Numbered from the stretch's first letter, positions 1 through 64,000 are shown. The stretch: 64,000 bases of DNA from an uncultured bacterium (GCA_963719425.1 OY970382.1:135888-199887); one strand, 5' to 3'. The notes: a model not told the origin generated them from the letters alone. A program made the numbers and translations.

Positions 1-41
1 AACGGCCTCCTCGTGGACCTTTATACCTACTAAGCGTATTG

Positions 42-1091
42 TTATTTTCTTTCCGCAAGCGGGACCTTCGTCACGAGTTCCTTTCCTTCGCGGAGTATGA
101 CGAGCGTCACCTCGTCGCCCACGTTCAAATTTTCCAGAAGGTCTTGGATGGGATGGTCGCGGTCAAGCTTCGCGCCGTTCAGGGTGAGCACGATGTCTTT
201 TTCTTTAAGGCCTGCCTTTTCCGCCGGGCTTTCGGGGACCACGGCGCTGTCATGTTCGCTCTCGCGCACGACGAGTGCGCCGTAGTTCACAGGCAGGTTC
301 ATTTTCGCTTTCGTATCGTCGTCAATCATCATGTAGCGGACGCCCAAAAGCGGCCGGCGGATGCGGCCGTATTTTCTGATGTCGTCTAGGTCCCGCTTCG
401 CGGCGTTTACGGGGATCGCAAAGCCGATGCTTTGCGCGCCGGAGACGATTGCGGCGTTCACGGCGACGACGTTCCCATCCGCATCTACGAGCGGTCCGCC
501 GGAATTGCCCGGATTGATCGCGGCGTCCGTTTGGATAAGGCCGCGCATTTCCTGCGGCGGCGCGTCCGGCTCCGCCTGCGCGGTGATCGCGCGCGAGAGG
601 CCGGAGACGATGCCCACCGACACCGTGTTCTTGAAAACCCCGAGCGCGTTCCCGATCGCGATTAGGCTCTGGCCGAGCTGTAATTTCGTTGCATCGCCAA
701 GTTTCAGACAGGGGAGCCCCTCCGCTTTTATTTTCAAAATCGCTACGTCATTGATCGGATCGCGGCTCAGGATCTCTGCGGGGAATCGCCGCTCGTCGTT
801 CAGGATCACCGTGTATTCCGCTTTCGGGTCGCTTATTACATGCTTGTTCGTAAGGATAAGCCCGTCCGCGTCCACGATAAACCCCGAGCCGCCGCCCACC
901 TGCACCATCCCGCGCTTATCAATTATTTCCTGTGGGATTTGCAGTTTCTCGCCGCTGGGTCCGCCCGGAATGAAGGGATAGAGCTCTTTCGGCAGCTCTT
1001 TTTCCAGATCCTCCAAGTGCTTTGCAATGGCGATGGAAACCACCGCCGGCATCACTTTCTTCACCGTTGCGATCACATGCTTGTCGTCCAT
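42..1091 (-). CDS. htrA: HtrA/DegP-family serine protease (trypsin-like domain plus C-terminal PDZ)
   Basis: Catalytic motifs TNKHV (His) and GNSGGPLVD (Ser). C-terminal PDZ-like segment. ORF track extends to 1193 over the tRNA-Ser gene, so start re-chosen at internal ATG (MDDKHV). Confidence 0.85.
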   Translation of the reverse strand: MDDKHVIATVKKVMPAVVSIAIAKHLEDLEKELPKELYPFIPGGPSGEKLQIPQEIIDKRGMVQVGGGSGFIVDADGLILTNKHVISDPKAEYTVILNDERRFPAEILSRDPINDVAILKIKAEGLPCLKLGDATKLQLGQSLIAIGNALGVFKNTVSVGIVSGLSRAITAQAEPDAPPQEMRGLIQTDAAINPGNSGGPLVDADGNVVAVNAAIVSGAQSIGFAIPVNAAKRDLDDIRKYGRIRRPLLGVRYMMIDDDTKAKMNLPVNYGALVVRESEHDSAVVPESPAEKAGLKEKDIVLTLNGAKLDRDHPIQDLLENLNVGDEVTLVILREGKELVTKVPLAERK

Positions 1092-1112
1092 ATCGTTATT
1101 GTACCACGCTTG

Positions 1113-1199
1113 CGGAAGCGGGAGGATTCGAACCTCCGATGCCCTTTCGGGCATACCGCATTTCGAGTGCGGCCCATTCGGCCTCTCTGGCACGCTTCC
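1113..1199 (-). tRNA. tRNA-Ser (anticodon CGA), long variable arm
   Basis: Cloverleaf GGAAGCG...CGCTTCC acceptor stem. Anticodon loop CTCGAAA. T-arm GGAGGTTCGAATCCTCC. 87 nt. No encoded CCA. Confidence 0.8.
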
Positions 1200-1744
1200 A
1201 ATTGAAGTAATTCTAAGAGTAAATTATCATAAAAACAAGAAGTGCCCCCGCGGTTACAGATTGGGCCGGGGAGCACTCTTCATTCGCCTCGCGCGCGAGG
1301 CGAGAGATAGGGGTTAGGAGGAAATTGAAAAAGTGGCGAGTCGAGCCGACGGTTAGGCCGAGCCGACAGCGAGTAGACGAATGCCCACATGCTGAGAGTG
1401 GTGCTGTGAGCCATCGACACCTACCGTGCGATAGGCGCCGTGTAATACCCCCCTACAAGTGTCGCAACTCCTGGCGCGCAGATGCCAGGGGACGTTCATT
1501 CCGTATCGCGGCAGTGTTATTCCGTGCCGCTCACAGTATTCGCGCAATCTGCCCGCGAGAATAACTGGTGCAGCTACGGCGGGATCTTGTCGCCGTGTCG
1601 GCCCCGTGTGTGAGGGGGGTAGTGATACGATGTTTATCAAAGAGTTTTCCTCCCGTGGCAGCGTGAGGGCGCTACCACGCACTGCTAGATTTGACTACCT
1701 TACCATCTGTTATTATATCACAACTTGCTCCAAAAGCAACTTTG

Positions 1745-1816
1745 TGCCCTCGAGAGGAATTGGACCTCTATCGACGCGTTAGGAGTGCGTTGCTCTATCC
1801 GTTGAGCTACGAGGGC
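1745..1816 (-). tRNA. tRNA-Arg (anticodon CCT)
   Basis: Acceptor GCCCTCG/CGAGGGC. D-arm GCTCAACGGATAGAGC. Anticodon loop CTCCTAA. 72 nt. Confidence 0.7.
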
Positions 1817-1921
1817 GTGGCGATCGGCCAGTGGCCAGTCAGTAATCGGCCACGAGCGGCCTTTTGTGGTACAGTATAGTGAATTAGACCAAAGGTCGCA
1901 ATGGCCGGATTACTATAAAGT

Positions 1922-2188
1922 ATGTATCCTCAAGGTTACGGTTCCTGGGCACCGTTGAGCTTCGGCTGGTTTGCGGGCGCGGGCGGATTGATTCTTCTTC
2001 TCCTCATCATTTGGTCGCTCATCTGGAAGGGTCTCGCGCTCTGGAAGTCCGCGCGGGAGGGGAGCAAGGTGTGGTTCGTCGTGTTCCTTATCGTGAACAC
2101 GATCGGCATTCTGGAGATTCTCTACCTCTATATATTCAGCAAGAAACACCCGCCCGCGATGGACACGAAAGAACCGCAGGCGAAGTAG
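1922..2188 (+). CDS. small two-TM membrane protein (hypothetical)
   Basis: 88-aa ORF with two hydrophobic helices (GLILLLLIIWSLIW and VWFVVFLIVNTIGILEILYLYIF). Sits between tRNA genes. Confidence 0.5.
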   Translation: MYPQGYGSWAPLSFGWFAGAGGLILLLLIIWSLIWKGLALWKSAREGSKVWFVVFLIVNTIGILEILYLYIFSKKHPPAMDTKEPQAK

Positions 2189-2267
2189 CGAACGCGGCCC
2201 CAAGGAAACTCGGGGCCGTTCCGTCGCTTGATATATTGCCCCAGTTGATTTTAGAATCAGTGGCGGA

Positions 2268-2342
2268 GGGCCTATAGTAAAACGGCTATTACGGATGCAT
2301 GGCATGCATCAGGTCGGGGTTCGACTCCCCGTAGGTCCACCA
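2268..2342 (+). tRNA. tRNA-Ala (anticodon GGC) with encoded CCA
   Basis: GGGCCTA/TAGGTCC acceptor with G3:U70 Ala identity pair. Anticodon loop ATGGCAT. T-arm CGGGGTTCGACTCCCCG. Ends ACCA. Confidence 0.8.
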
Positions 2343-2352
2343 AATGTTTTTA

Positions 2353-2610
2353 TCAGTCGCGCACTTCGTGCGTTTTAAAGACGAACGAACTTTCGCCCGG
2401 CGCCCTTCCGTAGCCGCACCGTTTGCAGGAAACGTAGCGTTGCGAACTATTGTTTTTTAGGGTATCCAACCATGCGAGGTGCTCATGTTTGTCATCGTCT
2501 GTGACGGCATACATTGTTTGGTCGCATCTTGGACACCTCATTTCTAACACCCTCGGAATGTTATGCGTCTTTGCGAAGTCTAGGGCTTTCTCAAGGGAAG
2601 TGGCGATCAT
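2353..2610 (-). CDS. small zinc-ribbon protein (hypothetical)
   Basis: 85-aa C-terminal part of ORF 2353..2997 from internal ATG (MIATSLEKAL...). Two CxxC pairs (CPRCD...CKRCG). Upstream part of the long ORF looks non-coding. Confidence 0.45.
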   Translation of the reverse strand: MIATSLEKALDFAKTHNIPRVLEMRCPRCDQTMYAVTDDDKHEHLAWLDTLKNNSSQRYVSCKRCGYGRAPGESSFVFKTHEVRD

Positions 2611-2713
2611 ATCATCAGTTACACAATTGATTATACAATGGCCGGCTATTTGAGCGGCGGACGGCCTTTGTGCTAAGCTTGGTACGTATTTGCGGGCGAT
2701 GCCGGGCCCGCAT

Positions 2714-2800
2714 GGTGGGGTGGCCGAGAGGTTTAAGGCAGCGCTCTTGAAAAGCGCCATATGGGAAACCGTATCGTGAGTTCGAATCTCACCCCCACCG
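2714..2800 (+). tRNA. tRNA-Ser (anticodon TGA), long variable arm
   Basis: GGTGGGG/CCCCACC acceptor. Anticodon loop CTTGAAA. T-arm GTGAGTTCGAATCTCAC. Discriminator G. 87 nt. Confidence 0.8.
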
Positions 2801-2806
2801 CTTTTG

Positions 2807-3841
2807 TTATTCCTTCCGCTTGGCGGCCACAGTGAACTTGGTATAAATCTTGAGCAAGGAAAGAAGGAGCGCGATGGCAAGCGGTCCCACGAGGAATCCG
2901 ATCGGACCGAAAAGACCGATGCCTCCCAAGACGCCCAAGAGTATGAGATAGGGATGCAGGTGCACGCCGCGGTGCATGAGCTGGGGCGAAAGCACATTAT
3001 AGATGAGATTCACGAGGATAACGCTCCATATGGCGAGGCCGATGCCCAAGGCGGTTTGTCCGGTAAAGAAAAGATACGCGATGGCGGGTACGACGACGAG
3101 CCATGTTCCCACGATGGGAATGAGCGAAGCAGGCACGACAAGCGCTCCCCAGAAGGCCGGGTTAGGAATGCCGAAGAGGAAAAATCCGATCCCTGCAACG
3201 ATTCCTTGTATGACCGCGACGACAAGCGTCCCTTTCACGACCGAACTCCCCACGGCTTCCATCTCGCGGACGATGTCTTCGCTGTATTCCGGCGCGAGCG
3301 GTACGATCTCCGTCACCCATTTCTTGAGCCGCTCGCCGTCTTTAAGGAAGTAGAATAATCCGAGGAGGCTCAAGAACGCCGTGAGAAAGATTTGGGTGAC
3401 GCCCGAAAAGAACGAGCCGAGGTTCTGGATAAGCCAGGTGAGTCCCTGCCGGACATAATCGCCCGCGTTGAACGTGATGTCGGGTATGGGAAGGCCCTTG
3501 AAGTAAGTATGGAGAAAGTTGGTAAGCGCGGCACCAAGGTCAAAACCCCCATGCGCCGTGAGGGAGGCGTAGAGCGCGGTCGCTTCCCCGAAGATTTGTA
3601 CGCCGAAAAATCCGAGCGGCACAAATACGATAAGCGCAACAATAATAATCACGGCGAAAGCGCTCAGTGATTCGTAGCGAAAGACGCGCAAAAGTTTCTG
3701 ATAAAGGGGTTGGAAAAGATATGCAAGCGTACCCGCAAAGACAAGCATGCCCAGATACGGCGCAAGGATCGCCCAGGCGAGGACCAGGGCGATGGCGAGC
3801 AAGGCCACAAAAAACCAAGTTTCCGAGCGGCGGACATCCAT
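2807..3841 (-). CDS. AI-2E family transporter (PerM/YhhT-like permease)
   Basis: 344 aa, multiple TM helices, overall AI-2E family-like sequence pattern. Confidence 0.7.
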   Translation of the reverse strand: MDVRRSETWFFVALLAIALVLAWAILAPYLGMLVFAGTLAYLFQPLYQKLLRVFRYESLSAFAVIIIVALIVFVPLGFFGVQIFGEATALYASLTAHGGFDLGAALTNFLHTYFKGLPIPDITFNAGDYVRQGLTWLIQNLGSFFSGVTQIFLTAFLSLLGLFYFLKDGERLKKWVTEIVPLAPEYSEDIVREMEAVGSSVVKGTLVVAVIQGIVAGIGFFLFGIPNPAFWGALVVPASLIPIVGTWLVVVPAIAYLFFTGQTALGIGLAIWSVILVNLIYNVLSPQLMHRGVHLHPYLILLGVLGGIGLFGPIGFLVGPLAIALLLSLLKIYTKFTVAAKRKE

Positions 3842-3858
3842 GCTCTTAGTGTAGCAAA

Positions 3859-5346
3859 TTATTGTATATAGAAGATGTCGCTCGCGGGCGTGCCTGCGGG
3901 GATTTGATTTGTTTGGTCGGGCAAAAGATAGTGCACGTTTTTTGCCTGTTGCTGTGCCGGGAGGAATGTGTCCGTGATGAAGATCGTGGTTTCGGCAGGC
4001 ATGGGGAGACCGCGGGTCATGATGCCACCGGCTTTTACCACAACATACTTCGGCGTGCTTGCGGGGAGGGCGTTGATCTCGCGGCCGATCGGCACGTAGT
4101 CGGCGTTGAATGCGCCGGGGACGTTCGGATTCTGCGCCCAGATAATGAAGTAATCAACGTACGCGAATATCGCTACGGCAACGAGGAAAATGGCGGCGAC
4201 AGTAATGGCAAATTTCCGTCCCGAATATTTTCTTAAGGCCTTGTAGCACCACACTCCTCCGAGCGCGGCGAAGATGATCGCGGGCGGAAGCATGAGGATA
4301 GAGCGGAGCGCGTGGGGGATACCCTCGTCGGAGATTACGGCGGGGAGCGCGGCGAGGATCATCCATCCAAAAACGATCAGCAGGGAAAAAAGCGGCAGCG
4401 ATAGTGCGGCGTCATCCGGCGGCGCTCGGCGGCGCCACCTTTTCCAAAGTGCGTAAATGCCGAGGATAACACCGAGTACGAAGAGAAGTCCGACTGGCCA
4501 GAAAAGTTCCGGCGCGCCGCTCACGTTGTGCCGCCAGTTGTCGTCGCCATGGACGTTGAACATAAGAAGCGTCTTTACAGTGTTCACCGCAAAATCTTTG
4601 AGCGGGCTTGATGAGTTTGTGACCGATATTTCAGAAGTTCTTCCGAAGAAATCTGCGGGATGTTTCAGGAAATACCAGCCGATCGGCGCGGCGACGATGA
4701 AGGCCGCGATAATGAAAATAACGGCGCGTTTCCAGAAGCCCGGATGTTTTTTGAAGAAGGGGATGAAGAGCAGGAAGAGGAGCGGGGTGATGCGGTAGGC
4801 GATGTAGGTGTAGAAGCCGAGCGCGTAGACGACGCCGGCAAGGATGGCGTACCAAACAGCTGCGCGGTCGCGCACCGCACGGAACGCTTTAATCAAAAAA
4901 TAAAGCGCCCACGTGAGGAGGAGCGGCGCGAGGATTGCGCGGAAGCCGATGCGGGAAAAATTAATATGCCAGAAGCAGGTGGCTAAAAGAAAGGCGGCGA
5001 GAAACCCGGCACCGTCGCCAAAAAGTTCGGCGACAAGAAGATAAAGCCCGAGCACCGTGAGCACGCCCGCGACCGCGGCGGGGAGGCGCACCACCCACGG
5101 CTCGTGCGGCGCGTGGAAGTATTGCAAAAGAATCGCGATGAGATTCACGTACAGTCCTTCACGGCCGTTGTCTTCGGCATAGAAAACCTGATAGTGGCCG
5201 GTCGTCGCGGCCTCGGCAGCGTTGTTGCCGTCAATGGCTTCGTCCGGATAGAGCCCCGGCGGGGTCGTCGTGAAATGGTAGAAGCGGAGAAAGGCTGCTA
5301 TAATGAGAATGCCGACAAGAAGCCAGATCCTTTTGGATTTCGTCAC
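3859..5346 (-). CDS. GT39-family glycosyltransferase (ArnT/PMT-like, polyprenyl-phosphate-sugar dependent)
   Basis: Multi-TM N-terminal half (RIWLLVGILIIAAFLRFYHF...YPDEAIDG) typical of GT39. ORF track runs to 5685. That 5' extension is Gly-rich and overlaps the divergent gene 5366..5794, so start placed at GTG 5346 (uncertain). Confidence 0.6.
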   Translation of the reverse strand: MTKSKRIWLLVGILIIAAFLRFYHFTTTPPGLYPDEAIDGNNAAEAATTGHYQVFYAEDNGREGLYVNLIAILLQYFHAPHEPWVVRLPAAVAGVLTVLGLYLLVAELFGDGAGFLAAFLLATCFWHINFSRIGFRAILAPLLLTWALYFLIKAFRAVRDRAAVWYAILAGVVYALGFYTYIAYRITPLLFLLFIPFFKKHPGFWKRAVIFIIAAFIVAAPIGWYFLKHPADFFGRTSEISVTNSSSPLKDFAVNTVKTLLMFNVHGDDNWRHNVSGAPELFWPVGLLFVLGVILGIYALWKRWRRRAPPDDAALSLPLFSLLIVFGWMILAALPAVISDEGIPHALRSILMLPPAIIFAALGGVWCYKALRKYSGRKFAITVAAIFLVAVAIFAYVDYFIIWAQNPNVPGAFNADYVPIGREINALPASTPKYVVVKAGGIMTRGLPMPAETTIFITDTFLPAQQQAKNVHYLLPDQTNQIPAGTPASDIFYIQ

Positions 5347-5365
5347 AATCTCATTATAACAATTA

Positions 5366-5794
5366 ATGGCGGACCAACCTTCCACATTTGAGCACGCCTT
5401 GGAGGCGGACATGCAGAAGCTCGCGGAGGAGATTAGAAAGCAGCGCGAGCGCCCGGAGATGGCCGGCGTGGGAGAAAAAGAGCTTCTGAAAGAAGCTATC
5501 CGCGCGTTTCCCGATCTTGAGAAATCGCCGGAGGGAGTCCCGCGACCGCCCGCGCCACCTCCACCGCCCCCAGCGGCGGCATCGCCGCAGAGCCCGTTGC
5601 CGGCATACGCGCAGAATGCCCCCGCGGAAGTGAAGCTTGAAATTGAATATCTTTTGGACGTTGCATTTCGGCAGGGACTTAGCAAGGCGTTCGCTGAAGC
5701 GCAGAAATCTCCTTATTTTGTTTTGGATGCATTCCACGACGCACTCGCGGGAAGGTTGTACCCAGAGCTCCAGAAGCGCGGGATGATGAAGTAG
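5366..5794 (+). CDS. hypothetical protein with poly-Pro segment
   Basis: 142-aa ORF. Charged/helical ends plus PRPPAPPPPPPAAASP linker. Immediately upstream of Cys-rich gene 5801. Confidence 0.5.
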   Translation: MADQPSTFEHALEADMQKLAEEIRKQRERPEMAGVGEKELLKEAIRAFPDLEKSPEGVPRPPAPPPPPPAAASPQSPLPAYAQNAPAEVKLEIEYLLDVAFRQGLSKAFAEAQKSPYFVLDAFHDALAGRLYPELQKRGMMK

Positions 5795-5800
5795 CGCGCC

Positions 5801-7501
5801 ATGACGGCGGCCGAGGATAAAGAGTGTCAAAATTGCAAAGGGAAATTTTCAATTTTTCCCGACGATTTTGCTTTCTATGAAAAAATAAAAGTGCCGCCGC
5901 CGACGTGGTGTCCGGAGTGCCGGATGCAGAGAAGATTGGCGTGGCGGAATGATTTTACTTTTTACAATCGTACGTGTGATCTCTGCGGCAGGGACATAAT
6001 TTCGGTGTATGCCCCCAATAATCCTCAGACTATTTATTGCAATACGTGTTGGTGGGGCGACAAATGGGATGCAAAGCAGTATGGAATGGAATTTGACTTT
6101 ACCAAGCCGTTTTTTGAGCAATACCGAGTTTTGCGAGAGAAGGTTCCAGCGCTAGCATTGGTGAACGACAACGGAATCGGGAGCGTAAACAGCGAATATA
6201 TGCAGAATGTTGAGTTTAGCAAGAACTGCTACATGGCGATGGTGGCGTGGAAACTAGAAAATTGTCTGTATTCCAGTTATGGCGTGGAAGCAAAGGATGC
6301 TGTGGATTGTATGGGAATGTTGGGCAATAACGAGAGAACGTACGAATTGATGTACTCCGAAAAATGTTATGGGTGTCGTAATGTTTATAATTGCGCGTCA
6401 TTAATCGATTGCGCGTTCTGTTATGATTGCCACAACTGTGAGCATTGCTTTATGTCAGCCGGATTGCGGAATAAGAAATTCTGCTTTCGGAACCGGCAGT
6501 ATGCCGAGGACGAGTACAAAAAGATTGTTGACTCCTATGCGCTCCATTCCTGGTTTGGCAGCGAGCGTGCCAGGGAAGAGTTTGAAAAATTCATTCTCAA
6601 ATATCCACGGAAGTTCGCGTACCTCAAAAACTGTGTGAACTGTACGGGCGACAACCAATTCAATGCGAAAAATGCCCACTGGGTTTTTCACGCCCGTCGT
6701 ACCGAAAACAGCAAGTATCTTGAAAACGGCGATACCCAAATTGACAGCTACGATTTAAGCGTTGGGGGTGAGTTGGAGCAGTGTTACGAAGGGATCACCC
6801 CCGATCACTCACATCGTGCGTTCTTCACTATTTATACTTGGAAAAGCACCGATGCGATCTACTGCGAATTTTGTCAGTCTTCTCATAACCTTTTCGGCTG
6901 TGTTGGATTGAAGAGCGCTGAGTATTGCATTTTGAACAAAACATACTCGAAGGAGGAGTATTTCGATCTGCGTTCTAGAATAATTGAGCATATGAGAAAA
7001 ACAGGAGAGTGGGGTGAGTTTTTTCCAATGAATCTCTCTCCGTTCGGCTATAACGAAACAATGGCGCAGATGTCTTTTCCCTTGAGCAAAAAAGAGGCCA
7101 TACGAAGAGGATTGAGGTGGCAAGACAATATTCAGCAAACCACAGGAAAGGAGACCATGAGGTGGAACGATGTGCCTGATTCAATCCGCGATATCCAGGA
7201 TTCTATTTTGAACGAGATTCTGCTGTGTCAGAAATGTCATAGGAATTTCCGGGTTGTTCAATCGGAGTTGGAGTTTTATAGAAAAAACGATATTCCAATT
7301 CCGAGGATTTGTTTTTATTGCCGGTTAGCCGCGCGTTTTGCGTTGCGAACCCCGTCAAAACTTTGGAAGCGGCAATGTATGTGTGATAAAAACCACCCGC
7401 ATCATGCCGGGCAGTGCTTGAATAAATTTGAAACACCTTATGCTCCTAGCCGCCCCGAGGTCGTGTACTGCGAGCAGTGCTACCAGGCAGAGGTGGCATA
7501 G
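5801..7501 (+). CDS. large Cys-rich protein, paralog 1 of an undescribed family (bipartite zinc-ribbon modules)
   Basis: 566 aa. N-terminal CQNCKGKFSIFPDDFAFYEKIKVPPPTWCPECR. Central CxxC/CxGC-dense region. C-terminal CQKCHRNFRVV...FYRKNDIPIPRICFYCR ... SYAPSRPEVVYCEQCYQAEVA. Paralogs at 44325 and 46122. Confidence 0.8.
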   Translation: MTAAEDKECQNCKGKFSIFPDDFAFYEKIKVPPPTWCPECRMQRRLAWRNDFTFYNRTCDLCGRDIISVYAPNNPQTIYCNTCWWGDKWDAKQYGMEFDFTKPFFEQYRVLREKVPALALVNDNGIGSVNSEYMQNVEFSKNCYMAMVAWKLENCLYSSYGVEAKDAVDCMGMLGNNERTYELMYSEKCYGCRNVYNCASLIDCAFCYDCHNCEHCFMSAGLRNKKFCFRNRQYAEDEYKKIVDSYALHSWFGSERAREEFEKFILKYPRKFAYLKNCVNCTGDNQFNAKNAHWVFHARRTENSKYLENGDTQIDSYDLSVGGELEQCYEGITPDHSHRAFFTIYTWKSTDAIYCEFCQSSHNLFGCVGLKSAEYCILNKTYSKEEYFDLRSRIIEHMRKTGEWGEFFPMNLSPFGYNETMAQMSFPLSKKEAIRRGLRWQDNIQQTTGKETMRWNDVPDSIRDIQDSILNEILLCQKCHRNFRVVQSELEFYRKNDIPIPRICFYCRLAARFALRTPSKLWKRQCMCDKNHPHHAGQCLNKFETPYAPSRPEVVYCEQCYQAEVA

Positions 7502-7541
7502 GGCGACGCATTAAAAAGCTTGATTTGCTAGAATTAAGGCA

Positions 7542-9947
7542 ATGCTCGGCTTTTACATATTTTTGTCCGTTGTCGTTGCCGCCGTCGCGGGCACAGCGAT
7601 CTATTTTATTTTTCGCTCGCTCGCGCGGCGAAGGATAGCGCTGTCCTTGAGCACTTCGGTTTTTCTCATCAAAATTCCGAAGCCAGCCGGGGGATCGGAG
7701 GCCACTCCCGGAGGCTCGGAGAATAAGGATTTCAAGGCGGAACTCGCGCACTTTGAGCAGCTTTTAGGAAGCTTGGCGGCGATCAAGAAACCGTTCACGT
7801 TTGAAGTTGCTGTCCCGCATGTAGGAGAAGAGATCCACTTTTACCTTACCGTGCCGAAACTGTCTTCAGAAGTGGCTGCGAAACAGGTCTTGGGTCTGTG
7901 GAGCGGCGCCTCGGTGGAACGGGTGACAGACGATTTCAATATTTTCAATCCGCACGGCGAGGCTGTCGCGGCGTTCGTAAAGCAGAAGGAGCACTATGGG
8001 CTTCCCATGCGTACCTATAACGAACTCGGCATTGATTCGTTTGAGCCCATCGTGGGCGCGCTCGCGAAGATAAACGAGATCGGCGAGGGGGCAGCGGTGC
8101 AGGTCATCATGCAGCCCGCGCCTGCGGGAACAAAGAAAGAGGTGCAACGCGCAATAGAGCGTTTGAAAAGGGGCGAGCCGTTCAAAAAAGTGTTTCGGAG
8201 CGATTTCATGCGCTCACTCTCCGAGCCGGGGGAGATTTTGAATCCGAAGACCAAAGAGAAAAAAACGGAGGAGAAGCAGGAGCGCGTGGTAGACGAAGAG
8301 GCGGCGAAGGCGCTCCAGGCGAAGATCATGAAGCCGCTTTTCTTTGTAAACGTGCGGCTCGTCGCCTCGGCGGGGTCGCAATTCCAGGCGAATGATATTT
8401 TGGACGGGCTTGCCGCCGGATTCAGCCAGTTTGGGAGTCCTACGCGGAACGATCTCCGAGTGATAAAACCGCGGAACTCCGACAAGCTCATCCGCAAATT
8501 CATCTTCCGTGAATTTGACGCGTCGCAATCCATGACGCTTTCCAGCGAAGAGATCGCGAGCTTTTATCATTTGCCGATCTCGTCTACCGAAACGCCGCAC
8601 GTGAAGTGGCTCAAGTCAAAAGAAGCGCCGCCGCCGGAAAACCTCGCCAAACAAGGAGCGCTCCTCGGCTACAGCAATTTCCGCGGGGAATCAAGACCTA
8701 TTTACATCACGGACGAGGACCGACGCCGCCACATCTACGTGATCGGGCAGACCGGCACCGGGAAGACCACGGAGATTTCAAGCATGCTCATTGAGGATAT
8801 CCAGGCGGGCAAAGGCGTCGCGATCATTGATCCGCACGGGGAGTTCGCGGAGAAAGCGCTCGCCAAGGTGCCGAAGGAACGCGTTGAGGACGTGATCTAT
8901 TTTGACCCAAGCGACCTTGCGCGGCCCATGGGCATCAACATGCTTGATTACAATTTCAGCCGACCGGAGGAGAAAACGTTCATCGTGAACGAGCTTTTGG
9001 GAATTTTTGACAAATTGTATGACCTGAAGACCACGGGCGGTCCGATGTTTGAGCTCTATATGCGCAATGCTCTTCTTCTTCTTATGGAAGACATGCCGAA
9101 CGAGGAGGCGACCCTGATTGAGGTGCCCCGCATTTTCACGGACACTGCGTATCGCGTGCGGAAGCTTGAACGTATCCAGAATCCTACCGTCATTGATTTC
9201 TGGGAAAAGGAGGCGATCAAGACAAGCGGCGAGCAGTCGCTCGCCAACATGGCGGTGTACGTGAGCTCAAAGTTCACCGCCTTCATCTCTAACGACTACA
9301 TGCGGCCGATCATCGGCCAACCGAAGTCGGCGTTCAATTTCCGCGATGCGATGGACAACGGGAAGATTTTACTCATCAACCTTTCAAAAGGGAAGATAGG
9401 CGACCTCAACGCCAACCTGCTCGGCATGATCTTCATCGGGAAGATTTTGATGGCGGCCCTCTCGCGCGTGGAGATCGCGGATGAGTCAAAGCGCCGTGAC
9501 TTTTACCTCTATATTGACGAGTTCCAAAATTTCGCCACCGAGGCGGTTGCGACTATCCTTTCCGAGGCGCGCAAATATCATTTGAGCATGACGATGGCGC
9601 ACCAATTTATCGCGCAGCTTAAAGAGAATATCCGCGATGCCGTCTTCGGCAACGTGGGAACCCAGCTCATATGCCGCGTGGGACCGCAGGACGCGGAATT
9701 CCTCGTGAAGCAATTTGAGCCGGTATTCAACAAGAACGACCTTATCAGTATTGATAATCTGAACGCGTTTGTGCGGCTTCTCGTGAACGGCCAGACCTCG
9801 CGCCCGTTCAATATGAAGATGAACACGTCGTCGTGGGCGCCTGGCAATGCCGAACTCGCCGCGAAGCTCAAAGAGTATTCACGCATAAAGTTCGGACAGG
9901 ACAGGCAGGTGATAGAAGACGAGATCTATCGGCGCCTGCGGGAGTAG
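7542..9947 (+). CDS. membrane-anchored P-loop ATPase, type IV coupling protein-like (VirD4/TraD/FtsK-HerA superfamily)
   Basis: N-terminal TM helix. Walker A IYVIGQTGTGKTT. Walker B FYLYIDEFQNF. C-terminal AHQFIAQL motif resembling T4CP. No other T4SS genes nearby. Confidence 0.55.
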   Translation: MLGFYIFLSVVVAAVAGTAIYFIFRSLARRRIALSLSTSVFLIKIPKPAGGSEATPGGSENKDFKAELAHFEQLLGSLAAIKKPFTFEVAVPHVGEEIHFYLTVPKLSSEVAAKQVLGLWSGASVERVTDDFNIFNPHGEAVAAFVKQKEHYGLPMRTYNELGIDSFEPIVGALAKINEIGEGAAVQVIMQPAPAGTKKEVQRAIERLKRGEPFKKVFRSDFMRSLSEPGEILNPKTKEKKTEEKQERVVDEEAAKALQAKIMKPLFFVNVRLVASAGSQFQANDILDGLAAGFSQFGSPTRNDLRVIKPRNSDKLIRKFIFREFDASQSMTLSSEEIASFYHLPISSTETPHVKWLKSKEAPPPENLAKQGALLGYSNFRGESRPIYITDEDRRRHIYVIGQTGTGKTTEISSMLIEDIQAGKGVAIIDPHGEFAEKALAKVPKERVEDVIYFDPSDLARPMGINMLDYNFSRPEEKTFIVNELLGIFDKLYDLKTTGGPMFELYMRNALLLLMEDMPNEEATLIEVPRIFTDTAYRVRKLERIQNPTVIDFWEKEAIKTSGEQSLANMAVYVSSKFTAFISNDYMRPIIGQPKSAFNFRDAMDNGKILLINLSKGKIGDLNANLLGMIFIGKILMAALSRVEIADESKRRDFYLYIDEFQNFATEAVATILSEARKYHLSMTMAHQFIAQLKENIRDAVFGNVGTQLICRVGPQDAEFLVKQFEPVFNKNDLISIDNLNAFVRLLVNGQTSRPFNMKMNTSSWAPGNAELAAKLKEYSRIKFGQDRQVIEDEIYRRLRE

Positions 9948-10147
9948 CACGCATTTTTTGAACCCGCTCGTGGCTTCGGAAAATCTAACTCGCTCACGAC
10001 GAAAATCTGCCACCCTCTCGCCTTCGGCGGGGGTCCCGGCAGATTTTCGGTTCGCTCGTTGATTTTCCTCGCCACTCCGCTAGGTTCTGCGAAATGCGTG
10101 CTACTCCCGCAGGACGCCTGCGCGTTGGGTCGGTGTATAATATAACC

Positions 10148-10639
10148 ATGGCTATTACATTAACACCTAGCGAGAAAAAGCTCGTTGAATATTCAAAAAG
10201 GGCTGTAGTGAGGTACAACAAGGTGCGCCACAGGAAGGGCGGTATCGATACGCTGTATTCATTTTTGATGTCGGATAGTGGGAAAATTTATGATGGCGCT
10301 TGTTTTGAGGCGAACATCAGCCATGCCGCCGTCTGCGGTGAGCGGCATGCCATTGCGAATATGATTATGAATGAATCCTATAGTGCTAGGATAAAAACCA
10401 TTGTGGTAGCGGACCCAGTTCCAAGGGTGCAGAAAAAAAGCACACCTCCGTGTGGCACCTGCAGGCACCTCATTTGGGCGTATGGGACGCCGGCCACGGC
10501 CGTCATTCTCATGCAGTACGTGCAGGGCAAAAAGGGATGGACATTTCCCAAAATGGAAAAATATACCATCAGAGATTTATATCCGCATCCATGCGAACCG
10601 GCCAATCAGAGCATTTGGGATAATTTTGTGCCGCAGTAA
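10148..10639 (+). CDS. cytidine/deoxycytidylate deaminase-family protein
   Basis: Zinc-binding motifs CGERHAI and PCGTCRH. Start re-chosen at ATG 10148, 6 nt after a TATAAT box (leaderless-like). Confidence 0.65.
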   Translation: MAITLTPSEKKLVEYSKRAVVRYNKVRHRKGGIDTLYSFLMSDSGKIYDGACFEANISHAAVCGERHAIANMIMNESYSARIKTIVVADPVPRVQKKSTPPCGTCRHLIWAYGTPATAVILMQYVQGKKGWTFPKMEKYTIRDLYPHPCEPANQSIWDNFVPQ

Positions 10640-10795
10640 AGAAAAACCTCTCGCAAGAGAGATTTTTCGTATGCCTGCTGTCAACCTTATTACGTCGACT
10701 GGGACTACCGCCCCGCAGGCATGTTTTTATGGTAGCGCGCGGCGTTGGGATGTCAACTGCTGTTTAATGATTTTTTAATGTTAGAATGAATCTAT

Positions 10796-11890
10796 ATGGC
10801 GGTGAAGTTTTTGAGTAAAACGAAGGGGAGCGCGCTCGCGGGGACGGCGCTTTTGCGACTGGATTTTAACACGGAGGACGATTGGCGGATGCGGGCGGTA
10901 CTACCCACGATCAAATTTTTATTGAAGCGTTCCTCAAAGATTGTGATCGTGAGCCACCGCGGGCGACCGAAAGGGTTTGAGAAAAAATTCAGCTTGCGGC
11001 GGGACGCGGCAATCCTCTCGCGGCTTTTAGGAAGGAAGGTTTCGTTTATTGGCCATTTTCGGTTTAGGGAAATAAAGCGTGTGGTCGCCGCTGCGCCGCG
11101 CGGTTCGGTATTCCTCCTGGAAAATTTGCGGTTCATGAAGGGGGAGGAGACGAACGATCCGCGGTTTGCGCGGCAGCTTGCATCACTCGCGGACTTTTAT
11201 GTGAACGATGCGTTCGCGGTCTCGCATCGGGCGAATGCTTCCATTGCCGCGATCACACGGTTCCTGCCAAGCTACGCGGGATTGGAGTTGGAGAACGAAA
11301 TCGTGTCGCTCTCGCGCGTAATGCGAAGGCCGAAGCATCCTCTGGTTCTCATTCTCGGCGGCGCGAAAGCGGCGGACAAGCTGGGTGTCATCAAATATTT
11401 CAGAACAAAGACAGATTGGTTTCTCTTGGGCGGTGGTCCGGCGAACACCGTTCTTTTTCTCAAGGGAATTGATGTTCAAGAATCCGTTCGCGATCGCGAT
11501 CCGAAGGATTTGAAAGAGCTCAAAACGGTCGCGAGTTACAAAAACATCGTTTTGCCGGACGATTTTGTCTGGCACGACGGCAGGGTCTGGGATATCGGTC
11601 CGAAAGCGGTCCAAATTTTCAGCAAAAAGATCGGCGAGGCACGCACGATTCTTTGGAGTGGACCGCTCGGCCTTATAGAACAGAGAAAATATGCACGCGG
11701 AAGCGTGGCCGTGGCACGCGCCGTCACGCGGAACCGGCGCGCGTTTTCCGTCGCGGGCGGCGGCGAGACCGTGATGTTCCTCAAAAAATACAAGCTGGAT
11801 AAGAAATTTAGTTTTATCTCTACCGGCGGCGGCGCGATGATTGATTTCCTGGCCGGAAAAAAGTTGCCGGGAATAGAGGCGTTGCGGTAA
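10796..11890 (+). CDS. pgk: phosphoglycerate kinase (divergent)
   Basis: Motifs IVSHRGRPKG, ENLRF, GGAKAADKLGVI, GGGPANTVL, DIGP, WSGPLGLIE, AGGGET. Confidence 0.8.
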   Translation: MAVKFLSKTKGSALAGTALLRLDFNTEDDWRMRAVLPTIKFLLKRSSKIVIVSHRGRPKGFEKKFSLRRDAAILSRLLGRKVSFIGHFRFREIKRVVAAAPRGSVFLLENLRFMKGEETNDPRFARQLASLADFYVNDAFAVSHRANASIAAITRFLPSYAGLELENEIVSLSRVMRRPKHPLVLILGGAKAADKLGVIKYFRTKTDWFLLGGGPANTVLFLKGIDVQESVRDRDPKDLKELKTVASYKNIVLPDDFVWHDGRVWDIGPKAVQIFSKKIGEARTILWSGPLGLIEQRKYARGSVAVARAVTRNRRAFSVAGGGETVMFLKKYKLDKKFSFISTGGGAMIDFLAGKKLPGIEALR

Positions 11891-11953
11891 AATATTCTGT
11901 TCACCACGTAACGCGCAGCGTGCCGGCGAATGAATGAGTGAGCAAAAAGACGG

Positions 11954-12898
11954 ATGAAATACGATATCTATTTTCACAATGATTTTGACGGCAGGGCGAG
12001 TGCCGCCGTGATGCTTGCTTTTTTGCGGAGCCGTGGCGACGACAATGAACGTTATGTTGCCATGACCTACGGGAGCGAGAAGGGATGGCTCCGGCAAGAC
12101 CTCACGAAGAAACGGAATCCGGCGATTGTCGTGGATTTCGTCTATCATCCGGGTACGACGTGGTGGTTTGATCATCATCCAACCACGTTCAGGAATAAAA
12201 AGTGGAAGCAGGCATTCAAACCGGACAAATTTCATTGCCATGACGCTTCGTATAAATCGGCGTGCCATCTTATCTACGACTCGCTCAAGAAAAATTTCGG
12301 ATGGAAGCCGCCGGCGCACTTCACGGAACTTGTGCGATGGCTTGATGTGATTGATGGCGCGATGTACCGTTCGCCGCGGGAAACGATTGAAATGAAGTCC
12401 CCGGCGCTTCGGATCAACGCCCTCATAGAAGCGGCGTCGCACACGGAGGCGGAGGATCGCTTTCTCATCGGGCTTCTCGCGGAGCGGCCGCTTGTGTGCG
12501 TGGTCGCAGTTCCCCGCATCGCACGTGCCATAAGCGCACTGCGGAAAAAAGTGCGGGAGAGCATGCGGTTCTACAAAACGAACCTCCGCGCTTTCGGGAA
12601 GGCGACGCTTATTGATGTGACGGACGATCCCTTGCGCGGACTTTTGCGCTTTGCGCCGTACTATTTTTATCCAAAGACCATTTACAGTTTCCGTTTGAGG
12701 AAAAAGGGACCCCGGGTGTGGTATCTCGGCGTGGGAGTCGCTCCGTGGCGGCGCGCGGCAAATCGGTTTGACCTGGGACTCCTCCTGCGGCGGCGCTACC
12801 GGGGGGGCGGGCACAAAGACGTGGCGGCGACGTCATTTAAAACGAAGGGAGATGCTGTGCGAGCGTTCAAGAAACTTAATGCATTGCTGAACCGATAA
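11954..12898 (+). CDS. DHH-family phosphoesterase (NrnA/RecJ-like)
   Basis: HNDFDGRASAAV (DHH motif I/II-like) and FDHHP (motif III). Confidence 0.55.
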   Translation: MKYDIYFHNDFDGRASAAVMLAFLRSRGDDNERYVAMTYGSEKGWLRQDLTKKRNPAIVVDFVYHPGTTWWFDHHPTTFRNKKWKQAFKPDKFHCHDASYKSACHLIYDSLKKNFGWKPPAHFTELVRWLDVIDGAMYRSPRETIEMKSPALRINALIEAASHTEAEDRFLIGLLAERPLVCVVAVPRIARAISALRKKVRESMRFYKTNLRAFGKATLIDVTDDPLRGLLRFAPYYFYPKTIYSFRLRKKGPRVWYLGVGVAPWRRAANRFDLGLLLRRRYRGGGHKDVAATSFKTKGDAVRAFKKLNALLNR

Positions 12899-12899
12899 C

Positions 12900-13514
12900 A
12901 TGGCGGCAAAGAGAAAGTGTTATGCCTACTTCGTGCCGAGCGAGAATCGGCAGGGGATAACCGACGATTGGGGCGAGTGTGAGGCAATCGTTTCGGGGAA
13001 AGTCGGCGCGCGGTATAAAGCGTTTGAAACACGCGAGGACGCGGAGCAGTGGCTTGCGCGCGGCGCGGTGTACGAGATTAAGAAGCCGCCGCCGAAGCTC
13101 GCGCGCGGCATCTATTTTGATGCAGGGACGGGCAGGGGCGAAGGAGTGGAGGTGAGCGTGACTGACGAGAAAGGAAAGAATCTGCTCCACAAGGCGCTTT
13201 CAAAAAAAGAACTCAATGACTTTGGGAAGCATTTGGTTGGTGATTCCTCGGCCACGAACAATTACGGCGAATTGTTGGCTTTAAAATACGCGCTCAAGAT
13301 TGCGCGGAAGGAGAAAGTGAAAAAAATATTCGGTGACAGCAGATTGGTGATTGACTATTGGTCGCGATGGCATATCAAGCGCAAAGAACTTCCGGAGGAA
13401 ACCGTGGCGCTCGCGCACGAGGTGGCGAAACTGCGCGAGAAATTTGAAAAAAATGGAGGGGTTGTGGCACGTATTTCTGGTGCGCACAACCCCGCAGATT
13501 TAGGGTTCCATTAG
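12900..13514 (+). CDS. rnhA: ribonuclease HI with N-terminal hybrid-binding (caulimovirus viroplasmin-like) domain
   Basis: N-terminal YAYFVPS...GIT..W...YKAFETREDAEQW domain. RNase H motifs GDSSATNNYGELLAL and ...GAHNPADLG. Confidence 0.7.
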   Translation: MAAKRKCYAYFVPSENRQGITDDWGECEAIVSGKVGARYKAFETREDAEQWLARGAVYEIKKPPPKLARGIYFDAGTGRGEGVEVSVTDEKGKNLLHKALSKKELNDFGKHLVGDSSATNNYGELLALKYALKIARKEKVKKIFGDSRLVIDYWSRWHIKRKELPEETVALAHEVAKLREKFEKNGGVVARISGAHNPADLGFH

Positions 13515-13801
13515 GGGAACGAGGGGTGTGGTGTTTTGGGAAACGTCATCCCCGCTACAAATTTTCCCCCAAGAACTTCAGCAATACGAATGAGAAGGCC
13601 AGTGCGAGGATCGGCGATTCCATTCTCAATGTCAGCAAGGTAACTTTCACTTATCTGGCAACGCTTCGCGCAATCTTTGAGCGTAAGTGAGATTGCCTCG
13701 CGCCTAATTCGTATTTGTTCCCCAACTATCTCTTGGGGGCTTGGCCGATTCATCCCTGACCGTACCGACCCTTCTTCGGGTTCGATTTCCTCATCCGCCA
13801 T
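13511..13801 (-). CDS. XRE-family helix-turn-helix transcriptional regulator
   Basis: HTH_3-like segment ISLTLKDCAKRCQISESYLADIENG. Alternative start at 13753. Divergent from rnpB promoter region. Confidence 0.6.
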   Translation of the reverse strand: MADEEIEPEEGSVRSGMNRPSPQEIVGEQIRIRREAISLTLKDCAKRCQISESYLADIENGIADPRTGLLIRIAEVLGGKFVAGMTFPKTPHPSFP

Positions 13802-13911
13802 ATCTTTTCTCCTACTTGGATTTGTTTACCTCTGAGTTTAGGATAAGGAATTGCGCACGGTGTTTCAAGAGGCAAATTTGCCAAAATCTTGACTTGTGGT
13901 ACAATGCCCTT

Positions 13912-14336
13912 GCTGGCAATCCAGACGGTCGCTCGGTTGCGCCGCGCAAGCGGCGCCGGCCGGGAGGAAAGTCCGGACACCCACGCTTCGCCGCAAGGCG
14001 AAGGTTAAAACGGTAGCGGCTAACAGCCGCACGGCGAAAGCCGAGAGGTGCGATCAGTGACGCCCCGTTCCGAAAGGTTCGGGGGAGCCCGATCCCAAGC
14101 TAGACGGCTCAACTCCGCGATAGGGACAAGAAAGCGGAGGTGAAACGGCAAAACCCTTACCGGGTGCAAGGCCGCGCTCCGGCGAAAGTCGGAGAGTGCC
14201 GCACGAGCCCAGCACCATTTTTCACAAAATGGTGCTGGCCGAGCCCGCGAGCAATCAAGGGCCCAGAGAAATGACCGTCCCTCAGCTGCAGATTTTGCGG
14301 CTGGGCGACAGAATCCGGCTTACCGGATTGCCAAAA
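13912..14336 (+). ncRNA. rnpB: RNase P RNA (bacterial type A)
   Basis: Conserved P4 strands GGAAAGTCCGGAC (about 13967-13979) and ACAGAATCCGGCTTA (about 14308-14322). P1 pairing TGGCAAT/ATTGCCA at the ends. Extended -10 promoter TGgTACAAT at about 13896-13905. Terminator follows. Confidence 0.85.
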
Positions 14337-14337
14337 G

Positions 14338-14365
14338 CAAAAATGCCCCGCAAGGGGCATTTTTG
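14338..14365 (+). terminator. rho-independent terminator of rnpB
   Basis: Hairpin ATGCCCCGCAAGGGGCAT followed by TTTTT. Confidence 0.8.
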
Positions 14366-15016
14366 TTGAGGCAATACAAGGCGCACCGGCGCAACAATAA
14401 AAGACTTATGTGCTGCCCGACAAGGCGAGAAGAGGTTTTCTGTGCGCGCTCTGAACGTACTGAACCTACCACAGTGAGGCTTCACAAGCATCCTTTGGGG
14501 TCATTTTGAAAAATGAAAACAGCTCTCAGTAGCGTCCGTTATAAGGGGTTTTCAAGGAGCTTTGAGGGGTACAAACTGGACAAAGCGGACTCTATAGGGG
14601 CATTCCGGACGCGTCCGGTTTGACTGATTAAAAAAATTGTCGTCTTGTATTGGATGATGATATTGAGGACAGAAGAGACTGCCGCGAAGGGTACGACTTG
14701 CCTTTATATGCATAAGCCGTTCCGGCAATCTACATCTTACGGCTTGGTATGCGGCTTTATGATAGAAAAAAGAATATACTTGAAACAAGACGATATTGAT
14801 AAAAAGGATTTTACGGATAAGGCCGACGCATCGAACGGAAGCGAATATGCGATCGGAGAAAAGGAAGACCAATTCGACGGGACGGATTTGCCACTGCCAC
14901 GACCATTGAAATCGCCATAAAATGGACATTGTACATCTCAATCTGCAGGAAAATATATCATGAATCTATGGGTTTAATCGGCTTAGAGATTGGCAACTAC
15001 AGAAATCTCAATAGCA

Positions 15017-18000
15017 ATGAAAAGAAAAAATAAGAGAAAATTAAAAGAAAGTTGGAAAGCTATAGCAGGAATTGCGGTTATAGTAGGAATTCTTGAGGCC
15101 GTAGATGTATTTGCGGGAATTAATTTCAATAACTTCCCTCAGTGGGTCGTAGCCGAATGTGTCAAAAAGAATTACCCACTATGTGGTAACACTATAACTG
15201 TTCAAGCTATATGTCTTCTTGCTTCCATACTCTTAATACTCGGCATAATAGAACTTATTTCGGCTTCTTTAAAACAAAACAGAAAATATTTTGAATTAGT
15301 CGATTTCGAAAAACCAACTGGTGAAGTCAGAAGAGAGGCGCTTGAGGGAATCCTGAATTCAGAAAAAGCCAAGCCCTCGTTTGTGCATGTCGCCCCAATC
15401 AGTGAAGAAGTTGAGAGCTCTTTTAAGAAACTGGACAAAGAGGGCTTTCTTTGGATAAGCGGCAGGCCGGGTGAGGGGAAAACCATGCTGGCTTATCATG
15501 TTCTTTATAAATTCTTTAAGCAAGGATACAAAATCTATGAGCTTAAGACCGATCTCATCAATAAAGACCTTGTCAGTGACGAAAAGAAACTTGAACAGAT
15601 AGTCGGTGAATTAGATATTTTAAAGGGAGGCAAGAGAAAAATAATATTGATTGACGACGCGCATAAGCTTGAGCCGAAGTTTGAAGATGGCCTAATGTCT
15701 GAAATTAGAGATGAAGCAGAAGAAAAAATAAATGGAAAATTTTTTGGGATAGACACGAATTATTTGGGAACAAAGGAATTAGACCAATCCAGTTCAATCG
15801 CTCTTAACTTCGACGAATTTTACAAGACGACGTTTTTTAAAAAATTATACCAATCCGAAGACCCATTAATAAAAGAGGTTGTCGAAAATAGATGCATCAA
15901 TCTAGAGGGGGCGATTAAGCAAAAGGAAGTGGATCACGAAATAAAAGACCCGTGGCATTTTAACTTTATCGCTACCAAGGGAGAAGAAAGAATAACCGAG
16001 GCGTTAAACGACCTTGGCGGCGGGAATGAAGCAAAACGCAGAATATTAAGAATAGCAATATTTTTATTCTCGGTTCGGAATATAATTACGGGAGAAAAAG
16101 AAATTACCGAAATCGATTTTATTGATAAGGTGTTGCCAACTATCAATAATGAGTACGTTTATAATCCTTATCAGTCCGATCCCCTTAAGATAATCATTGA
16201 TTTAGTTCAGGAGAATCGCAGATTATTGATTATTAACGACGAAAGTTCCTTTCAGAGGAATCTCTTGAAAGCACCGCACTACAGATCGTCCATCGCAATT
16301 GTTAAACGGCTTACTGAACTATGTGACGAAAATGAAGTAGAGCGGATGATTGATGCCTCCAAGATATTTCTTAAAAACGATTATAAGGACAGCGCGTATC
16401 TCGGCGTTTATTTTTCCTCAATCGGAAAGTATCAAACGTATTTTCTTAACGAAAATAAGAACTGGGTTAAGGGCTTTTTGACCAACGTAATTGTTGAGCA
16501 ACTTCAAGTTTATCCCTTTTTCTTGAACATTCTGAGAGAGTATCATGAAGAATTTTTTAGAAAATTGATCACCGACGAATATTTTGATACTATTGCCCCT
16601 GAAATATCATCGTCTAGTGCCAATAAATTTAGCGCAATTGCGGCTTTCCTTACGGCTTTGAAAGACAAGAGGGGCGAACTTATCGGCAGATTGAACTTTG
16701 AAAAACTGGCTGAAGTGGCCAATAAGGCCGGGGCGGATCAACTCTCACAAGTAGCGGAATTCCTTGGAGCTTTGAAAGACAAGAGGGGCGAACTTATCGG
16801 CAGATTGAGCTTTGAAAAACTGGCTGGAGCGGCCAATAAGGCAACGGTGTATCAACTCAAGCAAGTAGCGGCTTTCCTTACGGCTTTGAAAGACAAGAGG
16901 GGCGAACTTATCGGCAGATTGAACTTTGAAAAACTGGCTGAAGTGGCCAATAAGGCCGGGGCGGATCAACTCTCACAAGTAGCGGAATTCCTTGGAGCTT
17001 TGAAAGACAAGAGGGGCGAACTTATCGGCAGATTGAGCTTTGAAAAACTGGCTGGAGCGGCCAATAAGGCCGGAGTGGACCAACTCGAACAAGTAGCGAA
17101 CTTTCTTCAAACATTGGGAAACGAGAGAAATAAACTCGTTGAGAAATTTGACTTTGAAAAACTGGCTGGAGCGGCCAATAAGGCAACGGTGTATCAACTC
17201 AAGCAAGTAGCGGCTTTCCTTACGGCCTTGGAAGACAAAAAGGGCGAACTTATCGGCAGATTGGACTTTGAAAAACTGGCCGAAGCGGCCAATAAGGCCG
17301 GAGTGGAGCAATTCGCGCAACTCGAAGCGATTTTAAATGTATTGGGAAACGAGAGAAACAAACTCATTGAGAAATTTGACTTTGAAAAACTGGCTGGAGC
17401 GGCCAATAAGGCAACGGTGTATCAACTCAAGCAAGTAGCGGACCTTCTAGGAGCTTTAAAAGACAAGAGGAAGAAACTTTCGCAATATTTCGTCACTGAA
17501 GTCATTTTACGTTATTCTAAATTATTAGGTAGAGATCAAATCCCTTCTTTTTGTATAATAGTGGCAAATTTGGATAAGCAGAAAAAAAATCAAGTAATCC
17601 AAAACATCGACTGGGCTTCCTTATTAGACTTGACGCCTATCAATCATCCCGATATCATTAAGCATCTTTCTTATATCCTAGACTACCACAATACAAAGTG
17701 CAATTTGCTTAATCAAGATGCAAATGATAAAAGAATACGAGATTATTTAAGTATCAATAGGAATAAGATTATTTATTTTTCTACTTGTTTGTTCTCGCCA
17801 CCGGACGGTTATCAAAGCGCTGCATATGTTTTGGATGCATTATACCCGCACGCGATTGACATTTCTAAAACAATTGTTGGAAACCTGGAATATAAAATAA
17901 TAAGCCAATTTAAGATTTCGCCTCTTTATTACCATAGTTTTTCACATTTGCTTGATGCTATCCATCGAATTCACCCTCCAGCAAGCAACGCTATTCTTTC

Positions 18001-18184
18001 GGATCGCTTGGTTTGGGAAAAACTTTACAGCTCACTTCAAGAGGATGATTTTAAAGACCACCAATATGGATTACAAAACTTAATCAACTCCATAAAGACC
18101 ATAAATCCTATTGGATACAATGAAATTATTGCCAATAAGATTATAAATCAAAAACTTTTGATATGTCATATTTTGACACATTAG
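15017..18184 (+). CDS. membrane-anchored P-loop NTPase (STAND/AAA-like) with C-terminal 38-aa helical tandem repeats
   Basis: Two N-terminal TM helices. Walker A ISGRPGEGKTM. Walker B KIILIDDAH. Eight or more repeats of FEKLAxxANKAxxxQLxQVAxFLxALKDKRGELIGRL. AT-rich composition. ORF track start 14990 is TTG. First ATG at 15017 used. Confidence 0.75.
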   Translation: MKRKNKRKLKESWKAIAGIAVIVGILEAVDVFAGINFNNFPQWVVAECVKKNYPLCGNTITVQAICLLASILLILGIIELISASLKQNRKYFELVDFEKPTGEVRREALEGILNSEKAKPSFVHVAPISEEVESSFKKLDKEGFLWISGRPGEGKTMLAYHVLYKFFKQGYKIYELKTDLINKDLVSDEKKLEQIVGELDILKGGKRKIILIDDAHKLEPKFEDGLMSEIRDEAEEKINGKFFGIDTNYLGTKELDQSSSIALNFDEFYKTTFFKKLYQSEDPLIKEVVENRCINLEGAIKQKEVDHEIKDPWHFNFIATKGEERITEALNDLGGGNEAKRRILRIAIFLFSVRNIITGEKEITEIDFIDKVLPTINNEYVYNPYQSDPLKIIIDLVQENRRLLIINDESSFQRNLLKAPHYRSSIAIVKRLTELCDENEVERMIDASKIFLKNDYKDSAYLGVYFSSIGKYQTYFLNENKNWVKGFLTNVIVEQLQVYPFFLNILREYHEEFFRKLITDEYFDTIAPEISSSSANKFSAIAAFLTALKDKRGELIGRLNFEKLAEVANKAGADQLSQVAEFLGALKDKRGELIGRLSFEKLAGAANKATVYQLKQVAAFLTALKDKRGELIGRLNFEKLAEVANKAGADQLSQVAEFLGALKDKRGELIGRLSFEKLAGAANKAGVDQLEQVANFLQTLGNERNKLVEKFDFEKLAGAANKATVYQLKQVAAFLTALEDKKGELIGRLDFEKLAEAANKAGVEQFAQLEAILNVLGNERNKLIEKFDFEKLAGAANKATVYQLKQVADLLGALKDKRKKLSQYFVTEVILRYSKLLGRDQIPSFCIIVANLDKQKKNQVIQNIDWASLLDLTPINHPDIIKHLSYILDYHNTKCNLLNQDANDKRIRDYLSINRNKIIYFSTCLFSPPDGYQSAAYVLDALYPHAIDISKTIVGNLEYKIISQFKISPLYYHSFSHLLDAIHRIHPPASNAILSDRLVWEKLYSSLQEDDFKDHQYGLQNLINSIKTINPIGYNEIIANKIINQKLLICHILTH
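16630..17480 (+). repeat. in-frame coding tandem repeat (114-bp unit; two successive 228-bp copies are nucleotide-identical)
   Basis: Stretches such as CTTTCCTTACGGCTTTGAAAGACAAGAGGGGCGAACTTATCGGCAGATTG... recur exactly at about 16643 and 16871. Protein-level 38-aa repeat. Confidence 0.8.
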
Positions 18185-18279
18185 AAAGTATTTTAAACGA
18201 GCACTAAAATGAGACACGCCATCGGAACGGACGTTATTAACTTATTGGAAAATGAGAATTTTTATTACATAATTCTCAT

Positions 18280-18474
18280 ATGAATGGATTAGAGCAATGG
18301 TTGATTTTGCTTATTGCAATCATCCTGATAGTACTTGCCCTCTCGGTTAAATTTCTCAGAAAGACCATGGGTTTGTTACTCGTTATCTTGGGTGGCCTTG
18401 CATGTTTGACGATAGTTGGTTTGATCATAGGTATCCCAATGATAATTATTGGTGGGATTTTCCTGTTTATTTGA
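18280..18474 (+). CDS. small two-TM membrane protein (hypothetical)
   Basis: 64 aa, almost entirely hydrophobic (LILLIAIILIVLAL / LLVILGGLACLTIVGLIIGIPMIIIGGIFLFI). Same strand, 95 nt downstream of the NTPase. Confidence 0.55.
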   Translation: MNGLEQWLILLIAIILIVLALSVKFLRKTMGLLLVILGGLACLTIVGLIIGIPMIIIGGIFLFI

Positions 18475-18500
18475 TTACGGATTGTGCCATAATTTTAACG

Positions 18501-19511
18501 ATGCAATACACTGTCCAAGCTACGACCACTATCTCCGTCGCAAGTAGTAATGGCGCAACGAGTTTATTAAATAGTCCGTTATCCGTTTCGCTTTTGGATG
18601 GTGCTATCGGATTAATACTGGCCGCATCAATTGCGGCATATGTCTCACTAAAGCAGATTGGATTTCAAAAAGTGAGAGATAATATTGAAAAGAGATATCT
18701 TGAAAACGGACTTGAAAAACTGATTAGCCACCTCAATTTTATTAGATTGGAATCAGAAGATACCTACGCTAGGGCCGTAAGTGTCGTACAGCATCTCAGA
18801 GATTTAAATAAAGAAGACTTTAAAAAATGGTTTCTCGCAATAAAACCGAAAGATTATAGGCATTCTTCTCCGGGGATGCCCGATTCGCTTATTACAACCG
18901 GAGCTTTCATAAAAGATAAATTGTTTCAGTATCTTGCTATTAAGATATCTTTAATCATCAATTCTTCCAGTGATTTCTTTACAACAGAATTTTTTAGATT
19001 GATCGAAAATGAATTTGAAAACGAACACGGGCTGTTCGAATTGAAAGCAAGGACAGAACCAAAGAAATGGAAAGAAATAATGGATAAAGTGAAGAATGAA
19101 CTCACCCGACACCACAACCAAAATGCCCCCGTTTATGAACTAGTACCGGTACTCGAATTGATTTTAATCAGGTTAAGAGAACTCAATCTCCACTCATATA
19201 AAAAATTTATTGAAAAAGCTCGAAGTGATGAAAAAATTTTAGGCTACTATAACGATATAAAAAATATTCTTCTGAAAGATATTACCAACTCCTATGCGAC
19301 GATCCTTGAGTATATTTCATTATTGGAACAAAAAAGAGGTGATCAGTTGCGGCCGTTTAAAGAACAGGATTTGGCAGGGCTCACTTCTGATGTAGAAAAA
19401 ATATCCTCTAATACTCCACTAACGGATAATGAGATTATAGCAATAGAGCAAAAGATAGACGAAGCAATAATTCAGCTACGATGGATAATGGGCGGGGTCA
19501 TCGTGGTATAG
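18501..19511 (+). CDS. hypothetical membrane-anchored protein, Lys/Glu-rich helical
   Basis: One predicted TM (GAIGLILAASIAAYVSL) followed by charged helical region. Alternative ATG at 18402 overlaps previous gene out of frame. AT-rich island gene. Confidence 0.5.
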   Translation: MQYTVQATTTISVASSNGATSLLNSPLSVSLLDGAIGLILAASIAAYVSLKQIGFQKVRDNIEKRYLENGLEKLISHLNFIRLESEDTYARAVSVVQHLRDLNKEDFKKWFLAIKPKDYRHSSPGMPDSLITTGAFIKDKLFQYLAIKISLIINSSSDFFTTEFFRLIENEFENEHGLFELKARTEPKKWKEIMDKVKNELTRHHNQNAPVYELVPVLELILIRLRELNLHSYKKFIEKARSDEKILGYYNDIKNILLKDITNSYATILEYISLLEQKRGDQLRPFKEQDLAGLTSDVEKISSNTPLTDNEIIAIEQKIDEAIIQLRWIMGGVIVV

Positions 19512-19627
19512 AAAAACTAGAATATAGAATTAATCGCATTATCCCTAAGATAGGTTTTGACGTTGTCTGTTACCCCGGGGAGAGAAACAAATATTCGGAT
19601 CAATTATCTCTAAACGAAGGTTTTTCA

Positions 19628-19658
19628 GGGCTTACTGTCCGCCCTACATGACAGAATG
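19628..19658. repeat. 31-nt repeat, copy 1 of 2 (GGGCTTACTGTCCGCCCTACATGACAGAATG)
   Basis: 27/31 identity to 20471-20501. Brackets the pnuC-like gene. Confidence 0.6.
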
Positions 19659-19674
19659 AACATACTATTGCGCT

Positions 19675-19705
19675 GGCCATCTGGTACGAAGTTGGAACCG
19701 CCTTA
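19675..19705. repeat. 31-nt repeat, copy 1 of 2 (GGCCATCTGGTACGAAGTTGGAACCGCCTTA)
   Basis: 29/31 identity to 58106-58136. Both copies abut AT-rich islands. Confidence 0.6.
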
Positions 19706-19740
19706 ATGAAAGCAGAAGGCGCATTTACACGCGCTTGAGT

Positions 19741-19780
19741 AAGAAAAAAGAAAACCGCACATATTACTGCGTCGTGCGGT
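19741..19780 (-). terminator. rho-independent terminator of pnuC-like gene
   Basis: Hairpin ACCGCAC...GTGCGGT overlapping stop codon. T-run on minus strand (A-run 19741-19754 on plus). Confidence 0.7.
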
Positions 19781-20351
19781 TTCTGCGCTCCATAATGAAC
19801 GCATCAACAATGAATCCGAGCGAAATTGCTTGTTGGAGAGCTAGCCATGGATAGTGTTCTCTCCACATGAGCCATCCACATGAAAGGTTCATGATCATGA
19901 ACCAAAGATACCCGACTGGATGTTTCTTTTCGTCTTTGACGGCGAGTAGATAGGTTCCAATGAGGTACCCGGCGGTCAGCCCCAGTTCGAGGAACTGGTT
20001 CAATGTTGTTAACCCTCCAAAATCGTACAGGCTGTAGGCAGTGCCTATGGCCACGCACGCGAGCGCGAGATAATTGAGCCATTTCGGCGACTTGCGGACG
20101 CTACTTTTGAGCGCAATCGTGAGCCCCAAGACCATCGAGGGCAATCCTCCGAGTTCGAGCGAGGCCGCTATCCAGTTGTGCTCGAAAATGAAGATAAATG
20201 CCCACGCCGGAAGCCCAAGGATATATACAATCCACGACCAGATGCGCCACAACCTTTTTGCCTCGCTGTTTTTCCCTCTTTCTGTGAAAGAGAAAAAAAC
20301 CTTATTGAGGAGATAGAATATACCTCCCCACAATTGCAGAAATGCACGCAC
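19764..20351 (-). CDS. PnuC-like nicotinamide riboside transporter family membrane protein
   Basis: 195 aa, about 7 TM, Trp-rich pattern resembling PnuC. GTG start preceded by GGAGGGGG SD. Confidence 0.5.
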   Translation of the reverse strand: MRAFLQLWGGIFYLLNKVFFSFTERGKNSEAKRLWRIWSWIVYILGLPAWAFIFIFEHNWIAASLELGGLPSMVLGLTIALKSSVRKSPKWLNYLALACVAIGTAYSLYDFGGLTTLNQFLELGLTAGYLIGTYLLAVKDEKKHPVGYLWFMIMNLSCGWLMWREHYPWLALQQAISLGFIVDAFIMERRNRTTQ

Positions 20352-20392
20352 GGCTGCTCACCCCCTCCATCTTCGTATTGTCGATAACTGTC

Positions 20393-20429
20393 TGAAAACA
20401 TAATAGCACATTTCTGTGCTATTAGTCAA
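20393..20429 (-). promoter_or_regulatory. sigma70-like promoter of pnuC-like gene with palindromic operator in spacer
   Basis: Minus strand TTGACT-18 nt-TATTAT. Spacer contains perfect palindrome AATAGCACA-GAAA-TGTGCTATT (plus coordinates 20402-20423). Confidence 0.5.
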
Positions 20430-20457
20430 GGTGCTGGCGGACCTGGATTCGAACCAG
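20430..20457 (-). other. tRNA-like 3' fragment (T-arm plus acceptor 3' strand), not a complete tRNA
   Basis: Minus-strand CTGGTTCGAATCCAGGTCCGCCAGCACC resembles tRNA/tmRNA T-arm and 3' end. No matching 5' half or cloverleaf found. Confidence 0.5.
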
Positions 20458-20470
20458 TCTTAAATCTAAT

Positions 20471-20501
20471 GGGCTTACTATCCTCCCCACATGACAGAAG
20501 G
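20471..20501. repeat. 31-nt repeat, copy 2 (GGGCTTACTATCCTCCCCACATGACAGAAGG)
   Basis: Imperfect direct repeat of 19628-19658. Confidence 0.6.
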
Positions 20502-20545
20502 GGTCTTATAGATTGCTACCCTGCGCTATAATAGTAAGAATATCA

Positions 20546-20719
20546 ATGATTAAAAAAATCAAAGGGAAATACATGGTACTTTCGGAGAAAACGGGCCGTT
20601 CATTCGGAAGCTATGCCACGAAAGCCGAGGCAGCGCACCGCCTCCGCCAGATTGAATTTTTTAAACACATGAAAAGTGGTAGCGGACCTTCTGATGGAAG
20701 AAAGCGAAAGCGCCCTTGA
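20546..20719 (+). CDS. hypothetical small protein
   Basis: 57 aa from ATG 20546 (MIKKIKGKYMVLSEKTGRSFGSYATKAEAAHRLRQIEFFKH...). Overlaps next gene by 26 nt. Confidence 0.35.
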   Translation: MIKKIKGKYMVLSEKTGRSFGSYATKAEAAHRLRQIEFFKHMKSGSGPSDGRKRKRP

Positions 20720-21137
20720 TCAGATCATGTTGAAATTAGAACAGGACGAATTTGAGAAACTTATACAGGAGGGGATATGCGCGATTCCGGAAAAGTTCCT
20801 GCGGAAACTGGCCAACGTGTCGATTGTGATCGGCGACGAGCCGACGCCGGCCCAGCGAAAGAAACTGGATCTCCCTCCGGGATCGACGCTCCTTGGCCTG
20901 TACGAAGGAGTGCCGCAGGTATCGCGGGGAGCGAACTATTCCGCTGTGCCTCCCGACAAGATCACCATCTTTCAGAGGCCGATCGAAGCCGGGGCCGCCG
21001 ATCGGGAAGATATGAAGAAGATTGTGAGAGATGTGGTGTGGCATGAAATTGCTCACCATTTTGGCATGGACGAATCCCGCGTGCGCCGAGCGGAAGCCAA
21101 CAGGCGGAAGCTTCGTCGGTCTAGAATCAATTCTTAG
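20694..21137 (+). CDS. zincin-like minimal metallopeptidase family protein
   Basis: C-terminal HEIAHHFG motif (HExxH). Start re-chosen at ATG 20694. ORF track begins at GTG 20676. Confidence 0.55.
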   Translation: MEESESALDQIMLKLEQDEFEKLIQEGICAIPEKFLRKLANVSIVIGDEPTPAQRKKLDLPPGSTLLGLYEGVPQVSRGANYSAVPPDKITIFQRPIEAGAADREDMKKIVRDVVWHEIAHHFGMDESRVRRAEANRRKLRRSRINS

Positions 21138-21188
21138 AAAGCCATTACCACATTCAAAGATTAACCAGTTTCTCTTGGCCGATAAAGA

Positions 21189-22224
21189 TCATCTTAGGCG
21201 GTAATGTTTGAATTTTTTTATCAATTCGAGCAGCTCTTGTTCACCTTTTCTTAAAGTCAAATGAACAAGAGTTGGCTGGTTCGGCAAAACATATTCCATA
21301 AACCCTTGTTCCTTTTTTCCATTGACCCAAACTGTGAGCGGCCCTTCCCAATAATTGACTACGCCGAAATTCACCTCGCATTCTTTAATGATCGGCCGGG
21401 TTTTAATTATGTAATTTTTCAATTTAATTTCCCATTCCAGCTCGTAGGCGAGGCCGCTCACCGGACTTTTCCAGATCTTTCCCGCCGGTGTGAAGCTTAC
21501 CTCACAATTTTCTTGTTTGTTGTCCGGGTGGAGCAGGTAGGCTTTTCTTTTCCCTTGGTAATTGATACAGACCAGTTCGGTATTATCCGACATCTGGATA
21601 GAAAACCAAACCCAAGCGTCGTCGTCGGCCGCGGTCAGATTGAACCATTGCCTATCGTGCCAAACTTTCCCCTTGACCCGATCTTTGCCGACATACCCCG
21701 TAGTTTCTAGATTGGTATAAGAATAATAGTAGGTTTTTTTTCTTGCCGTAATCCACAAAACCAGCCCTGCCTTCAAGTAGGGGCTTTTTTGTCTGTCTGC
21801 AGAATAGGTCTACAAATCGGTTTTTTATTCGCAAAATTTTTCCCCACCTGGCGATTTCGTAATCCGCAAAATTTTTCCGAAAAGGAGAGTGATAGTTTAT
21901 GAAAAGGTCCTTTTTCTGAAAACTGTCCCGGGAAGGAACAACTATCGGGAGTATTTCCGCATGGACTTTCTTATTTTTTAGGTCAAAGAGGATAGCGTGC
22001 GAAAAAAACAATTCTTTGATCGGCAGTTTTAAAAACGGGATCTTGACTTTTTTGCCCTTCACTCTGAAAAGGCAGTTCATGAACGCGTACCGGCGTTCGC
22101 CTTTTAAAAATCCGTTGAAGTACCACCACTCGCCGTCGTAGCTTCTGTGAATCGATTCGTCTTTTGGAAGCGTAATTCTCGGTTTCATGATCGGGAACGC
22201 TTTATAAAAAGTTGTGGGTCGCAC
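21189..22224 (-). pseudogene. AttH/CrtC-like lipocalin-domain gene, frameshifted at A8 homopolymer
   Basis: ORFs 21652..22224 (LPKDESIHRSYDGEWWYFNGFL motif) and 21189..21776 overlap in different frames across an 8-nt A run (plus-strand T-run 21734-21741). Confidence 0.6.
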
Positions 22225-22366
22225 TGAAAAAATATTCTTGTGGAGGCGGAAGGAACCTCACTGCTCGGCCGATAAGATCGGCCTGCGCTTTGGCACCCTC
22301 GGTGCCGAACTGTCGCGTCAGAACGCGACCCTCCTACACGGCTCTTATGTTGAGCACGTTCCGTTT

Positions 22367-22762
22367 TTATTCCACTTTCTCTCCAAACGCCTCGTCCTCG
22401 GCGTCCATCTCCGCGTCGTGCTTCGTCTTATGGATCCTGCCGTCTATGTGGTTCGGAGGGGAGTAGATGGTGAAGATTTTAAGCGATTCGCTCCCGGTGT
22501 TCACAAAATTATGCTTGACGCCCGGAGTTACAACAACCACGTCTCCCGTCCGGTATGGTTGCTCTTTTCCGTCAAGCACCGCCTTTCCCTCGCCGTGCAG
22601 GAGAAAAAGAGTTTGCTCAACGTGCGCATGGGTTTCCTCGCCGATGTCCTCTCCCGGCTTGATGTCCATCACGACAAGTTGGCACTTTTGTCCCGTGAAA
22701 AGCACCTTCCGGAAATACGCGTTCTTCTGCGTTTCCTCAATGTAATTGTCCGAATATGGCAT
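22367..22762 (-). CDS. cupin-domain protein
   Basis: 131 aa. HAHVEQTLFLLHGEG...VVVTPGVKHNFVNTG matches cupin two-motif pattern. Confidence 0.6.
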   Translation of the reverse strand: MPYSDNYIEETQKNAYFRKVLFTGQKCQLVVMDIKPGEDIGEETHAHVEQTLFLLHGEGKAVLDGKEQPYRTGDVVVVTPGVKHNFVNTGSESLKIFTIYSPPNHIDGRIHKTKHDAEMDAEDEAFGEKVE

Positions 22763-22861
22763 GGTATTGGTTATAGTTCATCAACCGACCTTTCTCCGCT
22801 TCATCTGTCTTTAATAGTTTAGCGCATCGGGCCTGATTTTTCATTTGTTACAATAGAGTCA

Positions 22862-25363
22862 ATGATCACCGAAGCGCCGGATCCGGAAGCGCTCGCGAAA
22901 AAGACACCGGAGGAGCTGTACCGCGCCCTTGGAACTTCTGCGAAAGGGCTTACGCAAATAGAGGCGGCGCGGCGGCTTGCGCAGTACGGACCCAACGAAT
23001 TTGCGGGGAGGAAAAAGCTCCGGCCGCTTTTCATTTTTTTCTCAAAGTTCAGGAGTCCGCTTCTCCTTTTGCTTATCGCCGCAGCGCTCGTCTCCGGCGC
23101 GCTCGGCTCGCGGTTTGAGGCAGGCGTGATCCTCGTAATCGTGCTTGTGAGCGCACTCATTGATTTCATAAATACCTACAAGTCGGCGAAGGCGGCCGAA
23201 GAACTGCAGCAGCGGGTAAGCATCACCGCCGCAATTCTCCGCGGGGGCGAGCTCAAGGAGCGGAATATCCGCGACATCGTGCCTGGCGACGTGTTTGCGC
23301 TTGAGGCGGGCGACCTCGTGCCGGCGGACGGAATCCTTCTTGAAGCGAAAGACCTCTTTTTGAACGAGAGTGTGCTGACGGGGGAGTCGCTTCCTGTGGA
23401 AAAAGAACCTGCCGCGGCGCCCGAAGCGCGGATACTATTCTTAGGCACGAGCGTGGTTTCGGGCAAGGGCCTCGCGGTCGCCGCAGTCACGGGGACGAGA
23501 ACGAGAATGGGCGGCATTGCGGACAAGCTCAAGCGTCCCGAGACGCCTACGGAATTTGAAAAGAACCTGAAGGATTTCAGTTTATTCATTTTCCGCATGA
23601 CGCTTTTCCTCGTGCTCGCCGTGATCCTTTTGAACATTTTTATCATTAAGCACGATCCGCTGCAGATATTTTTGTTCGCCGTCGCGATCGCGGTGGGCCT
23701 TACGCCGGAGCTTCTGCCTCTCATCGTCACGAGCAATCTCGCGAAAGGCGCGCTCCGGATGGAGAAAGGCGGCGTGATCGTAAAGAAGCTCGCTGCGCTC
23801 CACAACTTCGGGAGCATTGACGTGCTTTGCACGGACAAGACCGGCACGCTCACTGAGGACCGCATCACGCTTATCAAGTGCATTGACGCTGCGGGGAACG
23901 AAAGCGAGGAGGTGTTGTTCTTCGGGTATTTAAGCAGCAGGAATCTTACCGGCGTCCGCGGCGTGCTGGACCACGCGATTGAGGCGTACCGGAAAGTAGA
24001 TATCGCGGGTTGGGAAAAGGTGGATGAGGTGCCGTTTGACGCCGAGCGGCGGTTGGAATCGGTCGTGGTTGCAAAAGGGAATGAAACGGTCCTCGTTGCG
24101 AAGGGCGCGCCGGAAAACATTTTGAAAAATACTGAGGGGCTCACCGAAACGGACCGTGAAAAGATCATCCATGAGTATGAGGCACTCTCAAGCGACGGTT
24201 TCCGCGTGCTCGGCGTGGGAGTAAAGAACGTTCCGCGGCGGGGGACTTCCTATACCAAAGACGACGAGCGGGGGCTCGCGTTCAAAGGATTCCTTGCTTT
24301 CCTTGATCCGCCAAAACACACCGTGAAGGACGTTCTCAAAAAGATGGCCGACCATAACGTGGCGATAAAGATCATTACGGGGGATAACTTCTTGGTGACG
24401 AAGAAAATTGCCGAGGAGATCGGGCTTCCCATTACGGGGGCGCTCGCAGGGGATGAGCTTGCGCAGCTGGACGAGCATCAGCTGAAGGCGAGGGTGGAGT
24501 CGGCAAACGTATTCACGCGCGTGACGCCGGAACAGAAGGAGACGATCATCACCGCGCTCCGCGGGAACGGCCATGTGGTTGCCTACATGGGCGACGGCGT
24601 GAATGACGTGCTTTCCCTGCGGGCTGCGGACGTGGGCATTTCCGTCCAGAACGCGGTGGACATCGCGAAAGAAACCGCGGACATCATCCTTATGAGAAAG
24701 GGCCTCCGTGAAATTATTGAGGGCGTGGTGGAAGGGCGCCGGACCTTCGCGAATACTTTTAAATACTTAATGATGGCGCTCTCTTCCAACTTCGGCAACA
24801 TGTTCAGCATGCCTATCGCGTCGGTGTTCCTGCCGTTTCTGCCTATGACCGCGCCGCAGATATTGTTGAACAACCTGCTCTACGATTCTTCCCAGCTCGC
24901 GATCCCTTTTGACAATGTGGAAAAGGAATTCCTTGCGCGCCCGAAGAAGTTTGATATCGGTTTTATGAAAAAATTCATGATTATCTTCGGGCCGTTGAGT
25001 TCCTGTTTTGACTTCGTAACATTCGGCGTGCTTTTCTTTGTACTCCGTGCGGCGGGCGGCGCGTTCCAGACGGGATGGTTTCTGGAGTCCATTGCCACAC
25101 AGACGTTCGTCGTCGGCATCATACGGAACCGCGGCCGTTTTTGGAAAACGCCGCCGAGTTGGGAATTGGCCGCAAGCACCGTTGCCGCGGTCGTCGTCGC
25201 CTGGATCATCCCGTATTCGCTCCTTGGCCCCGCGTTCGGATTCGTACGGTTCGGCTGGCTGCCGCTTGCGCTCATCGCGTGCATCGTCGCGGCGTATCTT
25301 GCGGCTGTTGAGATCGCAAAAAAATATTTCTACCGGAAGTACGGGAATTTAATAGAGAAATAA
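22862..25363 (+). CDS. mgtA: Mg2+-importing P-type ATPase
   Basis: 833 aa. DKTGTLT phosphorylation site, TGDN, MGDGVNDV hinge, 10 TM. N-terminal LTQIEAARRLAQYGPNE typical of MgtA. Confidence 0.85.
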   Translation: MITEAPDPEALAKKTPEELYRALGTSAKGLTQIEAARRLAQYGPNEFAGRKKLRPLFIFFSKFRSPLLLLLIAAALVSGALGSRFEAGVILVIVLVSALIDFINTYKSAKAAEELQQRVSITAAILRGGELKERNIRDIVPGDVFALEAGDLVPADGILLEAKDLFLNESVLTGESLPVEKEPAAAPEARILFLGTSVVSGKGLAVAAVTGTRTRMGGIADKLKRPETPTEFEKNLKDFSLFIFRMTLFLVLAVILLNIFIIKHDPLQIFLFAVAIAVGLTPELLPLIVTSNLAKGALRMEKGGVIVKKLAALHNFGSIDVLCTDKTGTLTEDRITLIKCIDAAGNESEEVLFFGYLSSRNLTGVRGVLDHAIEAYRKVDIAGWEKVDEVPFDAERRLESVVVAKGNETVLVAKGAPENILKNTEGLTETDREKIIHEYEALSSDGFRVLGVGVKNVPRRGTSYTKDDERGLAFKGFLAFLDPPKHTVKDVLKKMADHNVAIKIITGDNFLVTKKIAEEIGLPITGALAGDELAQLDEHQLKARVESANVFTRVTPEQKETIITALRGNGHVVAYMGDGVNDVLSLRAADVGISVQNAVDIAKETADIILMRKGLREIIEGVVEGRRTFANTFKYLMMALSSNFGNMFSMPIASVFLPFLPMTAPQILLNNLLYDSSQLAIPFDNVEKEFLARPKKFDIGFMKKFMIIFGPLSSCFDFVTFGVLFFVLRAAGGAFQTGWFLESIATQTFVVGIIRNRGRFWKTPPSWELAASTVAAVVVAWIIPYSLLGPAFGFVRFGWLPLALIACIVAAYLAAVEIAKKYFYRKYGNLIEK

Positions 25364-25379
25364 GCAGGAAACGACCGAG

Positions 25380-25859
25380 CTAGCTGATATCTTTCTCGTG
25401 CTGCCGTTCCAGCCGCTCGGAGATGTCCATCTTGCGGAGGAAGTAGAGGACGAGGGTGATGAGAATGGTGGCGACAATGGCGAAATAGAATATGCCGAGG
25501 CCCGCGAGGATGCCGATGGCTGCGGTCATCCAGACAAGTGCGGCGGTCGTGAGGCCCCGAGGATGATCCCCCATTTTTATGATGAGCCCAGCGCCCAGAA
25601 ATCCGATGCCGACGCCGATGTTCGCGATGATGCCGAAGCTGTTCGTTTGTGCCAGGAGATCGGGCACACCGCCGGACATCTCGCCTGCGATGTAGGGGAG
25701 CAAAAGTCCGATCATCGCGAACATGGAAGCGCCGCCTGCGACGATCATCTCTGTCCGCACGCCAGCCTCTTTACCGACGAGTTCGCGTTCCACGCCCAAG
25801 ATCGTGCCGAGGACGAGCGCGACCACTAACCGCACGAGCATTTGTTCAAACGTCAACAT
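25380..25859 (-). CDS. mgtC: MgtC/SapB family membrane protein
   Basis: LGTILGVEREL...motif. Start re-chosen at internal ATG (MLTFEQ). ORF track extends to 26057. Confidence 0.7.
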   Translation of the reverse strand: MLTFEQMLVRLVVALVLGTILGVERELVGKEAGVRTEMIVAGGASMFAMIGLLLPYIAGEMSGGVPDLLAQTNSFGIIANIGVGIGFLGAGLIIKMGDHPRGLTTAALVWMTAAIGILAGLGIFYFAIVATILITLVLYFLRKMDISERLERQHEKDIS

Positions 25860-25879
25860 TATATTAATATTAGCATATT

Positions 25880-25957
25880 GGCGGCGTGCGTTCCTGGGCT
25901 TTTGTCCGTGAGTACCGAGAAGGGCTGCTGTCCAAAATCTCAGGAACGCACGCCGCC
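25880..25957. promoter_or_regulatory. 17-bp perfect inverted repeat hairpin in mgtC/aspS divergent leader region
   Basis: GGCGGCGTGCGTTCCTG (25880-25896) and CAGGAACGCACGCCGCC (25941-25957), 44-nt loop, ends 16 nt before aspS ATG. Confidence 0.5.
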
Positions 25958-25973
25958 GAGATGCCACATTATT

Positions 25974-27377
25974 ATGAGAATCGCGGTTTCTGACATAGTG
26001 CAACACGAGGGGAAGGAAGTAGAGCTTTATGGGTGGGTGCATGCGCGGCGCGACCATGGGAAGCTCGTGTTTATTGACCTCCGCGACCGGAGCGGTTTGG
26101 CGCAGGTGGTCTTAGGGCCGGCGATTAAAAACGCTTCCGATCTTCGCCTGGAATACGTGGTTCGCGTAAAAGGCGAGGTCAAAAAGCGCCCGCCCGCGAT
26201 GGTAAACGAGAAACTACCGACGGGCCATTATGAAGTAAGCGCGAGCGAATTGGCCGTTTTGAGTCCTGCGGAACCGCTGCCGTTCCCGATAGATGATGCG
26301 GGATATGAGATCAACGAAGAAATTCGTTTGAAGTACCGCTATCTGGACCTGCGGCGCGAGCGGATGCAGCGCAACCTGAAGCTGCAACACGAGATGTTCC
26401 AGTTCATCCGCCGGTATCTCACGGAAAAGGGTTTTTGGGAGATTGAAACGCCGATTCTGACCAAGTCCACGCCGGAGGGAGCACGGGATTTTTTGGTCCC
26501 GTCGCGCCTCCAACATGGGAAGTTTTACGCTCTGCCGCAGTCGCCCCAGCAGTACAAGCAGTTTTTGATGGTGGCGGGCGTGGAAAAGTATTTCCAGATA
26601 GCCCGCTGTTTCCGCGACGAGGATCCGAGAGCGGATCGCGCATACGGAGAATTCACGCAGCTGGATTTGGAAATGTCATTTGTCGCTCAAGAAGATATCT
26701 TGCACTTGGCCGAAGATCTTTTTACGCGGCTCGTGCAGGCGACATTCCCGGAGAAGAAGATCGCGCAGTCCCCGTGGCCGCGCCTTTCCCATAGGGAAGC
26801 CAGGGCACGATACGGCACCGACAAACCGGATCTGAGGAAGGATAAAACCAATCCCGACGAACTGGCGTTCGCGTGGGTGATCGACTTCCCGCTTTTCACG
26901 GAACAGACCAAAGAGGATTTTTTCCATGGTTCCGGCAGTGCGAAATTCGCGCCGTCCCACCACATGTTCACCGCGCCGCACCCGGACGATATTTCCCTTT
27001 TGGATACCGATCCGACGAAAGTCCGCGGCTTGCAGCATGATATGGTATTGAACGGTTTTGAAGTAGGCGGCGGCAGCGTTCGTATTCACCAAAGAGATAT
27101 CCAGGAAAAAGTATTTGACCTGATTGGGTTCAGCCGCGAGCAGAAGGAACAGTTTGATTATTTTTTGAACGCGTTCACGTACGGCGTGCCTCCGCACGGC
27201 GGCATCGCGCCGGGACTGGACCGCTTCCTCTACGCCGCGCTTGGGGAAAGGAGCGTCCGCGAGGTAATCGCCTTCCCGGCGAGCTCCGGCGGGCAGGCCG
27301 CCGTCGTGACCGCGCCCTCCGCGGTAGACACGAAGCAGCTTGATGAATTAGGATTGGAAATTAAGAAAAAGAAATGA
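25974..27377 (+). CDS. aspS: aspartyl-tRNA synthetase (short form lacking GAD insertion)
   Basis: Class II aaRS motifs (FRDED, GGGSVRIH, GIAPGLDR). N-terminal OB fold. Start re-chosen at ATG 25974. Confidence 0.8.
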   Translation: MRIAVSDIVQHEGKEVELYGWVHARRDHGKLVFIDLRDRSGLAQVVLGPAIKNASDLRLEYVVRVKGEVKKRPPAMVNEKLPTGHYEVSASELAVLSPAEPLPFPIDDAGYEINEEIRLKYRYLDLRRERMQRNLKLQHEMFQFIRRYLTEKGFWEIETPILTKSTPEGARDFLVPSRLQHGKFYALPQSPQQYKQFLMVAGVEKYFQIARCFRDEDPRADRAYGEFTQLDLEMSFVAQEDILHLAEDLFTRLVQATFPEKKIAQSPWPRLSHREARARYGTDKPDLRKDKTNPDELAFAWVIDFPLFTEQTKEDFFHGSGSAKFAPSHHMFTAPHPDDISLLDTDPTKVRGLQHDMVLNGFEVGGGSVRIHQRDIQEKVFDLIGFSREQKEQFDYFLNAFTYGVPPHGGIAPGLDRFLYAALGERSVREVIAFPASSGGQAAVVTAPSAVDTKQLDELGLEIKKKK

Positions 27378-28444
27378 AAGATCTGACATTCCCCATTTTC
27401 AAGACCAAAGTGCAGGGCGTCGCAAAAAAATTCAACTTGAATGATCTGGATGAGCGCCGAGAATATTTTTCGCTGAAAGCGGGAAAGGAAATCGCGGCGA
27501 TAAGAAAATATCTTGAAAGCGGGAAAGCGTTCGTGGCATATCTTTTGGGGAAAAAGAATTCCGGAAAAGGAACCTATTCCAAGCTTTTCATGGAGGCGGT
27601 CGGCAACGCCCACGTCGGGCACGTGGCAGTAGGGGATATTGTCCGCGACGTGCACGCGGGACTTTCGGATCCGGCAAAGAAAAAAGACCTTTCCAAGTTC
27701 TTGGAAAAGCATTACCGCGGCTTTCACTCGTTGAAGGAAATAGACGGGCTGATTGAAGGGCGGAGCCAGTCCACGCTCGTATCCACCGAGCTCATCATCG
27801 CCCTTTTGAAATACGAAGTGAGCAAGCGGCCGCGCCAGGCGATCTTCATTGACGGATTCCCGCGCGGGCTGGACCAGGTCAATTACTCAATCTTTTTAAG
27901 AGAGCTTTTGGGGTATCATGGCGAGCCGGACTTCTTTGTGTTCATTGACGTTCCGAACACCGTCATTGACGAGCGCATCAAAACGCGCGTGGTGTGCCCC
28001 ATCTGCAAGGTTCCCCGCAATACGAAGCTCGCTCCCACGAAAGAGATCGGCTACGACGAAACAAAAAAGATGTTTTATCTGATGTGCGATACTCCGTCGT
28101 GCCACGGAGCGCGGATGTCGCCGAAGGAGGGCGACGAGCTCGGGATTGAGCCGCTCCGCGCCCGCCTCACGGCCGACGAGAAGATATTTCGGCAGCTTTT
28201 CACGCTCACCGGCGTTCCCAAGGTGTTGTTAAGGAACTCAGTGCCGGTGGACAAGGCGGCCGATTTTGTGGACGACTATGAGGTTACTCCCGTGTACGGA
28301 TACGAGAGAGATGAGAAAACGAAGAAGATAAAAATTATTGAGACCCCTTGGATCGTTGACGACGACGGGGTGCCTTCCTACAGTTTGTTACCCGCGCCCG
28401 TGGCGCTGTCTCTCATCAAACAGACCGCGAAGATCCTTGCGTGA
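27374..28444 (+). CDS. adenylate kinase-family P-loop kinase with N- and C-terminal extensions
   Basis: GKKNSGKGTYSKLF...VGDIVRD resembles AK P-loop/NMP-binding region. Zinc-lid CPICK...CDTPSCHG. Start overlaps aspS stop (ATGA). Confidence 0.5.
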   Translation: MKDLTFPIFKTKVQGVAKKFNLNDLDERREYFSLKAGKEIAAIRKYLESGKAFVAYLLGKKNSGKGTYSKLFMEAVGNAHVGHVAVGDIVRDVHAGLSDPAKKKDLSKFLEKHYRGFHSLKEIDGLIEGRSQSTLVSTELIIALLKYEVSKRPRQAIFIDGFPRGLDQVNYSIFLRELLGYHGEPDFFVFIDVPNTVIDERIKTRVVCPICKVPRNTKLAPTKEIGYDETKKMFYLMCDTPSCHGARMSPKEGDELGIEPLRARLTADEKIFRQLFTLTGVPKVLLRNSVPVDKAADFVDDYEVTPVYGYERDEKTKKIKIIETPWIVDDDGVPSYSLLPAPVALSLIKQTAKILA

Positions 28445-28462
28445 ACGTGGACGAAAAAGTTT

Positions 28463-28951
28463 TTGATGCGCGATAGCATGTGCGACACAACCCTTTGCTT
28501 GCCCATCACGAAAGATTCCATACTTCTCGGGATGAAAAAGCGCGGGTTCGGCGCCGGCCGTTGGAATGGCATTGGCGGAAAACCGGAGAAAGGGGAATCG
28601 ATTGAAATTGCCGCGGTACGGGAATTGGAAGAAGAGATCGGCCTGCGAGTTGCTCCGGGCGACCTCAAAAAGTGCGCGGTTTTGGATTTCTTTTTTGAGA
28701 ACAACCCCGACTGGGACAACCGGATGTATGTCTTTTTCGCGGAACACTGGGTGGGCGAACCGATTGAATCGGAGGAGATGCGGCCGCAGTGGTTCAAGTT
28801 CAACGAAATTCCGTTTGACCTCATGTGGCCGGACGACCGGCTTTGGCTGCCCGAGGTATTGCGGGGGAAATTAATTACGGGCAGATTTTATTTTGACAGC
28901 GAAGGGAATGCAATTACGAAATACGAAATCACAGAAGTGAGAAAAATATAA
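28463..28951 (+). CDS. NUDIX hydrolase
   Basis: Nudix box GGKPEKGESIEIAAVRELEEEIGL. Confidence 0.75.
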   Translation: MMRDSMCDTTLCLPITKDSILLGMKKRGFGAGRWNGIGGKPEKGESIEIAAVRELEEEIGLRVAPGDLKKCAVLDFFFENNPDWDNRMYVFFAEHWVGEPIESEEMRPQWFKFNEIPFDLMWPDDRLWLPEVLRGKLITGRFYFDSEGNAITKYEITEVRKI

Positions 28952-28962
28952 AGGCGAAGCAG

Positions 28963-29085
28963 CAAAGAGGCGTCGTAATGTTTTCATGAGGGCATCTCGG
29001 AGCCACGGCGGCTTGAGGCAACCTTTAGGTTGCCCGCCGGGGCGAGCGACGCCGTCCCTCATGAAAACATTACGACGCCTCTTTG
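28963..29085. repeat. 30-bp perfect inverted repeat with 63-nt spacer (MITE-like or bidirectional terminator)
   Basis: CAAAGAGGCGTCGTAATGTTTTCATGAGGG (28963-28992) pairs with reverse complement at 29056-29085. Inner hairpin GGCAACC-TTTA-GGTTGCC. Right arm overlaps last codons of prfA. Confidence 0.75.
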
Positions 29086-29801
29086 CGAAACGCCTTCACG
29101 ATCGGATCCATGTCGCCGTCCAAAATCTTTGGGATGTTGTGCCATTTTTTCCCGATGCGATGGTCGGTGATGCGATCATCGGGAAAATTATAGGTGCGGA
29201 TCTTTTCCGAGCGGTCTGCGCTGCCGATCTGTTCGCGGCGGAGATCGGTTACGGATCCTACCGTTCTGTGTTGTTCCATTTCGTATAGTTTCGCGCGGAG
29301 AATATCCATCGCCTTTTCGCGGTTCGCGTGCTGGGAGCGCTCCTCGCGCGAGGAAACAACAATGCCGGTCGGTTTATGGAGAATGCGCACGGCCGTTTCC
29401 ACCTTATTCACATTCTGCCCGCCCGGACCGCCGGCACGAGAGAACGTCGCTTCAATGTCGCCCGGTGCGATGTTCACCTCGCGCGCTTCCACAACTGGTA
29501 ATACGGCTACTGAAGCGGTGGAGGTGTGCACGCGCCCCGATTTTTCCGTTGCCGGGATTCGTTGCACGCGGTGCACGCCGGATTCGTTCCGAAGCGCCCC
29601 GTAGCATCCCGCGCCTTGCACTTCGGCCACGAGTGATTTAAATCCTTGGAGCGAGGTTGCGTTTGAGTCAAGCACGGAAAACACCCAGCCGCGCTTCGCC
29701 GCATAGCGCTGATACATGCGCGCGAGATCGCCCGCGAAAATGGCGGCTTCGTCGCCGCCCGCGCCAGCCCGTATTTCAAGGATGATCTTATCCGTTGTCA
29801 T
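29070..29801 (-). CDS. prfA: class I release factor RF1-type lacking N-terminal domain 1
   Basis: PAT tripeptide ([15 protein letters not shown]) and GGQ ([18 protein letters not shown]). Starts at [20 protein letters not shown], equivalent to RF1 domain 2. Only 30 nt upstream before the next gene. Confidence 0.7.
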
Positions 29802-29831
29802 TGTTTTGTATGATATAATAATAGTACATCA

Positions 29832-30221
29832 ATGGCAGAGCAACAATTCGTGCTGATCGTTGACGACGAGCCGGATTTCTGCGAGATTTTCAAAACCAAG
29901 CTTTCCGCGATGGGCTATCGCGTGGATACTGCGGAGAACGGACAAGCGGCGCTTCTTAAGATGGGAAAAGAAAAACCGGACCTCGTTCTTATGGATGTCA
30001 AAATGCCGGTGATGGACGGCGCGACGGCGGTGCTCAAGATGAAAGAAAATCCGGCGTTGAAAGACGTCAAAGTGGCGTTTCTTACGAGCTTGGGCGACCC
30101 GCGCTTGGACATGCAGGACATCAATAAGAAGTTCTCCGAAGAATTCGGCGCGCAGGGGTATTTTAAAAAAACCGATGACCTTGACGTACTTGCGGAAAAG
30201 ATAAAAGCGCTTCTTCCATGA
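29832..30221 (+). CDS. stand-alone response regulator receiver domain
   Basis: CheY-like fold. DDEPDF..K..L..GY, LVLMDVKMP, KVAFLTS. Confidence 0.7.
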   Translation: MAEQQFVLIVDDEPDFCEIFKTKLSAMGYRVDTAENGQAALLKMGKEKPDLVLMDVKMPVMDGATAVLKMKENPALKDVKVAFLTSLGDPRLDMQDINKKFSEEFGAQGYFKKTDDLDVLAEKIKALLP

Positions 30222-30616
30222 GGGAAAGACCGCTTGTCCTCATCGTTGATGACGAGCACGATCTTCTTGAAATCATGTCCGTGAAGCTCGGGGCATCCGG
30301 CTTTGATCCCGTGGTGGCCTACAATGCCAAAGAGGGAGTTGATGCCGCAACGAAATTGCACCCCGATCTAATCCTTATGGACATCCGCATGCCCGGCGGG
30401 GAGACCGGCACCGATGCGGCGCTTGCAATCAAACAAAACCCGGAAACAAAAGACATAAAAATCGCCTTTCTGAGCAACTTAAAGGATCCGTGGCCCACGA
30501 CCCTAGGCGACCGCGACAAGCTCGCGAAGGCATTGGGAATGGAAGATTACATTGATAAGACCGCCGATTTGAACACGGTTGTGGCAAGGGTGCGGGAGGT
30601 GCTCGCGAAAAAGTAA
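30218..30616 (+). CDS. stand-alone response regulator receiver domain
   Basis: LVLIVDDEHD, LILMDIRMPG, KIAFLSN. Overlaps previous gene by 4 nt. Confidence 0.7.
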   Translation: MRERPLVLIVDDEHDLLEIMSVKLGASGFDPVVAYNAKEGVDAATKLHPDLILMDIRMPGGETGTDAALAIKQNPETKDIKIAFLSNLKDPWPTTLGDRDKLAKALGMEDYIDKTADLNTVVARVREVLAKK

Positions 30617-30696
30617 CCCCCACTGCAGAGCGAGGGGCTAAGCGTGCATTGCATTTCAATTTTTGAAAAGTCGGCGCCGCCTGGTATCATATAAGC

Positions 30697-31452
30697 ATGA
30701 GCGCCGATACTGACGAGCTTCGCAAGAAGCTTGAGGAGGACAATAAGAAGCTGAAGGACCTGAACCACTTCAAGACGCACCTTCTCGCGCTCACATCGCA
30801 TCAGATGAAGGCACCCCTCGGCATTATCCGCGGCTACACGGCGCTCCTGCGTGACGGCTATTATGGCGAGATGGACGAGCGCGCGCGGGAGGTCGTCGCA
30901 AAAATTGAGTTTGCGGCCGAAGACCTTGTGAACCTTGTGGATAATGTGATTGATCTGCGGAAGATTGAGGAGGGGAGAGTAGAATACCAGATGCAGAACA
31001 TTGATTTTGTAAAGCTTGCGCGACAGGCGGCGGAGGAACTGGGCCATCTTGCGTCAAGCAAAGGCCTGAATTTGGAATTCCATGCACCGCAAAAGGAGAT
31101 CGTGATATATGGCGACGAACAGAAGCTGCAGCATGTGATAAAAAATTTGGTTGACAACGCGGTGAAATACACCGAAAAAGGTTTTGTAAAAGTGAACGTG
31201 GGAGAGAAGGATGGCAATATCGTGCTTTCAGTCGCGGATTCCGGGATCGGCGTCCCGAAAGGCGTCCAGCCGTTTTTATTTGAAGAGTTCGTCCGCGACG
31301 AGCGCGTGAAGCGCGAGATCCGCGGCAGCGGCTTAGGCCTCCATGTGGCAAAAATGTTCGTGGAGGCGCACGACGGGAAAATTTCGGTGTCATCCGAGGG
31401 TGAGGGCAAGGGCTCGGTATTCTCGTTCAGTATTCCGAAGGTAAGAAAATAG
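30697..31452 (+). CDS. cytoplasmic sensor histidine kinase (HisKA plus HATPase_c, no TM or sensor domain)
   Basis: H-box LTSHQMKAPL. N/G1/G2 boxes NLVDNAVKYT, DSGIGVP, GSGLGLHVAK. Confidence 0.75.
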   Translation: MSADTDELRKKLEEDNKKLKDLNHFKTHLLALTSHQMKAPLGIIRGYTALLRDGYYGEMDERAREVVAKIEFAAEDLVNLVDNVIDLRKIEEGRVEYQMQNIDFVKLARQAAEELGHLASSKGLNLEFHAPQKEIVIYGDEQKLQHVIKNLVDNAVKYTEKGFVKVNVGEKDGNIVLSVADSGIGVPKGVQPFLFEEFVRDERVKREIRGSGLGLHVAKMFVEAHDGKISVSSEGEGKGSVFSFSIPKVRK

Positions 31453-31553
31453 GAAATTTTGAAAAAGCGAAAGGGGCAAGCGCGAGCCTGCCCCCTTTGA
31501 TTCCTGGCAGCCGACGGGAGTGCGGGGATCCCCGTCGGGAAAAAGAACAATTG

Positions 31554-32666
31554 TCACGGGCACGAGGGGGCGCCCGTGACGTCAAAGGTAACCGTTCCCC
31601 ACTTTTCATCCAGTGAGGTTAGCGATCCACCCGTAACTTTTACATGGGTTGCGAACAGCCCGTGCTCAAGGTGTACCGAGATCGGGGGTGGGATGCATGC
31701 CTTGTGCTGTGCCCTCCTCGAGGTATTCTGCCGCGGTTTCGGTTCGGGTGGCGCGGGTGGCGCGAGTAGTTGCACTTGGCCGCTAACCCTAACGTTGAGG
31801 GTAGCCTCGCCCTCGAGCACGTGGTGGATCACCCTTTCCGACGGCACTTGCGTCGAAGGTGGCGGCTGAACCTCGGCTTGCGGCGCTGGCTGAGGCGGAG
31901 GTGTTTGCGGAAGTGTTTCGGGAACTTTCTTCTCTGGTTCCGCCGTCGCCTGTTGTGGAGGAGCCGAGAAGGGTCCGTCGTCTAGTTCGATGATTAAGAA
32001 CTTGGGAAACTTCTCGGTCCAGGTTTTGTTTGTCCCGAAGCCCGTGCCGGCGGCACCAGCTACGCCGGCGTCTCCGGGAACACCGGCCCCGCTCCCACCA
32101 AGGCCTGCTGATCGGAGTTTCGTGATTGCCACCCTCTTCTGTGCTCCATAGAGGGCGACATGGCGGCTGTGCGTACTTCCTTTTGCCGCCGACAGTCCCG
32201 TTGCCAGCCAAACGAGGTCAGGCCAGCCCGCCGCGTCGGCATTCACTTGTATGGCGCCGACAACGTTCTGGGCCGACCACTGGTCACAGTTTACCCGTAC
32301 GGGGTCATCGTTGTACGGGACGACGCTGCTGTCAGCGACGATTGCCCGCACAACTCCTTTTTTCACTTTTCCGAGTGCCATGTTCCTGACTCTGTTCATC
32401 GAGAACACCTGGCATCCGCCGAGTGACTGCCAATCCTGGTCCGCGGGAGCGAAACCAGGGAAGATATTTGTTAACGACCCGGGCATCGCCGACGTGAACT
32501 GCCGGGGCGCGTTGGTGATGAAGGTGGGACTTGAGGTCACTTCCGCCTGCGCCCCCGCCGTCGCACTGGTGGTAGGGGGAGAGGATGGGTCTTGGGCCAG
32601 GCCAACCTTACTTGTGAGCACCAGCATGGCGATTAAGACCGCCAGCCGTATCTTCTTGAAGTTCAT
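31554..32666 (-). CDS. secreted Pro-rich hypothetical protein
   Basis: Signal peptide MNFKKIRLAVLIAMLVLTSKVGLAQ. Pro-rich (PQTPPPQPAPQAEVQPPPSTQVP) low-complexity region. Confidence 0.5.
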   Translation of the reverse strand: MNFKKIRLAVLIAMLVLTSKVGLAQDPSSPPTTSATAGAQAEVTSSPTFITNAPRQFTSAMPGSLTNIFPGFAPADQDWQSLGGCQVFSMNRVRNMALGKVKKGVVRAIVADSSVVPYNDDPVRVNCDQWSAQNVVGAIQVNADAAGWPDLVWLATGLSAAKGSTHSRHVALYGAQKRVAITKLRSAGLGGSGAGVPGDAGVAGAAGTGFGTNKTWTEKFPKFLIIELDDGPFSAPPQQATAEPEKKVPETLPQTPPPQPAPQAEVQPPPSTQVPSERVIHHVLEGEATLNVRVSGQVQLLAPPAPPEPKPRQNTSRRAQHKACIPPPISVHLEHGLFATHVKVTGGSLTSLDEKWGTVTFDVTGAPSCP

Positions 32667-32746
32667 GGCGTACCTCCTCATTGTGGATTAGAGGGAGACG
32701 ACGGTTGTGGAGCCGTCGTCTCCTCTCCTCGTGCTCAGTTGAGTTC

Positions 32747-33445
32747 TTAGTGCTCTGGGTGTGTGCCGCCGCCTCCGCCACCACCACATCCACCGCCACC
32801 GCCGCATGGCGGCGGAGCCGTTGGGTTTACAGTCGAGCTGGCGCAGGCTTGGGACGTTACCGTTGCGCTGGCGCTCGCGGACCCGTTGGGGTTCACGTTC
32901 GCCTGCGATGTCCCGGTGGTGACCATGGTCGCTTGCGCGGCCACGGTGCCCCCGTTCGTCGTTGCGGTGTATCCGTTAAGGTTCGCGGAGCCGCCGGATG
33001 CAGCTCCGGCACAGTTGCCGGTGGTGCAATCGCCGACATTGGCGACGCTCGCCCCGCCGACATTGCCTCCGAGAACGATGTTGCCTTGGCCGTTAGGGCC
33101 GACGTTAAGCGTAGCAGCGGCGTTCCCGGTGCTTTTATAGCCCGCAGTGCTGCTTGTCGAATTGCCGTTCGAGAACGCCGTGGTCTTTCCGGCAACGCTC
33201 CCGCTGCCGAGAAGACCCGCGTTCGGATCGCTGGACGATCCGCTGAACGACAGACTGCTCATAGTCACACCGGCCGCGCCGTTCGTGTTGTTGCCAGTGG
33301 CCGTGCCAGCCGACTGGGTTGCACTGCCCGTGATGCTCACGGGTGCGGGCGTGGGGGTTGGGTTGGACTGGGCGATGGTCATGACCGTTCCGAGTAGGAA
33401 CGCGACCAATGCAAAAAGCACTACCAATTTTTTCGTCATGTTCAC
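32747..33445 (-). CDS. secreted Gly/Ser/Thr/Asn-rich low-complexity protein
   Basis: Signal peptide MTKKLVVLFALVAFLLGTVMTIAQS. Repetitive G/S/T/N-rich body. Poly-Gly C-terminus. Confidence 0.45.
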   Translation of the reverse strand: MNMTKKLVVLFALVAFLLGTVMTIAQSNPTPTPAPVSITGSATQSAGTATGNNTNGAAGVTMSSLSFSGSSSDPNAGLLGSGSVAGKTTAFSNGNSTSSTAGYKSTGNAAATLNVGPNGQGNIVLGGNVGGASVANVGDCTTGNCAGAASGGSANLNGYTATTNGGTVAAQATMVTTGTSQANVNPNGSASASATVTSQACASSTVNPTAPPPCGGGGGCGGGGGGGTHPEH

Positions 33446-33613
33446 AGTCCTCCGAAATTCAACGAATATGCGGTTGTCAAAGATCGACTATTACCCGCAC
33501 GCGGTAAAGCTTCCCATGAAAGGGTGCTTATCCGCGCCGCAAATATAACACACCCGCCACAATTATGCAAGGGCCTGGTGCAAGGGGATGTTTTGTTTGC
33601 CAACCGCCGGTTT

Positions 33614-33862
33614 CTATCGTGTTTTCTTGGTCCGCACCTTCTTCAATTTCGGTTCGTGAACCGCCTTTGCGCGGCGCGTCTTGAACTTCTCCACGCGGCC
33701 AGCGGTGTCTATCAATTTCTCTTCGCCCGTGTAGAACGGATGGCAATGGGAACAGATCTCAACTTTGATTTCTGCCTTCGTGGCGCCCACGGTGAACTTG
33801 TTGCCGCATGCGCAGACGACGCGAGCTTTGGGGAAATAAACTGGGTGGATATCCTTTTTCAT
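33614..33862 (-). CDS. rpmE: 50S ribosomal protein L31 with C-terminal basic extension
   Basis: MKKDIHPVY...CACG...[11 protein letters not shown]. Start re-chosen at internal ATG. Confidence 0.8.
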
Positions 33863-33975
33863 ACTTGCGTATGGTAGCACGGCCGCAGGGTTTTCGTCAA
33901 TTGAAAAGATATAATAAAAATCGAGACATCTTTTCAAATTCCGTGAAATCTGCTAGGTTGTGAGTACGAAGCGCC

Positions 33976-34047
33976 GCCGGAGTAGCTCAATGGCAGAGCA
34001 ATGCTTTCGTAAAGCAGAGGTTGGAGGTTCGACTCCTCTCTCCGGCT
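33976..34047 (+). tRNA. tRNA-Thr (anticodon CGT)
   Basis: GCCGGAG/CTCCGGC acceptor. Anticodon loop TTCGTAA. T-arm GGAGGTTCGACTCCTCT. Confidence 0.75.
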
Positions 34048-34074
34048 CAGGGAAACAAATCAAGAATCAAGATT

Positions 34075-34464
34075 ATGCCGAAGAAATTTGTCGATGTCTA
34101 TCACGATCCCGAGAAGCCGCCTCCGGAAGACCCGACCGATCCCGGGCTGCAGGAACCGGACCGGCCGATGCGGATAAAAAAGGGCGTACCCGCTGAACTC
34201 TGGAAGAAAATTAAAGCTGGGACGGAAAGCAAAGAGTTGGACTACCGTCTTTGCCCCCATCCAGATTGCGGGGAAAAAGCCGAGCACATACACGTAATAG
34301 ACGATCCCAAGCTCGGATTCGGCTGGATGTATGAGCACGGAAACCACAGATGGTTCCAGCACTATATTAAAATGGGGACCGAGGTGGAATATCGCATAGA
34401 AGACCCCGATGCGAGCGGGAACCTGCCTTTTGAGGAACAACATGAGGGAAATACAAAATCTTAA
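34075..34464 (+). CDS. hypothetical protein
   Basis: 130 aa from ATG 34075 (MPKKFVDVYHDPEK...). Pro-rich N-terminus. CPHPDCGE...H motif. Overlaps prfB start. Confidence 0.45.
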   Translation: MPKKFVDVYHDPEKPPPEDPTDPGLQEPDRPMRIKKGVPAELWKKIKAGTESKELDYRLCPHPDCGEKAEHIHVIDDPKLGFGWMYEHGNHRWFQHYIKMGTEVEYRIEDPDASGNLPFEEQHEGNTKS

Positions 34465-35486
34465 CGAGCTTGCGACCGATGCCCGCCGGTTAGGCGGGCG
34501 GCTTTGACCTGGCCGCAAAGGAAAAGAGAATAAAAGAATTGGAAGCCGAGATGGCCGACGAGGCGTTTTGGAAGAATCGCGCGGCGGCGGACGAAGCAAT
34601 CAAGGAACTTGGGACTTTGAACAATCTCGTCACGCAGTATCGCGACATTGAGAGCGGCATTGCGGCGCTTACGGCCGCGGCGGGGACGAAAAATTTTGAC
34701 GAAGGAAAATTTTACGAGCTCAAGCGGCAGTTCAAGGATTTTGAGCTGAAACAACTTTTCACCGGCCGCTATGATATGCAGGCGGCGGTGCTTTCGGTAT
34801 ATCCCGGCGCGGGCGGCGAGGACGCGGAGGACTGGGCGCGGATGCTCGGCGTCATGTACGAAAATTACGCGAAGCGGCGGGGATGGAAGCTGCGCGTGAT
34901 TGACGACAACATCCGCTCGCGCACGGTGGAGATCCGCGGCGACTATGCGTACGGTTATTTAAAAAAGGAATCCGGCGTGCACCGGCTTGTGCGCATCTCG
35001 CCGTTCTCGCCGAAGAAATTGCGGCACACTTCGTTCGCGCTTGTGGAAGTAATTCCGGATTTGCCGCCGCTTGAAGAATCAAAACTCCAGATCCCGGAAA
35101 AAGACCTCAAATTTGAGTTTTACCGCTCGGGCGGTCCCGGCGGGCAGAACGTGAACAAGGTGGAAACGGCCGTGCGCGTGGTGCACTTGCCAACCGGCTT
35201 GGCGGTGAGTTCTCAGGCGCAGCGCTCTCAGGCGCAGAACCGTGAGTATGCGCTCAAGCTCCTCAAAGCGAAACTTTTCAGCCTGATGGAGAAGGAAAAG
35301 GTGAGCGAGATCAGCGCGTTGCGCGTGAAAGTAAAACCGGAGTGGGGGAATCAGATCCGCTCGTACGTCCTTAATCCTTATCAATTGGTAAAAGACCACC
35401 GGACGGAGGCGGAAACCGCGAAGGTGGACAGCGTTTTGGCGGGCGACTTGGACCCGTTCATTGAAGCGGAACTTGAAATGTTGTAG
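34442..35486 (+). CDS. prfB: peptide chain release factor 2, requires programmed +1 frameshift at CTT TGA C (34502-34508)
   Basis: Frame 0 ATG 34442 encodes MREIQNLNELATDARRLGGRL then in-frame TGA. +1 frame continues DLAAKEKRIKELEAEMADEAFWKN... with SPF (VRISPFSPKK) and GGQ motifs. Confidence 0.85.
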
Positions 35487-35508
35487 AATATGAATTAACG
35501 CAGATTTC

Positions 35509-36192
35509 ATGATTGTTTTTCAAGGGGTTTCCAAGCATTACAACCACCACGCCACGGCGCTGGAGGAAGTGTCGTTCCAGATTGATCCGGGAGAATTCGT
35601 GTCGCTCGCGGGCAGATCGGGTGCGGGAAAGTCCACCGTCATCAAGCTTCTGATCGGCGAGGAAAAACCCACGAAGGGACGGATATTTTTCGGGCAGTAC
35701 GAAGTGAGCAAATTGGTGGATAAGGAACTGCCTGCCTTCCGGCGGCACATCGGCGTCGTGTTCCAGGATTTCCGGCTCCTCCCGACCAAAAACGCGTATG
35801 AAAACGTGGCATTCGCGCTTGAGGTGGCAGGGCGACCGCAGCGGGAAATTGCGGAACTCGTTCCACAGGTTTTGGACATGGTAGGATTAGGGGACAAGAT
35901 GCGGAATTTTCCGGGCGAGCTTTCGGGCGGCGAACGGCAGCGCGTGGCGATCGCGCGGGCGATGATCCATCGGCCGGAGGTCGTGATCGCCGACGAGCCG
36001 ACGGGAAACCTTGATCCGTTTCACACATTTGAAATCGTGAAGCTTTTGGAGAAGATCAACCAGCTAGGTACGACGGTCGTGCTTGCGACCCACGACAAGG
36101 AAGTGATCAATAGCCTGGAGAAGAGAGTGATCACACTGGATCGCGGACGGCTCATCCGCGACGAGCAAAAAGGAAAATATATCCTGGTATGA
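35509..36192 (+). CDS. ftsE: cell division ABC ATPase FtsE
   Basis: Walker A GRSGAGKST. Signature LSGGERQRVAIARA. Walker B VVIADEPTGNLD. Followed by ftsX. Confidence 0.8.
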   Translation: MIVFQGVSKHYNHHATALEEVSFQIDPGEFVSLAGRSGAGKSTVIKLLIGEEKPTKGRIFFGQYEVSKLVDKELPAFRRHIGVVFQDFRLLPTKNAYENVAFALEVAGRPQREIAELVPQVLDMVGLGDKMRNFPGELSGGERQRVAIARAMIHRPEVVIADEPTGNLDPFHTFEIVKLLEKINQLGTTVVLATHDKEVINSLEKRVITLDRGRLIRDEQKGKYILV

Positions 36193-36216
36193 AATTTCTA
36201 ATTTCTAATTTCTAAA

Positions 36217-37128
36217 ATGATAACGGTCATTTCGCGCATCTTCCAATTCGGGCTGAAGAACTTCCGGCGGAATGGGTGGCTTTCCATGGCGACGATGGCC
36301 ATCATGACGATTGCGCTTTTCGTATTCGGCTCGCTCATCATTTTCGGCGTGATCACCGACCGCGCCGCCGCCTCTATCCAAGACAAGATTGACATCAGCG
36401 TGTATTTCAATACAAACACATCCGAGGATCAGATTTTGAACATCCGACAGTCGCTTGAGGGATTGTCGGAGGTGCAGAGCGTGAATTATATTTCGCGCGA
36501 TCAGGCGCTCGCGATTTTCAAGCAAAACCATGCGAATGATGCGACGGTGAGCCAGGCGATCAACGAGCTTGATACGAATCCGCTTGAAGCGTCGCTCAAT
36601 ATCAAAGCGAAGGATCCGAGCCAGTATGCCGCAATCGCGCAATATTTGAGTTCGCCAGACATCACGCAGTATCTGGACGGCCAGCCGAGCTATTACAACA
36701 ACCAGACCGTGATTGACAGGCTCGCGAAGATCGTAAAAACAGTGGAGACCGGCGGATTTGTCGTCGCGCTGCTCCTTGCGCTCATCGCGGGGCTCGTGGC
36801 CTTCAATACGATCCGCCTCGCTATCTATTCCAACCGCGAGGAAATCGGCGTCATGCGCGTGGTGGGCGCTTCCAACGCCCTCGTGCGCGGGCCGTACGTG
36901 GTAGAGGGCGTGCTCTGCGGTGCAATCTCAACCGTCGTCAGCTTGATTCTGATCGCGCCCATGCTCTATTTCGTTTCGCCGTATCTTGATGTGTTCATCC
37001 CCGGCTTGAACATTTTTCAGTATTTCTATGTCCATCTCCTGCAATTTTTCCTCTATGAACTTCTCTTCGGCGTTGTGATTGGCGGACTTTCCAGCTTCAT
37101 TGCGGTCCGGCGGTATCTAAGAAATTGA
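36217..37128 (+). CDS. ftsX: cell division permease FtsX
   Basis: 303 aa. N-terminal TM, large periplasmic loop, three C-terminal TM helices. Downstream of ftsE. Confidence 0.75.
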   Translation: MITVISRIFQFGLKNFRRNGWLSMATMAIMTIALFVFGSLIIFGVITDRAAASIQDKIDISVYFNTNTSEDQILNIRQSLEGLSEVQSVNYISRDQALAIFKQNHANDATVSQAINELDTNPLEASLNIKAKDPSQYAAIAQYLSSPDITQYLDGQPSYYNNQTVIDRLAKIVKTVETGGFVVALLLALIAGLVAFNTIRLAIYSNREEIGVMRVVGASNALVRGPYVVEGVLCGAISTVVSLILIAPMLYFVSPYLDVFIPGLNIFQYFYVHLLQFFLYELLFGVVIGGLSSFIAVRRYLRN

Positions 37129-37153
37129 TTCAGCATTTCAATGGATAACGGAG

Positions 37154-37624
37154 ATGATCACCTGTACTTTTGAGAACGGGGATGCAAATTCATTGCGTCA
37201 TGCAGTGATTGACGCCCTTGTTCTCAAAGACGACAAGATTCTTCTTGTAAAACGCGCGCAAAAGTTCTTAGAAGGAGGCAAATGGGCGCTCGTTGGTGGA
37301 TACGTGGAGCGCGGTGAAACCATTCAAGAAGCGGTTGTGCGCGAGGTGTTTGAAGAAACTGGATATAAGGTTGTAGGCCTCGTTCTTCTGCGCATCGTTG
37401 ATAGTCCTAATCGTCCTGCGGAAGACAGACAGAACATCTCCTTCGTATATTACTGCACCGCGCTGGAGCAAGCTGGTGTCCCCGATGATGAAAACAGCGA
37501 GCTACGTTGGTTTTCCTTAAATGCACTGCCTCCCGAGGACAAAACGGCGTTTGATCATATGGAGAACATTCGCGCGTATCGCGAATATCTGAAGAGTCCT
37601 TTTGCGTTACCAAAGCTTGGTTGA
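37154..37624 (+). CDS. NUDIX hydrolase
   Basis: Nudix box GGYVERGETIQEAVVREVFEETG. Confidence 0.7.
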   Translation: MITCTFENGDANSLRHAVIDALVLKDDKILLVKRAQKFLEGGKWALVGGYVERGETIQEAVVREVFEETGYKVVGLVLLRIVDSPNRPAEDRQNISFVYYCTALEQAGVPDDENSELRWFSLNALPPEDKTAFDHMENIRAYREYLKSPFALPKLG

Positions 37625-37825
37625 GTTTGTAGGGTGGGACGGTTACATAAAGATTCTATGAAAAACTATGCGAAAGTTGGGAATCGGCCGGGGCGACCGG
37701 CATATCGGACGGCCGCGCGGTTCCGGTATCGGAAACAGGCAGCGGTGTTGAGAGCAAAAAGTGGTCGACGGGGCGCCAGATAATCCACTGGTAGGCGCGT
37801 CTTTTCTCTGTTATTATGTGGTTGT

Positions 37826-38587
37826 ATGCCGCAAATTTCCCTTCGCGCGGAAGAGATTTTTCGCATAGGGAGCTTCCCGGTGACAAACGCGGTCCTCTTG
37901 GCCGTGCTTGTTCTTGTGCTTTTGACCGTGGTAGCGGTCGCGTTGCGGCGCAAACTTTCTTTTGTTCCCGGCAATGCACAGGGCGTCATAGAGATCCTCA
38001 TTGAAGGCGCCCTCGGCCTCATGGGCTCTGTGCTCGGCAGCCGGAAAAAGGCGGAAAAATATCTGCCGCTTGTGTTTACGGTCTTCTTTTTCATTTTATG
38101 TTCAAACTGGCTCGGGCTTTTCCCTGGAGTGAGCTCCATCGTGGTCCGTCAGGGGAGCGAGTCGGTCCCGCTCCTGCGCTCGCCCGCGAGCGACCTTAAC
38201 TTTACGCTTGCCTTGGCGCTTATCGCGGTCACATTCGCGAACGCGTTCGGCGTCGCCGCAGTGGGACTAAAAGCGCGCCTTTCGGTTTTCTTCAATTTCA
38301 AGGGGCCCATAGACTTTTTCGTGGGCATCCTTGAACTTGTCTCAGAATTTGCTAAGATTATTTCGTTCTCATTCCGGCTCTTCGGGAACATTTTTGCGGG
38401 GGAAGTGCTTCTGGCCATCATGGCCTTTTTGGTACCGTACCTGGCGCCCCTGCCATTCATGTTTCTAGAGATTTTCGTCGGGTTTATCCAGGCGTTCATC
38501 TTCGGGATGCTTACCCTCGTGTTCGTCGCCATAGCGGTCTCGCACGGCGAAGATTTTGACGAACACGCAATTGAAAAGGTCGCATAA
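37826..38587 (+). CDS. atpB: F0F1 ATP synthase subunit a
   Basis: Multi-TM. Conserved R in RLFGNIFAGE. First gene of atp operon. Confidence 0.8.
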   Translation: MPQISLRAEEIFRIGSFPVTNAVLLAVLVLVLLTVVAVALRRKLSFVPGNAQGVIEILIEGALGLMGSVLGSRKKAEKYLPLVFTVFFFILCSNWLGLFPGVSSIVVRQGSESVPLLRSPASDLNFTLALALIAVTFANAFGVAAVGLKARLSVFFNFKGPIDFFVGILELVSEFAKIISFSFRLFGNIFAGEVLLAIMAFLVPYLAPLPFMFLEIFVGFIQAFIFGMLTLVFVAIAVSHGEDFDEHAIEKVA

Positions 38588-38610
38588 ACTTCATTCAAAA
38601 ACAATTACCC

Positions 38611-38841
38611 ATGGACGTTAACAGTATCCGGCTTATTGCCACGTTTGGCGCCATCGGCATGGGCACCATTGTGCCCGCGCTTGCGATCGGTTGGATTGGC
38701 GCGCGTGCAGTGGATGCGATCGGAAGGAATCCCGAAGCATCAACCAAGGTGCAAACGATGGCGATTTTGGCCATCGCGTTCGCGGAAGCCATCGCGATCT
38801 ATTCGCTTGTCATCGCGCTCATCATCAAGTTCGTTTCCTAA
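38611..38841 (+). CDS. atpE: F0F1 ATP synthase subunit c
   Basis: 76-aa hairpin proteolipid. GRNPE loop. Carboxylate in AFAEAIAIY helix. Confidence 0.8.
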   Translation: MDVNSIRLIATFGAIGMGTIVPALAIGWIGARAVDAIGRNPEASTKVQTMAILAIAFAEAIAIYSLVIALIIKFVS

Positions 38842-38875
38842 GCAACTAGTTTTCCGCAACCAGTAACCGGGTCTT

Positions 38876-39379
38876 ATGCAACAATTGTTTTCACAACTTG
38901 GCATTGACTGGCACCTCCTTTTAAGCCAGGTGGTCAATTTTTTCCTGCTCCTCGTGGTCTTGCGGATTTTCGTCTACAAGCCGCTGCTCACGCTTTTGCA
39001 TGACCGGCGAGCGAGGATTGAGGAAGGACTTACGAAGGCCGACGAGGCCGACCGGCGCCTCGCGGAAGTGGAGGAGATCGGCAAAGAGAGAATAAAAGAA
39101 GCCGAAGTGCAGGCAGTGGGCATTTTGAAGAAAACCGAGGCCGACGCGAAGGTGGTGGAAGCGAGGATGCTCGCCGAGGCGAAGCGCAAGGAGGCAGAAG
39201 CGATGCGTGACATGGGTGAACGCGTTCGGGCCAAGGAAGAAGACGCGAGAAAAGTAATGGACAAGGAAGCCGCGGCGCTCGTGCGGCGCGCCATCGCCAA
39301 AACCGTGGAAATGTCGCCGGAAAAAATTGATGATGCTTTGATTGCGAAAGCAGTAGAAGAAGCAAAACGACCCGCATGA
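38876..39379 (+). CDS. atpF: F0F1 ATP synthase subunit b
   Basis: N-terminal TM then long charged helix (EARIEEGLTKADEADRRLAE...). Confidence 0.75.
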   Translation: MQQLFSQLGIDWHLLLSQVVNFFLLLVVLRIFVYKPLLTLLHDRRARIEEGLTKADEADRRLAEVEEIGKERIKEAEVQAVGILKKTEADAKVVEARMLAEAKRKEAEAMRDMGERVRAKEEDARKVMDKEAAALVRRAIAKTVEMSPEKIDDALIAKAVEEAKRPA

Positions 39380-39762
39380 AGTACCCCGCCCACATTTATG
39401 CAAAGGCGCTTGCCGAAGTGATCGTGGCCGTGAAAGGAGGGAGTAACGCGGTGCAGGACGCGATTGTCAGGCGGTTCATCGCGCTTGTGCGGAAGAACGG
39501 CGACGAAGCGCATCTGCGGAAGCTTGTGGAAGAAGCGGCGCGGTTCGTGCGGGGAAAAAGCGGGGTGCGGAAAATGACGATAGAGACGGCGCGGTCGCTT
39601 CCCGCAGCGCAGAAACAAGCGCTCCAGGCGCTTACGAAGCCGGGTGACGTTATTGAGGAGAAGATAGATCCGGAGCTCGTGGCGGGAGTGAAGGTTTTGA
39701 TCAACGATGAACTTCAGTTTGACGGGTCGCTCAAGGGGAAGCTGGATAAGCTGTTCGGATAG
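39376..39762 (+). CDS. atpH: F0F1 ATP synthase subunit delta (short)
   Basis: Position between b and alpha. YAKALAEV start typical of delta. 128 aa. Confidence 0.65.
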   Translation: MKYPAHIYAKALAEVIVAVKGGSNAVQDAIVRRFIALVRKNGDEAHLRKLVEEAARFVRGKSGVRKMTIETARSLPAAQKQALQALTKPGDVIEEKIDPELVAGVKVLINDELQFDGSLKGKLDKLFG

Positions 39763-39778
39763 AAGTTAGAAATTTACC

Positions 39779-41305
39779 ATGTCGTACGAAATTATAGAAA
39801 AATTAAAACGGGAGATCGAAGGATACAAGGAGAAACCCGAGTGGCAGGAAGTCGGTCGCGTGATTGAGGTCGGGGACGGCATCGTGAAAATCCTTGGACT
39901 GCGGAATGCGGTGAGCCAGGAAATTTTAACCATTGAAACCACGCAGGGCGCTCGCGCGGCGCTCGCGCTCAACCTTGAGGAGGAATCCATCGGCGCCTTG
40001 GTGCTTGATGACTTTTTGGCGATTGAGGTCGGGGACACCGTGAAGCGCACCGGCCAGGTGCTCTCCGTTGAGGTAGGCGAGGAGCTTATCGGTCGCGTGG
40101 TGAATCCGTTGGGCGTGCCGCTTGACGGACGTGGACCAATTTTTAAAAACAACGCAAAGGCGCAGCGGAATCCGTTGGAAGCCCGCGCACCCTCGGTCTT
40201 GGAGCGAGAGTCGGTGAACGTACCGCTCCATACCGGCCTCAAGGCCATTGATTCCATGATCCCGATCGGCCGCGGCCAGCGCGAGCTTATCATCGGCGAC
40301 CGGCAGGTGGGGAAGACGGCGCTCGCACTGGATGCCATTTTAAATCAATTGAATGACAAAACGCGGCGCACGCCCACTTGTATCTATGTTGCCATCGGGC
40401 AGAAAGAATCCAAGATCGTGAGAGTTGCGGAAACGCTCAAGAAATTTGATGCATTGAAATACAGTATTATCGTTGCGGCGCCGGCATCGTCGCCTGCGGC
40501 GTTGTGGTACCTTGCGCCCTATGCCGGCTGCGCGATAGGGGAATATTTCCGCGACAAGGGCCAGGATGCGGTTGTGATTTACGACGATCTCTCAAAACAC
40601 GCGTGGGCCTACCGGCAGATTTCGCTCCTGCTCCGGCGCCCGCCGGGCCGCGAGGCATATCCGGGCGATATTTTCTATCTGCATTCGCGCCTGCTTGAAC
40701 GCGCCGCGAAACTTTCCAAAGAAAAAGGCGGGGGGTCGCTCACCGCGCTGCCAATCGTTGAAACGCAGCTTGGCGACGTGACGGCGTATATTCCTACCAA
40801 TATTATTTCCATCACGGATGGTCAGATCTATCTGGAATCGGACCTCTTTTACCAGGGCTTGCGGCCGGCGCTCAATGTCGGTATTTCCGTATCGCGCGTT
40901 GGTTCTACCGCACAGACGAAGGCGATGAAAAAGGTGGCCGGCAAATTACGCTTGGCCCATGCGCAATTCCGCGAACTCCAGGCATTCGTCCAGTTCGCGA
41001 CTGACGTGGACGAAGCGACGAAGAAGAAAATCGCGCAAGGGCAGAAGATCAACGAGGTTTTGAAGCAGGAAGACCTGGCGCCCGTGCCGTTTGAGAAGCA
41101 GGTGTGCGTCTTCTACGCGGTCCTCAATAATTATTTTGAGAGCGTTGCCGTGGAGGATATCAAAAAGACCGAAAGCGGTCTCTTGGACTATTTGGGAAAA
41201 CTTCACGAGAGCGACATTCTGAACCCGATTCGCGATACGGGCGATTTCTCCGAGGCGACGGAAGCGAAATTAAAAGAAGCCATCATGCGTTTCCTCACCA
41301 AATAA
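39779..41305 (+). CDS. atpA: F0F1 ATP synthase subunit alpha
   Basis: Walker A GDRQVGKT. Length 508 aa. Typical alpha sequence throughout. Confidence 0.9.
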
Positions 41306-42238
41306 ATGGAATCGGCACAGAACCTCAAACGACGCATAAAGAGCGTCCAGAATATCGGGCAGATCACGAAGGCGATGGAACTTGTGGCGGCCACAAAGAT
41401 GCGCCGCGCGCAGGAGCTCGCGCTCACGTCGCGGCCATACTCCTACACCGCGCTGGAACTTTTGGGTATCCTTTCCGAACTCAAGGATGTACCGATGCCG
41501 GAGCTTCTCGTTGCGCGGCCGGTCGCGCGCACCGTCTTTTTGATCGTCACTTCCGACAAAGGCCTCGCGGGCTCGTTCAACAGCGCCGTGATCAGAAGGT
41601 TCGAGCATTTTCTCCAATCGGAGCGTATTGACCCGCGCGATCCGAAGTATGCGTTCGTTGCGGTTGGCCAAAAAGCGAAGAGTTACCTTGAACGGCGGAA
41701 GCTCAACGTGGTTGCGACCTTCACGCGCGTGGGTGATTACACAAAGCGTGAAGAAGTGGAGCCCATTTCCAATTTTTTGATTGAGGGATTTTTGAAGCAC
41801 GATTTTGACAGCGTGGTTGTGTTCTTTACTACCTTTGTGACCGCGCTGCGGCAGGATGCCGTCGCGCGCGAGTTCTTGCCCATCGGGTACGAGGTAATCA
41901 AGCAATCCATTGAAGAGACCATTCCGCGCGCCGGGCGATATTCCCAATATGCGAGGTCGGAGTCGTTCTTTGAGGAAAAAGAGCGGGAATATCTTATTGA
42001 ACCCTCGCCGCGAGAGGTGCTCGCGGAACTTGCGCCGGAGCTGTTGAAAATTCGTATCTATCACGCGATTTTGGAGGCGAATGCCTCGGAGCATTCTGCG
42101 CGGCGTGTGGCAATGAAGAATGCTTCCGATAACGCCTCCGAACTTTCTGGAAACCTAAACATGGAATACAATAAATCGCGCCAGGCCGGCATCACGCGGG
42201 AGATCATTGAGGTCACGTCGGGCGCGCAGGCAGCATGA
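41306..42238 (+). CDS. atpG: F0F1 ATP synthase subunit gamma
   Basis: ITKAMELVAATKMRRAQE N-terminal helix. C-terminal helix. Between alpha and beta. Confidence 0.85.
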   Translation: MESAQNLKRRIKSVQNIGQITKAMELVAATKMRRAQELALTSRPYSYTALELLGILSELKDVPMPELLVARPVARTVFLIVTSDKGLAGSFNSAVIRRFEHFLQSERIDPRDPKYAFVAVGQKAKSYLERRKLNVVATFTRVGDYTKREEVEPISNFLIEGFLKHDFDSVVVFFTTFVTALRQDAVAREFLPIGYEVIKQSIEETIPRAGRYSQYARSESFFEEKEREYLIEPSPREVLAELAPELLKIRIYHAILEANASEHSARRVAMKNASDNASELSGNLNMEYNKSRQAGITREIIEVTSGAQAA

Positions 42239-42248
42239 AAATTTCTAA

Positions 42249-43640
<1,392 letters not shown>

Positions 43641-43653
43641 TTTCTAATGACGA

Positions 43654-43908
43654 ATGATTAACATGAAGATAGGCGTCTATTCATTGCAAAAAGTGTTGTT
43701 CCAGGGCGAGGCGTCTTTGGTGAATTGTCGCACGCGAATAGGGGAGATTACCATTCTGAACCACCACCGACCGCTCATCTCCGTGTTGAGCAAAGGAACG
43801 ATGAAAATCATTGATAATAACCAAAAAGAGCACTATATCCCCGTAAGCTCCGGTTTCTTGGAGGTTTGCTCGGGGAACGAAGCGAGATTTCTCGTTGAGG
43901 AGGCATGA
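43654..43908 (+). CDS. atpC: F0F1 ATP synthase subunit epsilon (N-terminal beta-sandwich only)
   Basis: 84 aa. Position after beta. Overlaps next gene by 4 nt. Confidence 0.65.
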   Translation: MINMKIGVYSLQKVLFQGEASLVNCRTRIGEITILNHHRPLISVLSKGTMKIIDNNQKEHYIPVSSGFLEVCSGNEARFLVEEA

Positions 43909-44315
43909 AGAAGATTTTTGATTTCCCATCACCGCAGGAGCACTATCGCAACACCGCGGCGTTTTTGTGGTGTTCGGACCAGCGGTTTGAGGAAGTGCGG
44001 CACGTGTTTGCAAAGGCGGGGAACCTTCATATGCCGGACCCCATTTTATTGCCGGGCGGAGTGAAGCCGCTCGTAACACCGAAAGAGCCGCGCGATCGGG
44101 AGTTTGTCTTTGAGCAGATCGAGGTGCTCATGGGGCACGGTTTTACAACGCTCTACGCCATGGCGCATATGAACTGCGCCGCATGTGACGGGAACACCAA
44201 CCGCGCCTTCTACGAAGATATGCTCAAAAAGGCGGGGAAGATCATTCGCAATCGCATTCCCGTCCTCAACATCCGTCTCGTTTTTGCCGATTTCGACGGC
44301 TTGTACGAAGTGTAA
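43905..44315 (+). CDS. hypothetical protein
   Basis: 136 aa, globular. HMNCAACDG motif. No recognisable family. Confidence 0.4.
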   Translation: MKKIFDFPSPQEHYRNTAAFLWCSDQRFEEVRHVFAKAGNLHMPDPILLPGGVKPLVTPKEPRDREFVFEQIEVLMGHGFTTLYAMAHMNCAACDGNTNRAFYEDMLKKAGKIIRNRIPVLNIRLVFADFDGLYEV

Positions 44316-44324
44316 GTTGCAGGT

Positions 44325-46115
44325 TTATACCACCTCCGCCTGATAGCACTGCTCGCAGTAGACGATTTCGGGGCGGTCGGGAGCGTAGGAAGTTTCAAAC
44401 TCGTTGGGACAAGGCTTACTACCGTGAAAATGAGGGGCGGTATTTGTGTAGCTGCCTACCTTCGCTCCAACGCATGCACACGTACGTTTATAAAGCTGCG
44501 GAACATTGCGCCAGCTGATACGCTCTACGTGGCGACAATTGAAACACAGCTTCGGCAATGGCAAATTCATTTGCCTATAGAACTGCAATTCTTGCTGCGT
44601 GATGCGGAAAACCGTAGGACAATTGGCTCCGCATTGGCGTCCGGCATGATCTCCGGTTTCGTCGTGCTGGCACTGGATTATCTCTTGGGTGATAGCATCA
44701 CCGGTTTCGGTGATAGTATCGGGCAGGGTGGAAGCGGCTTGGGTTGGTTCATATCTTCTTTTCTCGGGAACGCGCCACTTGAATCCCATGCGCTCAACCT
44801 GACTTCTCGGAAGTTGGAAATATTCATACGCTTGGGATTCGTTGAACCCGAAGGGGCTCATGTCGGGCGGGAAGAACTCGCCGTACTTGTATTTCCTGCC
44901 GAGCGCATCCACATAAGGCACCTCGTTCATATGCGCGATTATCTTTGGAATAAGTGATTCATATTCTTCTTTTGAGTACTGCTTATTGAGGACGCAGTAC
45001 TGCGCGTTGCGCAGTCCCACGCAACCGAACACATTCCGCGAGTTGCGGCACGTGACGGAATAGCGTATGTCACTCACCGTTTCGCAATCAAACGAAAAAT
45101 ATACTCCGCGCAGGCCTTGTCCGCAGCAGCTTATTTCATAGTTGCGTTCAATATCGACGCCCGAGGAGGTAACGTCTATGCAGTCCCGAATTGGGTTGTA
45201 GATGACGCTCTGGCAATGCGCGCAGTTTTGGACCTCATTCGTGAAAAAACAATTGCGCACCTCCGAGGAGTTGTATATATAGTCGCCGATGCAACCCTCA
45301 TCCTTTAGTCCGTGCCGAAAACGGAACGGAAACGAAAGCCAAACCCTCTCCGCCTCTCGTTGCATTCGTTCCAATCCCCGCCTTGAGTGCAGGTTAAATC
45401 CCGCCACTTTTTTTCGATAGTTTTCTTTCGAGTATGGTTGGTTAAAGATATAGTAGCTTTTGTTCCGCAAACCAGTGCACCCCACGCAGTCGCTGCACCC
45501 GACGCAATCCTGGCTGAACCATATTTCGCGGCAACCGGTGCAATTTCTGGAAAAGAAGATCCGGTAACAGTTCGTCGTGTTGATCACGTAATAGCAAAGT
45601 TCGCATAGTTTGCAATTGATGGTGTCAAAACATTGCCTGCTCTTTTGTAGGGAAACACCATATGCACTGTCTTCAGAAAACCCAGCGTCAAAGCAGAGAT
45701 ACGTATTTTTCATGTCCAGACCCATGCTGTAATCGCTGTTGACCTGGTTGCGGGACATGATGTAGGTGAAGGGCACGACGTTGAATAAATCCCGTATTTG
45801 ATCAAAAAACGGCCGCGTAAAATCATATTCCCGCGCGTATGCCCTGGGATCCCACGCGTCGCTCCACCAGTAGTCTCGCTCAAACGGGGGCATGGGCGCA
45901 TTAGGGGGCACCATGCTGAAAATTTTTTTACCAGTGCCAGCGCAAGTGCGTTCGTAGAGATAGCGGAAGTTACGAAAAGCCATCCGCCGCATGGCCCGGC
46001 ATCTCCAGCACCAGGTCGGTGGCGGCACGTTGAGGCTTTTATAGAATGTAAAATCCTCCGGCTCTATCGTGAATTGGTTTTTGCAATTCTGGCAAATTCT
46101 TGTTTCAGTATTCAT
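44325..46115 (-). CDS. large Cys-rich protein, paralog 2 (tandem pair)
   Basis: 596 aa. N-terminal CQNCKNQFTIEPEDFTFYKSLNVPPPTWCWRCR. Central DCVGCSDCVGCTGLRNKSYYIF. C-terminal ...SYAPDRPEIVYCEQCYQAEVV. Confidence 0.8.
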   Translation of the reverse strand: MNTETRICQNCKNQFTIEPEDFTFYKSLNVPPPTWCWRCRAMRRMAFRNFRYLYERTCAGTGKKIFSMVPPNAPMPPFERDYWWSDAWDPRAYAREYDFTRPFFDQIRDLFNVVPFTYIMSRNQVNSDYSMGLDMKNTYLCFDAGFSEDSAYGVSLQKSRQCFDTINCKLCELCYYVINTTNCYRIFFSRNCTGCREIWFSQDCVGCSDCVGCTGLRNKSYYIFNQPYSKENYRKKVAGFNLHSRRGLERMQREAERVWLSFPFRFRHGLKDEGCIGDYIYNSSEVRNCFFTNEVQNCAHCQSVIYNPIRDCIDVTSSGVDIERNYEISCCGQGLRGVYFSFDCETVSDIRYSVTCRNSRNVFGCVGLRNAQYCVLNKQYSKEEYESLIPKIIAHMNEVPYVDALGRKYKYGEFFPPDMSPFGFNESQAYEYFQLPRSQVERMGFKWRVPEKRRYEPTQAASTLPDTITETGDAITQEIIQCQHDETGDHAGRQCGANCPTVFRITQQELQFYRQMNLPLPKLCFNCRHVERISWRNVPQLYKRTCACVGAKVGSYTNTAPHFHGSKPCPNEFETSYAPDRPEIVYCEQCYQAEVV

Positions 46116-46121
46116 ATCACG

Positions 46122-47903
46122 TTATGTCACCTCTGCCTGATAGCACTGCTCGCAGTACACGATCTCGGGGCGGTCGGGGGCATAGGAGGTTTGAAAACGA
46201 TTTGGACACGCTTTTTCTGAATGGAAATGGCGTACAGTATTTTTGTAGACTGAGTTATTTGCATGCAATCCTGCGCATTGACACTGTCTTTCAAAAAAGC
46301 GAGGGATGTTTCTTTGCCGCAAGCGCCCATAATGACGGCAGTTGGGGCAAAGCCGCGGGAGCGGGAGATGGAAGCGTTGCAAAAACGCCAATTCCTGCGG
46401 GATAATCCGGAAAGCCCCGGTGCATTCTTCCTCGCATTTCCCTTTGTGCGCGCAACCTATCACTTCTTTCAGGACGCTATCATCCATATCCGAAATTCGA
46501 TCCGCCAAATTCCCTGCCGCCTTCGTGGGCGCATAATCGCGTTTTTCCTCTTCACGCCAAGGCAGTTTTCTGGCCTCCGCCCACTCGCGGCTCCGCGGAT
46601 ACAATTCCTGCGCCTCGGAGATGTTGTACGGGAACGGAGAGAATTCCATCGGGAAAAATTCGCCGTAACGATGGATGCAACCCGCGGCATTTACATAGGG
46701 GACATCGTTCATATGTTTGACGATCTTGGGAACGAGAGTTGCATACTCTGCTTTGGAATATTGCTTGTTCAATATGCAATATTGTTTGTGGTGCAAATTC
46801 GCGCAGCCGAAAATATCCGTGGAACCCGGGCAATTTATCGAATATTCCACATTCTTGCAACCACCCCAGCAGTAGGCAGAGAATTTTACGTTATAGGTTT
46901 TGTTCCCGCATGTTATCGAGTCATAAATGAGTTCTGATGCGTCACCCCAGTTGGCGTAGTCGTAGCAATCCTTCGCTGGCCCCGCGAGCAGATTTACGCA
47001 GTACTTCACATCTTCCGCGCCGGTGACCCGATAACAGTAATGGGCGTTCTTAGAGTGATACACATAATCGCCGGATACGTTTAGGTTTTGAAGCCCCTGC
47101 ATGAATTTCACCGGGAATCTTAGCCACACCTCATTCGTCCGCTGCCGACATTTCTCGAACGCGCCGTAAGAGCCAAGGTCCAGCTCCCGAACCCGCGTTG
47201 CGTACTCCTCTTTGCGATAAGGGATATTGAAAATGCAGTATGATTTGCTGCGCAACCCAACGCATCCAACGCAGTCCGAGCAACCGACGCAATCTTTCGA
47301 AAAAAGCACATCGCGGCAGTCCTCGCAATTCATCGAGAAGAAGGTTTGATAACAGCGCGCCATATTCACATTTCCATAACAAAATTCGCAATGATTTGTC
47401 ATGTGGCTGTCTATGCAGTGCTTGGAGGATTCGTCCCAAATTACATATGCACAATCCTCCGTATGCGCCAACCCATGGGAAAAGTAGCAATTTTTGGAGA
47501 ATGAGGCATTCGCGCAATATTCGCAATTGGTTATGCTTTGTACGTTTGCATGGGGAAACGGCGTTTCGAGAAAGAGCTCGTGAACCTGCGCGAGAAATGG
47601 CCGCGACCAGTCTATTTCTCTTCCATATACTAACGGATCCCAGCCGTCGGAATGCCAAAAATCCTTATCGTAAATTTTTAGCGGCGATTCTGGGGGGACG
47701 AATGAGAGTATTTCCTGCCCGGTTCTCGTTTCCTGTCTTTTATACAGGTGCCACACGTTCCTCCATGCGAAGCGCCGCGCAGAGCGACATTCTGGACACC
47801 AGATAGGCGACGGTACCTTTATCTTCTCGTAAAACGCAAAATCCTCCGGCTCGATTGTGAACTGGTTCTCACAGTTCTGGCACACCCGCGTTTCCCGTTC
47901 CAT
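46122..47903 (-). CDS. large Cys-rich protein, paralog 3 (tandem pair)
   Basis: Start re-chosen at internal ATG (MERETRVCQNCENQFTIEPEDFAFYEKIKVPSPIWCPECR). Central DCVGCSDCVGCVGLRSKSYCIF. C-terminal ...SYAPDRPEIVYCEQCYQAEVT. 6 nt upstream of paralog 2. Confidence 0.8.
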   Translation of the reverse strand: MERETRVCQNCENQFTIEPEDFAFYEKIKVPSPIWCPECRSARRFAWRNVWHLYKRQETRTGQEILSFVPPESPLKIYDKDFWHSDGWDPLVYGREIDWSRPFLAQVHELFLETPFPHANVQSITNCEYCANASFSKNCYFSHGLAHTEDCAYVIWDESSKHCIDSHMTNHCEFCYGNVNMARCYQTFFSMNCEDCRDVLFSKDCVGCSDCVGCVGLRSKSYCIFNIPYRKEEYATRVRELDLGSYGAFEKCRQRTNEVWLRFPVKFMQGLQNLNVSGDYVYHSKNAHYCYRVTGAEDVKYCVNLLAGPAKDCYDYANWGDASELIYDSITCGNKTYNVKFSAYCWGGCKNVEYSINCPGSTDIFGCANLHHKQYCILNKQYSKAEYATLVPKIVKHMNDVPYVNAAGCIHRYGEFFPMEFSPFPYNISEAQELYPRSREWAEARKLPWREEEKRDYAPTKAAGNLADRISDMDDSVLKEVIGCAHKGKCEEECTGAFRIIPQELAFLQRFHLPLPRLCPNCRHYGRLRQRNIPRFFERQCQCAGLHANNSVYKNTVRHFHSEKACPNRFQTSYAPDRPEIVYCEQCYQAEVT

Positions 47904-47990
47904 TACCTCAATTCTACCAGAATAGGAAAAACCTACGCCTCTCGGTCTGCCCGGCACTCATATTTGTATGGTATCCTAGGAAAGAAACGG

Positions 47991-48293
47991 ATGAAATATA
48001 ACAAGCTTGTGCGCGACAAGATTCCCACATACATCCGCAAAAAAGGTGGGAAGCCAGTTTATCACGTGGCGACTCGAGCGGAGTACTGGAAGAAGTTGAA
48101 GGAAAAGCTGCACGAAGAGATCAAGGAATTTGTGCGGGACGAGAGTCCTGAGGAATTCGCCGATCTCCTTGAGGTGCTGGGTGCAATCGCAAATTACAAG
48201 AAATTTGACCGAAAGCGAATAGCAAAGCTGAGAGCAAAAAAGGTAAAGGAACGAGGACGGTTCGAGAAGCGAATCGTTCTTGACGAAGCTTAG
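47991..48293 (+). CDS. MazG/HisE-like NTP pyrophosphohydrolase (small all-alpha)
   Basis: 100 aa. EYWKKLKEKLHEEIKEF...EEFADLLEVL pattern of MazG-like house-cleaning enzymes. Confidence 0.5.
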   Translation: MKYNKLVRDKIPTYIRKKGGKPVYHVATRAEYWKKLKEKLHEEIKEFVRDESPEEFADLLEVLGAIANYKKFDRKRIAKLRAKKVKERGRFEKRIVLDEA

Positions 48294-48297
48294 TTCT

Positions 48298-48564
48298 ATG
48301 AAAATTTCCAAAAAATCTTTTTCCAAAAAAGTATATGCCGTCGTCGCGAAGATCCCACGCGGGAAGACGTTGACCTATCGGGAGGTCGCGCGGCGGGCGG
48401 GGAGTCCGCGGGCATACCGCGCGGTCGGGAATATTTTGAACAAAAACCGCGATCCGCGCGTGCCGTGCCATCGCGTCACGCGCTCGGACGGCGATCCGGG
48501 CGGATTTGCATGGGGCCGCAAAAAGAAGATAATGATGTTGCGGCGCGAAGGGGCGCTCCCGTAG
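48298..48564 (+). CDS. MGMT-family DNA-binding domain protein (Ogt C-terminal-like)
   Basis: PCHRV active-site motif. Winged-helix segment LTYREVARRAGSPRAYRAVGN. Confidence 0.65.
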   Translation: MKISKKSFSKKVYAVVAKIPRGKTLTYREVARRAGSPRAYRAVGNILNKNRDPRVPCHRVTRSDGDPGGFAWGRKKKIMMLRREGALP

Positions 48565-48573
48565 GGAAATAAC

Positions 48574-49041
48574 ATGTCAACGCTCAAGAAATTGAAAATA
48601 ATCGCGATCGCTTTCGCAGTTATCATCGTGATTCTTCTGGGTGCGCTTTTGTTTGTGAAGCCGGTCCAGGGACCTACGGTGCCCGTGGCCGGGAACTCCG
48701 CACCGGCCACTTCGCCCGACGGGCGCGTCATCGTGACGTCGCCGCTCCCGAATGTGCTTGTTTCTTCACCTCTCGCGGTCGCGGGAACCGTGACCGGCGG
48801 CGGATGGTTCTTTGAAGCGGTCTTTCCGGTGAAGGTTCTGGATGGCGATGGCACGGTGCTCGGACAAGGCCAAGCACAGGCGCAAAGCGACTGGATGACG
48901 ACCGGCACTGTACCTTTCGCAGTGAGCATTCCATTTACCACACCCAAACATGCGACCGGCACGATCGTATTTGCAAAAGACAATCCGTCCGGCCTGCCGC
49001 AGAACGCGGAGGAATTCAGCGTTCCGGTACGGTTTCGGTAG
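48574..49041 (+). CDS. secreted Gmad2/immunoglobulin-like domain protein (hypothetical)
   Basis: N-terminal signal/TM KIIAIAFAVIIVILLGALLFV. GWFFEAVFPVKVLDGDGTVLGQG pattern. Confidence 0.45.
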   Translation: MSTLKKLKIIAIAFAVIIVILLGALLFVKPVQGPTVPVAGNSAPATSPDGRVIVTSPLPNVLVSSPLAVAGTVTGGGWFFEAVFPVKVLDGDGTVLGQGQAQAQSDWMTTGTVPFAVSIPFTTPKHATGTIVFAKDNPSGLPQNAEEFSVPVRFR

Positions 49042-49048
49042 AATTCCA

Positions 49049-49525
49049 ATGATAGAAGACAATCTTCGGGCGAGTTTGGCGGAGAGTTTTTCCCGAACGG
49101 GACATCAGGTCTTCGAAAGCGTCGCGGGGGCAGATAGCGAGTTGTGGACTGCTGTCGAGGGGGAGTTGCAGCGCGGTTTAGGCTGGAGCGGAGAAGAAGC
49201 GCAGGAATTCGTGGATGCCGGGCACGAAGCGTTTATAAATGCGGTGCAGCATGGCAACAAGGACAATGCTACGGGGGAAGGGGGAAGAAGGGTAACGGTC
49301 ACTTGGAATCTTGGCAGAGAAGAAACTGAAGTGACCGTTGAGGACGAAGGGAAAGGATTCAATATTAGTGAGGCCCCCGACCCTCTCGCTGGAGAGAACC
49401 TGCTTAAGGGAAGCGGTCGAGGCCTTTTTCTCATGAGGAAATATTGCAGCGAGGTGAAGGTTTCAGAGGGAGAAGGAGGGAAGGGGTGCAAGGTAACCTT
49501 GATAAAGAGGCGAAAATCTGCATAA
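49049..49525 (+). CDS. histidine kinase-like ATPase (anti-sigma regulatory factor / RsbW-like)
   Basis: HEAFINAVQHGN (N-box) and GSGRGLFLMRKY (G2-box) without HisKA domain. Start re-chosen at ATG 49049. Confidence 0.55.
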   Translation: MIEDNLRASLAESFSRTGHQVFESVAGADSELWTAVEGELQRGLGWSGEEAQEFVDAGHEAFINAVQHGNKDNATGEGGRRVTVTWNLGREETEVTVEDEGKGFNISEAPDPLAGENLLKGSGRGLFLMRKYCSEVKVSEGEGGKGCKVTLIKRRKSA

Positions 49526-49535
49526 ATTAATTTCA

Positions 49536-49688
49536 ATGAAACACTACATTTGCACCGGCGAGTGCGCCGGAGTTTCGGAGAAGCCGGGAGTGTGCCAGTC
49601 GCCCACGTGCTCAAAGCACGGCACACCACTCAGCGAGTGTGACTGCGAAGACGGGAAGCACGGGAAGAAGGACGAACAGAAAAAATAG
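49536..49688 (+). CDS. small Cys-rich protein (50 aa, 7 Cys), hypothetical
   Basis: MKHYICTGECAGVSEKPGVCQSPTCSKHGTPLSECDCEDGKHGKKDEQKK. Not in ORF track (under 60 aa). Convergent overlap with glycosylase gene 3' end. Confidence 0.35.
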   Translation: MKHYICTGECAGVSEKPGVCQSPTCSKHGTPLSECDCEDGKHGKKDEQKK

Positions 49689-50256
49689 GGAGGCGGCGGA
49701 GCGCGGAGTCCCGCAGCGCAAAATTATATTTTTTGTTTGCCCAAACGGCGCCGGCGTAGTCCACGCCGACGCGCTTTTGGGCGGCGATTGCTGTGCGAGG
49801 GATTCTTACGCCTCGGTCCTCAAACCAGAGGCCGTTTCTTTTTGAAGCGCGTTTTCCGTTCTGCGCACGGCCGACGTGCAGAAACTTTGTGAAACGTGCA
49901 GGACCTTGCACGCGGCGCAGTGCGCCCATCTCGCGATCTCTAGAAACACCGGCGCGGAGGAGGACGGCTGCGGGATAGCCGCGCGGTCCCGTCACGATAT
50001 TTGCGAGCCAGTGCATCCCGTACGTGAAATACACATAGAAGCGGCCGGCCTCGCCGAACATGAGCTCATTACGCGGCGTGCGGCCGCGGCTCGCGTGCGA
50101 GGCCATATCGCGCGGTCCGTCATAGGCTTCCACCTCGGTCACCATGAGCGCGATCGTTTTCCCGCGGTAGTACCGCACAAGGTATTTTCCAAGGAGCCCT
50201 TTTGCAACCGCAAGCGTCGGCCTGTCGTAGAACGATTTGGCGAGTGCTTTTCGCAT
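49630..50256 (-). CDS. DNA-3-methyladenine glycosylase (Mpg/AAG family)
   Basis: LLGKYLVR...VEAYDGPRDMASHASRGRTPRNELMFGEAGRFYVYFTYGMHWLANIV matches Mpg family. Confidence 0.7.
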   Translation of the reverse strand: MRKALAKSFYDRPTLAVAKGLLGKYLVRYYRGKTIALMVTEVEAYDGPRDMASHASRGRTPRNELMFGEAGRFYVYFTYGMHWLANIVTGPRGYPAAVLLRAGVSRDREMGALRRVQGPARFTKFLHVGRAQNGKRASKRNGLWFEDRGVRIPRTAIAAQKRVGVDYAGAVWANKKYNFALRDSALRRLPIFSVRPSSRASRLRSHTR

Positions 50257-50299
50257 GGTTCGTATATAATATTAAAGCACGATACGTGCTTATAGTCTT

Positions 50300-52729
50300 A
50301 TGATAGACGAGAGAAAACAAACCATTCCTACCATTCTCGTGGTCCTGGGCGCCACGGGCGACCTTATGGCAAAAAAGATCGTGCCGGCGCTTTTTAATTT
50401 GCATGTGAAAAAGCGGTTGCCGCCAAGGTTCAAGCTCGTAGGTGTTTCAAGGCGCGCGTGGGGCGACGACGATCTCCGTACGCACCTCCGCACCATTCTT
50501 GAAAAGAGGACATCGCATGCCTCCGCCGCAACCATACGATCGTTCCTTGACCTTGCCGTGTATCATCGGTTGGTATTTGACTCGCCGAAGGACTACCTGG
50601 CACTCAACGATCTTTTAAAGAAGATTGACGACACGTGGGGCATGTGTGCGAACAAACTTTTTTATCTTTCGGTCCCGCCGCAGTTTTACTCGCTCATCCT
50701 TGCCCATCTGCACCGCAGTCATCTGACCGACGGCTGCGGCCCGAACGAGGGATGGACGCGCGTGATCGTGGAAAAGCCGTTCGGCAACGATGAAAAGAGC
50801 GCGAAAGCGCTTAATGCCCAACTTACAAAGCTCTTTCGGGAGGAACAAGTGTATCGGATAGATCATTATCTTGCGAAGGAGATGTTGCAGAATATTCTGA
50901 TGTTCCGGTTCGCGAACGATCTTTTCGAAAGCGAATGGACGAGCCGCACGCTAGAGAGCGTCCACATCCGCCTATTTGAGCAGATCGGCGTTGAGGGACG
51001 CGGTGCGTTCTACGATCATGTGGGCGCCTTGCAGGATGTGGGCCAGAACCATCTTTTGCAAATGCTCGCGCTCATTGCCATGGAGCGGCCCGTGCGGTAC
51101 GATGCTCACGCGATCCGCCCGCTCCGTGTGGAGCTTTTGAGGCACCTCATCGTTCAGACGCCCCGTGAGGCCGCCAAGAACTCGTTTCGCGCGCAATACG
51201 ACGGCTACCGCTCTATGGAAGGGGTTGCTCCCCATTCAAAAACCGAAACGTACTTTCGGATCAAGGGGTTTCTCTCTGGTGCGCGATGGGAAGGGATGCC
51301 GATTTTCATGGAAAGCGGGAAGCGACTCGGCGAGCCGCAGAAAGAGATTGAGATCGTGCTGCGCCACGAACAGCCCTGCCTTTGCGGAGGGAAAGAACAC
51401 CATCACAACCGTATTTTCATCAACCTTGAGCCTACGGAGGGGATAACGATCAGATTTCATTCAAAGAAGCCGGGACACACGTTTGAGTTCGAAGAACGGA
51501 CGTTGAACTTTGACTTCCGAGAATCGGTCCGTCGTGCACAGTATACCGAGGAGTACGAAAGGCTGATCTTGGACTGCATCGCGGGCGACCAGACACTCTT
51601 TGTTTCAAGTGAGGAGGTCGCCGCTATGTGGAAGTTCATAGACCCGTTCATCATTGCGTGGAAAAAGAACTTGGTTCCGCTGCGGTACTACGCGCCGGGC
51701 GGCCGTAAGATTGTCGCTGAAGCGGCGGTGTTTGATGATGCGGTGGAAAAAGACGGGACTCTAGCGCTTCCAAAGGAAATAGGCGTTTTTGGGCTTGGGA
51801 GGATGGGCGCGAACGTGGCGCGGCAGCTGCGCGATAAAGGATGGCGCGTCATCGCGGCCAATCGCTCGCCGGAGCCCTTGCAACAGCTGGAGAGCGAAGG
51901 TTTTGAAGCGGCGTATTCTCTCGCGGAACTCGCGGCGAAGCTCGCGGTGCCGCGAAGACATTCGCCGCGCGTGGTCTGGCTCATGATCACTGCCGGAAAA
52001 GGAGTGGACAAATTTCTCTTCGGGACTCGCGGCAAGGATGGCCTTGTGCCGCACCTTAAGAAAGGTGACATCGTGATAGACGCCGGCAACTCGTTTTTTG
52101 AGGACAGTGTGCGCCGCGCGAAACTCCTCGGCAAGCGCGGTATCCGGTTCGTGGATGTCGGCTTCTCGGGCGGCCCACGCGGTGCGCGCTACGGCGGCTC
52201 GCTCATGATCGGCGGCGACCGCAAAACATTTGAATATTTGGAGCCGCTCTTCGCCGACCTCTCCGTGCCCTTGGGCTACGCGTATTTCGGTGATGCGGGC
52301 GCAGGCCATTTCGTGAAGATGGTCCACAACGGCATTGAATACGGTATGATGCAGTCCTTGGCGGAAGGGTTCGCACTCATGAGGAAGTCGCCATTCAAGC
52401 TTGACCTTGAAAAGATTGCGCGCGTATATAACCGCGGCAGCGTCATTGAGTCGCGGCTCGTCGGATGGATGGAAGAAGTGTTCCGCATGTACGGCAAGGA
52501 TCTGCGTACGGTATCCGGCATCGTTCACGCGACCGGCGAAGGCGAGTGGACCATAAAAACCGGCCGCAAGTGGCGCGTGAAACTGCCGGCGATAGAAGAT
52601 GCATTCAAGTTCCGCACGCGTTCACAACGCGCGCCGAGCTATATGGGCCGAATTCTCTCCGCGCTCCGCAATCGCTTCGGCGGCCATGCGATAGGGGAAA
52701 AGAAAGAAACCAAAAACAAAAAAATATGA
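50300..52729 (+). CDS. zwf: fusion: glucose-6-phosphate dehydrogenase (N-terminal) plus 6-phosphogluconate dehydrogenase-like NAD-binding enzyme (C-terminal)
   Basis: N-terminal GATGDLMAKKIVPALFNL, EKPFGND, RIDHYLAKEMLQNIL. C-terminal from about residue 490 GVFGLGRMGANVARQL...GNSFFEDS...VGFSGGPRGARYGGSLMIGGD...HFVKMVHNGIEYGMMQ. Confidence 0.75.
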   Translation: MIDERKQTIPTILVVLGATGDLMAKKIVPALFNLHVKKRLPPRFKLVGVSRRAWGDDDLRTHLRTILEKRTSHASAATIRSFLDLAVYHRLVFDSPKDYLALNDLLKKIDDTWGMCANKLFYLSVPPQFYSLILAHLHRSHLTDGCGPNEGWTRVIVEKPFGNDEKSAKALNAQLTKLFREEQVYRIDHYLAKEMLQNILMFRFANDLFESEWTSRTLESVHIRLFEQIGVEGRGAFYDHVGALQDVGQNHLLQMLALIAMERPVRYDAHAIRPLRVELLRHLIVQTPREAAKNSFRAQYDGYRSMEGVAPHSKTETYFRIKGFLSGARWEGMPIFMESGKRLGEPQKEIEIVLRHEQPCLCGGKEHHHNRIFINLEPTEGITIRFHSKKPGHTFEFEERTLNFDFRESVRRAQYTEEYERLILDCIAGDQTLFVSSEEVAAMWKFIDPFIIAWKKNLVPLRYYAPGGRKIVAEAAVFDDAVEKDGTLALPKEIGVFGLGRMGANVARQLRDKGWRVIAANRSPEPLQQLESEGFEAAYSLAELAAKLAVPRRHSPRVVWLMITAGKGVDKFLFGTRGKDGLVPHLKKGDIVIDAGNSFFEDSVRRAKLLGKRGIRFVDVGFSGGPRGARYGGSLMIGGDRKTFEYLEPLFADLSVPLGYAYFGDAGAGHFVKMVHNGIEYGMMQSLAEGFALMRKSPFKLDLEKIARVYNRGSVIESRLVGWMEEVFRMYGKDLRTVSGIVHATGEGEWTIKTGRKWRVKLPAIEDAFKFRTRSQRAPSYMGRILSALRNRFGGHAIGEKKETKNKKI

Positions 52730-53190
52730 GCGACGATTATTACGAGAATTTACCACGGAAGCGGATGGGTGCCGGTGCATTGATCGTGAATGAAAAAGAC
52801 GAAGTTCTTATCGTGAAGCCGAGCTATAAAGATCACTGGTCAATACCCGGCGGTGTCATTGATAACAACGAATCCCCGAAGGGAGCATGTATGCGGGAAG
52901 TAAAAGAAGAAACATGCATTGATCTAAAAGAATGCCGATTTTTATGTGTTGATTACAAATCAAGCCGCAGTGAGACCGGGGAGAGTTTGCAATTTGTTTT
53001 CTTTGGTGGAAAACTAAGCGAACGGGACACACGAAATATCAAGCCGGATGGGAAAGAAATTATTGAATATCGATTTGTAAAAATAGACGAGGCTTTACCG
53101 TTATTGAGCGAATCGCTGCAAAAAAGATTGCCAAGGTGTTTGCGGGCATATAAGGAAAACACTGCTATTTATCTTGAAAATGGAAAATAA
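52726..53190 (+). CDS. NUDIX hydrolase
   Basis: Nudix box GGVIDNNESPKGACMREVKEETCI. ATG overlaps zwf-gnd stop (ATGA). Confidence 0.7.
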   Translation: MSDDYYENLPRKRMGAGALIVNEKDEVLIVKPSYKDHWSIPGGVIDNNESPKGACMREVKEETCIDLKECRFLCVDYKSSRSETGESLQFVFFGGKLSERDTRNIKPDGKEIIEYRFVKIDEALPLLSESLQKRLPRCLRAYKENTAIYLENGK

Positions 53191-53404
53191 ACTGAAACCG
53201 GGCACCTACGAGCATTTTAAAGGGAATAAATATGAGGTAATTGGCGTTGCAATGCACAGCGAAACGGGCGAGAAAATGGTGGTGTATCAGGCGTTATATG
53301 GAAAGAGGAAGATGTGGGTGCGGCCACTCGAGATGTTTAAGGAGAAGGTCGGGGCCAAGGGACAAAAGACACCGAGATTCAGGTTTATAAAAACAAAAAC
53401 ATGA
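53180..53404 (+). CDS. DUF1653-like small protein
   Basis: YEHFKGNKYEVIGVAMHSETGEKMVVYQALYG pattern. Confidence 0.5.
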   Translation: MENKLKPGTYEHFKGNKYEVIGVAMHSETGEKMVVYQALYGKRKMWVRPLEMFKEKVGAKGQKTPRFRFIKTKT

Positions 53405-54069
53405 AAATCGTTGTATTGCACGGCTGGGGGCAGGATAGGAGAGTGTGGGAGGCATTCGCCGCCATTTTCCGAAAAGGGGATGTCGTTGTGTTTGATCTTC
53501 CTGGCTTCGGGAGCGAGCCGAGTACGGTTCCGAATTGGGGCATCCCGGAGTACGCCGGATGGGTGAAATCCCGCGTGCACGAACTCCTGCCGGGAGAAAA
53601 TGACATTGTGCTCCTCGGGCATTCCTTTGGCGGGAGGATCGCGAGTTATATCGCGAGCCAAAATCCTCCCTGGCTTAGAGGATTAATCCTTTATAGCGCG
53701 CCGTCCCTGCGGCGGCCCAAGCTTTCCATCCGCCTCAAGATTGCGGGTGCGCGCGTTTTGAAAAAACTCGGCGTTCGCGGGCGGGGAGGGAATCTGGAGC
53801 TGCGAGAGGCCGACCAAAAAGGGATGGGAGAACTTTTTCGGAAAGCGGTTTCTTTTGACCAAGGCCGCCTCTTGCCGAAGATCAAAGTCCCCACGCTCCT
53901 TGTATGGGGAGAGAAGGACGCAGTGGTTCCCGTGAGCATCGCGCGGGAGATGCAGCGTCTGATTCCGGGAAGCAAGTTGGAAACAATAGAAAGGGCGGGG
54001 CACAATGCCCATCTCAAAAATCCCCATTTGTTCTATGGCATCGTCAAACGTTTTGTTGAGGGCCTTTAA
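53401..54069 (+). CDS. alpha/beta-fold hydrolase
   Basis: VLHGWG, nucleophile elbow GHSFGG, C-terminal GHNAHL. Confidence 0.65.
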   Translation: MKIVVLHGWGQDRRVWEAFAAIFRKGDVVVFDLPGFGSEPSTVPNWGIPEYAGWVKSRVHELLPGENDIVLLGHSFGGRIASYIASQNPPWLRGLILYSAPSLRRPKLSIRLKIAGARVLKKLGVRGRGGNLELREADQKGMGELFRKAVSFDQGRLLPKIKVPTLLVWGEKDAVVPVSIAREMQRLIPGSKLETIERAGHNAHLKNPHLFYGIVKRFVEGL

Positions 54070-54178
54070 TACCCTTTTTCCCTTCGGGGATTTTCTCTAT
54101 ATCCTCCAGCAGGAGGACTATAGCAGCCGTCGCTATTTAAAATGGCTGCCGCGGTTTTTTCTGCGGCGTAACATCCAG

Positions 54179-55390
54179 ATGCGGGATTGCCTGCGCTACA
54201 CGGCACGCGCCGTCGCGATTCTTGCGATCGCCCTTGCGATTTGGCTTGCGTCGCTTGCGGGCGTATTTTTCAATATGCCTTTTTGGTCCGCACGGGCGCT
54301 CGCGGCAATCGTGTGGCTGTTTGCGGTACCGCTATTCGTACTCGCCGCGAATATTGTTTCTATCCCTTTCTATTTGCCTATGAGGCGCGCGCGCATACGC
54401 CGTGCCGCGGAAAAGGCGCGCGCGGTGAATGGCCTGCGCATTGTGACGATCGCGGGAAGTTTCGGTAAGACGACGACGAAGAATTTCCTGTACGAACTTG
54501 TGCGGCACCATGCGGTGGTCCAGATGGTAGCGGGGAACGTAAACACGCCCTTGGGCATTGCGGGATGGGTCGTGGAACATCTGCGTCCCGATACGGAGAT
54601 TTTGATCGCGGAGGTGGATGCCTATCGGGCGGGCGAGATCAGGGAAAGTTGCCGCATCGTACCCGCCGATGTCGCCATCCTTACAAGCATCGGGCATCAA
54701 CATATGGAACGTTTCGGGAGTGTTCCGCGCCTGGCCGCGGCACTTGGCGAGGTTTTCATCTACGCGAAGCCGGGAGCAAAGCTGCTCGCACCGCCCGACG
54801 TTGCGCGCATGTTGGATCCTTTGATCGGCGGGCGACAAACGATCGTGGTGAAGGAGGGGGACGTGCCGGATACGGGTGCGCACCTCTCCGCATCGGCCCG
54901 TTCCGACCTTGCGCTTGCTGCACGGGCTGCGGAACTCTTGGGCGCGCCGGAAAGATTCATTAAAGACGCAGCCCAAAAACTTACACTTCCCGACCGCCGC
55001 CAAAAGGCGACCGTGTGGCATGGTTACGACTGCATTGACGATTCCTATAATATCAGCTTCCCGACCGCGCAGGCGGGAATCGCAGCCGCGGAATCGTTGG
55101 CGCGCGAAAAGGGGAAAAAGCTTCTTGCGGTCACCGCAGGGATTCCGGAGCTCGGGCCGGCGGACAAGAACGGGAACGAACACTTGGGAATGTTGCTTGC
55201 GGAAAAAGCCGATCACATCGTGGTACTCAAAAGCATGTTCGCGCAGGATATTGTCCGCGGCATCACCGATCATTCAAAATACACAATTGTAAAAAACCTC
55301 AACGCGTTCATAGAAATGGCCCCGAAGCGCTTCCCGCCGGAGCGGTGGGCGCTCTTATTGGAACCGGAACTCACCGACCTCTATTACTGA
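54179..55390 (+). CDS. Mur ligase family protein, MurF-like, with N-terminal two-TM segment instead of canonical N-domain
   Basis: P-loop IAGSFGKTTTKN. C-terminal IDDSYNISFP signature. ORF track starts 54005. Start uncertain. Convergent with ddl. Confidence 0.55.
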   Translation: MRDCLRYTARAVAILAIALAIWLASLAGVFFNMPFWSARALAAIVWLFAVPLFVLAANIVSIPFYLPMRRARIRRAAEKARAVNGLRIVTIAGSFGKTTTKNFLYELVRHHAVVQMVAGNVNTPLGIAGWVVEHLRPDTEILIAEVDAYRAGEIRESCRIVPADVAILTSIGHQHMERFGSVPRLAAALGEVFIYAKPGAKLLAPPDVARMLDPLIGGRQTIVVKEGDVPDTGAHLSASARSDLALAARAAELLGAPERFIKDAAQKLTLPDRRQKATVWHGYDCIDDSYNISFPTAQAGIAAAESLAREKGKKLLAVTAGIPELGPADKNGNEHLGMLLAEKADHIVVLKSMFAQDIVRGITDHSKYTIVKNLNAFIEMAPKRFPPERWALLLEPELTDLYY

Positions 55391-56514
55391 CTGACGAACC
55401 GTTCTACGATGTCGGTCTTGTAATCAAGATGCAGGCGACTTGCGTGCTCTGCGTCTTCCACTGCCTGCTCAATGAGATCGGAAATCTGTTGTTTGAAGGG
55501 GACCCCGCTCGCTTCCCAAAGGTGGAACGCCATGGAGCCCGGGATGGGGTTCAATTCCGTAAGGTAGAGTTTGCGGTCGCTCGTGTACATGAAGTCCGCC
55601 CGGATCATGCCTTTGCCGCGGCATGCGACGAACGCCTTCTTCGCCAGTTCCTGTATTTTTTGCTTCAGATTGTCGTCAATTTTTGCGGGAAGCTCGCGAT
55701 TCTGCGACGCCATGCCTCCTTGCGTCTTTTTTCCTCCGCGCTCGTATTTGTCCGCGAAGCTCAAGATTTCCTCTTTTGAAAGGGGCCGTTCCACTTCGCT
55801 CGCCTCAATATTGCCGTGCAGGAGCCGCACCGCGCAGTTGTATTCCACGAAAGAAGACAAGCATTTTTCCACAAGGATCTCCTTGTCCGTCAGAGCCGCT
55901 TCAAGGAGGAATTTTTCCAGCTCCACCTCCGTGCGGGCAATTTTGATGCCGATGCTCGAACCGAGATGTGCGGGCTTCACGATAACGGGAAGGCCAAGGC
56001 GGTCAGTAATTTTTTTTGCGCACTGCTCGGAGCCCGCTTTGATCTCGGACGAAAAAAGATCCATCCCCGGCACGACGTCAATGCCGGCCCTACTCGCCGT
56101 CTCCTTCGTGAGTTCCTTGTTCATCATGATGACCGATGCTTCTTGGCCAGGGGAGGTGAAGGGGATGCCCACGGCTTCAAGCAGCCCTTGCACGGGGCCG
56201 GATTCCCCTTGTCCGCCGTGCAACGCGAGATATGCGGCGTAGGGATAGATCTTCCGCACCGCAAGCCCTTTTATTTTTATAAAACCGCCGTTTGCATCTC
56301 TGCCAAACGTAAAGGCCTTCCGCGCCGCAGTGAGAAACTTGCGGCGATCCCGAAGGCCGGGGATGCAGAGGAATTTCCCCGCCTTATCTATGTACACCGC
56401 AAGCGGTTCATACGCGCTCCTATCAACATTTTCCAGTGCTTGAAGGCCCGTCACGACCGAGACCTCGTGCTCCGCCGATATGCCGCCGAAGACCATGAGA
56501 ATGCACCGTTTCAT
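55384..56514 (-). CDS. ddl: D-alanine--D-alanine ligase
   Basis: ATP-grasp. N-terminal MVFGGISAEHEVSVVTG. 376 aa. Confidence 0.8.
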   Translation of the reverse strand: MKRCILMVFGGISAEHEVSVVTGLQALENVDRSAYEPLAVYIDKAGKFLCIPGLRDRRKFLTAARKAFTFGRDANGGFIKIKGLAVRKIYPYAAYLALHGGQGESGPVQGLLEAVGIPFTSPGQEASVIMMNKELTKETASRAGIDVVPGMDLFSSEIKAGSEQCAKKITDRLGLPVIVKPAHLGSSIGIKIARTEVELEKFLLEAALTDKEILVEKCLSSFVEYNCAVRLLHGNIEASEVERPLSKEEILSFADKYERGGKKTQGGMASQNRELPAKIDDNLKQKIQELAKKAFVACRGKGMIRADFMYTSDRKLYLTELNPIPGSMAFHLWEASGVPFKQQISDLIEQAVEDAEHASRLHLDYKTDIVERFVSQ

Positions 56515-56551
56515 GCTTTCAGTGTAACGCAGAAAGATTTATACTGAAAGC

Positions 56552-57526
56552 ATGATGCTGGATGACATAAAAAATTATGCGCAGCAGTTCGCATATGAAC
56601 CGAAGGTGGAAAATGCGGCGAAATTGAAGCGGAAGTCCGCCAAGTTCTTGGTGGTAGGCATGGGCGGTTCACACCTTTCGGCAGATATTATAAAGGCGTG
56701 GCACCCGGGGTTGGATATCGTGGTTTGGTCAAATTACGGCCTCCCGCCGCTCCACGAGAAGGATCTCAAAGACCGGCTCGTCATTGCAAGTTCATATTCT
56801 GGCAATACCGAAGAAGTGATTGACGCCCTTAATGTGGCGCGGGCGAAGCGCCTCCGGGTGGCCGCGATCGCCTCGCGCGGGAAGTTGATCGCGCTTGCGC
56901 AGAAGTTCAAGCTGCCCTACGTGCAGGTCCCCGATTTTCACGCGCAGCCGCGGATGACCACGGGGCTCATGCTCATGGGGACGCTCGCACTTATAGGAGA
57001 GAAGACCTGGCTCTGGGAAGCGCGGGAACTTGCGACTATGTTGCATCCGGTACGAGAAGAGTATCGCGGCCGCGAGCTTGCGAAGCGGCTGCACGGAGCG
57101 GTGCCGGTGATCTACGCCTCGCTTCGCAACGCTACGATCGCGTATAACTGGAAGATAAGGTTCAATGAAACGGGGAAAATTCCCGCATTTTGCAATGTGG
57201 TTCCCGAAATGAACCATAACGAAATGACGGGTTTTGACGTGAAAGAGCGCACCGCGCCGCTTTCGCGCCATTTTCACTTTGTATTCCTGAAAGACGGCGG
57301 CGACGACTGGCGCATCACAAAGCGCATGAGCATCTTGGAGAAGCTCTACAAAGACCGCGGCCTCAAGGTGGAGGTCGTCCTCCTTCAAGGTAAGAACGAG
57401 CTCCATAAGATATTCACCGCGCTCAACCTCGCCGACTGGACGGCATACTACGAGGCAAAGCTCTACGGCAGTGAACCCAACGAGATACCGATGGTGGAGG
57501 AACTCAAAAAGCTCATCGGGCGGTAG
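56552..57526 (+). CDS. pgi: bifunctional phosphoglucose/phosphomannose isomerase (SIS-domain, archaeal-type PGI/PMI)
   Basis: VVGMGGSHLSADI and SYSGNTEE motifs. Confidence 0.7.
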   Translation: MMLDDIKNYAQQFAYEPKVENAAKLKRKSAKFLVVGMGGSHLSADIIKAWHPGLDIVVWSNYGLPPLHEKDLKDRLVIASSYSGNTEEVIDALNVARAKRLRVAAIASRGKLIALAQKFKLPYVQVPDFHAQPRMTTGLMLMGTLALIGEKTWLWEARELATMLHPVREEYRGRELAKRLHGAVPVIYASLRNATIAYNWKIRFNETGKIPAFCNVVPEMNHNEMTGFDVKERTAPLSRHFHFVFLKDGGDDWRITKRMSILEKLYKDRGLKVEVVLLQGKNELHKIFTALNLADWTAYYEAKLYGSEPNEIPMVEELKKLIGR

Positions 57527-57711
57527 GGAGATCGGGAATCCGGATGTCTCTGCATATTTTCCTTGTGAGAAATGCTCTGATTTCTGAATGCCTTGGCAAC
57601 TGCGGTAATGCTTTTGTTTGCAGGATTGTAGTAAATAGAATGTTGTCCTCCTTCGCGGATTGAATGACAGCCATGCCGTTCAAGGTGGCGTACGAGATCT
57701 CGGCGCTTCAT
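57463..57711 (-). CDS. hicA: HicA-like toxin (YcfA/HicA family) with unusual C-terminal tail
   Basis: MKRRDLVRHLERHGCHSIREGGQHSIYYNPANKSITAVA resembles HicA dsRBD-like fold. Tail overlaps pgi 3' end convergently. Confidence 0.5.
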   Translation of the reverse strand: MKRRDLVRHLERHGCHSIREGGQHSIYYNPANKSITAVAKAFRNQSISHKENMQRHPDSRSPYRPMSFLSSSTIGISLGSLP

Positions 57712-57717
57712 AGCGCG

Positions 57718-58011
57718 TTATTTTACCGTGATGAGGAATTTCTCGCGCCGCAGACCGCGCGTTTTTGAAGATGCCATCTTTTTGTTTTCCTCAAGGATCA
57801 GCGTGAGCGCTTCACGGAGGTTTTCCTTCGCCTCCTTCATGGTGCGTCCCTGAGTGTGCGCTCCCGGCACTTCCTCAATCCAGGCAATGATCCAACGCCC
57901 CTCTTTTTTATATACCGCCGTGTATTCCCGCTTTGGCATACTTTGAATATACGGCAGGCCGACCTTGTTTTCGATTGCCATCGTCATGGGAATATTATAC
58001 TCACCGAACAT
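57718..58011 (-). CDS. hicB: HicB-like antitoxin (UPF0150 family)
   Basis: YTAVYKKEGRWIIAWIEEVPGAHTQGRTMKEAKENLREALTLILEEN pattern. Confidence 0.55.
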   Translation of the reverse strand: MFGEYNIPMTMAIENKVGLPYIQSMPKREYTAVYKKEGRWIIAWIEEVPGAHTQGRTMKEAKENLREALTLILEENKKMASSKTRGLRREKFLITVK

Positions 58012-58105
58012 TAAATAATTATTAACTGCAAATTTCTTTTAATAAAAATTTAATCTTTATTTTCAACTATTAACATCACAACGGGAAATCTATCCAAAAG
58101 CGGTT

Positions 58106-58136
58106 GGCCGTCTGGTACGAAGTTGGAACTGCCTTA
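58106..58136. repeat. 31-nt repeat, copy 2 (GGCCGTCTGGTACGAAGTTGGAACTGCCTTA)
   Basis: 29/31 identity with 19675-19705. Marks left edge of AT-rich islet. Confidence 0.6.
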
Positions 58137-58180
58137 GTAGCTTCTTTGATGGGTTGCTAAAATGGCACCTTTATTAGATA

Positions 58181-59134
58181 ATGACAATAACCAATATGGA
58201 GGAAAGACATACCGAGATTAGTGATAAATCCAAAGGCGTTCATTATTCTTATACATTAACGGCCATATCAGCGTTCATATTTGGCGTTATCGCGATTTTA
58301 CTTTTTAACAATTACGCGTCTGCAGAGAAAATCAGTTTTTCTACGGTGGGCATAATAAACTTAGTTTTTTCAATTGGGCTGTCCACTGCCTCGATAGTTC
58401 TGGCAATAACAGCAATAGTTTTGAGCAAGAAATCAGAACAGACGATCATGCAAAGAAATGATGATGGAATAAAATATCAAAGCGAAATATTCAACAAAAC
58501 CATCGATGTTCTAAGTAAAATAGAGACCTCCACGGGTATCAGCGAAAAAAGAATCGAGGATATAACACGGGAAATCAAATCCATTGAAAGAAGCAAGCCT
58601 GGCCCCAAGTCGAAAGACGATCAAGTTAAAGAAGCTTTACGAAGAGCATTACATTCTCATCCTGAAAAGAGCGACATCCGTAGCAAAAAAGTTCCTGATA
58701 AGCAGGAAGAATTTACAAAGAGCGTAATGGAAACTCTTAGCCAAATTCGTGGCGTGAGTTTGGTTAGAGTCAGTAGTGGCGACTTCGACGAATCAGGAGA
58801 GGAAATGGTTGACGGGATTTTTTCTATGGCTGGCCAAAGATTTTCCGTTAGTACCTTCTATTTTTATGGGCCAGCGAAAATCGCCAATTTTGCAGATTCA
58901 GATACATACAAGCAATATTTTCTTAACCTTGCATCCGAGATATCAAAAAATACTTTTGAAAAATCTTTCTTAGTGTTCAATAAAGATGTGGATAATGACG
59001 AAGAGTTTAAAAATCTCTTTAATAGCACCTTGAATATTTTAGACAAAAAAATAGCCCCCAAAATTGTTTTAGCATCAGGTTCTTTGGAAAACATCAAAAA
59101 GGTAATCGCTCAAGTATTGGGCGTAAGAGTTTAA
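58181..59134 (+). CDS. hypothetical two-TM membrane protein with charged cytoplasmic domain
   Basis: 317 aa, AT-rich, TM helices ISAFIFGVIAILLF and LVFSIGLSTASIVLAITAIVL. No family recognised. Confidence 0.5.
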   Translation: MTITNMEERHTEISDKSKGVHYSYTLTAISAFIFGVIAILLFNNYASAEKISFSTVGIINLVFSIGLSTASIVLAITAIVLSKKSEQTIMQRNDDGIKYQSEIFNKTIDVLSKIETSTGISEKRIEDITREIKSIERSKPGPKSKDDQVKEALRRALHSHPEKSDIRSKKVPDKQEEFTKSVMETLSQIRGVSLVRVSSGDFDESGEEMVDGIFSMAGQRFSVSTFYFYGPAKIANFADSDTYKQYFLNLASEISKNTFEKSFLVFNKDVDNDEEFKNLFNSTLNILDKKIAPKIVLASGSLENIKKVIAQVLGVRV

Positions 59135-59338
59135 TTTTTTAGGACTCAGCAGTTTGGAAGAGGGATCAGGCCATATCACATCACAAAATCGTTCGAACGT
59201 CGTCCAGGCTTACGCACTAAGGAAATTATGAAATTTAAGAATAACTTTTAGTAGTCATTGTTGGGCTCGGTGTTGCTGCGTATATCGCAGTCAAAACTAA
59301 TCCAAAACTGGTGGAATACAACTGACGTGTTATATTTT

Positions 59339-59375
59339 GTTAACCATTGACGTGATAGGTTAACATAAGTTAATT
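59339..59375 (+). promoter_or_regulatory. promoter with palindromic operator upstream of excisionase-like HTH gene
   Basis: GTTAACC ... GGTTAAC inverted repeat flanking TTGACG (-35). 17-nt spacer. TTAATT (-10) 8 nt before ATG 59384. Confidence 0.45.
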
Positions 59376-59383
59376 TATTTGTT

Positions 59384-59638
59384 ATGGAAAAAACTTTGTT
59401 CTCTGCGGGAGAGGCCGCAAAGATTTTGGGGATAAGTCGGATTGCGGTGTTCAAGAAGATAAAATCCGGCAAGATAAAAGCTGTCAAAGTGGGATGCAAC
59501 TTTGTGATTCAAAAGAAAGCCCTTGCGGAAACATTGGGCGAGAGTATCGGGGAAGATAAAAAGCGCGAGATAGAGAAGGTGGTGAACAGGGCTGTGAGGG
59601 AATACAAAGAAGTTTTTAGGCAATTGGGCAAGGAATGA
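59384..59638 (+). CDS. excisionase-family helix-turn-helix DNA-binding protein
   Basis: GEAAKILGISRIAVFKKIKSGKIKAVKVGCNFVIQKKAL matches MerR-like excisionase/HTH_17 domain. Confidence 0.6.
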   Translation: MEKTLFSAGEAAKILGISRIAVFKKIKSGKIKAVKVGCNFVIQKKALAETLGESIGEDKKREIEKVVNRAVREYKEVFRQLGKE

Positions 59639-59681
59639 GGATACAATTTCTGATTTTTTTGCTATCATTTGGTATGTTCCT

Positions 59682-60392
59682 ATGATTCAGTTTTCCCACC
59701 TCACGAAGACCTACAAGAAGCGGAACGTAGTGGACGATTTTTCGCTCGCGGTGGACGTGCCTATTTTTGGGTTTCTGGGCCAGAACGGGGCAGGGAAGAC
59801 GACGGTCATGAAAATGATCGTGGGATTGCTCCGGCCGACTGCGGGGGCGATCATACTGGACGGGAAGGCCTCGTGCGATGTGGCCTCAAAGCGGCGGATG
59901 GGGTATATGCCGGAGACGCCATATTTCTACGAACGGATGACGGGGTTGGAATTCATGCGTTTTTGCGATGAGCTTGTGGGCGCGCACAAGGGAAATCGCA
60001 CGGCGCACTACGAGACGCTCCTCAAGCGGACGGGCATCTACGAGGCGCGGAATGCGGAAGTGCGGACATATTCAAAGGGCATGCGCCAGCGGCTTGGCTT
60101 TGCGCAGGCATTGGTCGGCGATCCGGAATATCTTTTTTTGGACGAGCCGTTGGACGGGCTTGACCCTCTCGGCCGGCGCGAGATGAAAGAGGTCATGCGT
60201 GAGCTCAAAAAAGAGGGGAGAAAGATCTTTTTGAACACGCACATCCTCTACGACGTGGAGGAGGTGTGCGACGAGATGGGCGTGATCCACGAGGGGAGGC
60301 TGCTCTATGCGGGGCCCGTGAAAAAGTTCTGCGCGGGAAAACCGCTTGAGGAGCGCTTTGTGGAGGTTGTTGCCGCGCAAGAAAAAGCATGA
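59682..60392 (+). CDS. ABC transporter ATP-binding protein
   Basis: Walker A GQNGAGKTT. Signature YSKGMRQRLGFA. Walker B LFLDEPLDGLD. Confidence 0.8.
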   Translation: MIQFSHLTKTYKKRNVVDDFSLAVDVPIFGFLGQNGAGKTTVMKMIVGLLRPTAGAIILDGKASCDVASKRRMGYMPETPYFYERMTGLEFMRFCDELVGAHKGNRTAHYETLLKRTGIYEARNAEVRTYSKGMRQRLGFAQALVGDPEYLFLDEPLDGLDPLGRREMKEVMRELKKEGRKIFLNTHILYDVEEVCDEMGVIHEGRLLYAGPVKKFCAGKPLEERFVEVVAAQEKA

Positions 60393-61153
60393 GGAACATC
60401 TTCGTCGTCGCAAAAAATACGTTCAAGCTTGAGCTCCGCGACAAGATACTCTACGGCATCATCGTGTTTGCCCTGCTTTATATCTTCTTTGAACTTTTCC
60501 TCGCGGATCTTGTGCTTAAGGAGCTCCCGATGGTGAAAAGCTTCGGTCTTACCGGCATCTATTTCTTCAACGCGATCATTGCGCTTTTCTTGGGCACCAC
60601 GTCGTTCTTTAAGGACGTGGACCGCAAGGTGGTCTATTTCATCCTTTCAAAGCCGGTCTCGCGGGCGCAGTTCCTGCTCGGCAAGTTCTTCGGGCTCTGC
60701 GCGGTGCTCCTGCTCACCACCGCCATCCTCGGCGTTGCGTACCTCGGCCTCATTGCCTATAATCACGGCGGGTTTGATGCGCTGGGCCTCGTCGCCATCC
60801 TCATGCAATACCTTGAAATGGCGCTCTTCATCGCCTTCGCGCTTTTCGTTTCCACGTTCTCCAGTTCGCTGCTCTCCATCGTGTACACGTCCGCCGTGTT
60901 CTTCCTTGGCCACGTCGTAAGCTCGCTCGTTGCCGATGCGCAACAAATCGGAATATCGGGTATACAATACCGTCTTGTCCAGGTGTTCTATTACGTATTC
61001 CCGAACCTTGAAAAGTTTGACGTCCGCGCGCTCGCCATCCACGACGTCGCGACACCCTTCTTTTCTTTCGCTCTTGCGGTGGCCTATGCGCTCGCCTACA
61101 TCATTCTTCTCCTCGCGGCTTCCGTGTGGATTTTCAACCGAAAGGAAATTTGA
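60389..61153 (+). CDS. ABC-2 type transporter permease
   Basis: 254 aa, 6 TM. Overlaps ABC ATPase stop by 4 nt. Confidence 0.65.
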   Translation: MRNIFVVAKNTFKLELRDKILYGIIVFALLYIFFELFLADLVLKELPMVKSFGLTGIYFFNAIIALFLGTTSFFKDVDRKVVYFILSKPVSRAQFLLGKFFGLCAVLLLTTAILGVAYLGLIAYNHGGFDALGLVAILMQYLEMALFIAFALFVSTFSSSLLSIVYTSAVFFLGHVVSSLVADAQQIGISGIQYRLVQVFYYVFPNLEKFDVRALAIHDVATPFFSFALAVAYALAYIILLLAASVWIFNRKEI

Positions 61154-61155
61154 CC

Positions 61156-62025
61156 ATGCGATCGCTCTCAACCGGCGCGGTTCCCAAAACGCTCTTTCTG
61201 CTTTTCATGCTCGGCTTGGTGGTGGTTGCCCAATATGCGTATGATGCGACGCGCTTCGCGCCTCCCGCCGCGATTTCCGGGACATCCTCGCCCGAGATGG
61301 TGCGGATGGTGGATATGGGGTTCCATGCGGCAGTGGGGTCATTCCTCTGGGCTGGGACGATGCCGGAGATTTTGGATTTTTTCCATGGGCACGCGGAGTA
61401 TTTCCCGGACCTCGCTTATCTGAATGGCGTTGATCCCAAGCTGAGCTATCCCTATGCGTTCTCGGTGCTTACGCTTCCGGCGATACCGAGACAGTTGCTT
61501 CCCGATGCCGTGCAGCGGGCGCAGGCGATAGGGCGGGAAGGCATCGCGAACGCCGACCCCGATTGGCGCATCCCGTACTACATGGCACTCAATTATTATC
61601 TGGAACTCAAGGATCTGAAAGATGCCACATGGTATTTCAATGTGGCCGCCAATACCCAGGGGGTTCCTTCGTACGCCGAGCGCTTCGCGTTGAACTTCGG
61701 TATCAACCAAAAAGAGCGTGATCGCGTGCGGAACCTTTGGGCAACGGTGTACGAAAGCACGAACGATCCCGAGACAAAAGCCCGCGCGGCAGCGTACGTG
61801 GAGCGGCTGAACGATTTTGATTATCTTGAGGCGGCGGCGGCGGCGTATAAGCAAAAATACGGCGCGTATCCCACGTCCACCGATGAACTCGTCGCGAAAG
61901 GAATCATCCCTGCGGTGCCGCAGGACCCATTCGGATTCACGTTTACGATTGACGGTCAAACCGGCGTCGCGGGGATAGACCTCACGAAACTGCCGGCGTA
62001 CATCACCGCCCTGCCGTCGCAATAA
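61156..62025 (+). CDS. hypothetical secreted/membrane-anchored protein
   Basis: N-terminal hydrophobic helix TLFLLFMLGLVVVAQ. Downstream of ABC-2 permease. ORF track begins at TTG 61126. Confidence 0.45.
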   Translation: MRSLSTGAVPKTLFLLFMLGLVVVAQYAYDATRFAPPAAISGTSSPEMVRMVDMGFHAAVGSFLWAGTMPEILDFFHGHAEYFPDLAYLNGVDPKLSYPYAFSVLTLPAIPRQLLPDAVQRAQAIGREGIANADPDWRIPYYMALNYYLELKDLKDATWYFNVAANTQGVPSYAERFALNFGINQKERDRVRNLWATVYESTNDPETKARAAAYVERLNDFDYLEAAAAAYKQKYGAYPTSTDELVAKGIIPAVPQDPFGFTFTIDGQTGVAGIDLTKLPAYITALPSQ

Positions 62026-62875
62026 ATCTCTTCACTGCATTCGCGACGCGCTCTTCTTTCCCTTTGAAGCCGTGGCGCGCACGCGGAACGATGATAATCT
62101 TGCTCCGTTTTGATTTGATGTTTTTTCTGAACCATTCCGCCATCCCCCGTGCGGGCCGATCAGCATATTCGTCGTTCCCCGCAAAAACGACAAGCAACGG
62201 GATTTTTATTTTCCGGAGCGTCCGGGGGATTTTTTTTGGTTGTGCGTAGGAGAAAATCTCTTCCTTGCTGTCCGGTGTGTTCAAGCTCAAAAATCGTTGC
62301 GCGTCACGGAGGTCGGGCCAGATGGCTACGGGGAGGAGTTCGTGGGGTTTCTTTTGTTGTGCAAGCTTTGCGGCGTATGCCTGCGCTCGCTTGAATTTTC
62401 TTGGCGTGGTGAATTTCTTATTGCTCGCGTAGTCGCTCACGGGGCAGAGGAGTACCGCCCCCGCAATCTTTCTCTGATTATTTTTTCGGCTGAGGTAGTG
62501 CGCGATCTTTTGCGAGCCGGTGGAGTGGCCAACCAGGTAAATTTTTTTAACTTTCTTCCTGCGGAGCAGGCGTATGACCCCTTCCAGATCGTCGGCGCAT
62601 TCAGTGAATACCTCGTGCGCCGCACCCGCCATTTTCCGTTGGCCGTTTGTTTTTCTTATTTTCGTCACTGTGTCGTGACCGCGGTTATTGAAAAAAATGG
62701 TGGCGGTATTTTCGGACGCGAGCGGGACAAGAAAATCATGGTGAGCGAATACTGTTGCATCAAGGCCGTGCACGAACACAATTGCCCTCCGCGGATGGTT
62801 ACCGCCGAACCAGAGGCCGCCCAGAAGATATTTCTTCGGCGTGACGATCGCGATCGGCAGGCACCTTTTTTCCAT
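62003..62875 (-). CDS. alpha/beta-fold hydrolase
   Basis: Nucleophile elbow VGHSTGS. 290 aa. Confidence 0.6.
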   Translation of the reverse strand: MEKRCLPIAIVTPKKYLLGGLWFGGNHPRRAIVFVHGLDATVFAHHDFLVPLASENTATIFFNNRGHDTVTKIRKTNGQRKMAGAAHEVFTECADDLEGVIRLLRRKKVKKIYLVGHSTGSQKIAHYLSRKNNQRKIAGAVLLCPVSDYASNKKFTTPRKFKRAQAYAAKLAQQKKPHELLPVAIWPDLRDAQRFLSLNTPDSKEEIFSYAQPKKIPRTLRKIKIPLLVVFAGNDEYADRPARGMAEWFRKNIKSKRSKIIIVPRARHGFKGKEERVANAVKRFIATAGR

Positions 62876-62939
62876 ATAAAAATCTTACGGCATGCCCTGT
62901 GGATTGACAAACCCGCGCTCCCGCCCCATACTGGAAGTA

Positions 62940-63059
62940 ATGACAGTATTTGGACAAGAAGTTTTGACACTCTCCCTGGGCCTTCTCCTTGGGCTTTTGC
63001 TTATCCTTTCAACAAAAAGGCGGGGAAGTGTCGTATATGAAAAAATAAAGAAAAAGTAG
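62940..63059 (+). CDS. small hydrophobic peptide (39 aa) with own promoter-like and terminator signals
   Basis: MTVFGQEVLTLSLGLLLGLLLILSTKRRGSVVYEKIKKK. TTGACA at about 62903. GGAAG SD. Terminator at 63090-63113. Confidence 0.35.
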   Translation: MTVFGQEVLTLSLGLLLGLLLILSTKRRGSVVYEKIKKK

Positions 63060-63089
63060 AGAAAAAGAACCAAACTATAGACACCGAAA

Positions 63090-63113
63090 CCTCCCCGCCA
63101 AGGGAGGTTTTTT
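63090..63113 (+). terminator. rho-independent terminator
   Basis: CCTCCCCGCCAAGGGAGG hairpin followed by TTTTTT. Confidence 0.7.
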
Positions 63114-63216
63114 GATCATCCGGTCTGAAAATTGGTTGCTACCAATTTTCAGGCCAGAGGGAAGAGCCGCTGGTCTGAAATTAGCCCTTCACAATTTCAA
63201 TAGTGAGGAGAATGCC

Positions 63217-63372
63217 ATGGATAGCAAGCCGTCGTCCAGAGTGAAAAGGGTGAAGAAAAAGAAACAAAAGCCCTTTGATCATGAGAAAGGCGATCCCATT
63301 CTAAAAGGAGAGGGATCCTACCCATTACCCCCTCCGCGTGATAACAGGAATATCCATATTCGGGCTGGCTAG
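63217..63372 (+). CDS. small basic ORF with strong Shine-Dalgarno (hypothetical)
   Basis: GAGGAG 6 nt before ATG. 51 aa Lys-rich (MDSKPSSRVKRVKKKKQKPFDHEKG...). Confidence 0.3.
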   Translation: MDSKPSSRVKRVKKKKQKPFDHEKGDPILKGEGSYPLPPPRDNRNIHIRAG

Positions 63373-63436
63373 GCCGGTAGTTGTTGGCGGAGACCAAAGT
63401 GCTTCCGCCCCCAGCACTCTAAGGAAGGAGGAGAAC

Positions 63437-63607
63437 ATGAACAATAGAAAGCAGGAAGCGGGCTCGCATCCCGAGGCGTTGCAGAAAGTTGGGGAATCTC
63501 CGGTGTTTATCTTGACGGTCCCGGATGATAAGGGAACAATCGCTGGTCCCGGTCGTCGGCCGGAGGATGACTCTCGCACTTCTACGGATTTGTGGGCCGC
63601 TTACTAA
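63437..63607 (+). CDS. small ORF with strong Shine-Dalgarno (hypothetical)
   Basis: AAGGAGGAG 6 nt before ATG. 56 aa. Confidence 0.3.
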   Translation: MNNRKQEAGSHPEALQKVGESPVFILTVPDDKGTIAGPGRRPEDDSRTSTDLWAAY

Positions 63608-63630
63608 AGCCGGCCGACACCGATATCTAC

Positions 63631-63656
63631 GGGCGGGAACTGCGAAGTTCCCGCCC
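63631..63656. terminator. GC-rich hairpin, possible bidirectional terminator
   Basis: GGGCGGGAAC-TGCGAA-GTTCCCGCCC between convergent ORFs. Confidence 0.4.
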
Positions 63657-63672
63657 TAGCCATTTTTATATT

Positions 63673-63999
63673 CTAGTTCTGTGTATTCGGCGTTCCGCTT
63701 ACGGCCGGCGGAAGCGCATTGCCACCCTGTACGCGGAGCATGCCGGGGACTTGCATTGGCACCGGCGCAGGGGGCGGATAAACATCCGGTGCGGTTGTGA
63801 TACTCGTCACTTGCGAGAGGGCGTTCTGCAGGCGGTTAAGGAGGCCGGTGAGTTGTAATAAGGCACCGGGTTGGACAATGTTTTGTACGGTGATGTCGCG
63901 GTTGTCGTTCGTATGAATAATGAACGATCCGTCGCCGTTCACCTGCGTAACGGTGCCGCTGTAGGTCTGGGGCGTTGCGGGGATGGAAAGGTCGCGCAC
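63673..63999 (-). CDS. 3' portion of a hypothetical Pro-rich protein (ORF reaches the window edge)
   Basis: ORF track: 108 aa on the minus strand abutting coordinate 63999. A 5' continuation beyond the window was not checked against an in-frame Met inside it. No family recognised. Confidence 0.3.
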   Translation of the reverse strand: MRDLSIPATPQTYSGTVTQVNGDGSFIIHTNDNRDITVQNIVQPGALLQLTGLLNRLQNALSQVTSITTAPDVYPPPAPVPMQVPGMLRVQGGNALPPAVSGTPNTQN

Positions 64000-64000
64000 G

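Follow-up and report, generated by a model that had tools for sequence, protein, structure and literature searches.

Substrates of type IV secretion systems (T4SS) typically bear C-terminal signals. T4SS are widespread across the Patescibacteria, in which 5,713 VirD4-like type IV coupling proteins (T4CPs) have been counted, only 148 of them near virB4 (PMC12102498). The role of the VirD4-like T4CPs in these bacteria is an acknowledged open question (PMC12102498). A zinc-finger module with the pattern CxxC-x17-CxxC has been found by ICP-MS to bind zinc in small proteins of Methanosarcina (PMC12704099).

The window studied here is a 64-kb stretch of DNA drawn from an 888-kb contig. It encodes three related Cys-rich proteins, two of which (A and B) are adjacent. 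We favour, with moderate confidence, the reading that A and B are anciently diverged, functional members of a Patescibacteria multigene family, and that their pairing is a transient outcome of array remodelling. On the evidence of its database matches, the family is restricted to the ultrasmall bacteria of the Patescibacteria, or CPR (Parcubacteria/Paceibacteria-type lineages).

Two paralogs and their family

The three paralogs, and the sequences bordering the starts of A and B, are located as follows:

46122..47903, minus strand: paralog B, an ORF of 593 aa from the ATG; soluble, Cys-rich (6.7% Cys), with a duplicated repeat core between predicted zinc fingers at its two ends
44325..46115, minus strand: paralog A, an ORF of 596 aa with the architecture of B
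46116..46121, minus strand: spacer CGTGAT, 6 nt from the TAA of B to the ATG of A, read directly
47909-47905, minus strand: GAGGT upstream of B
5801..7501, plus strand: paralog C, 566 aa, ~36% identical to A and to B

B and A are head-to-tail on the minus strand with a 6-nt gap, as the initial annotation described; both ORFs are present and the spacer is read directly. Its numbering of them as paralogs 2 and 3 fits the presence of a third copy, C. The end coordinate 47957 given there for the pair corresponds to the GTG that opens the longest possible ORF. Translation more likely starts at the ATG at 47903, because the sequence MERETRVCQNC is in register with A and its homologs and GAGGT is found 4 nt upstream. 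Cys makes up 6.4-6.7% of the proteins. No transmembrane segment or signal peptide was found in the A and B proteins, which are predicted to be soluble and cytoplasmic.

Both proteins carry the N-terminus CQNCxNQFTIEPEDF and the C-terminus YCEQCYQAEV, which had been noted as their common ends. They had also been called substantially diverged elsewhere; the bodies have indeed diverged (46% identity overall), but the proteins are homologous from end to end, with conserved blocks near residues 201-240 and 361-440. BLASTP aligns them over 600 columns with 46% identity and 61% positives (E = 0), and homology confined to the termini is contradicted by this full-length pairwise alignment. A and B belong to one broad subfamily, they cluster at the 45% level and both lack the Cys ligands of a zinc ribbon described below (ribbon 1).

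The duplication that separates A from B is ancient, as had been proposed, since synonymous sites are saturated (pS 0.81) and each protein is closer to its orthologs in other CPR lineages than to its neighbour. A is 62-67% identical to its orthologs in L001, L082 and L083 and B is 67% identical to its orthologs in Liptonbacteria (L005, L035), against 47% between A and B. Synonymous divergence is lower in the last 25 codons (pS 0.47 versus 0.81), and the C-terminus is the most conserved part of the protein. Strong purifying selection acts on the orthologs of both A and B: the sister species (L081) has an A ortholog with 91% amino acid identity and a dN/dS of 0.077, and the B ortholog body in L007/L092 is 91% identical with a dN/dS of 0.089.

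The database holds 7,359 homologs of A, all of them unnamed, and the named taxa among them are Patescibacteria only. The family is present in 546 genome loci. Clustered at 50% identity, it comprises 5,058 clusters at E<=1e-3, 3,687 at E<=1e-10 and 2,161 at E<=1e-30. No curated Pfam or NCBIfam model matches the family above its cut-off, a literature search returned no hits for it, and no relatives were found on viral contigs. A family of thousands of clusters is therefore nameless, with no Pfam model and no literature. CPR genomes are tiny (here about 0.89 Mb), yet several to >15 kb per locus are devoted to this family.

The loci compared here are those of the 80 best matches to A, a non-random sample of the family. 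Arrays in them hold 1-9 copies per 20-kb locus, nearly all co-directional and variable in composition, and 183 of 216 copies are complete ORFs. Adjacent copies are at most 100 nt apart in 74 of 124 pairs, including 14 with a 4-nt overlap; gaps of -4 to +30 nt are found in 49 of the 124, so that the spacer between B and A is typical of the family. The arrays are old: array neighbours have a median identity of 44%, and 51 of the 53 tight pairs consist of members that are each closer to copies in other loci. The neighbour clusters that we inspected are housekeeping genes; virB4, channel genes and a relaxase were not identified among them. In 9 loci the neighbours include a CutA-like gene.

ATPases beside the arrays

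One further gene of the window is relevant to the function of the family:

7542..9947, plus strand: VirD4/TraD-like coupling-protein ATPase of type i (N-terminal TM helix, N-domain, ATPase), with Pfam TrwB_AAD_bind, DUF87, T4SS-DNA_transf and TraG-D_C above cut-off, NCBIfam matches and a TM helix

This gene starts 40 nt downstream of C. It is the only ATPase gene of its kind in the 64-kb window and is 36 kb away from the A-B pair, which has none nearby. VirD4-like genes are found in 38 of 84 family-centred loci, on the same strand in 49 of 51 cases, and no other neighbour family comes close to these ATPases in frequency (34 loci; the next has 9). The linked ATPases are mostly soluble, with type iii in 25 loci and type ii in 14. 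The type-ii ATPase carries a finger that passes the cut-offs of PF23477 (54.4 bits) and TIGR04272 (52.7 bits). In HHalign comparisons this finger matches ribbon 1 of the family with a probability of 96.1% (E 3.6e-9) and ribbon 2, at the C-terminus, with 84.3%. The reciprocal test, made for type i only, found any family copy in 10 of 80 type-i-centred loci and a copy directly upstream in 5 of 59. Co-location of arrays and ATPases could also mirror a common residence in variable regions, rather than a common function.

The family is a concrete candidate partner for the VirD4-like ATPases of Patescibacteria. We infer that its members probably work with the soluble ATPases, as adaptors or as cargo. 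The finger cassettes, which are predicted to bind zinc, would serve as shared handles for docking or ligand binding, and each paralog would owe its own specificity to a more variable core. More tentatively still, and with low confidence, arrays and soluble ATPases might together constitute an undescribed Patescibacteria system, in which an exchangeable repertoire of zinc-finger-capped solenoids is loaded, unfolded or delivered by exapted coupling-protein ATPases. The ribbons of ATPase and paralogs would be its matching handles, and recombination at the ends would reshuffle the repertoire between strains. If true, such a system would provide the thousands of 'orphan' T4CP genes in CPR genomes with a role; in the literature, no family of substrates or adaptors with such an architecture was found. 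The combination of ancient origin and purifying selection, yet with slots swapped in close relatives, the modular architecture, and the ATPase enrichment together with the common domain provide experimental handles.

The proteins could instead be a repertoire of secreted effectors, the C-terminal ribbon being recognised by VirD4-like coupling proteins for T4SS delivery to hosts and the turnover between strains reflecting host interaction. The enrichment of arrays beside VirD4-like ATPases, the high conservation of the C-terminus and the wide occurrence of T4SS in Patescibacteria all agree with this, and presence or absence and cassette swaps alongside strong purifying selection within clades is the pattern of an effector repertoire. 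However, the linked ATPases of types ii and iii are soluble, without the membrane anchor of canonical coupling proteins, and the membrane-anchored type i is rarely adjacent. Three to four predicted zinc sites would require unfolding before export, and the inspected neighbour clusters yielded no virB4 or channel genes. Clades that are 60-67% conserved across classes would also be unusual for host-specific effectors, and we regard this explanation as unlikely.

FtsK/HerA-superfamily ATPases recur in defence systems. Their linkage to the family, the tandem arrays with variable slots and recombination-driven turnover, and a weak match of the core to the phage protein family phrog_15341 (E 2e-4) would suit an intracellular conflict system, anti-phage or anti-plasmid, with the diversified paralogs as its sensors. 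We consider this quite improbable: A, B and C have no PADLOC match at E<=0.1, relatives are absent from viral contigs and no effector domain (nuclease, protease or similar) is recognisable. Selection on orthologs is purifying, not diversifying, and the arrays are set among housekeeping genes.

A variable slot and mosaic genes

A and B occupy a slot that differs between close relatives:

44316..47990, no strand assigned: variable slot of 3,675 bp (A, B and promoter), compared with L091 and L089/L090
44305..44315, plus strand: left-hand copy ACGAAGTGTAA of an imperfect 11-nt direct repeat that borders the slot
47991..48001, plus strand: right-hand copy ATGAAATATAA of this repeat, doubling as the start of a MazG-like gene
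47904..47990, minus strand: sequence upstream of B, with the MazG-like gene in divergent orientation
47919-47911, minus strand: extended -10-like sequence TGGTAGAAT upstream of B

The slot is absent (0 genes) from the otherwise syntenic genome L091, in which one copy of the repeat (ATGAAGTATAA) forms the overlap of the two slot-flanking genes. L089/L090, which represent this slot in the sister species, have a single paralog of a different clade in it, versus two genes here. In the sister species the A ortholog is a singleton at another place and the B body is located in the slot occupied by C here. The sister-species configuration recurs on at least 8 and on 21 contigs. Among the sampled best matches to A, a B-clade gene is upstream in 0 of 6 other A-clade genes, and an A-clade gene is downstream in 0 of 4 other B-clade genes. 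A slot holding no member, one member or different members in close relatives indicates that the side-by-side position of A and B is recent and changeable and does not represent a conserved two-gene unit.

Several relatives contain mosaic genes. L007/L092 have the C head and the B body, in the slot of C; L081 has the B promoter and head with the A body; L089 has the B head with the body of a further paralog, D. The gene L057_3 joins the head of L038_3 to the body of L038_4, and in slot 2 of L038/L057 the body is replaced. All of these 5' junctions are inside the first ~6-50 codons, and a 3' junction, resolved in L007/L092 and L089, is in the last ~10-16 codons. The ~60-nt upstream element and first ~6 codons of B are found at the head of the A ortholog of the sister species (alignment with L081), and this upstream element has its sole match among the 84 loci in L081. 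For the slot of L089/L090, homology to the upstream region and head of B extends to about codon 27 and is followed by the D body; the nucleotide match in L089 covers window positions 47821-48476.

Some of the relatives are metagenome-assembled genomes (MAGs), and single mosaics could in principle be assembly errors. This is countered by the window paralogs having a longest common exact stretch of at most 23 nt, by the 888-kb contig and by the recurrence of the sister configurations in many assemblies.

Under the favoured reading, tightly spaced head-to-tail arrays are most likely co-transcribed. Remodelling would occur by homologous recombination within the coding sequences of the two conserved ends (5' 'head' and 3' 'tail'), exchanging bodies between slots, fusing neighbours and gaining or losing copies. 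The B-A pair would then be one transient outcome in a variable slot and not a dedicated two-subunit unit.

An ancient tandem duplication kept as an operon, with a possible heteromeric pair, had been proposed. The first part holds in that A and B are old, full-length, co-directional paralogs; their adjacency is not conserved, and retention as an operon or a heteromeric pair finds no support in a slot that holds 0, 1 or 2 genes in syntenic relatives. In its strict form, this explanation would make A and B an obligate heteromer encoded by a retained two-gene operon. It draws on the 6-nt spacer on one strand, the lack of any promoter-like or terminator-like site detected at the junction (...GAG GTG ACA TAA CGT GAT ATG...), the common subfamily and loss of ribbon 1 ligands, and purifying selection on both genes. 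Such tight tandem spacing is usual in the family and is no evidence of a dedicated heteromer. B and A share a reading frame, and since in-frame junctions occur at chance level family-wide (20/74), read-through from B to A is not indicated. No other sampled A-clade or B-clade gene shows this adjacency, the two lie apart in the sister species, and arrays of 1 to 9 copies vary in composition, which makes an obligate heteromer very unlikely.

Domain architecture and comparison with known systems

Profile-profile comparison, conserved Cys residues, periodicity and an AlphaFold2 (AF2) model give the layout [treble-clef finger + zinc ribbon]-[12-residue-repeat core]x2-[finger + ribbon]. In A the parts are:

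45960..46115, minus strand: residues 1-52, predicted N-terminal treble-clef finger (C8, C11, C36, C39), then an Arg-rich helix; the 'head' with recombination breakpoints
45396..45764, minus strand: residues 118-240, core module 1, 12-residue repeats (CxxC-x8), ending GLRNKxY.IFN..YSKE.Y, from Cys spacing, AF2 and HHalign
44922..45332, minus strand: residues 262-398, core module 2, which duplicates module 1 within the protein (HHalign)
44496..44684, minus strand: residues 478-540, second predicted treble-clef finger (C482, C499, C524, C527), from conserved Cys and HHalign
44328..44495, minus strand: residues 541-596, predicted C-terminal zinc ribbon (C546, C569, C587, C590), homologous to the type-ii ATPase finger, ending YCEQCYQAEV; the 'tail' breakpoint region

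The two fingers are homologous to each other (HHalign 99.0%), as are the two core modules (HHalign 99.9%, E 8e-36). The three Cys sets of these fingers and the ribbon are kept in 88-98% of 197 copies. All four Cys of ribbon 1 (58/61/79/82) are kept by 85 of 183 copies, C among them; in A and B the set is lost.

Cys-Cys spacings in the core are almost exclusively multiples of 3. The AF2 model of A (pLDDT 85, pTM 0.87; solenoid parts pLDDT 63-77) has one-residue strands at 6-residue intervals, and suggests that the core is probably a novel, narrow beta-solenoid. Across paralogs most core Cys positions swap freely with Ser, Thr or Ala, as expected of packing residues and not of ligands; CxxCxxCxxC at residues 204-213 is kept in 79-96% of copies. 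This Cys swapping, the lack of matches to ferredoxin and metallothionein models and the many diverged paralogs, unexpected for simple storage, make it highly improbable that these are metal-handling or redox proteins (zinc or iron storage, Fe-S carriers) with cores binding many metal ions, an idea that the Cys content, the kept CxxCxxCxxC motif and the CutA-like neighbours would otherwise encourage.

Insect antifreeze proteins are Cys-rich, narrow beta-solenoids with a 12-residue coil. The core may resemble these, as well as enzymes with a left-handed beta-helix (LpxD, GlmU, gamma-carbonic anhydrase), in its 12-residue unit and laddered Cys, Ser, Thr and Ala. The faint Foldseek matches, none of them significant, are solely beta-helix and ice-binding proteins (best E 0.5, TM <0.1, ~0.08). 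A left-handed beta-helix itself (hexapeptide, 18-residue triangular coil) was rejected, as there is no Hexapep match at E<=1 and the repeat unit is 12 residues.

The closest known modules are the zinc fingers zf_Tbcl (PF13451) and zf_Tbcl_2 (PF23477) / TIGR04272 ('CxxC-x17-CxxC'). In the family, a treble-clef pattern, CxxC-x24-CxxC, is seen in the N-terminal and the penultimate finger. A ribbon pattern, CxxC-x17/18-CxxC, is seen in the module at residues 50-90, present in C and others (85/183 copies), and in the one at the C-terminus. Curated cut-offs are not reached by the N-terminus of B against PF13451 (16.6 versus 24 bits) or by the C-terminus of C against PF23477 (16.9 versus 27 bits); A has no zf_Tbcl or zf_Tbcl_2 match, and NCBIfam gave none for A, B or C. 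Sub-threshold zinc-finger matches are found in 7 of 54 and 2 of 54 family members. The known modules are small stand-alone proteins or single appendages, whereas here two finger-plus-ribbon cassettes are arranged around a ~430-residue region with a duplicated novel core.

The apparent genomic linkage to VirD4-like ATPases and the common small domain recall type IV coupling proteins (VirD4/TraD/TrwB), and the conserved C-terminus is a feature of many T4SS substrates. Unlike coupling proteins, the ATPases linked here are mostly soluble paralogs, with no virB4 identified in the inspected neighbour clusters, and the A-B pair is without an ATPase neighbour.

Cassette systems (pilE/pilS, vls, msp2-type; unequal crossing-over in tandem arrays) share with this family conserved ends around variable bodies, mosaics in close relatives with breakpoints in those ends, and copy numbers that vary in arrays. 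Antigenic or phase variation of the cassette type was rejected, on the basis of the complete ORFs with start codons (183/216 copies), an omega of ~0.08 and the lack of a signal peptide or TM segment. The copies here are start-codon-bearing genes under purifying selection rather than silent donors to one expression site, their products are soluble, predicted zinc-finger proteins rather than surface antigens, and the paralog clades into which they fall are ancient, being retained in different classes.

Genes A and B and the site that holds them

The Cys-rich family is represented in the window by three paralogs, which lie as follows:

44325-46115, minus strand: A, 596 aa
46122-47957, minus strand: maximal ORF of B, beginning at GTG
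46122-47903, minus strand: B from its ATG at 47903, 593-aa product
5801-7501, plus strand: C

From the ATG at 47903, which has GAGGT 4 nt to its 5' side, B begins MERETRVCQNC, in register with MNTETRICQNC of A. The initial annotation described a head-to-tail pair on the minus strand with 6 nt between the genes; the ORF list and the sequence of the junction between the B stop and the A start (GAG GTG ACA TAA CGT GAT ATG) bear this out. A and B are 46-47% identical, and their homology runs full length, beyond the shared termini (BLASTP, 600 columns, 61% positives, E = 0). C is about 36% identical to A and to B, as found by tblastn of both on the window.

The duplication that gave rise to the pair had been proposed to be ancient, and this holds. 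Synonymous divergence between A and B is saturated (pS 0.81), so that dN/dS cannot be computed for them, and orthologs in other lineages are closer to each gene (up to 62-67% identity for the A clade, 67% in Liptonbacteria for the B clade) than A is to B. Comparisons at shorter distance gave omega values of 0.077 for A and its ortholog at locus L081 (dS 0.62), 0.089 for B and a B body at locus L007 (dS 0.37) and 0.077 for a gene pair from two other genomes (L038_1 and L057_1). These values indicate that A and B are both functional and constrained. The last ~25 codons (44328-44402 and 46125-46199) are the sole region with lower synonymous divergence, pS 0.47 versus 0.81, and third-position identity there among A, B and C is 10-12 of 15-18. 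This points to recombination or gene conversion, or to constraint at the nucleotide level.

The further claim, that the duplicates have been kept as an operon, is not supported by the arrangement in relatives. A B-clade gene is found upstream of none of the other A-clade genes (0/6), an A-clade gene is found downstream of none of the other B-clade genes (0/4), and the site that holds the pair, here called the slot, contains zero, one or two family genes in syntenic genomes. Syntenic flanks allow the slot to be traced: it lies between the ATP synthase operon with a Pro_CA_2-like gene and a group of MazG-like, MGMT-like, Gmad2, HATPase, MPG and G6PD/6PGD genes.

Family genes in the slot
L091 (a relative with an 899-kb genome; neighbour gene 82% at the amino acid level): none, the flanking genes overlapping by 11 nt
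L089/L090 (sister species, 21 contigs): one, a paralog named D, 555 aa, with a B-type promoter and head
Window (44316-47990): two, B and A

D belongs to a different clade, being 33% identical to A and B and 53-54% identical to genes at loci L071, L025 and L072. Relative to L091, the window carries an insert of 3.7 kb (44316-47990) flanked by imperfect 11-nt direct repeats at 44305-44315 and 47991-48001. A single copy of this 11-mer (ATGAAGTATAA) is present in L091 at 7401-7411, where it forms the overlap between the stop of the Pro_CA_2-like gene and the start of the MazG-like gene. The repeats could be a target-site-like duplication or microhomology used for deletion. The juxtaposition of B and A is a recent, lineage-specific state. 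The idea that the two proteins form an obligate heteromer, encoded by a maintained operon, is made improbable by these synteny data.

Spacing and the lack of internal signals suggest that B and A may be co-transcribed. A scan for sigma-70 promoters and terminators was uninformative, giving fewer sites than shuffled sequences. B and A share a reading frame, and we considered stop-codon read-through or fusion of the two; in-frame junctions occur at the chance level among family pairs (20/74), so the common frame carries no meaning. The conserved AEV tail encodes GAGGTG, which could act as a Shine-Dalgarno site for the gene that follows. This has little support, as an SD-like motif lies within 20 nt of just 11 of the 74 internal genes.

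Several other genes in the window may be recorded here. An ORF of 142 aa, proline-rich in its middle part (PPAPPPPPPAAASP; 5366-5794, plus strand), stops 6 nt short of the ATG with which C starts, is conserved in nucleotide sequence in L007 and has no Pfam match. Near the slot, the syntenic counterparts of an 809-aa ORF (50300-52729, plus strand) in L083, L089 and L091 are 791-806 aa long and carry G6PD_N/G6PD_C and NAD_binding_2/6PGD domains; the ORF is therefore predicted to encode a fused glucose-6-phosphate dehydrogenase/6-phosphogluconate dehydrogenase. A low-GC island at 14990-19511 (38-44% versus ~54% for the window) carries genes for an nSTAND3/AAA NTPase of 1,064 aa (14990-18184) and for a protein of 369 aa without a Pfam match (18402-19511), and is probably a horizontally acquired conflict-system island. 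A second low-GC stretch (58000-60000, 40.5%) includes a 317-aa ORF, also without a Pfam match (58181-59134).

Tandem arrays and exchange of gene bodies

Tandem arrays are the rule for the family. Within 10 kb to either side of 80 genome loci, 34 loci had one copy, 19 had two, 12 had three and 6 had four; five, six, seven, eight and nine copies were found at 2, 4, 2, 1 and 1 loci. There is only one case of array copies on opposite strands. Adjacent same-strand pairs lie within 100 nt in 74 of 124 cases and at -4 to +30 nt in 49, of which 14 overlap by 4 nt, and the 6-nt spacer between B and A is typical of the family. Median identity between array neighbours is 44%, and each member of 51 of the 53 tight pairs is closer to a gene at another locus than to its neighbour, which indicates that neighbours are old paralogs. 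Short ORFs that match the C-terminal halves of family proteins occur in L014 (7153-7698) and at three other loci; they are probably frameshifted or decaying copies within arrays.

The coding ends of family genes, the head and the tail, are conserved, and the sequence between them, the body, changes place. The sister species has its A ortholog (91% amino acid identity) as a singleton in another neighbourhood, on at least 8 contigs of up to ~0.5 Mb, and its ortholog of the B body (91%) at the site that holds C in the window. The A ortholog at L081 has the 5' UTR and first ~6 codons of window B and is A-type from CQNC on. The upstream element of B is no family-wide promoter motif, as among 84 loci it matched L081 only. 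A mosaic gene in L007 (8829-10613, equal to 4176-5957 in the second assembly L092) combines the upstream flank and first ~35 codons of C with a B body and the downstream flank of C. Its switch points lie at PPTWCPECR and YCEQCYQAEV, and both recur in L092. Two further close genomes, L038 and L057, form an unrelated pair; in them L057_3 joins the L038_3 head to the L038_4 body, and at another site the head is kept and the body is different.

Repeat-driven mis-assembly or chimerism is an unlikely source of the mosaics, because the longest exact stretch shared by window paralogs is at most 23 nt, the window is part of an 888-kb contig and the configurations recur on many contigs. We conclude that recombination in the conserved head and tail exchanges, fuses, adds and removes gene bodies.

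The protein family and its predicted structure

Protein A gave 7,359 significant database matches, all annotated as hypothetical; those with an organism name come from Patescibacteria/CPR, for example Liptonbacteria, Nomurabacteria, Staskawiczbacteria and Parcubacteria. A genome scan with A confirmed 546 loci, and the labels of the 80 kept are nearly all Patescibacteria, with one Gammaproteobacteria, in a sample that is skewed to relatives of A and made up mostly of MAGs. When 1.84 billion representatives were searched exhaustively with a profile, 5,058 clusters matched at E<=1e-3, 3,687 at 1e-10 and 2,161 at 1e-30. Most of the best 150 clusters listed are ~550-600 aa long, the shorter ones covering part of the profile.

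No Pfam or NCBIfam model reached its cut-off, with sub-threshold treble-clef matches at the family termini only. Searching the PDB by sequence and by profile gave no meaningful match, and a scan of viral contigs found no relatives. In PHROGs the core matched weakly to phrog_15341, a phage family of unknown function. In the literature we found no description of Cys-rich tandem paralogs in CPR, of this family or of its domains. Hydrophobic segments are absent from A, B and C (maximum KD19 <= 1.24), which are therefore predicted to be soluble and presumably cytoplasmic.

Sub-alignments of 183 full-length copies, compared profile to profile, revealed three internal duplications: residues 1-52 with 478-540 (99.0%, E 2e-18), 50-90 with 541-596 (97.2%, E 4.5e-11) and 118-240 with 262-398 (99.9%, E 8e-36). 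The protein is thus arranged as [treble-clef finger + ribbon]-[core]-[core]-linker-[treble-clef finger + ribbon]. Conserved Cys sets are found in the fingers and ribbons (8/11/36/39, 482/499/524/527 and 546/569/587/590) and in the cores (204/207/210/213 and 365/374). The four Cys of the first ribbon are complete in 85 of the 183 copies, including C, and absent from A and B; the YCEQCYQAEV ending is the second knuckle of the C-terminal ribbon.

Cys-Cys spacings in core 1 are nearly all multiples of three across the family (observed/expected 2.3-3.9, other spacings ~0-0.1). The unit is 12 residues, CxxC-x8, in which Ser, Thr or Ala may replace Cys. The AF2 model of A, from a 54-sequence alignment, has a pLDDT of 85 and a pTM of 0.87; pLDDT is 63-77 in two Cys-rich stretches, where one-residue strands occur every six residues. 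This periodicity and predicted secondary structure suggest that the core may be a narrow solenoid with 12 residues per coil. Foldseek of the model gave no significant PDB match (best E 0.5), the faint ones being left-handed beta-helix and ice-binding solenoids, and matches to viral models were limited to small zinc-ribbon parts. We infer that the finger cassettes serve as common handles and the cores as specificity determinants.

VirD4-like ATPases and comparison with known systems

When all non-family genes lying up to three genes from a family copy were clustered at 84 loci, a VirD4/TraD/TrwB-like ATPase was by far the commonest neighbour (34 loci; the next family, 9). A tblastn search placed it at 38 of the 84 loci; of its 51 genes, 49 are on the array strand. 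The window has one such gene:

7542-9947: ATPase with an N-terminal TM helix, 40 nt after C; passes the Pfam cut-offs of TrwB_AAD_bind, DUF87, T4SS-DNA_transf and TraG-D_C

Types of VirD4-like ATPase at the 84 family-centred loci
Type i: TM helix, N-domain and ATPase, ~800 aa; 3 loci
Type ii: soluble ATPase with a C-terminal CxxC-x17-CxxC finger, ~687 aa; 14 loci
Type iii: soluble ATPase only, ~494 aa; 25 loci

Both type ii and type iii are present in 10 loci, where they are often interspersed among the family genes. The type-ii finger passes zf_Tbcl_2/TIGR04272 and is homologous to the family ribbons by profile-profile comparison (96.1%, E 3.6e-9, and 84.3%). It has the form CSxCGK.T.VPF.P..GRPVYC.DC, followed by a long low-complexity tail; ATPases that carry it are encoded in L002 (6732-9233) and 13 other loci (e.g. 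L030 7911, L026 7828). We know of no described soluble VirD4-like ATPase with such a C-terminal finger. The link to type i, the type found in the window, proved weak in the reciprocal test: among 80 metagenomic loci centred on type-i orthologs, a family copy was present in 10, and directly upstream in 5 of 59. It is therefore types ii and iii that carry the ATPase link. No ATPase gene lies next to the A-B pair.

A 2025 survey counted 5,713 VirD4-like T4CPs in 2,918 Patescibacteria genomes, 148 of them near virB4, and its authors considered exaptation for other functions possible (PMC12102498). We propose, tentatively, that family proteins could work with the soluble VirD4-like ATPases as adaptors or cargo. 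That they are secreted T4SS effectors is a rival reading of the same neighbourhoods. Defence sensors are another, and a PADLOC search found no match; a third is metal storage, the Cys content of A, B and C being 6.4-6.7%. The ATPase-coupled function is the doubtful part of our account, and we have high confidence in the evolutionary and structural description of the family and the pair. We class the system as a recombining paralog array built on a previously undescribed protein family.

In its recombination behaviour the family is like cassette-type multigene families, but it lacks the silent cassettes and surface antigens by which they are defined. Periodicity is the one respect in which the core resembles narrow beta-solenoids. 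A CxxC-x17-CxxC module binds zinc in small proteins of Methanosarcina (PMC12704099), and the family proteins are likewise predicted to bind zinc. Their end modules fall under the curated thresholds of the treble-clef and CxxC-x17-CxxC finger classes, but belong to these classes by profile homology.
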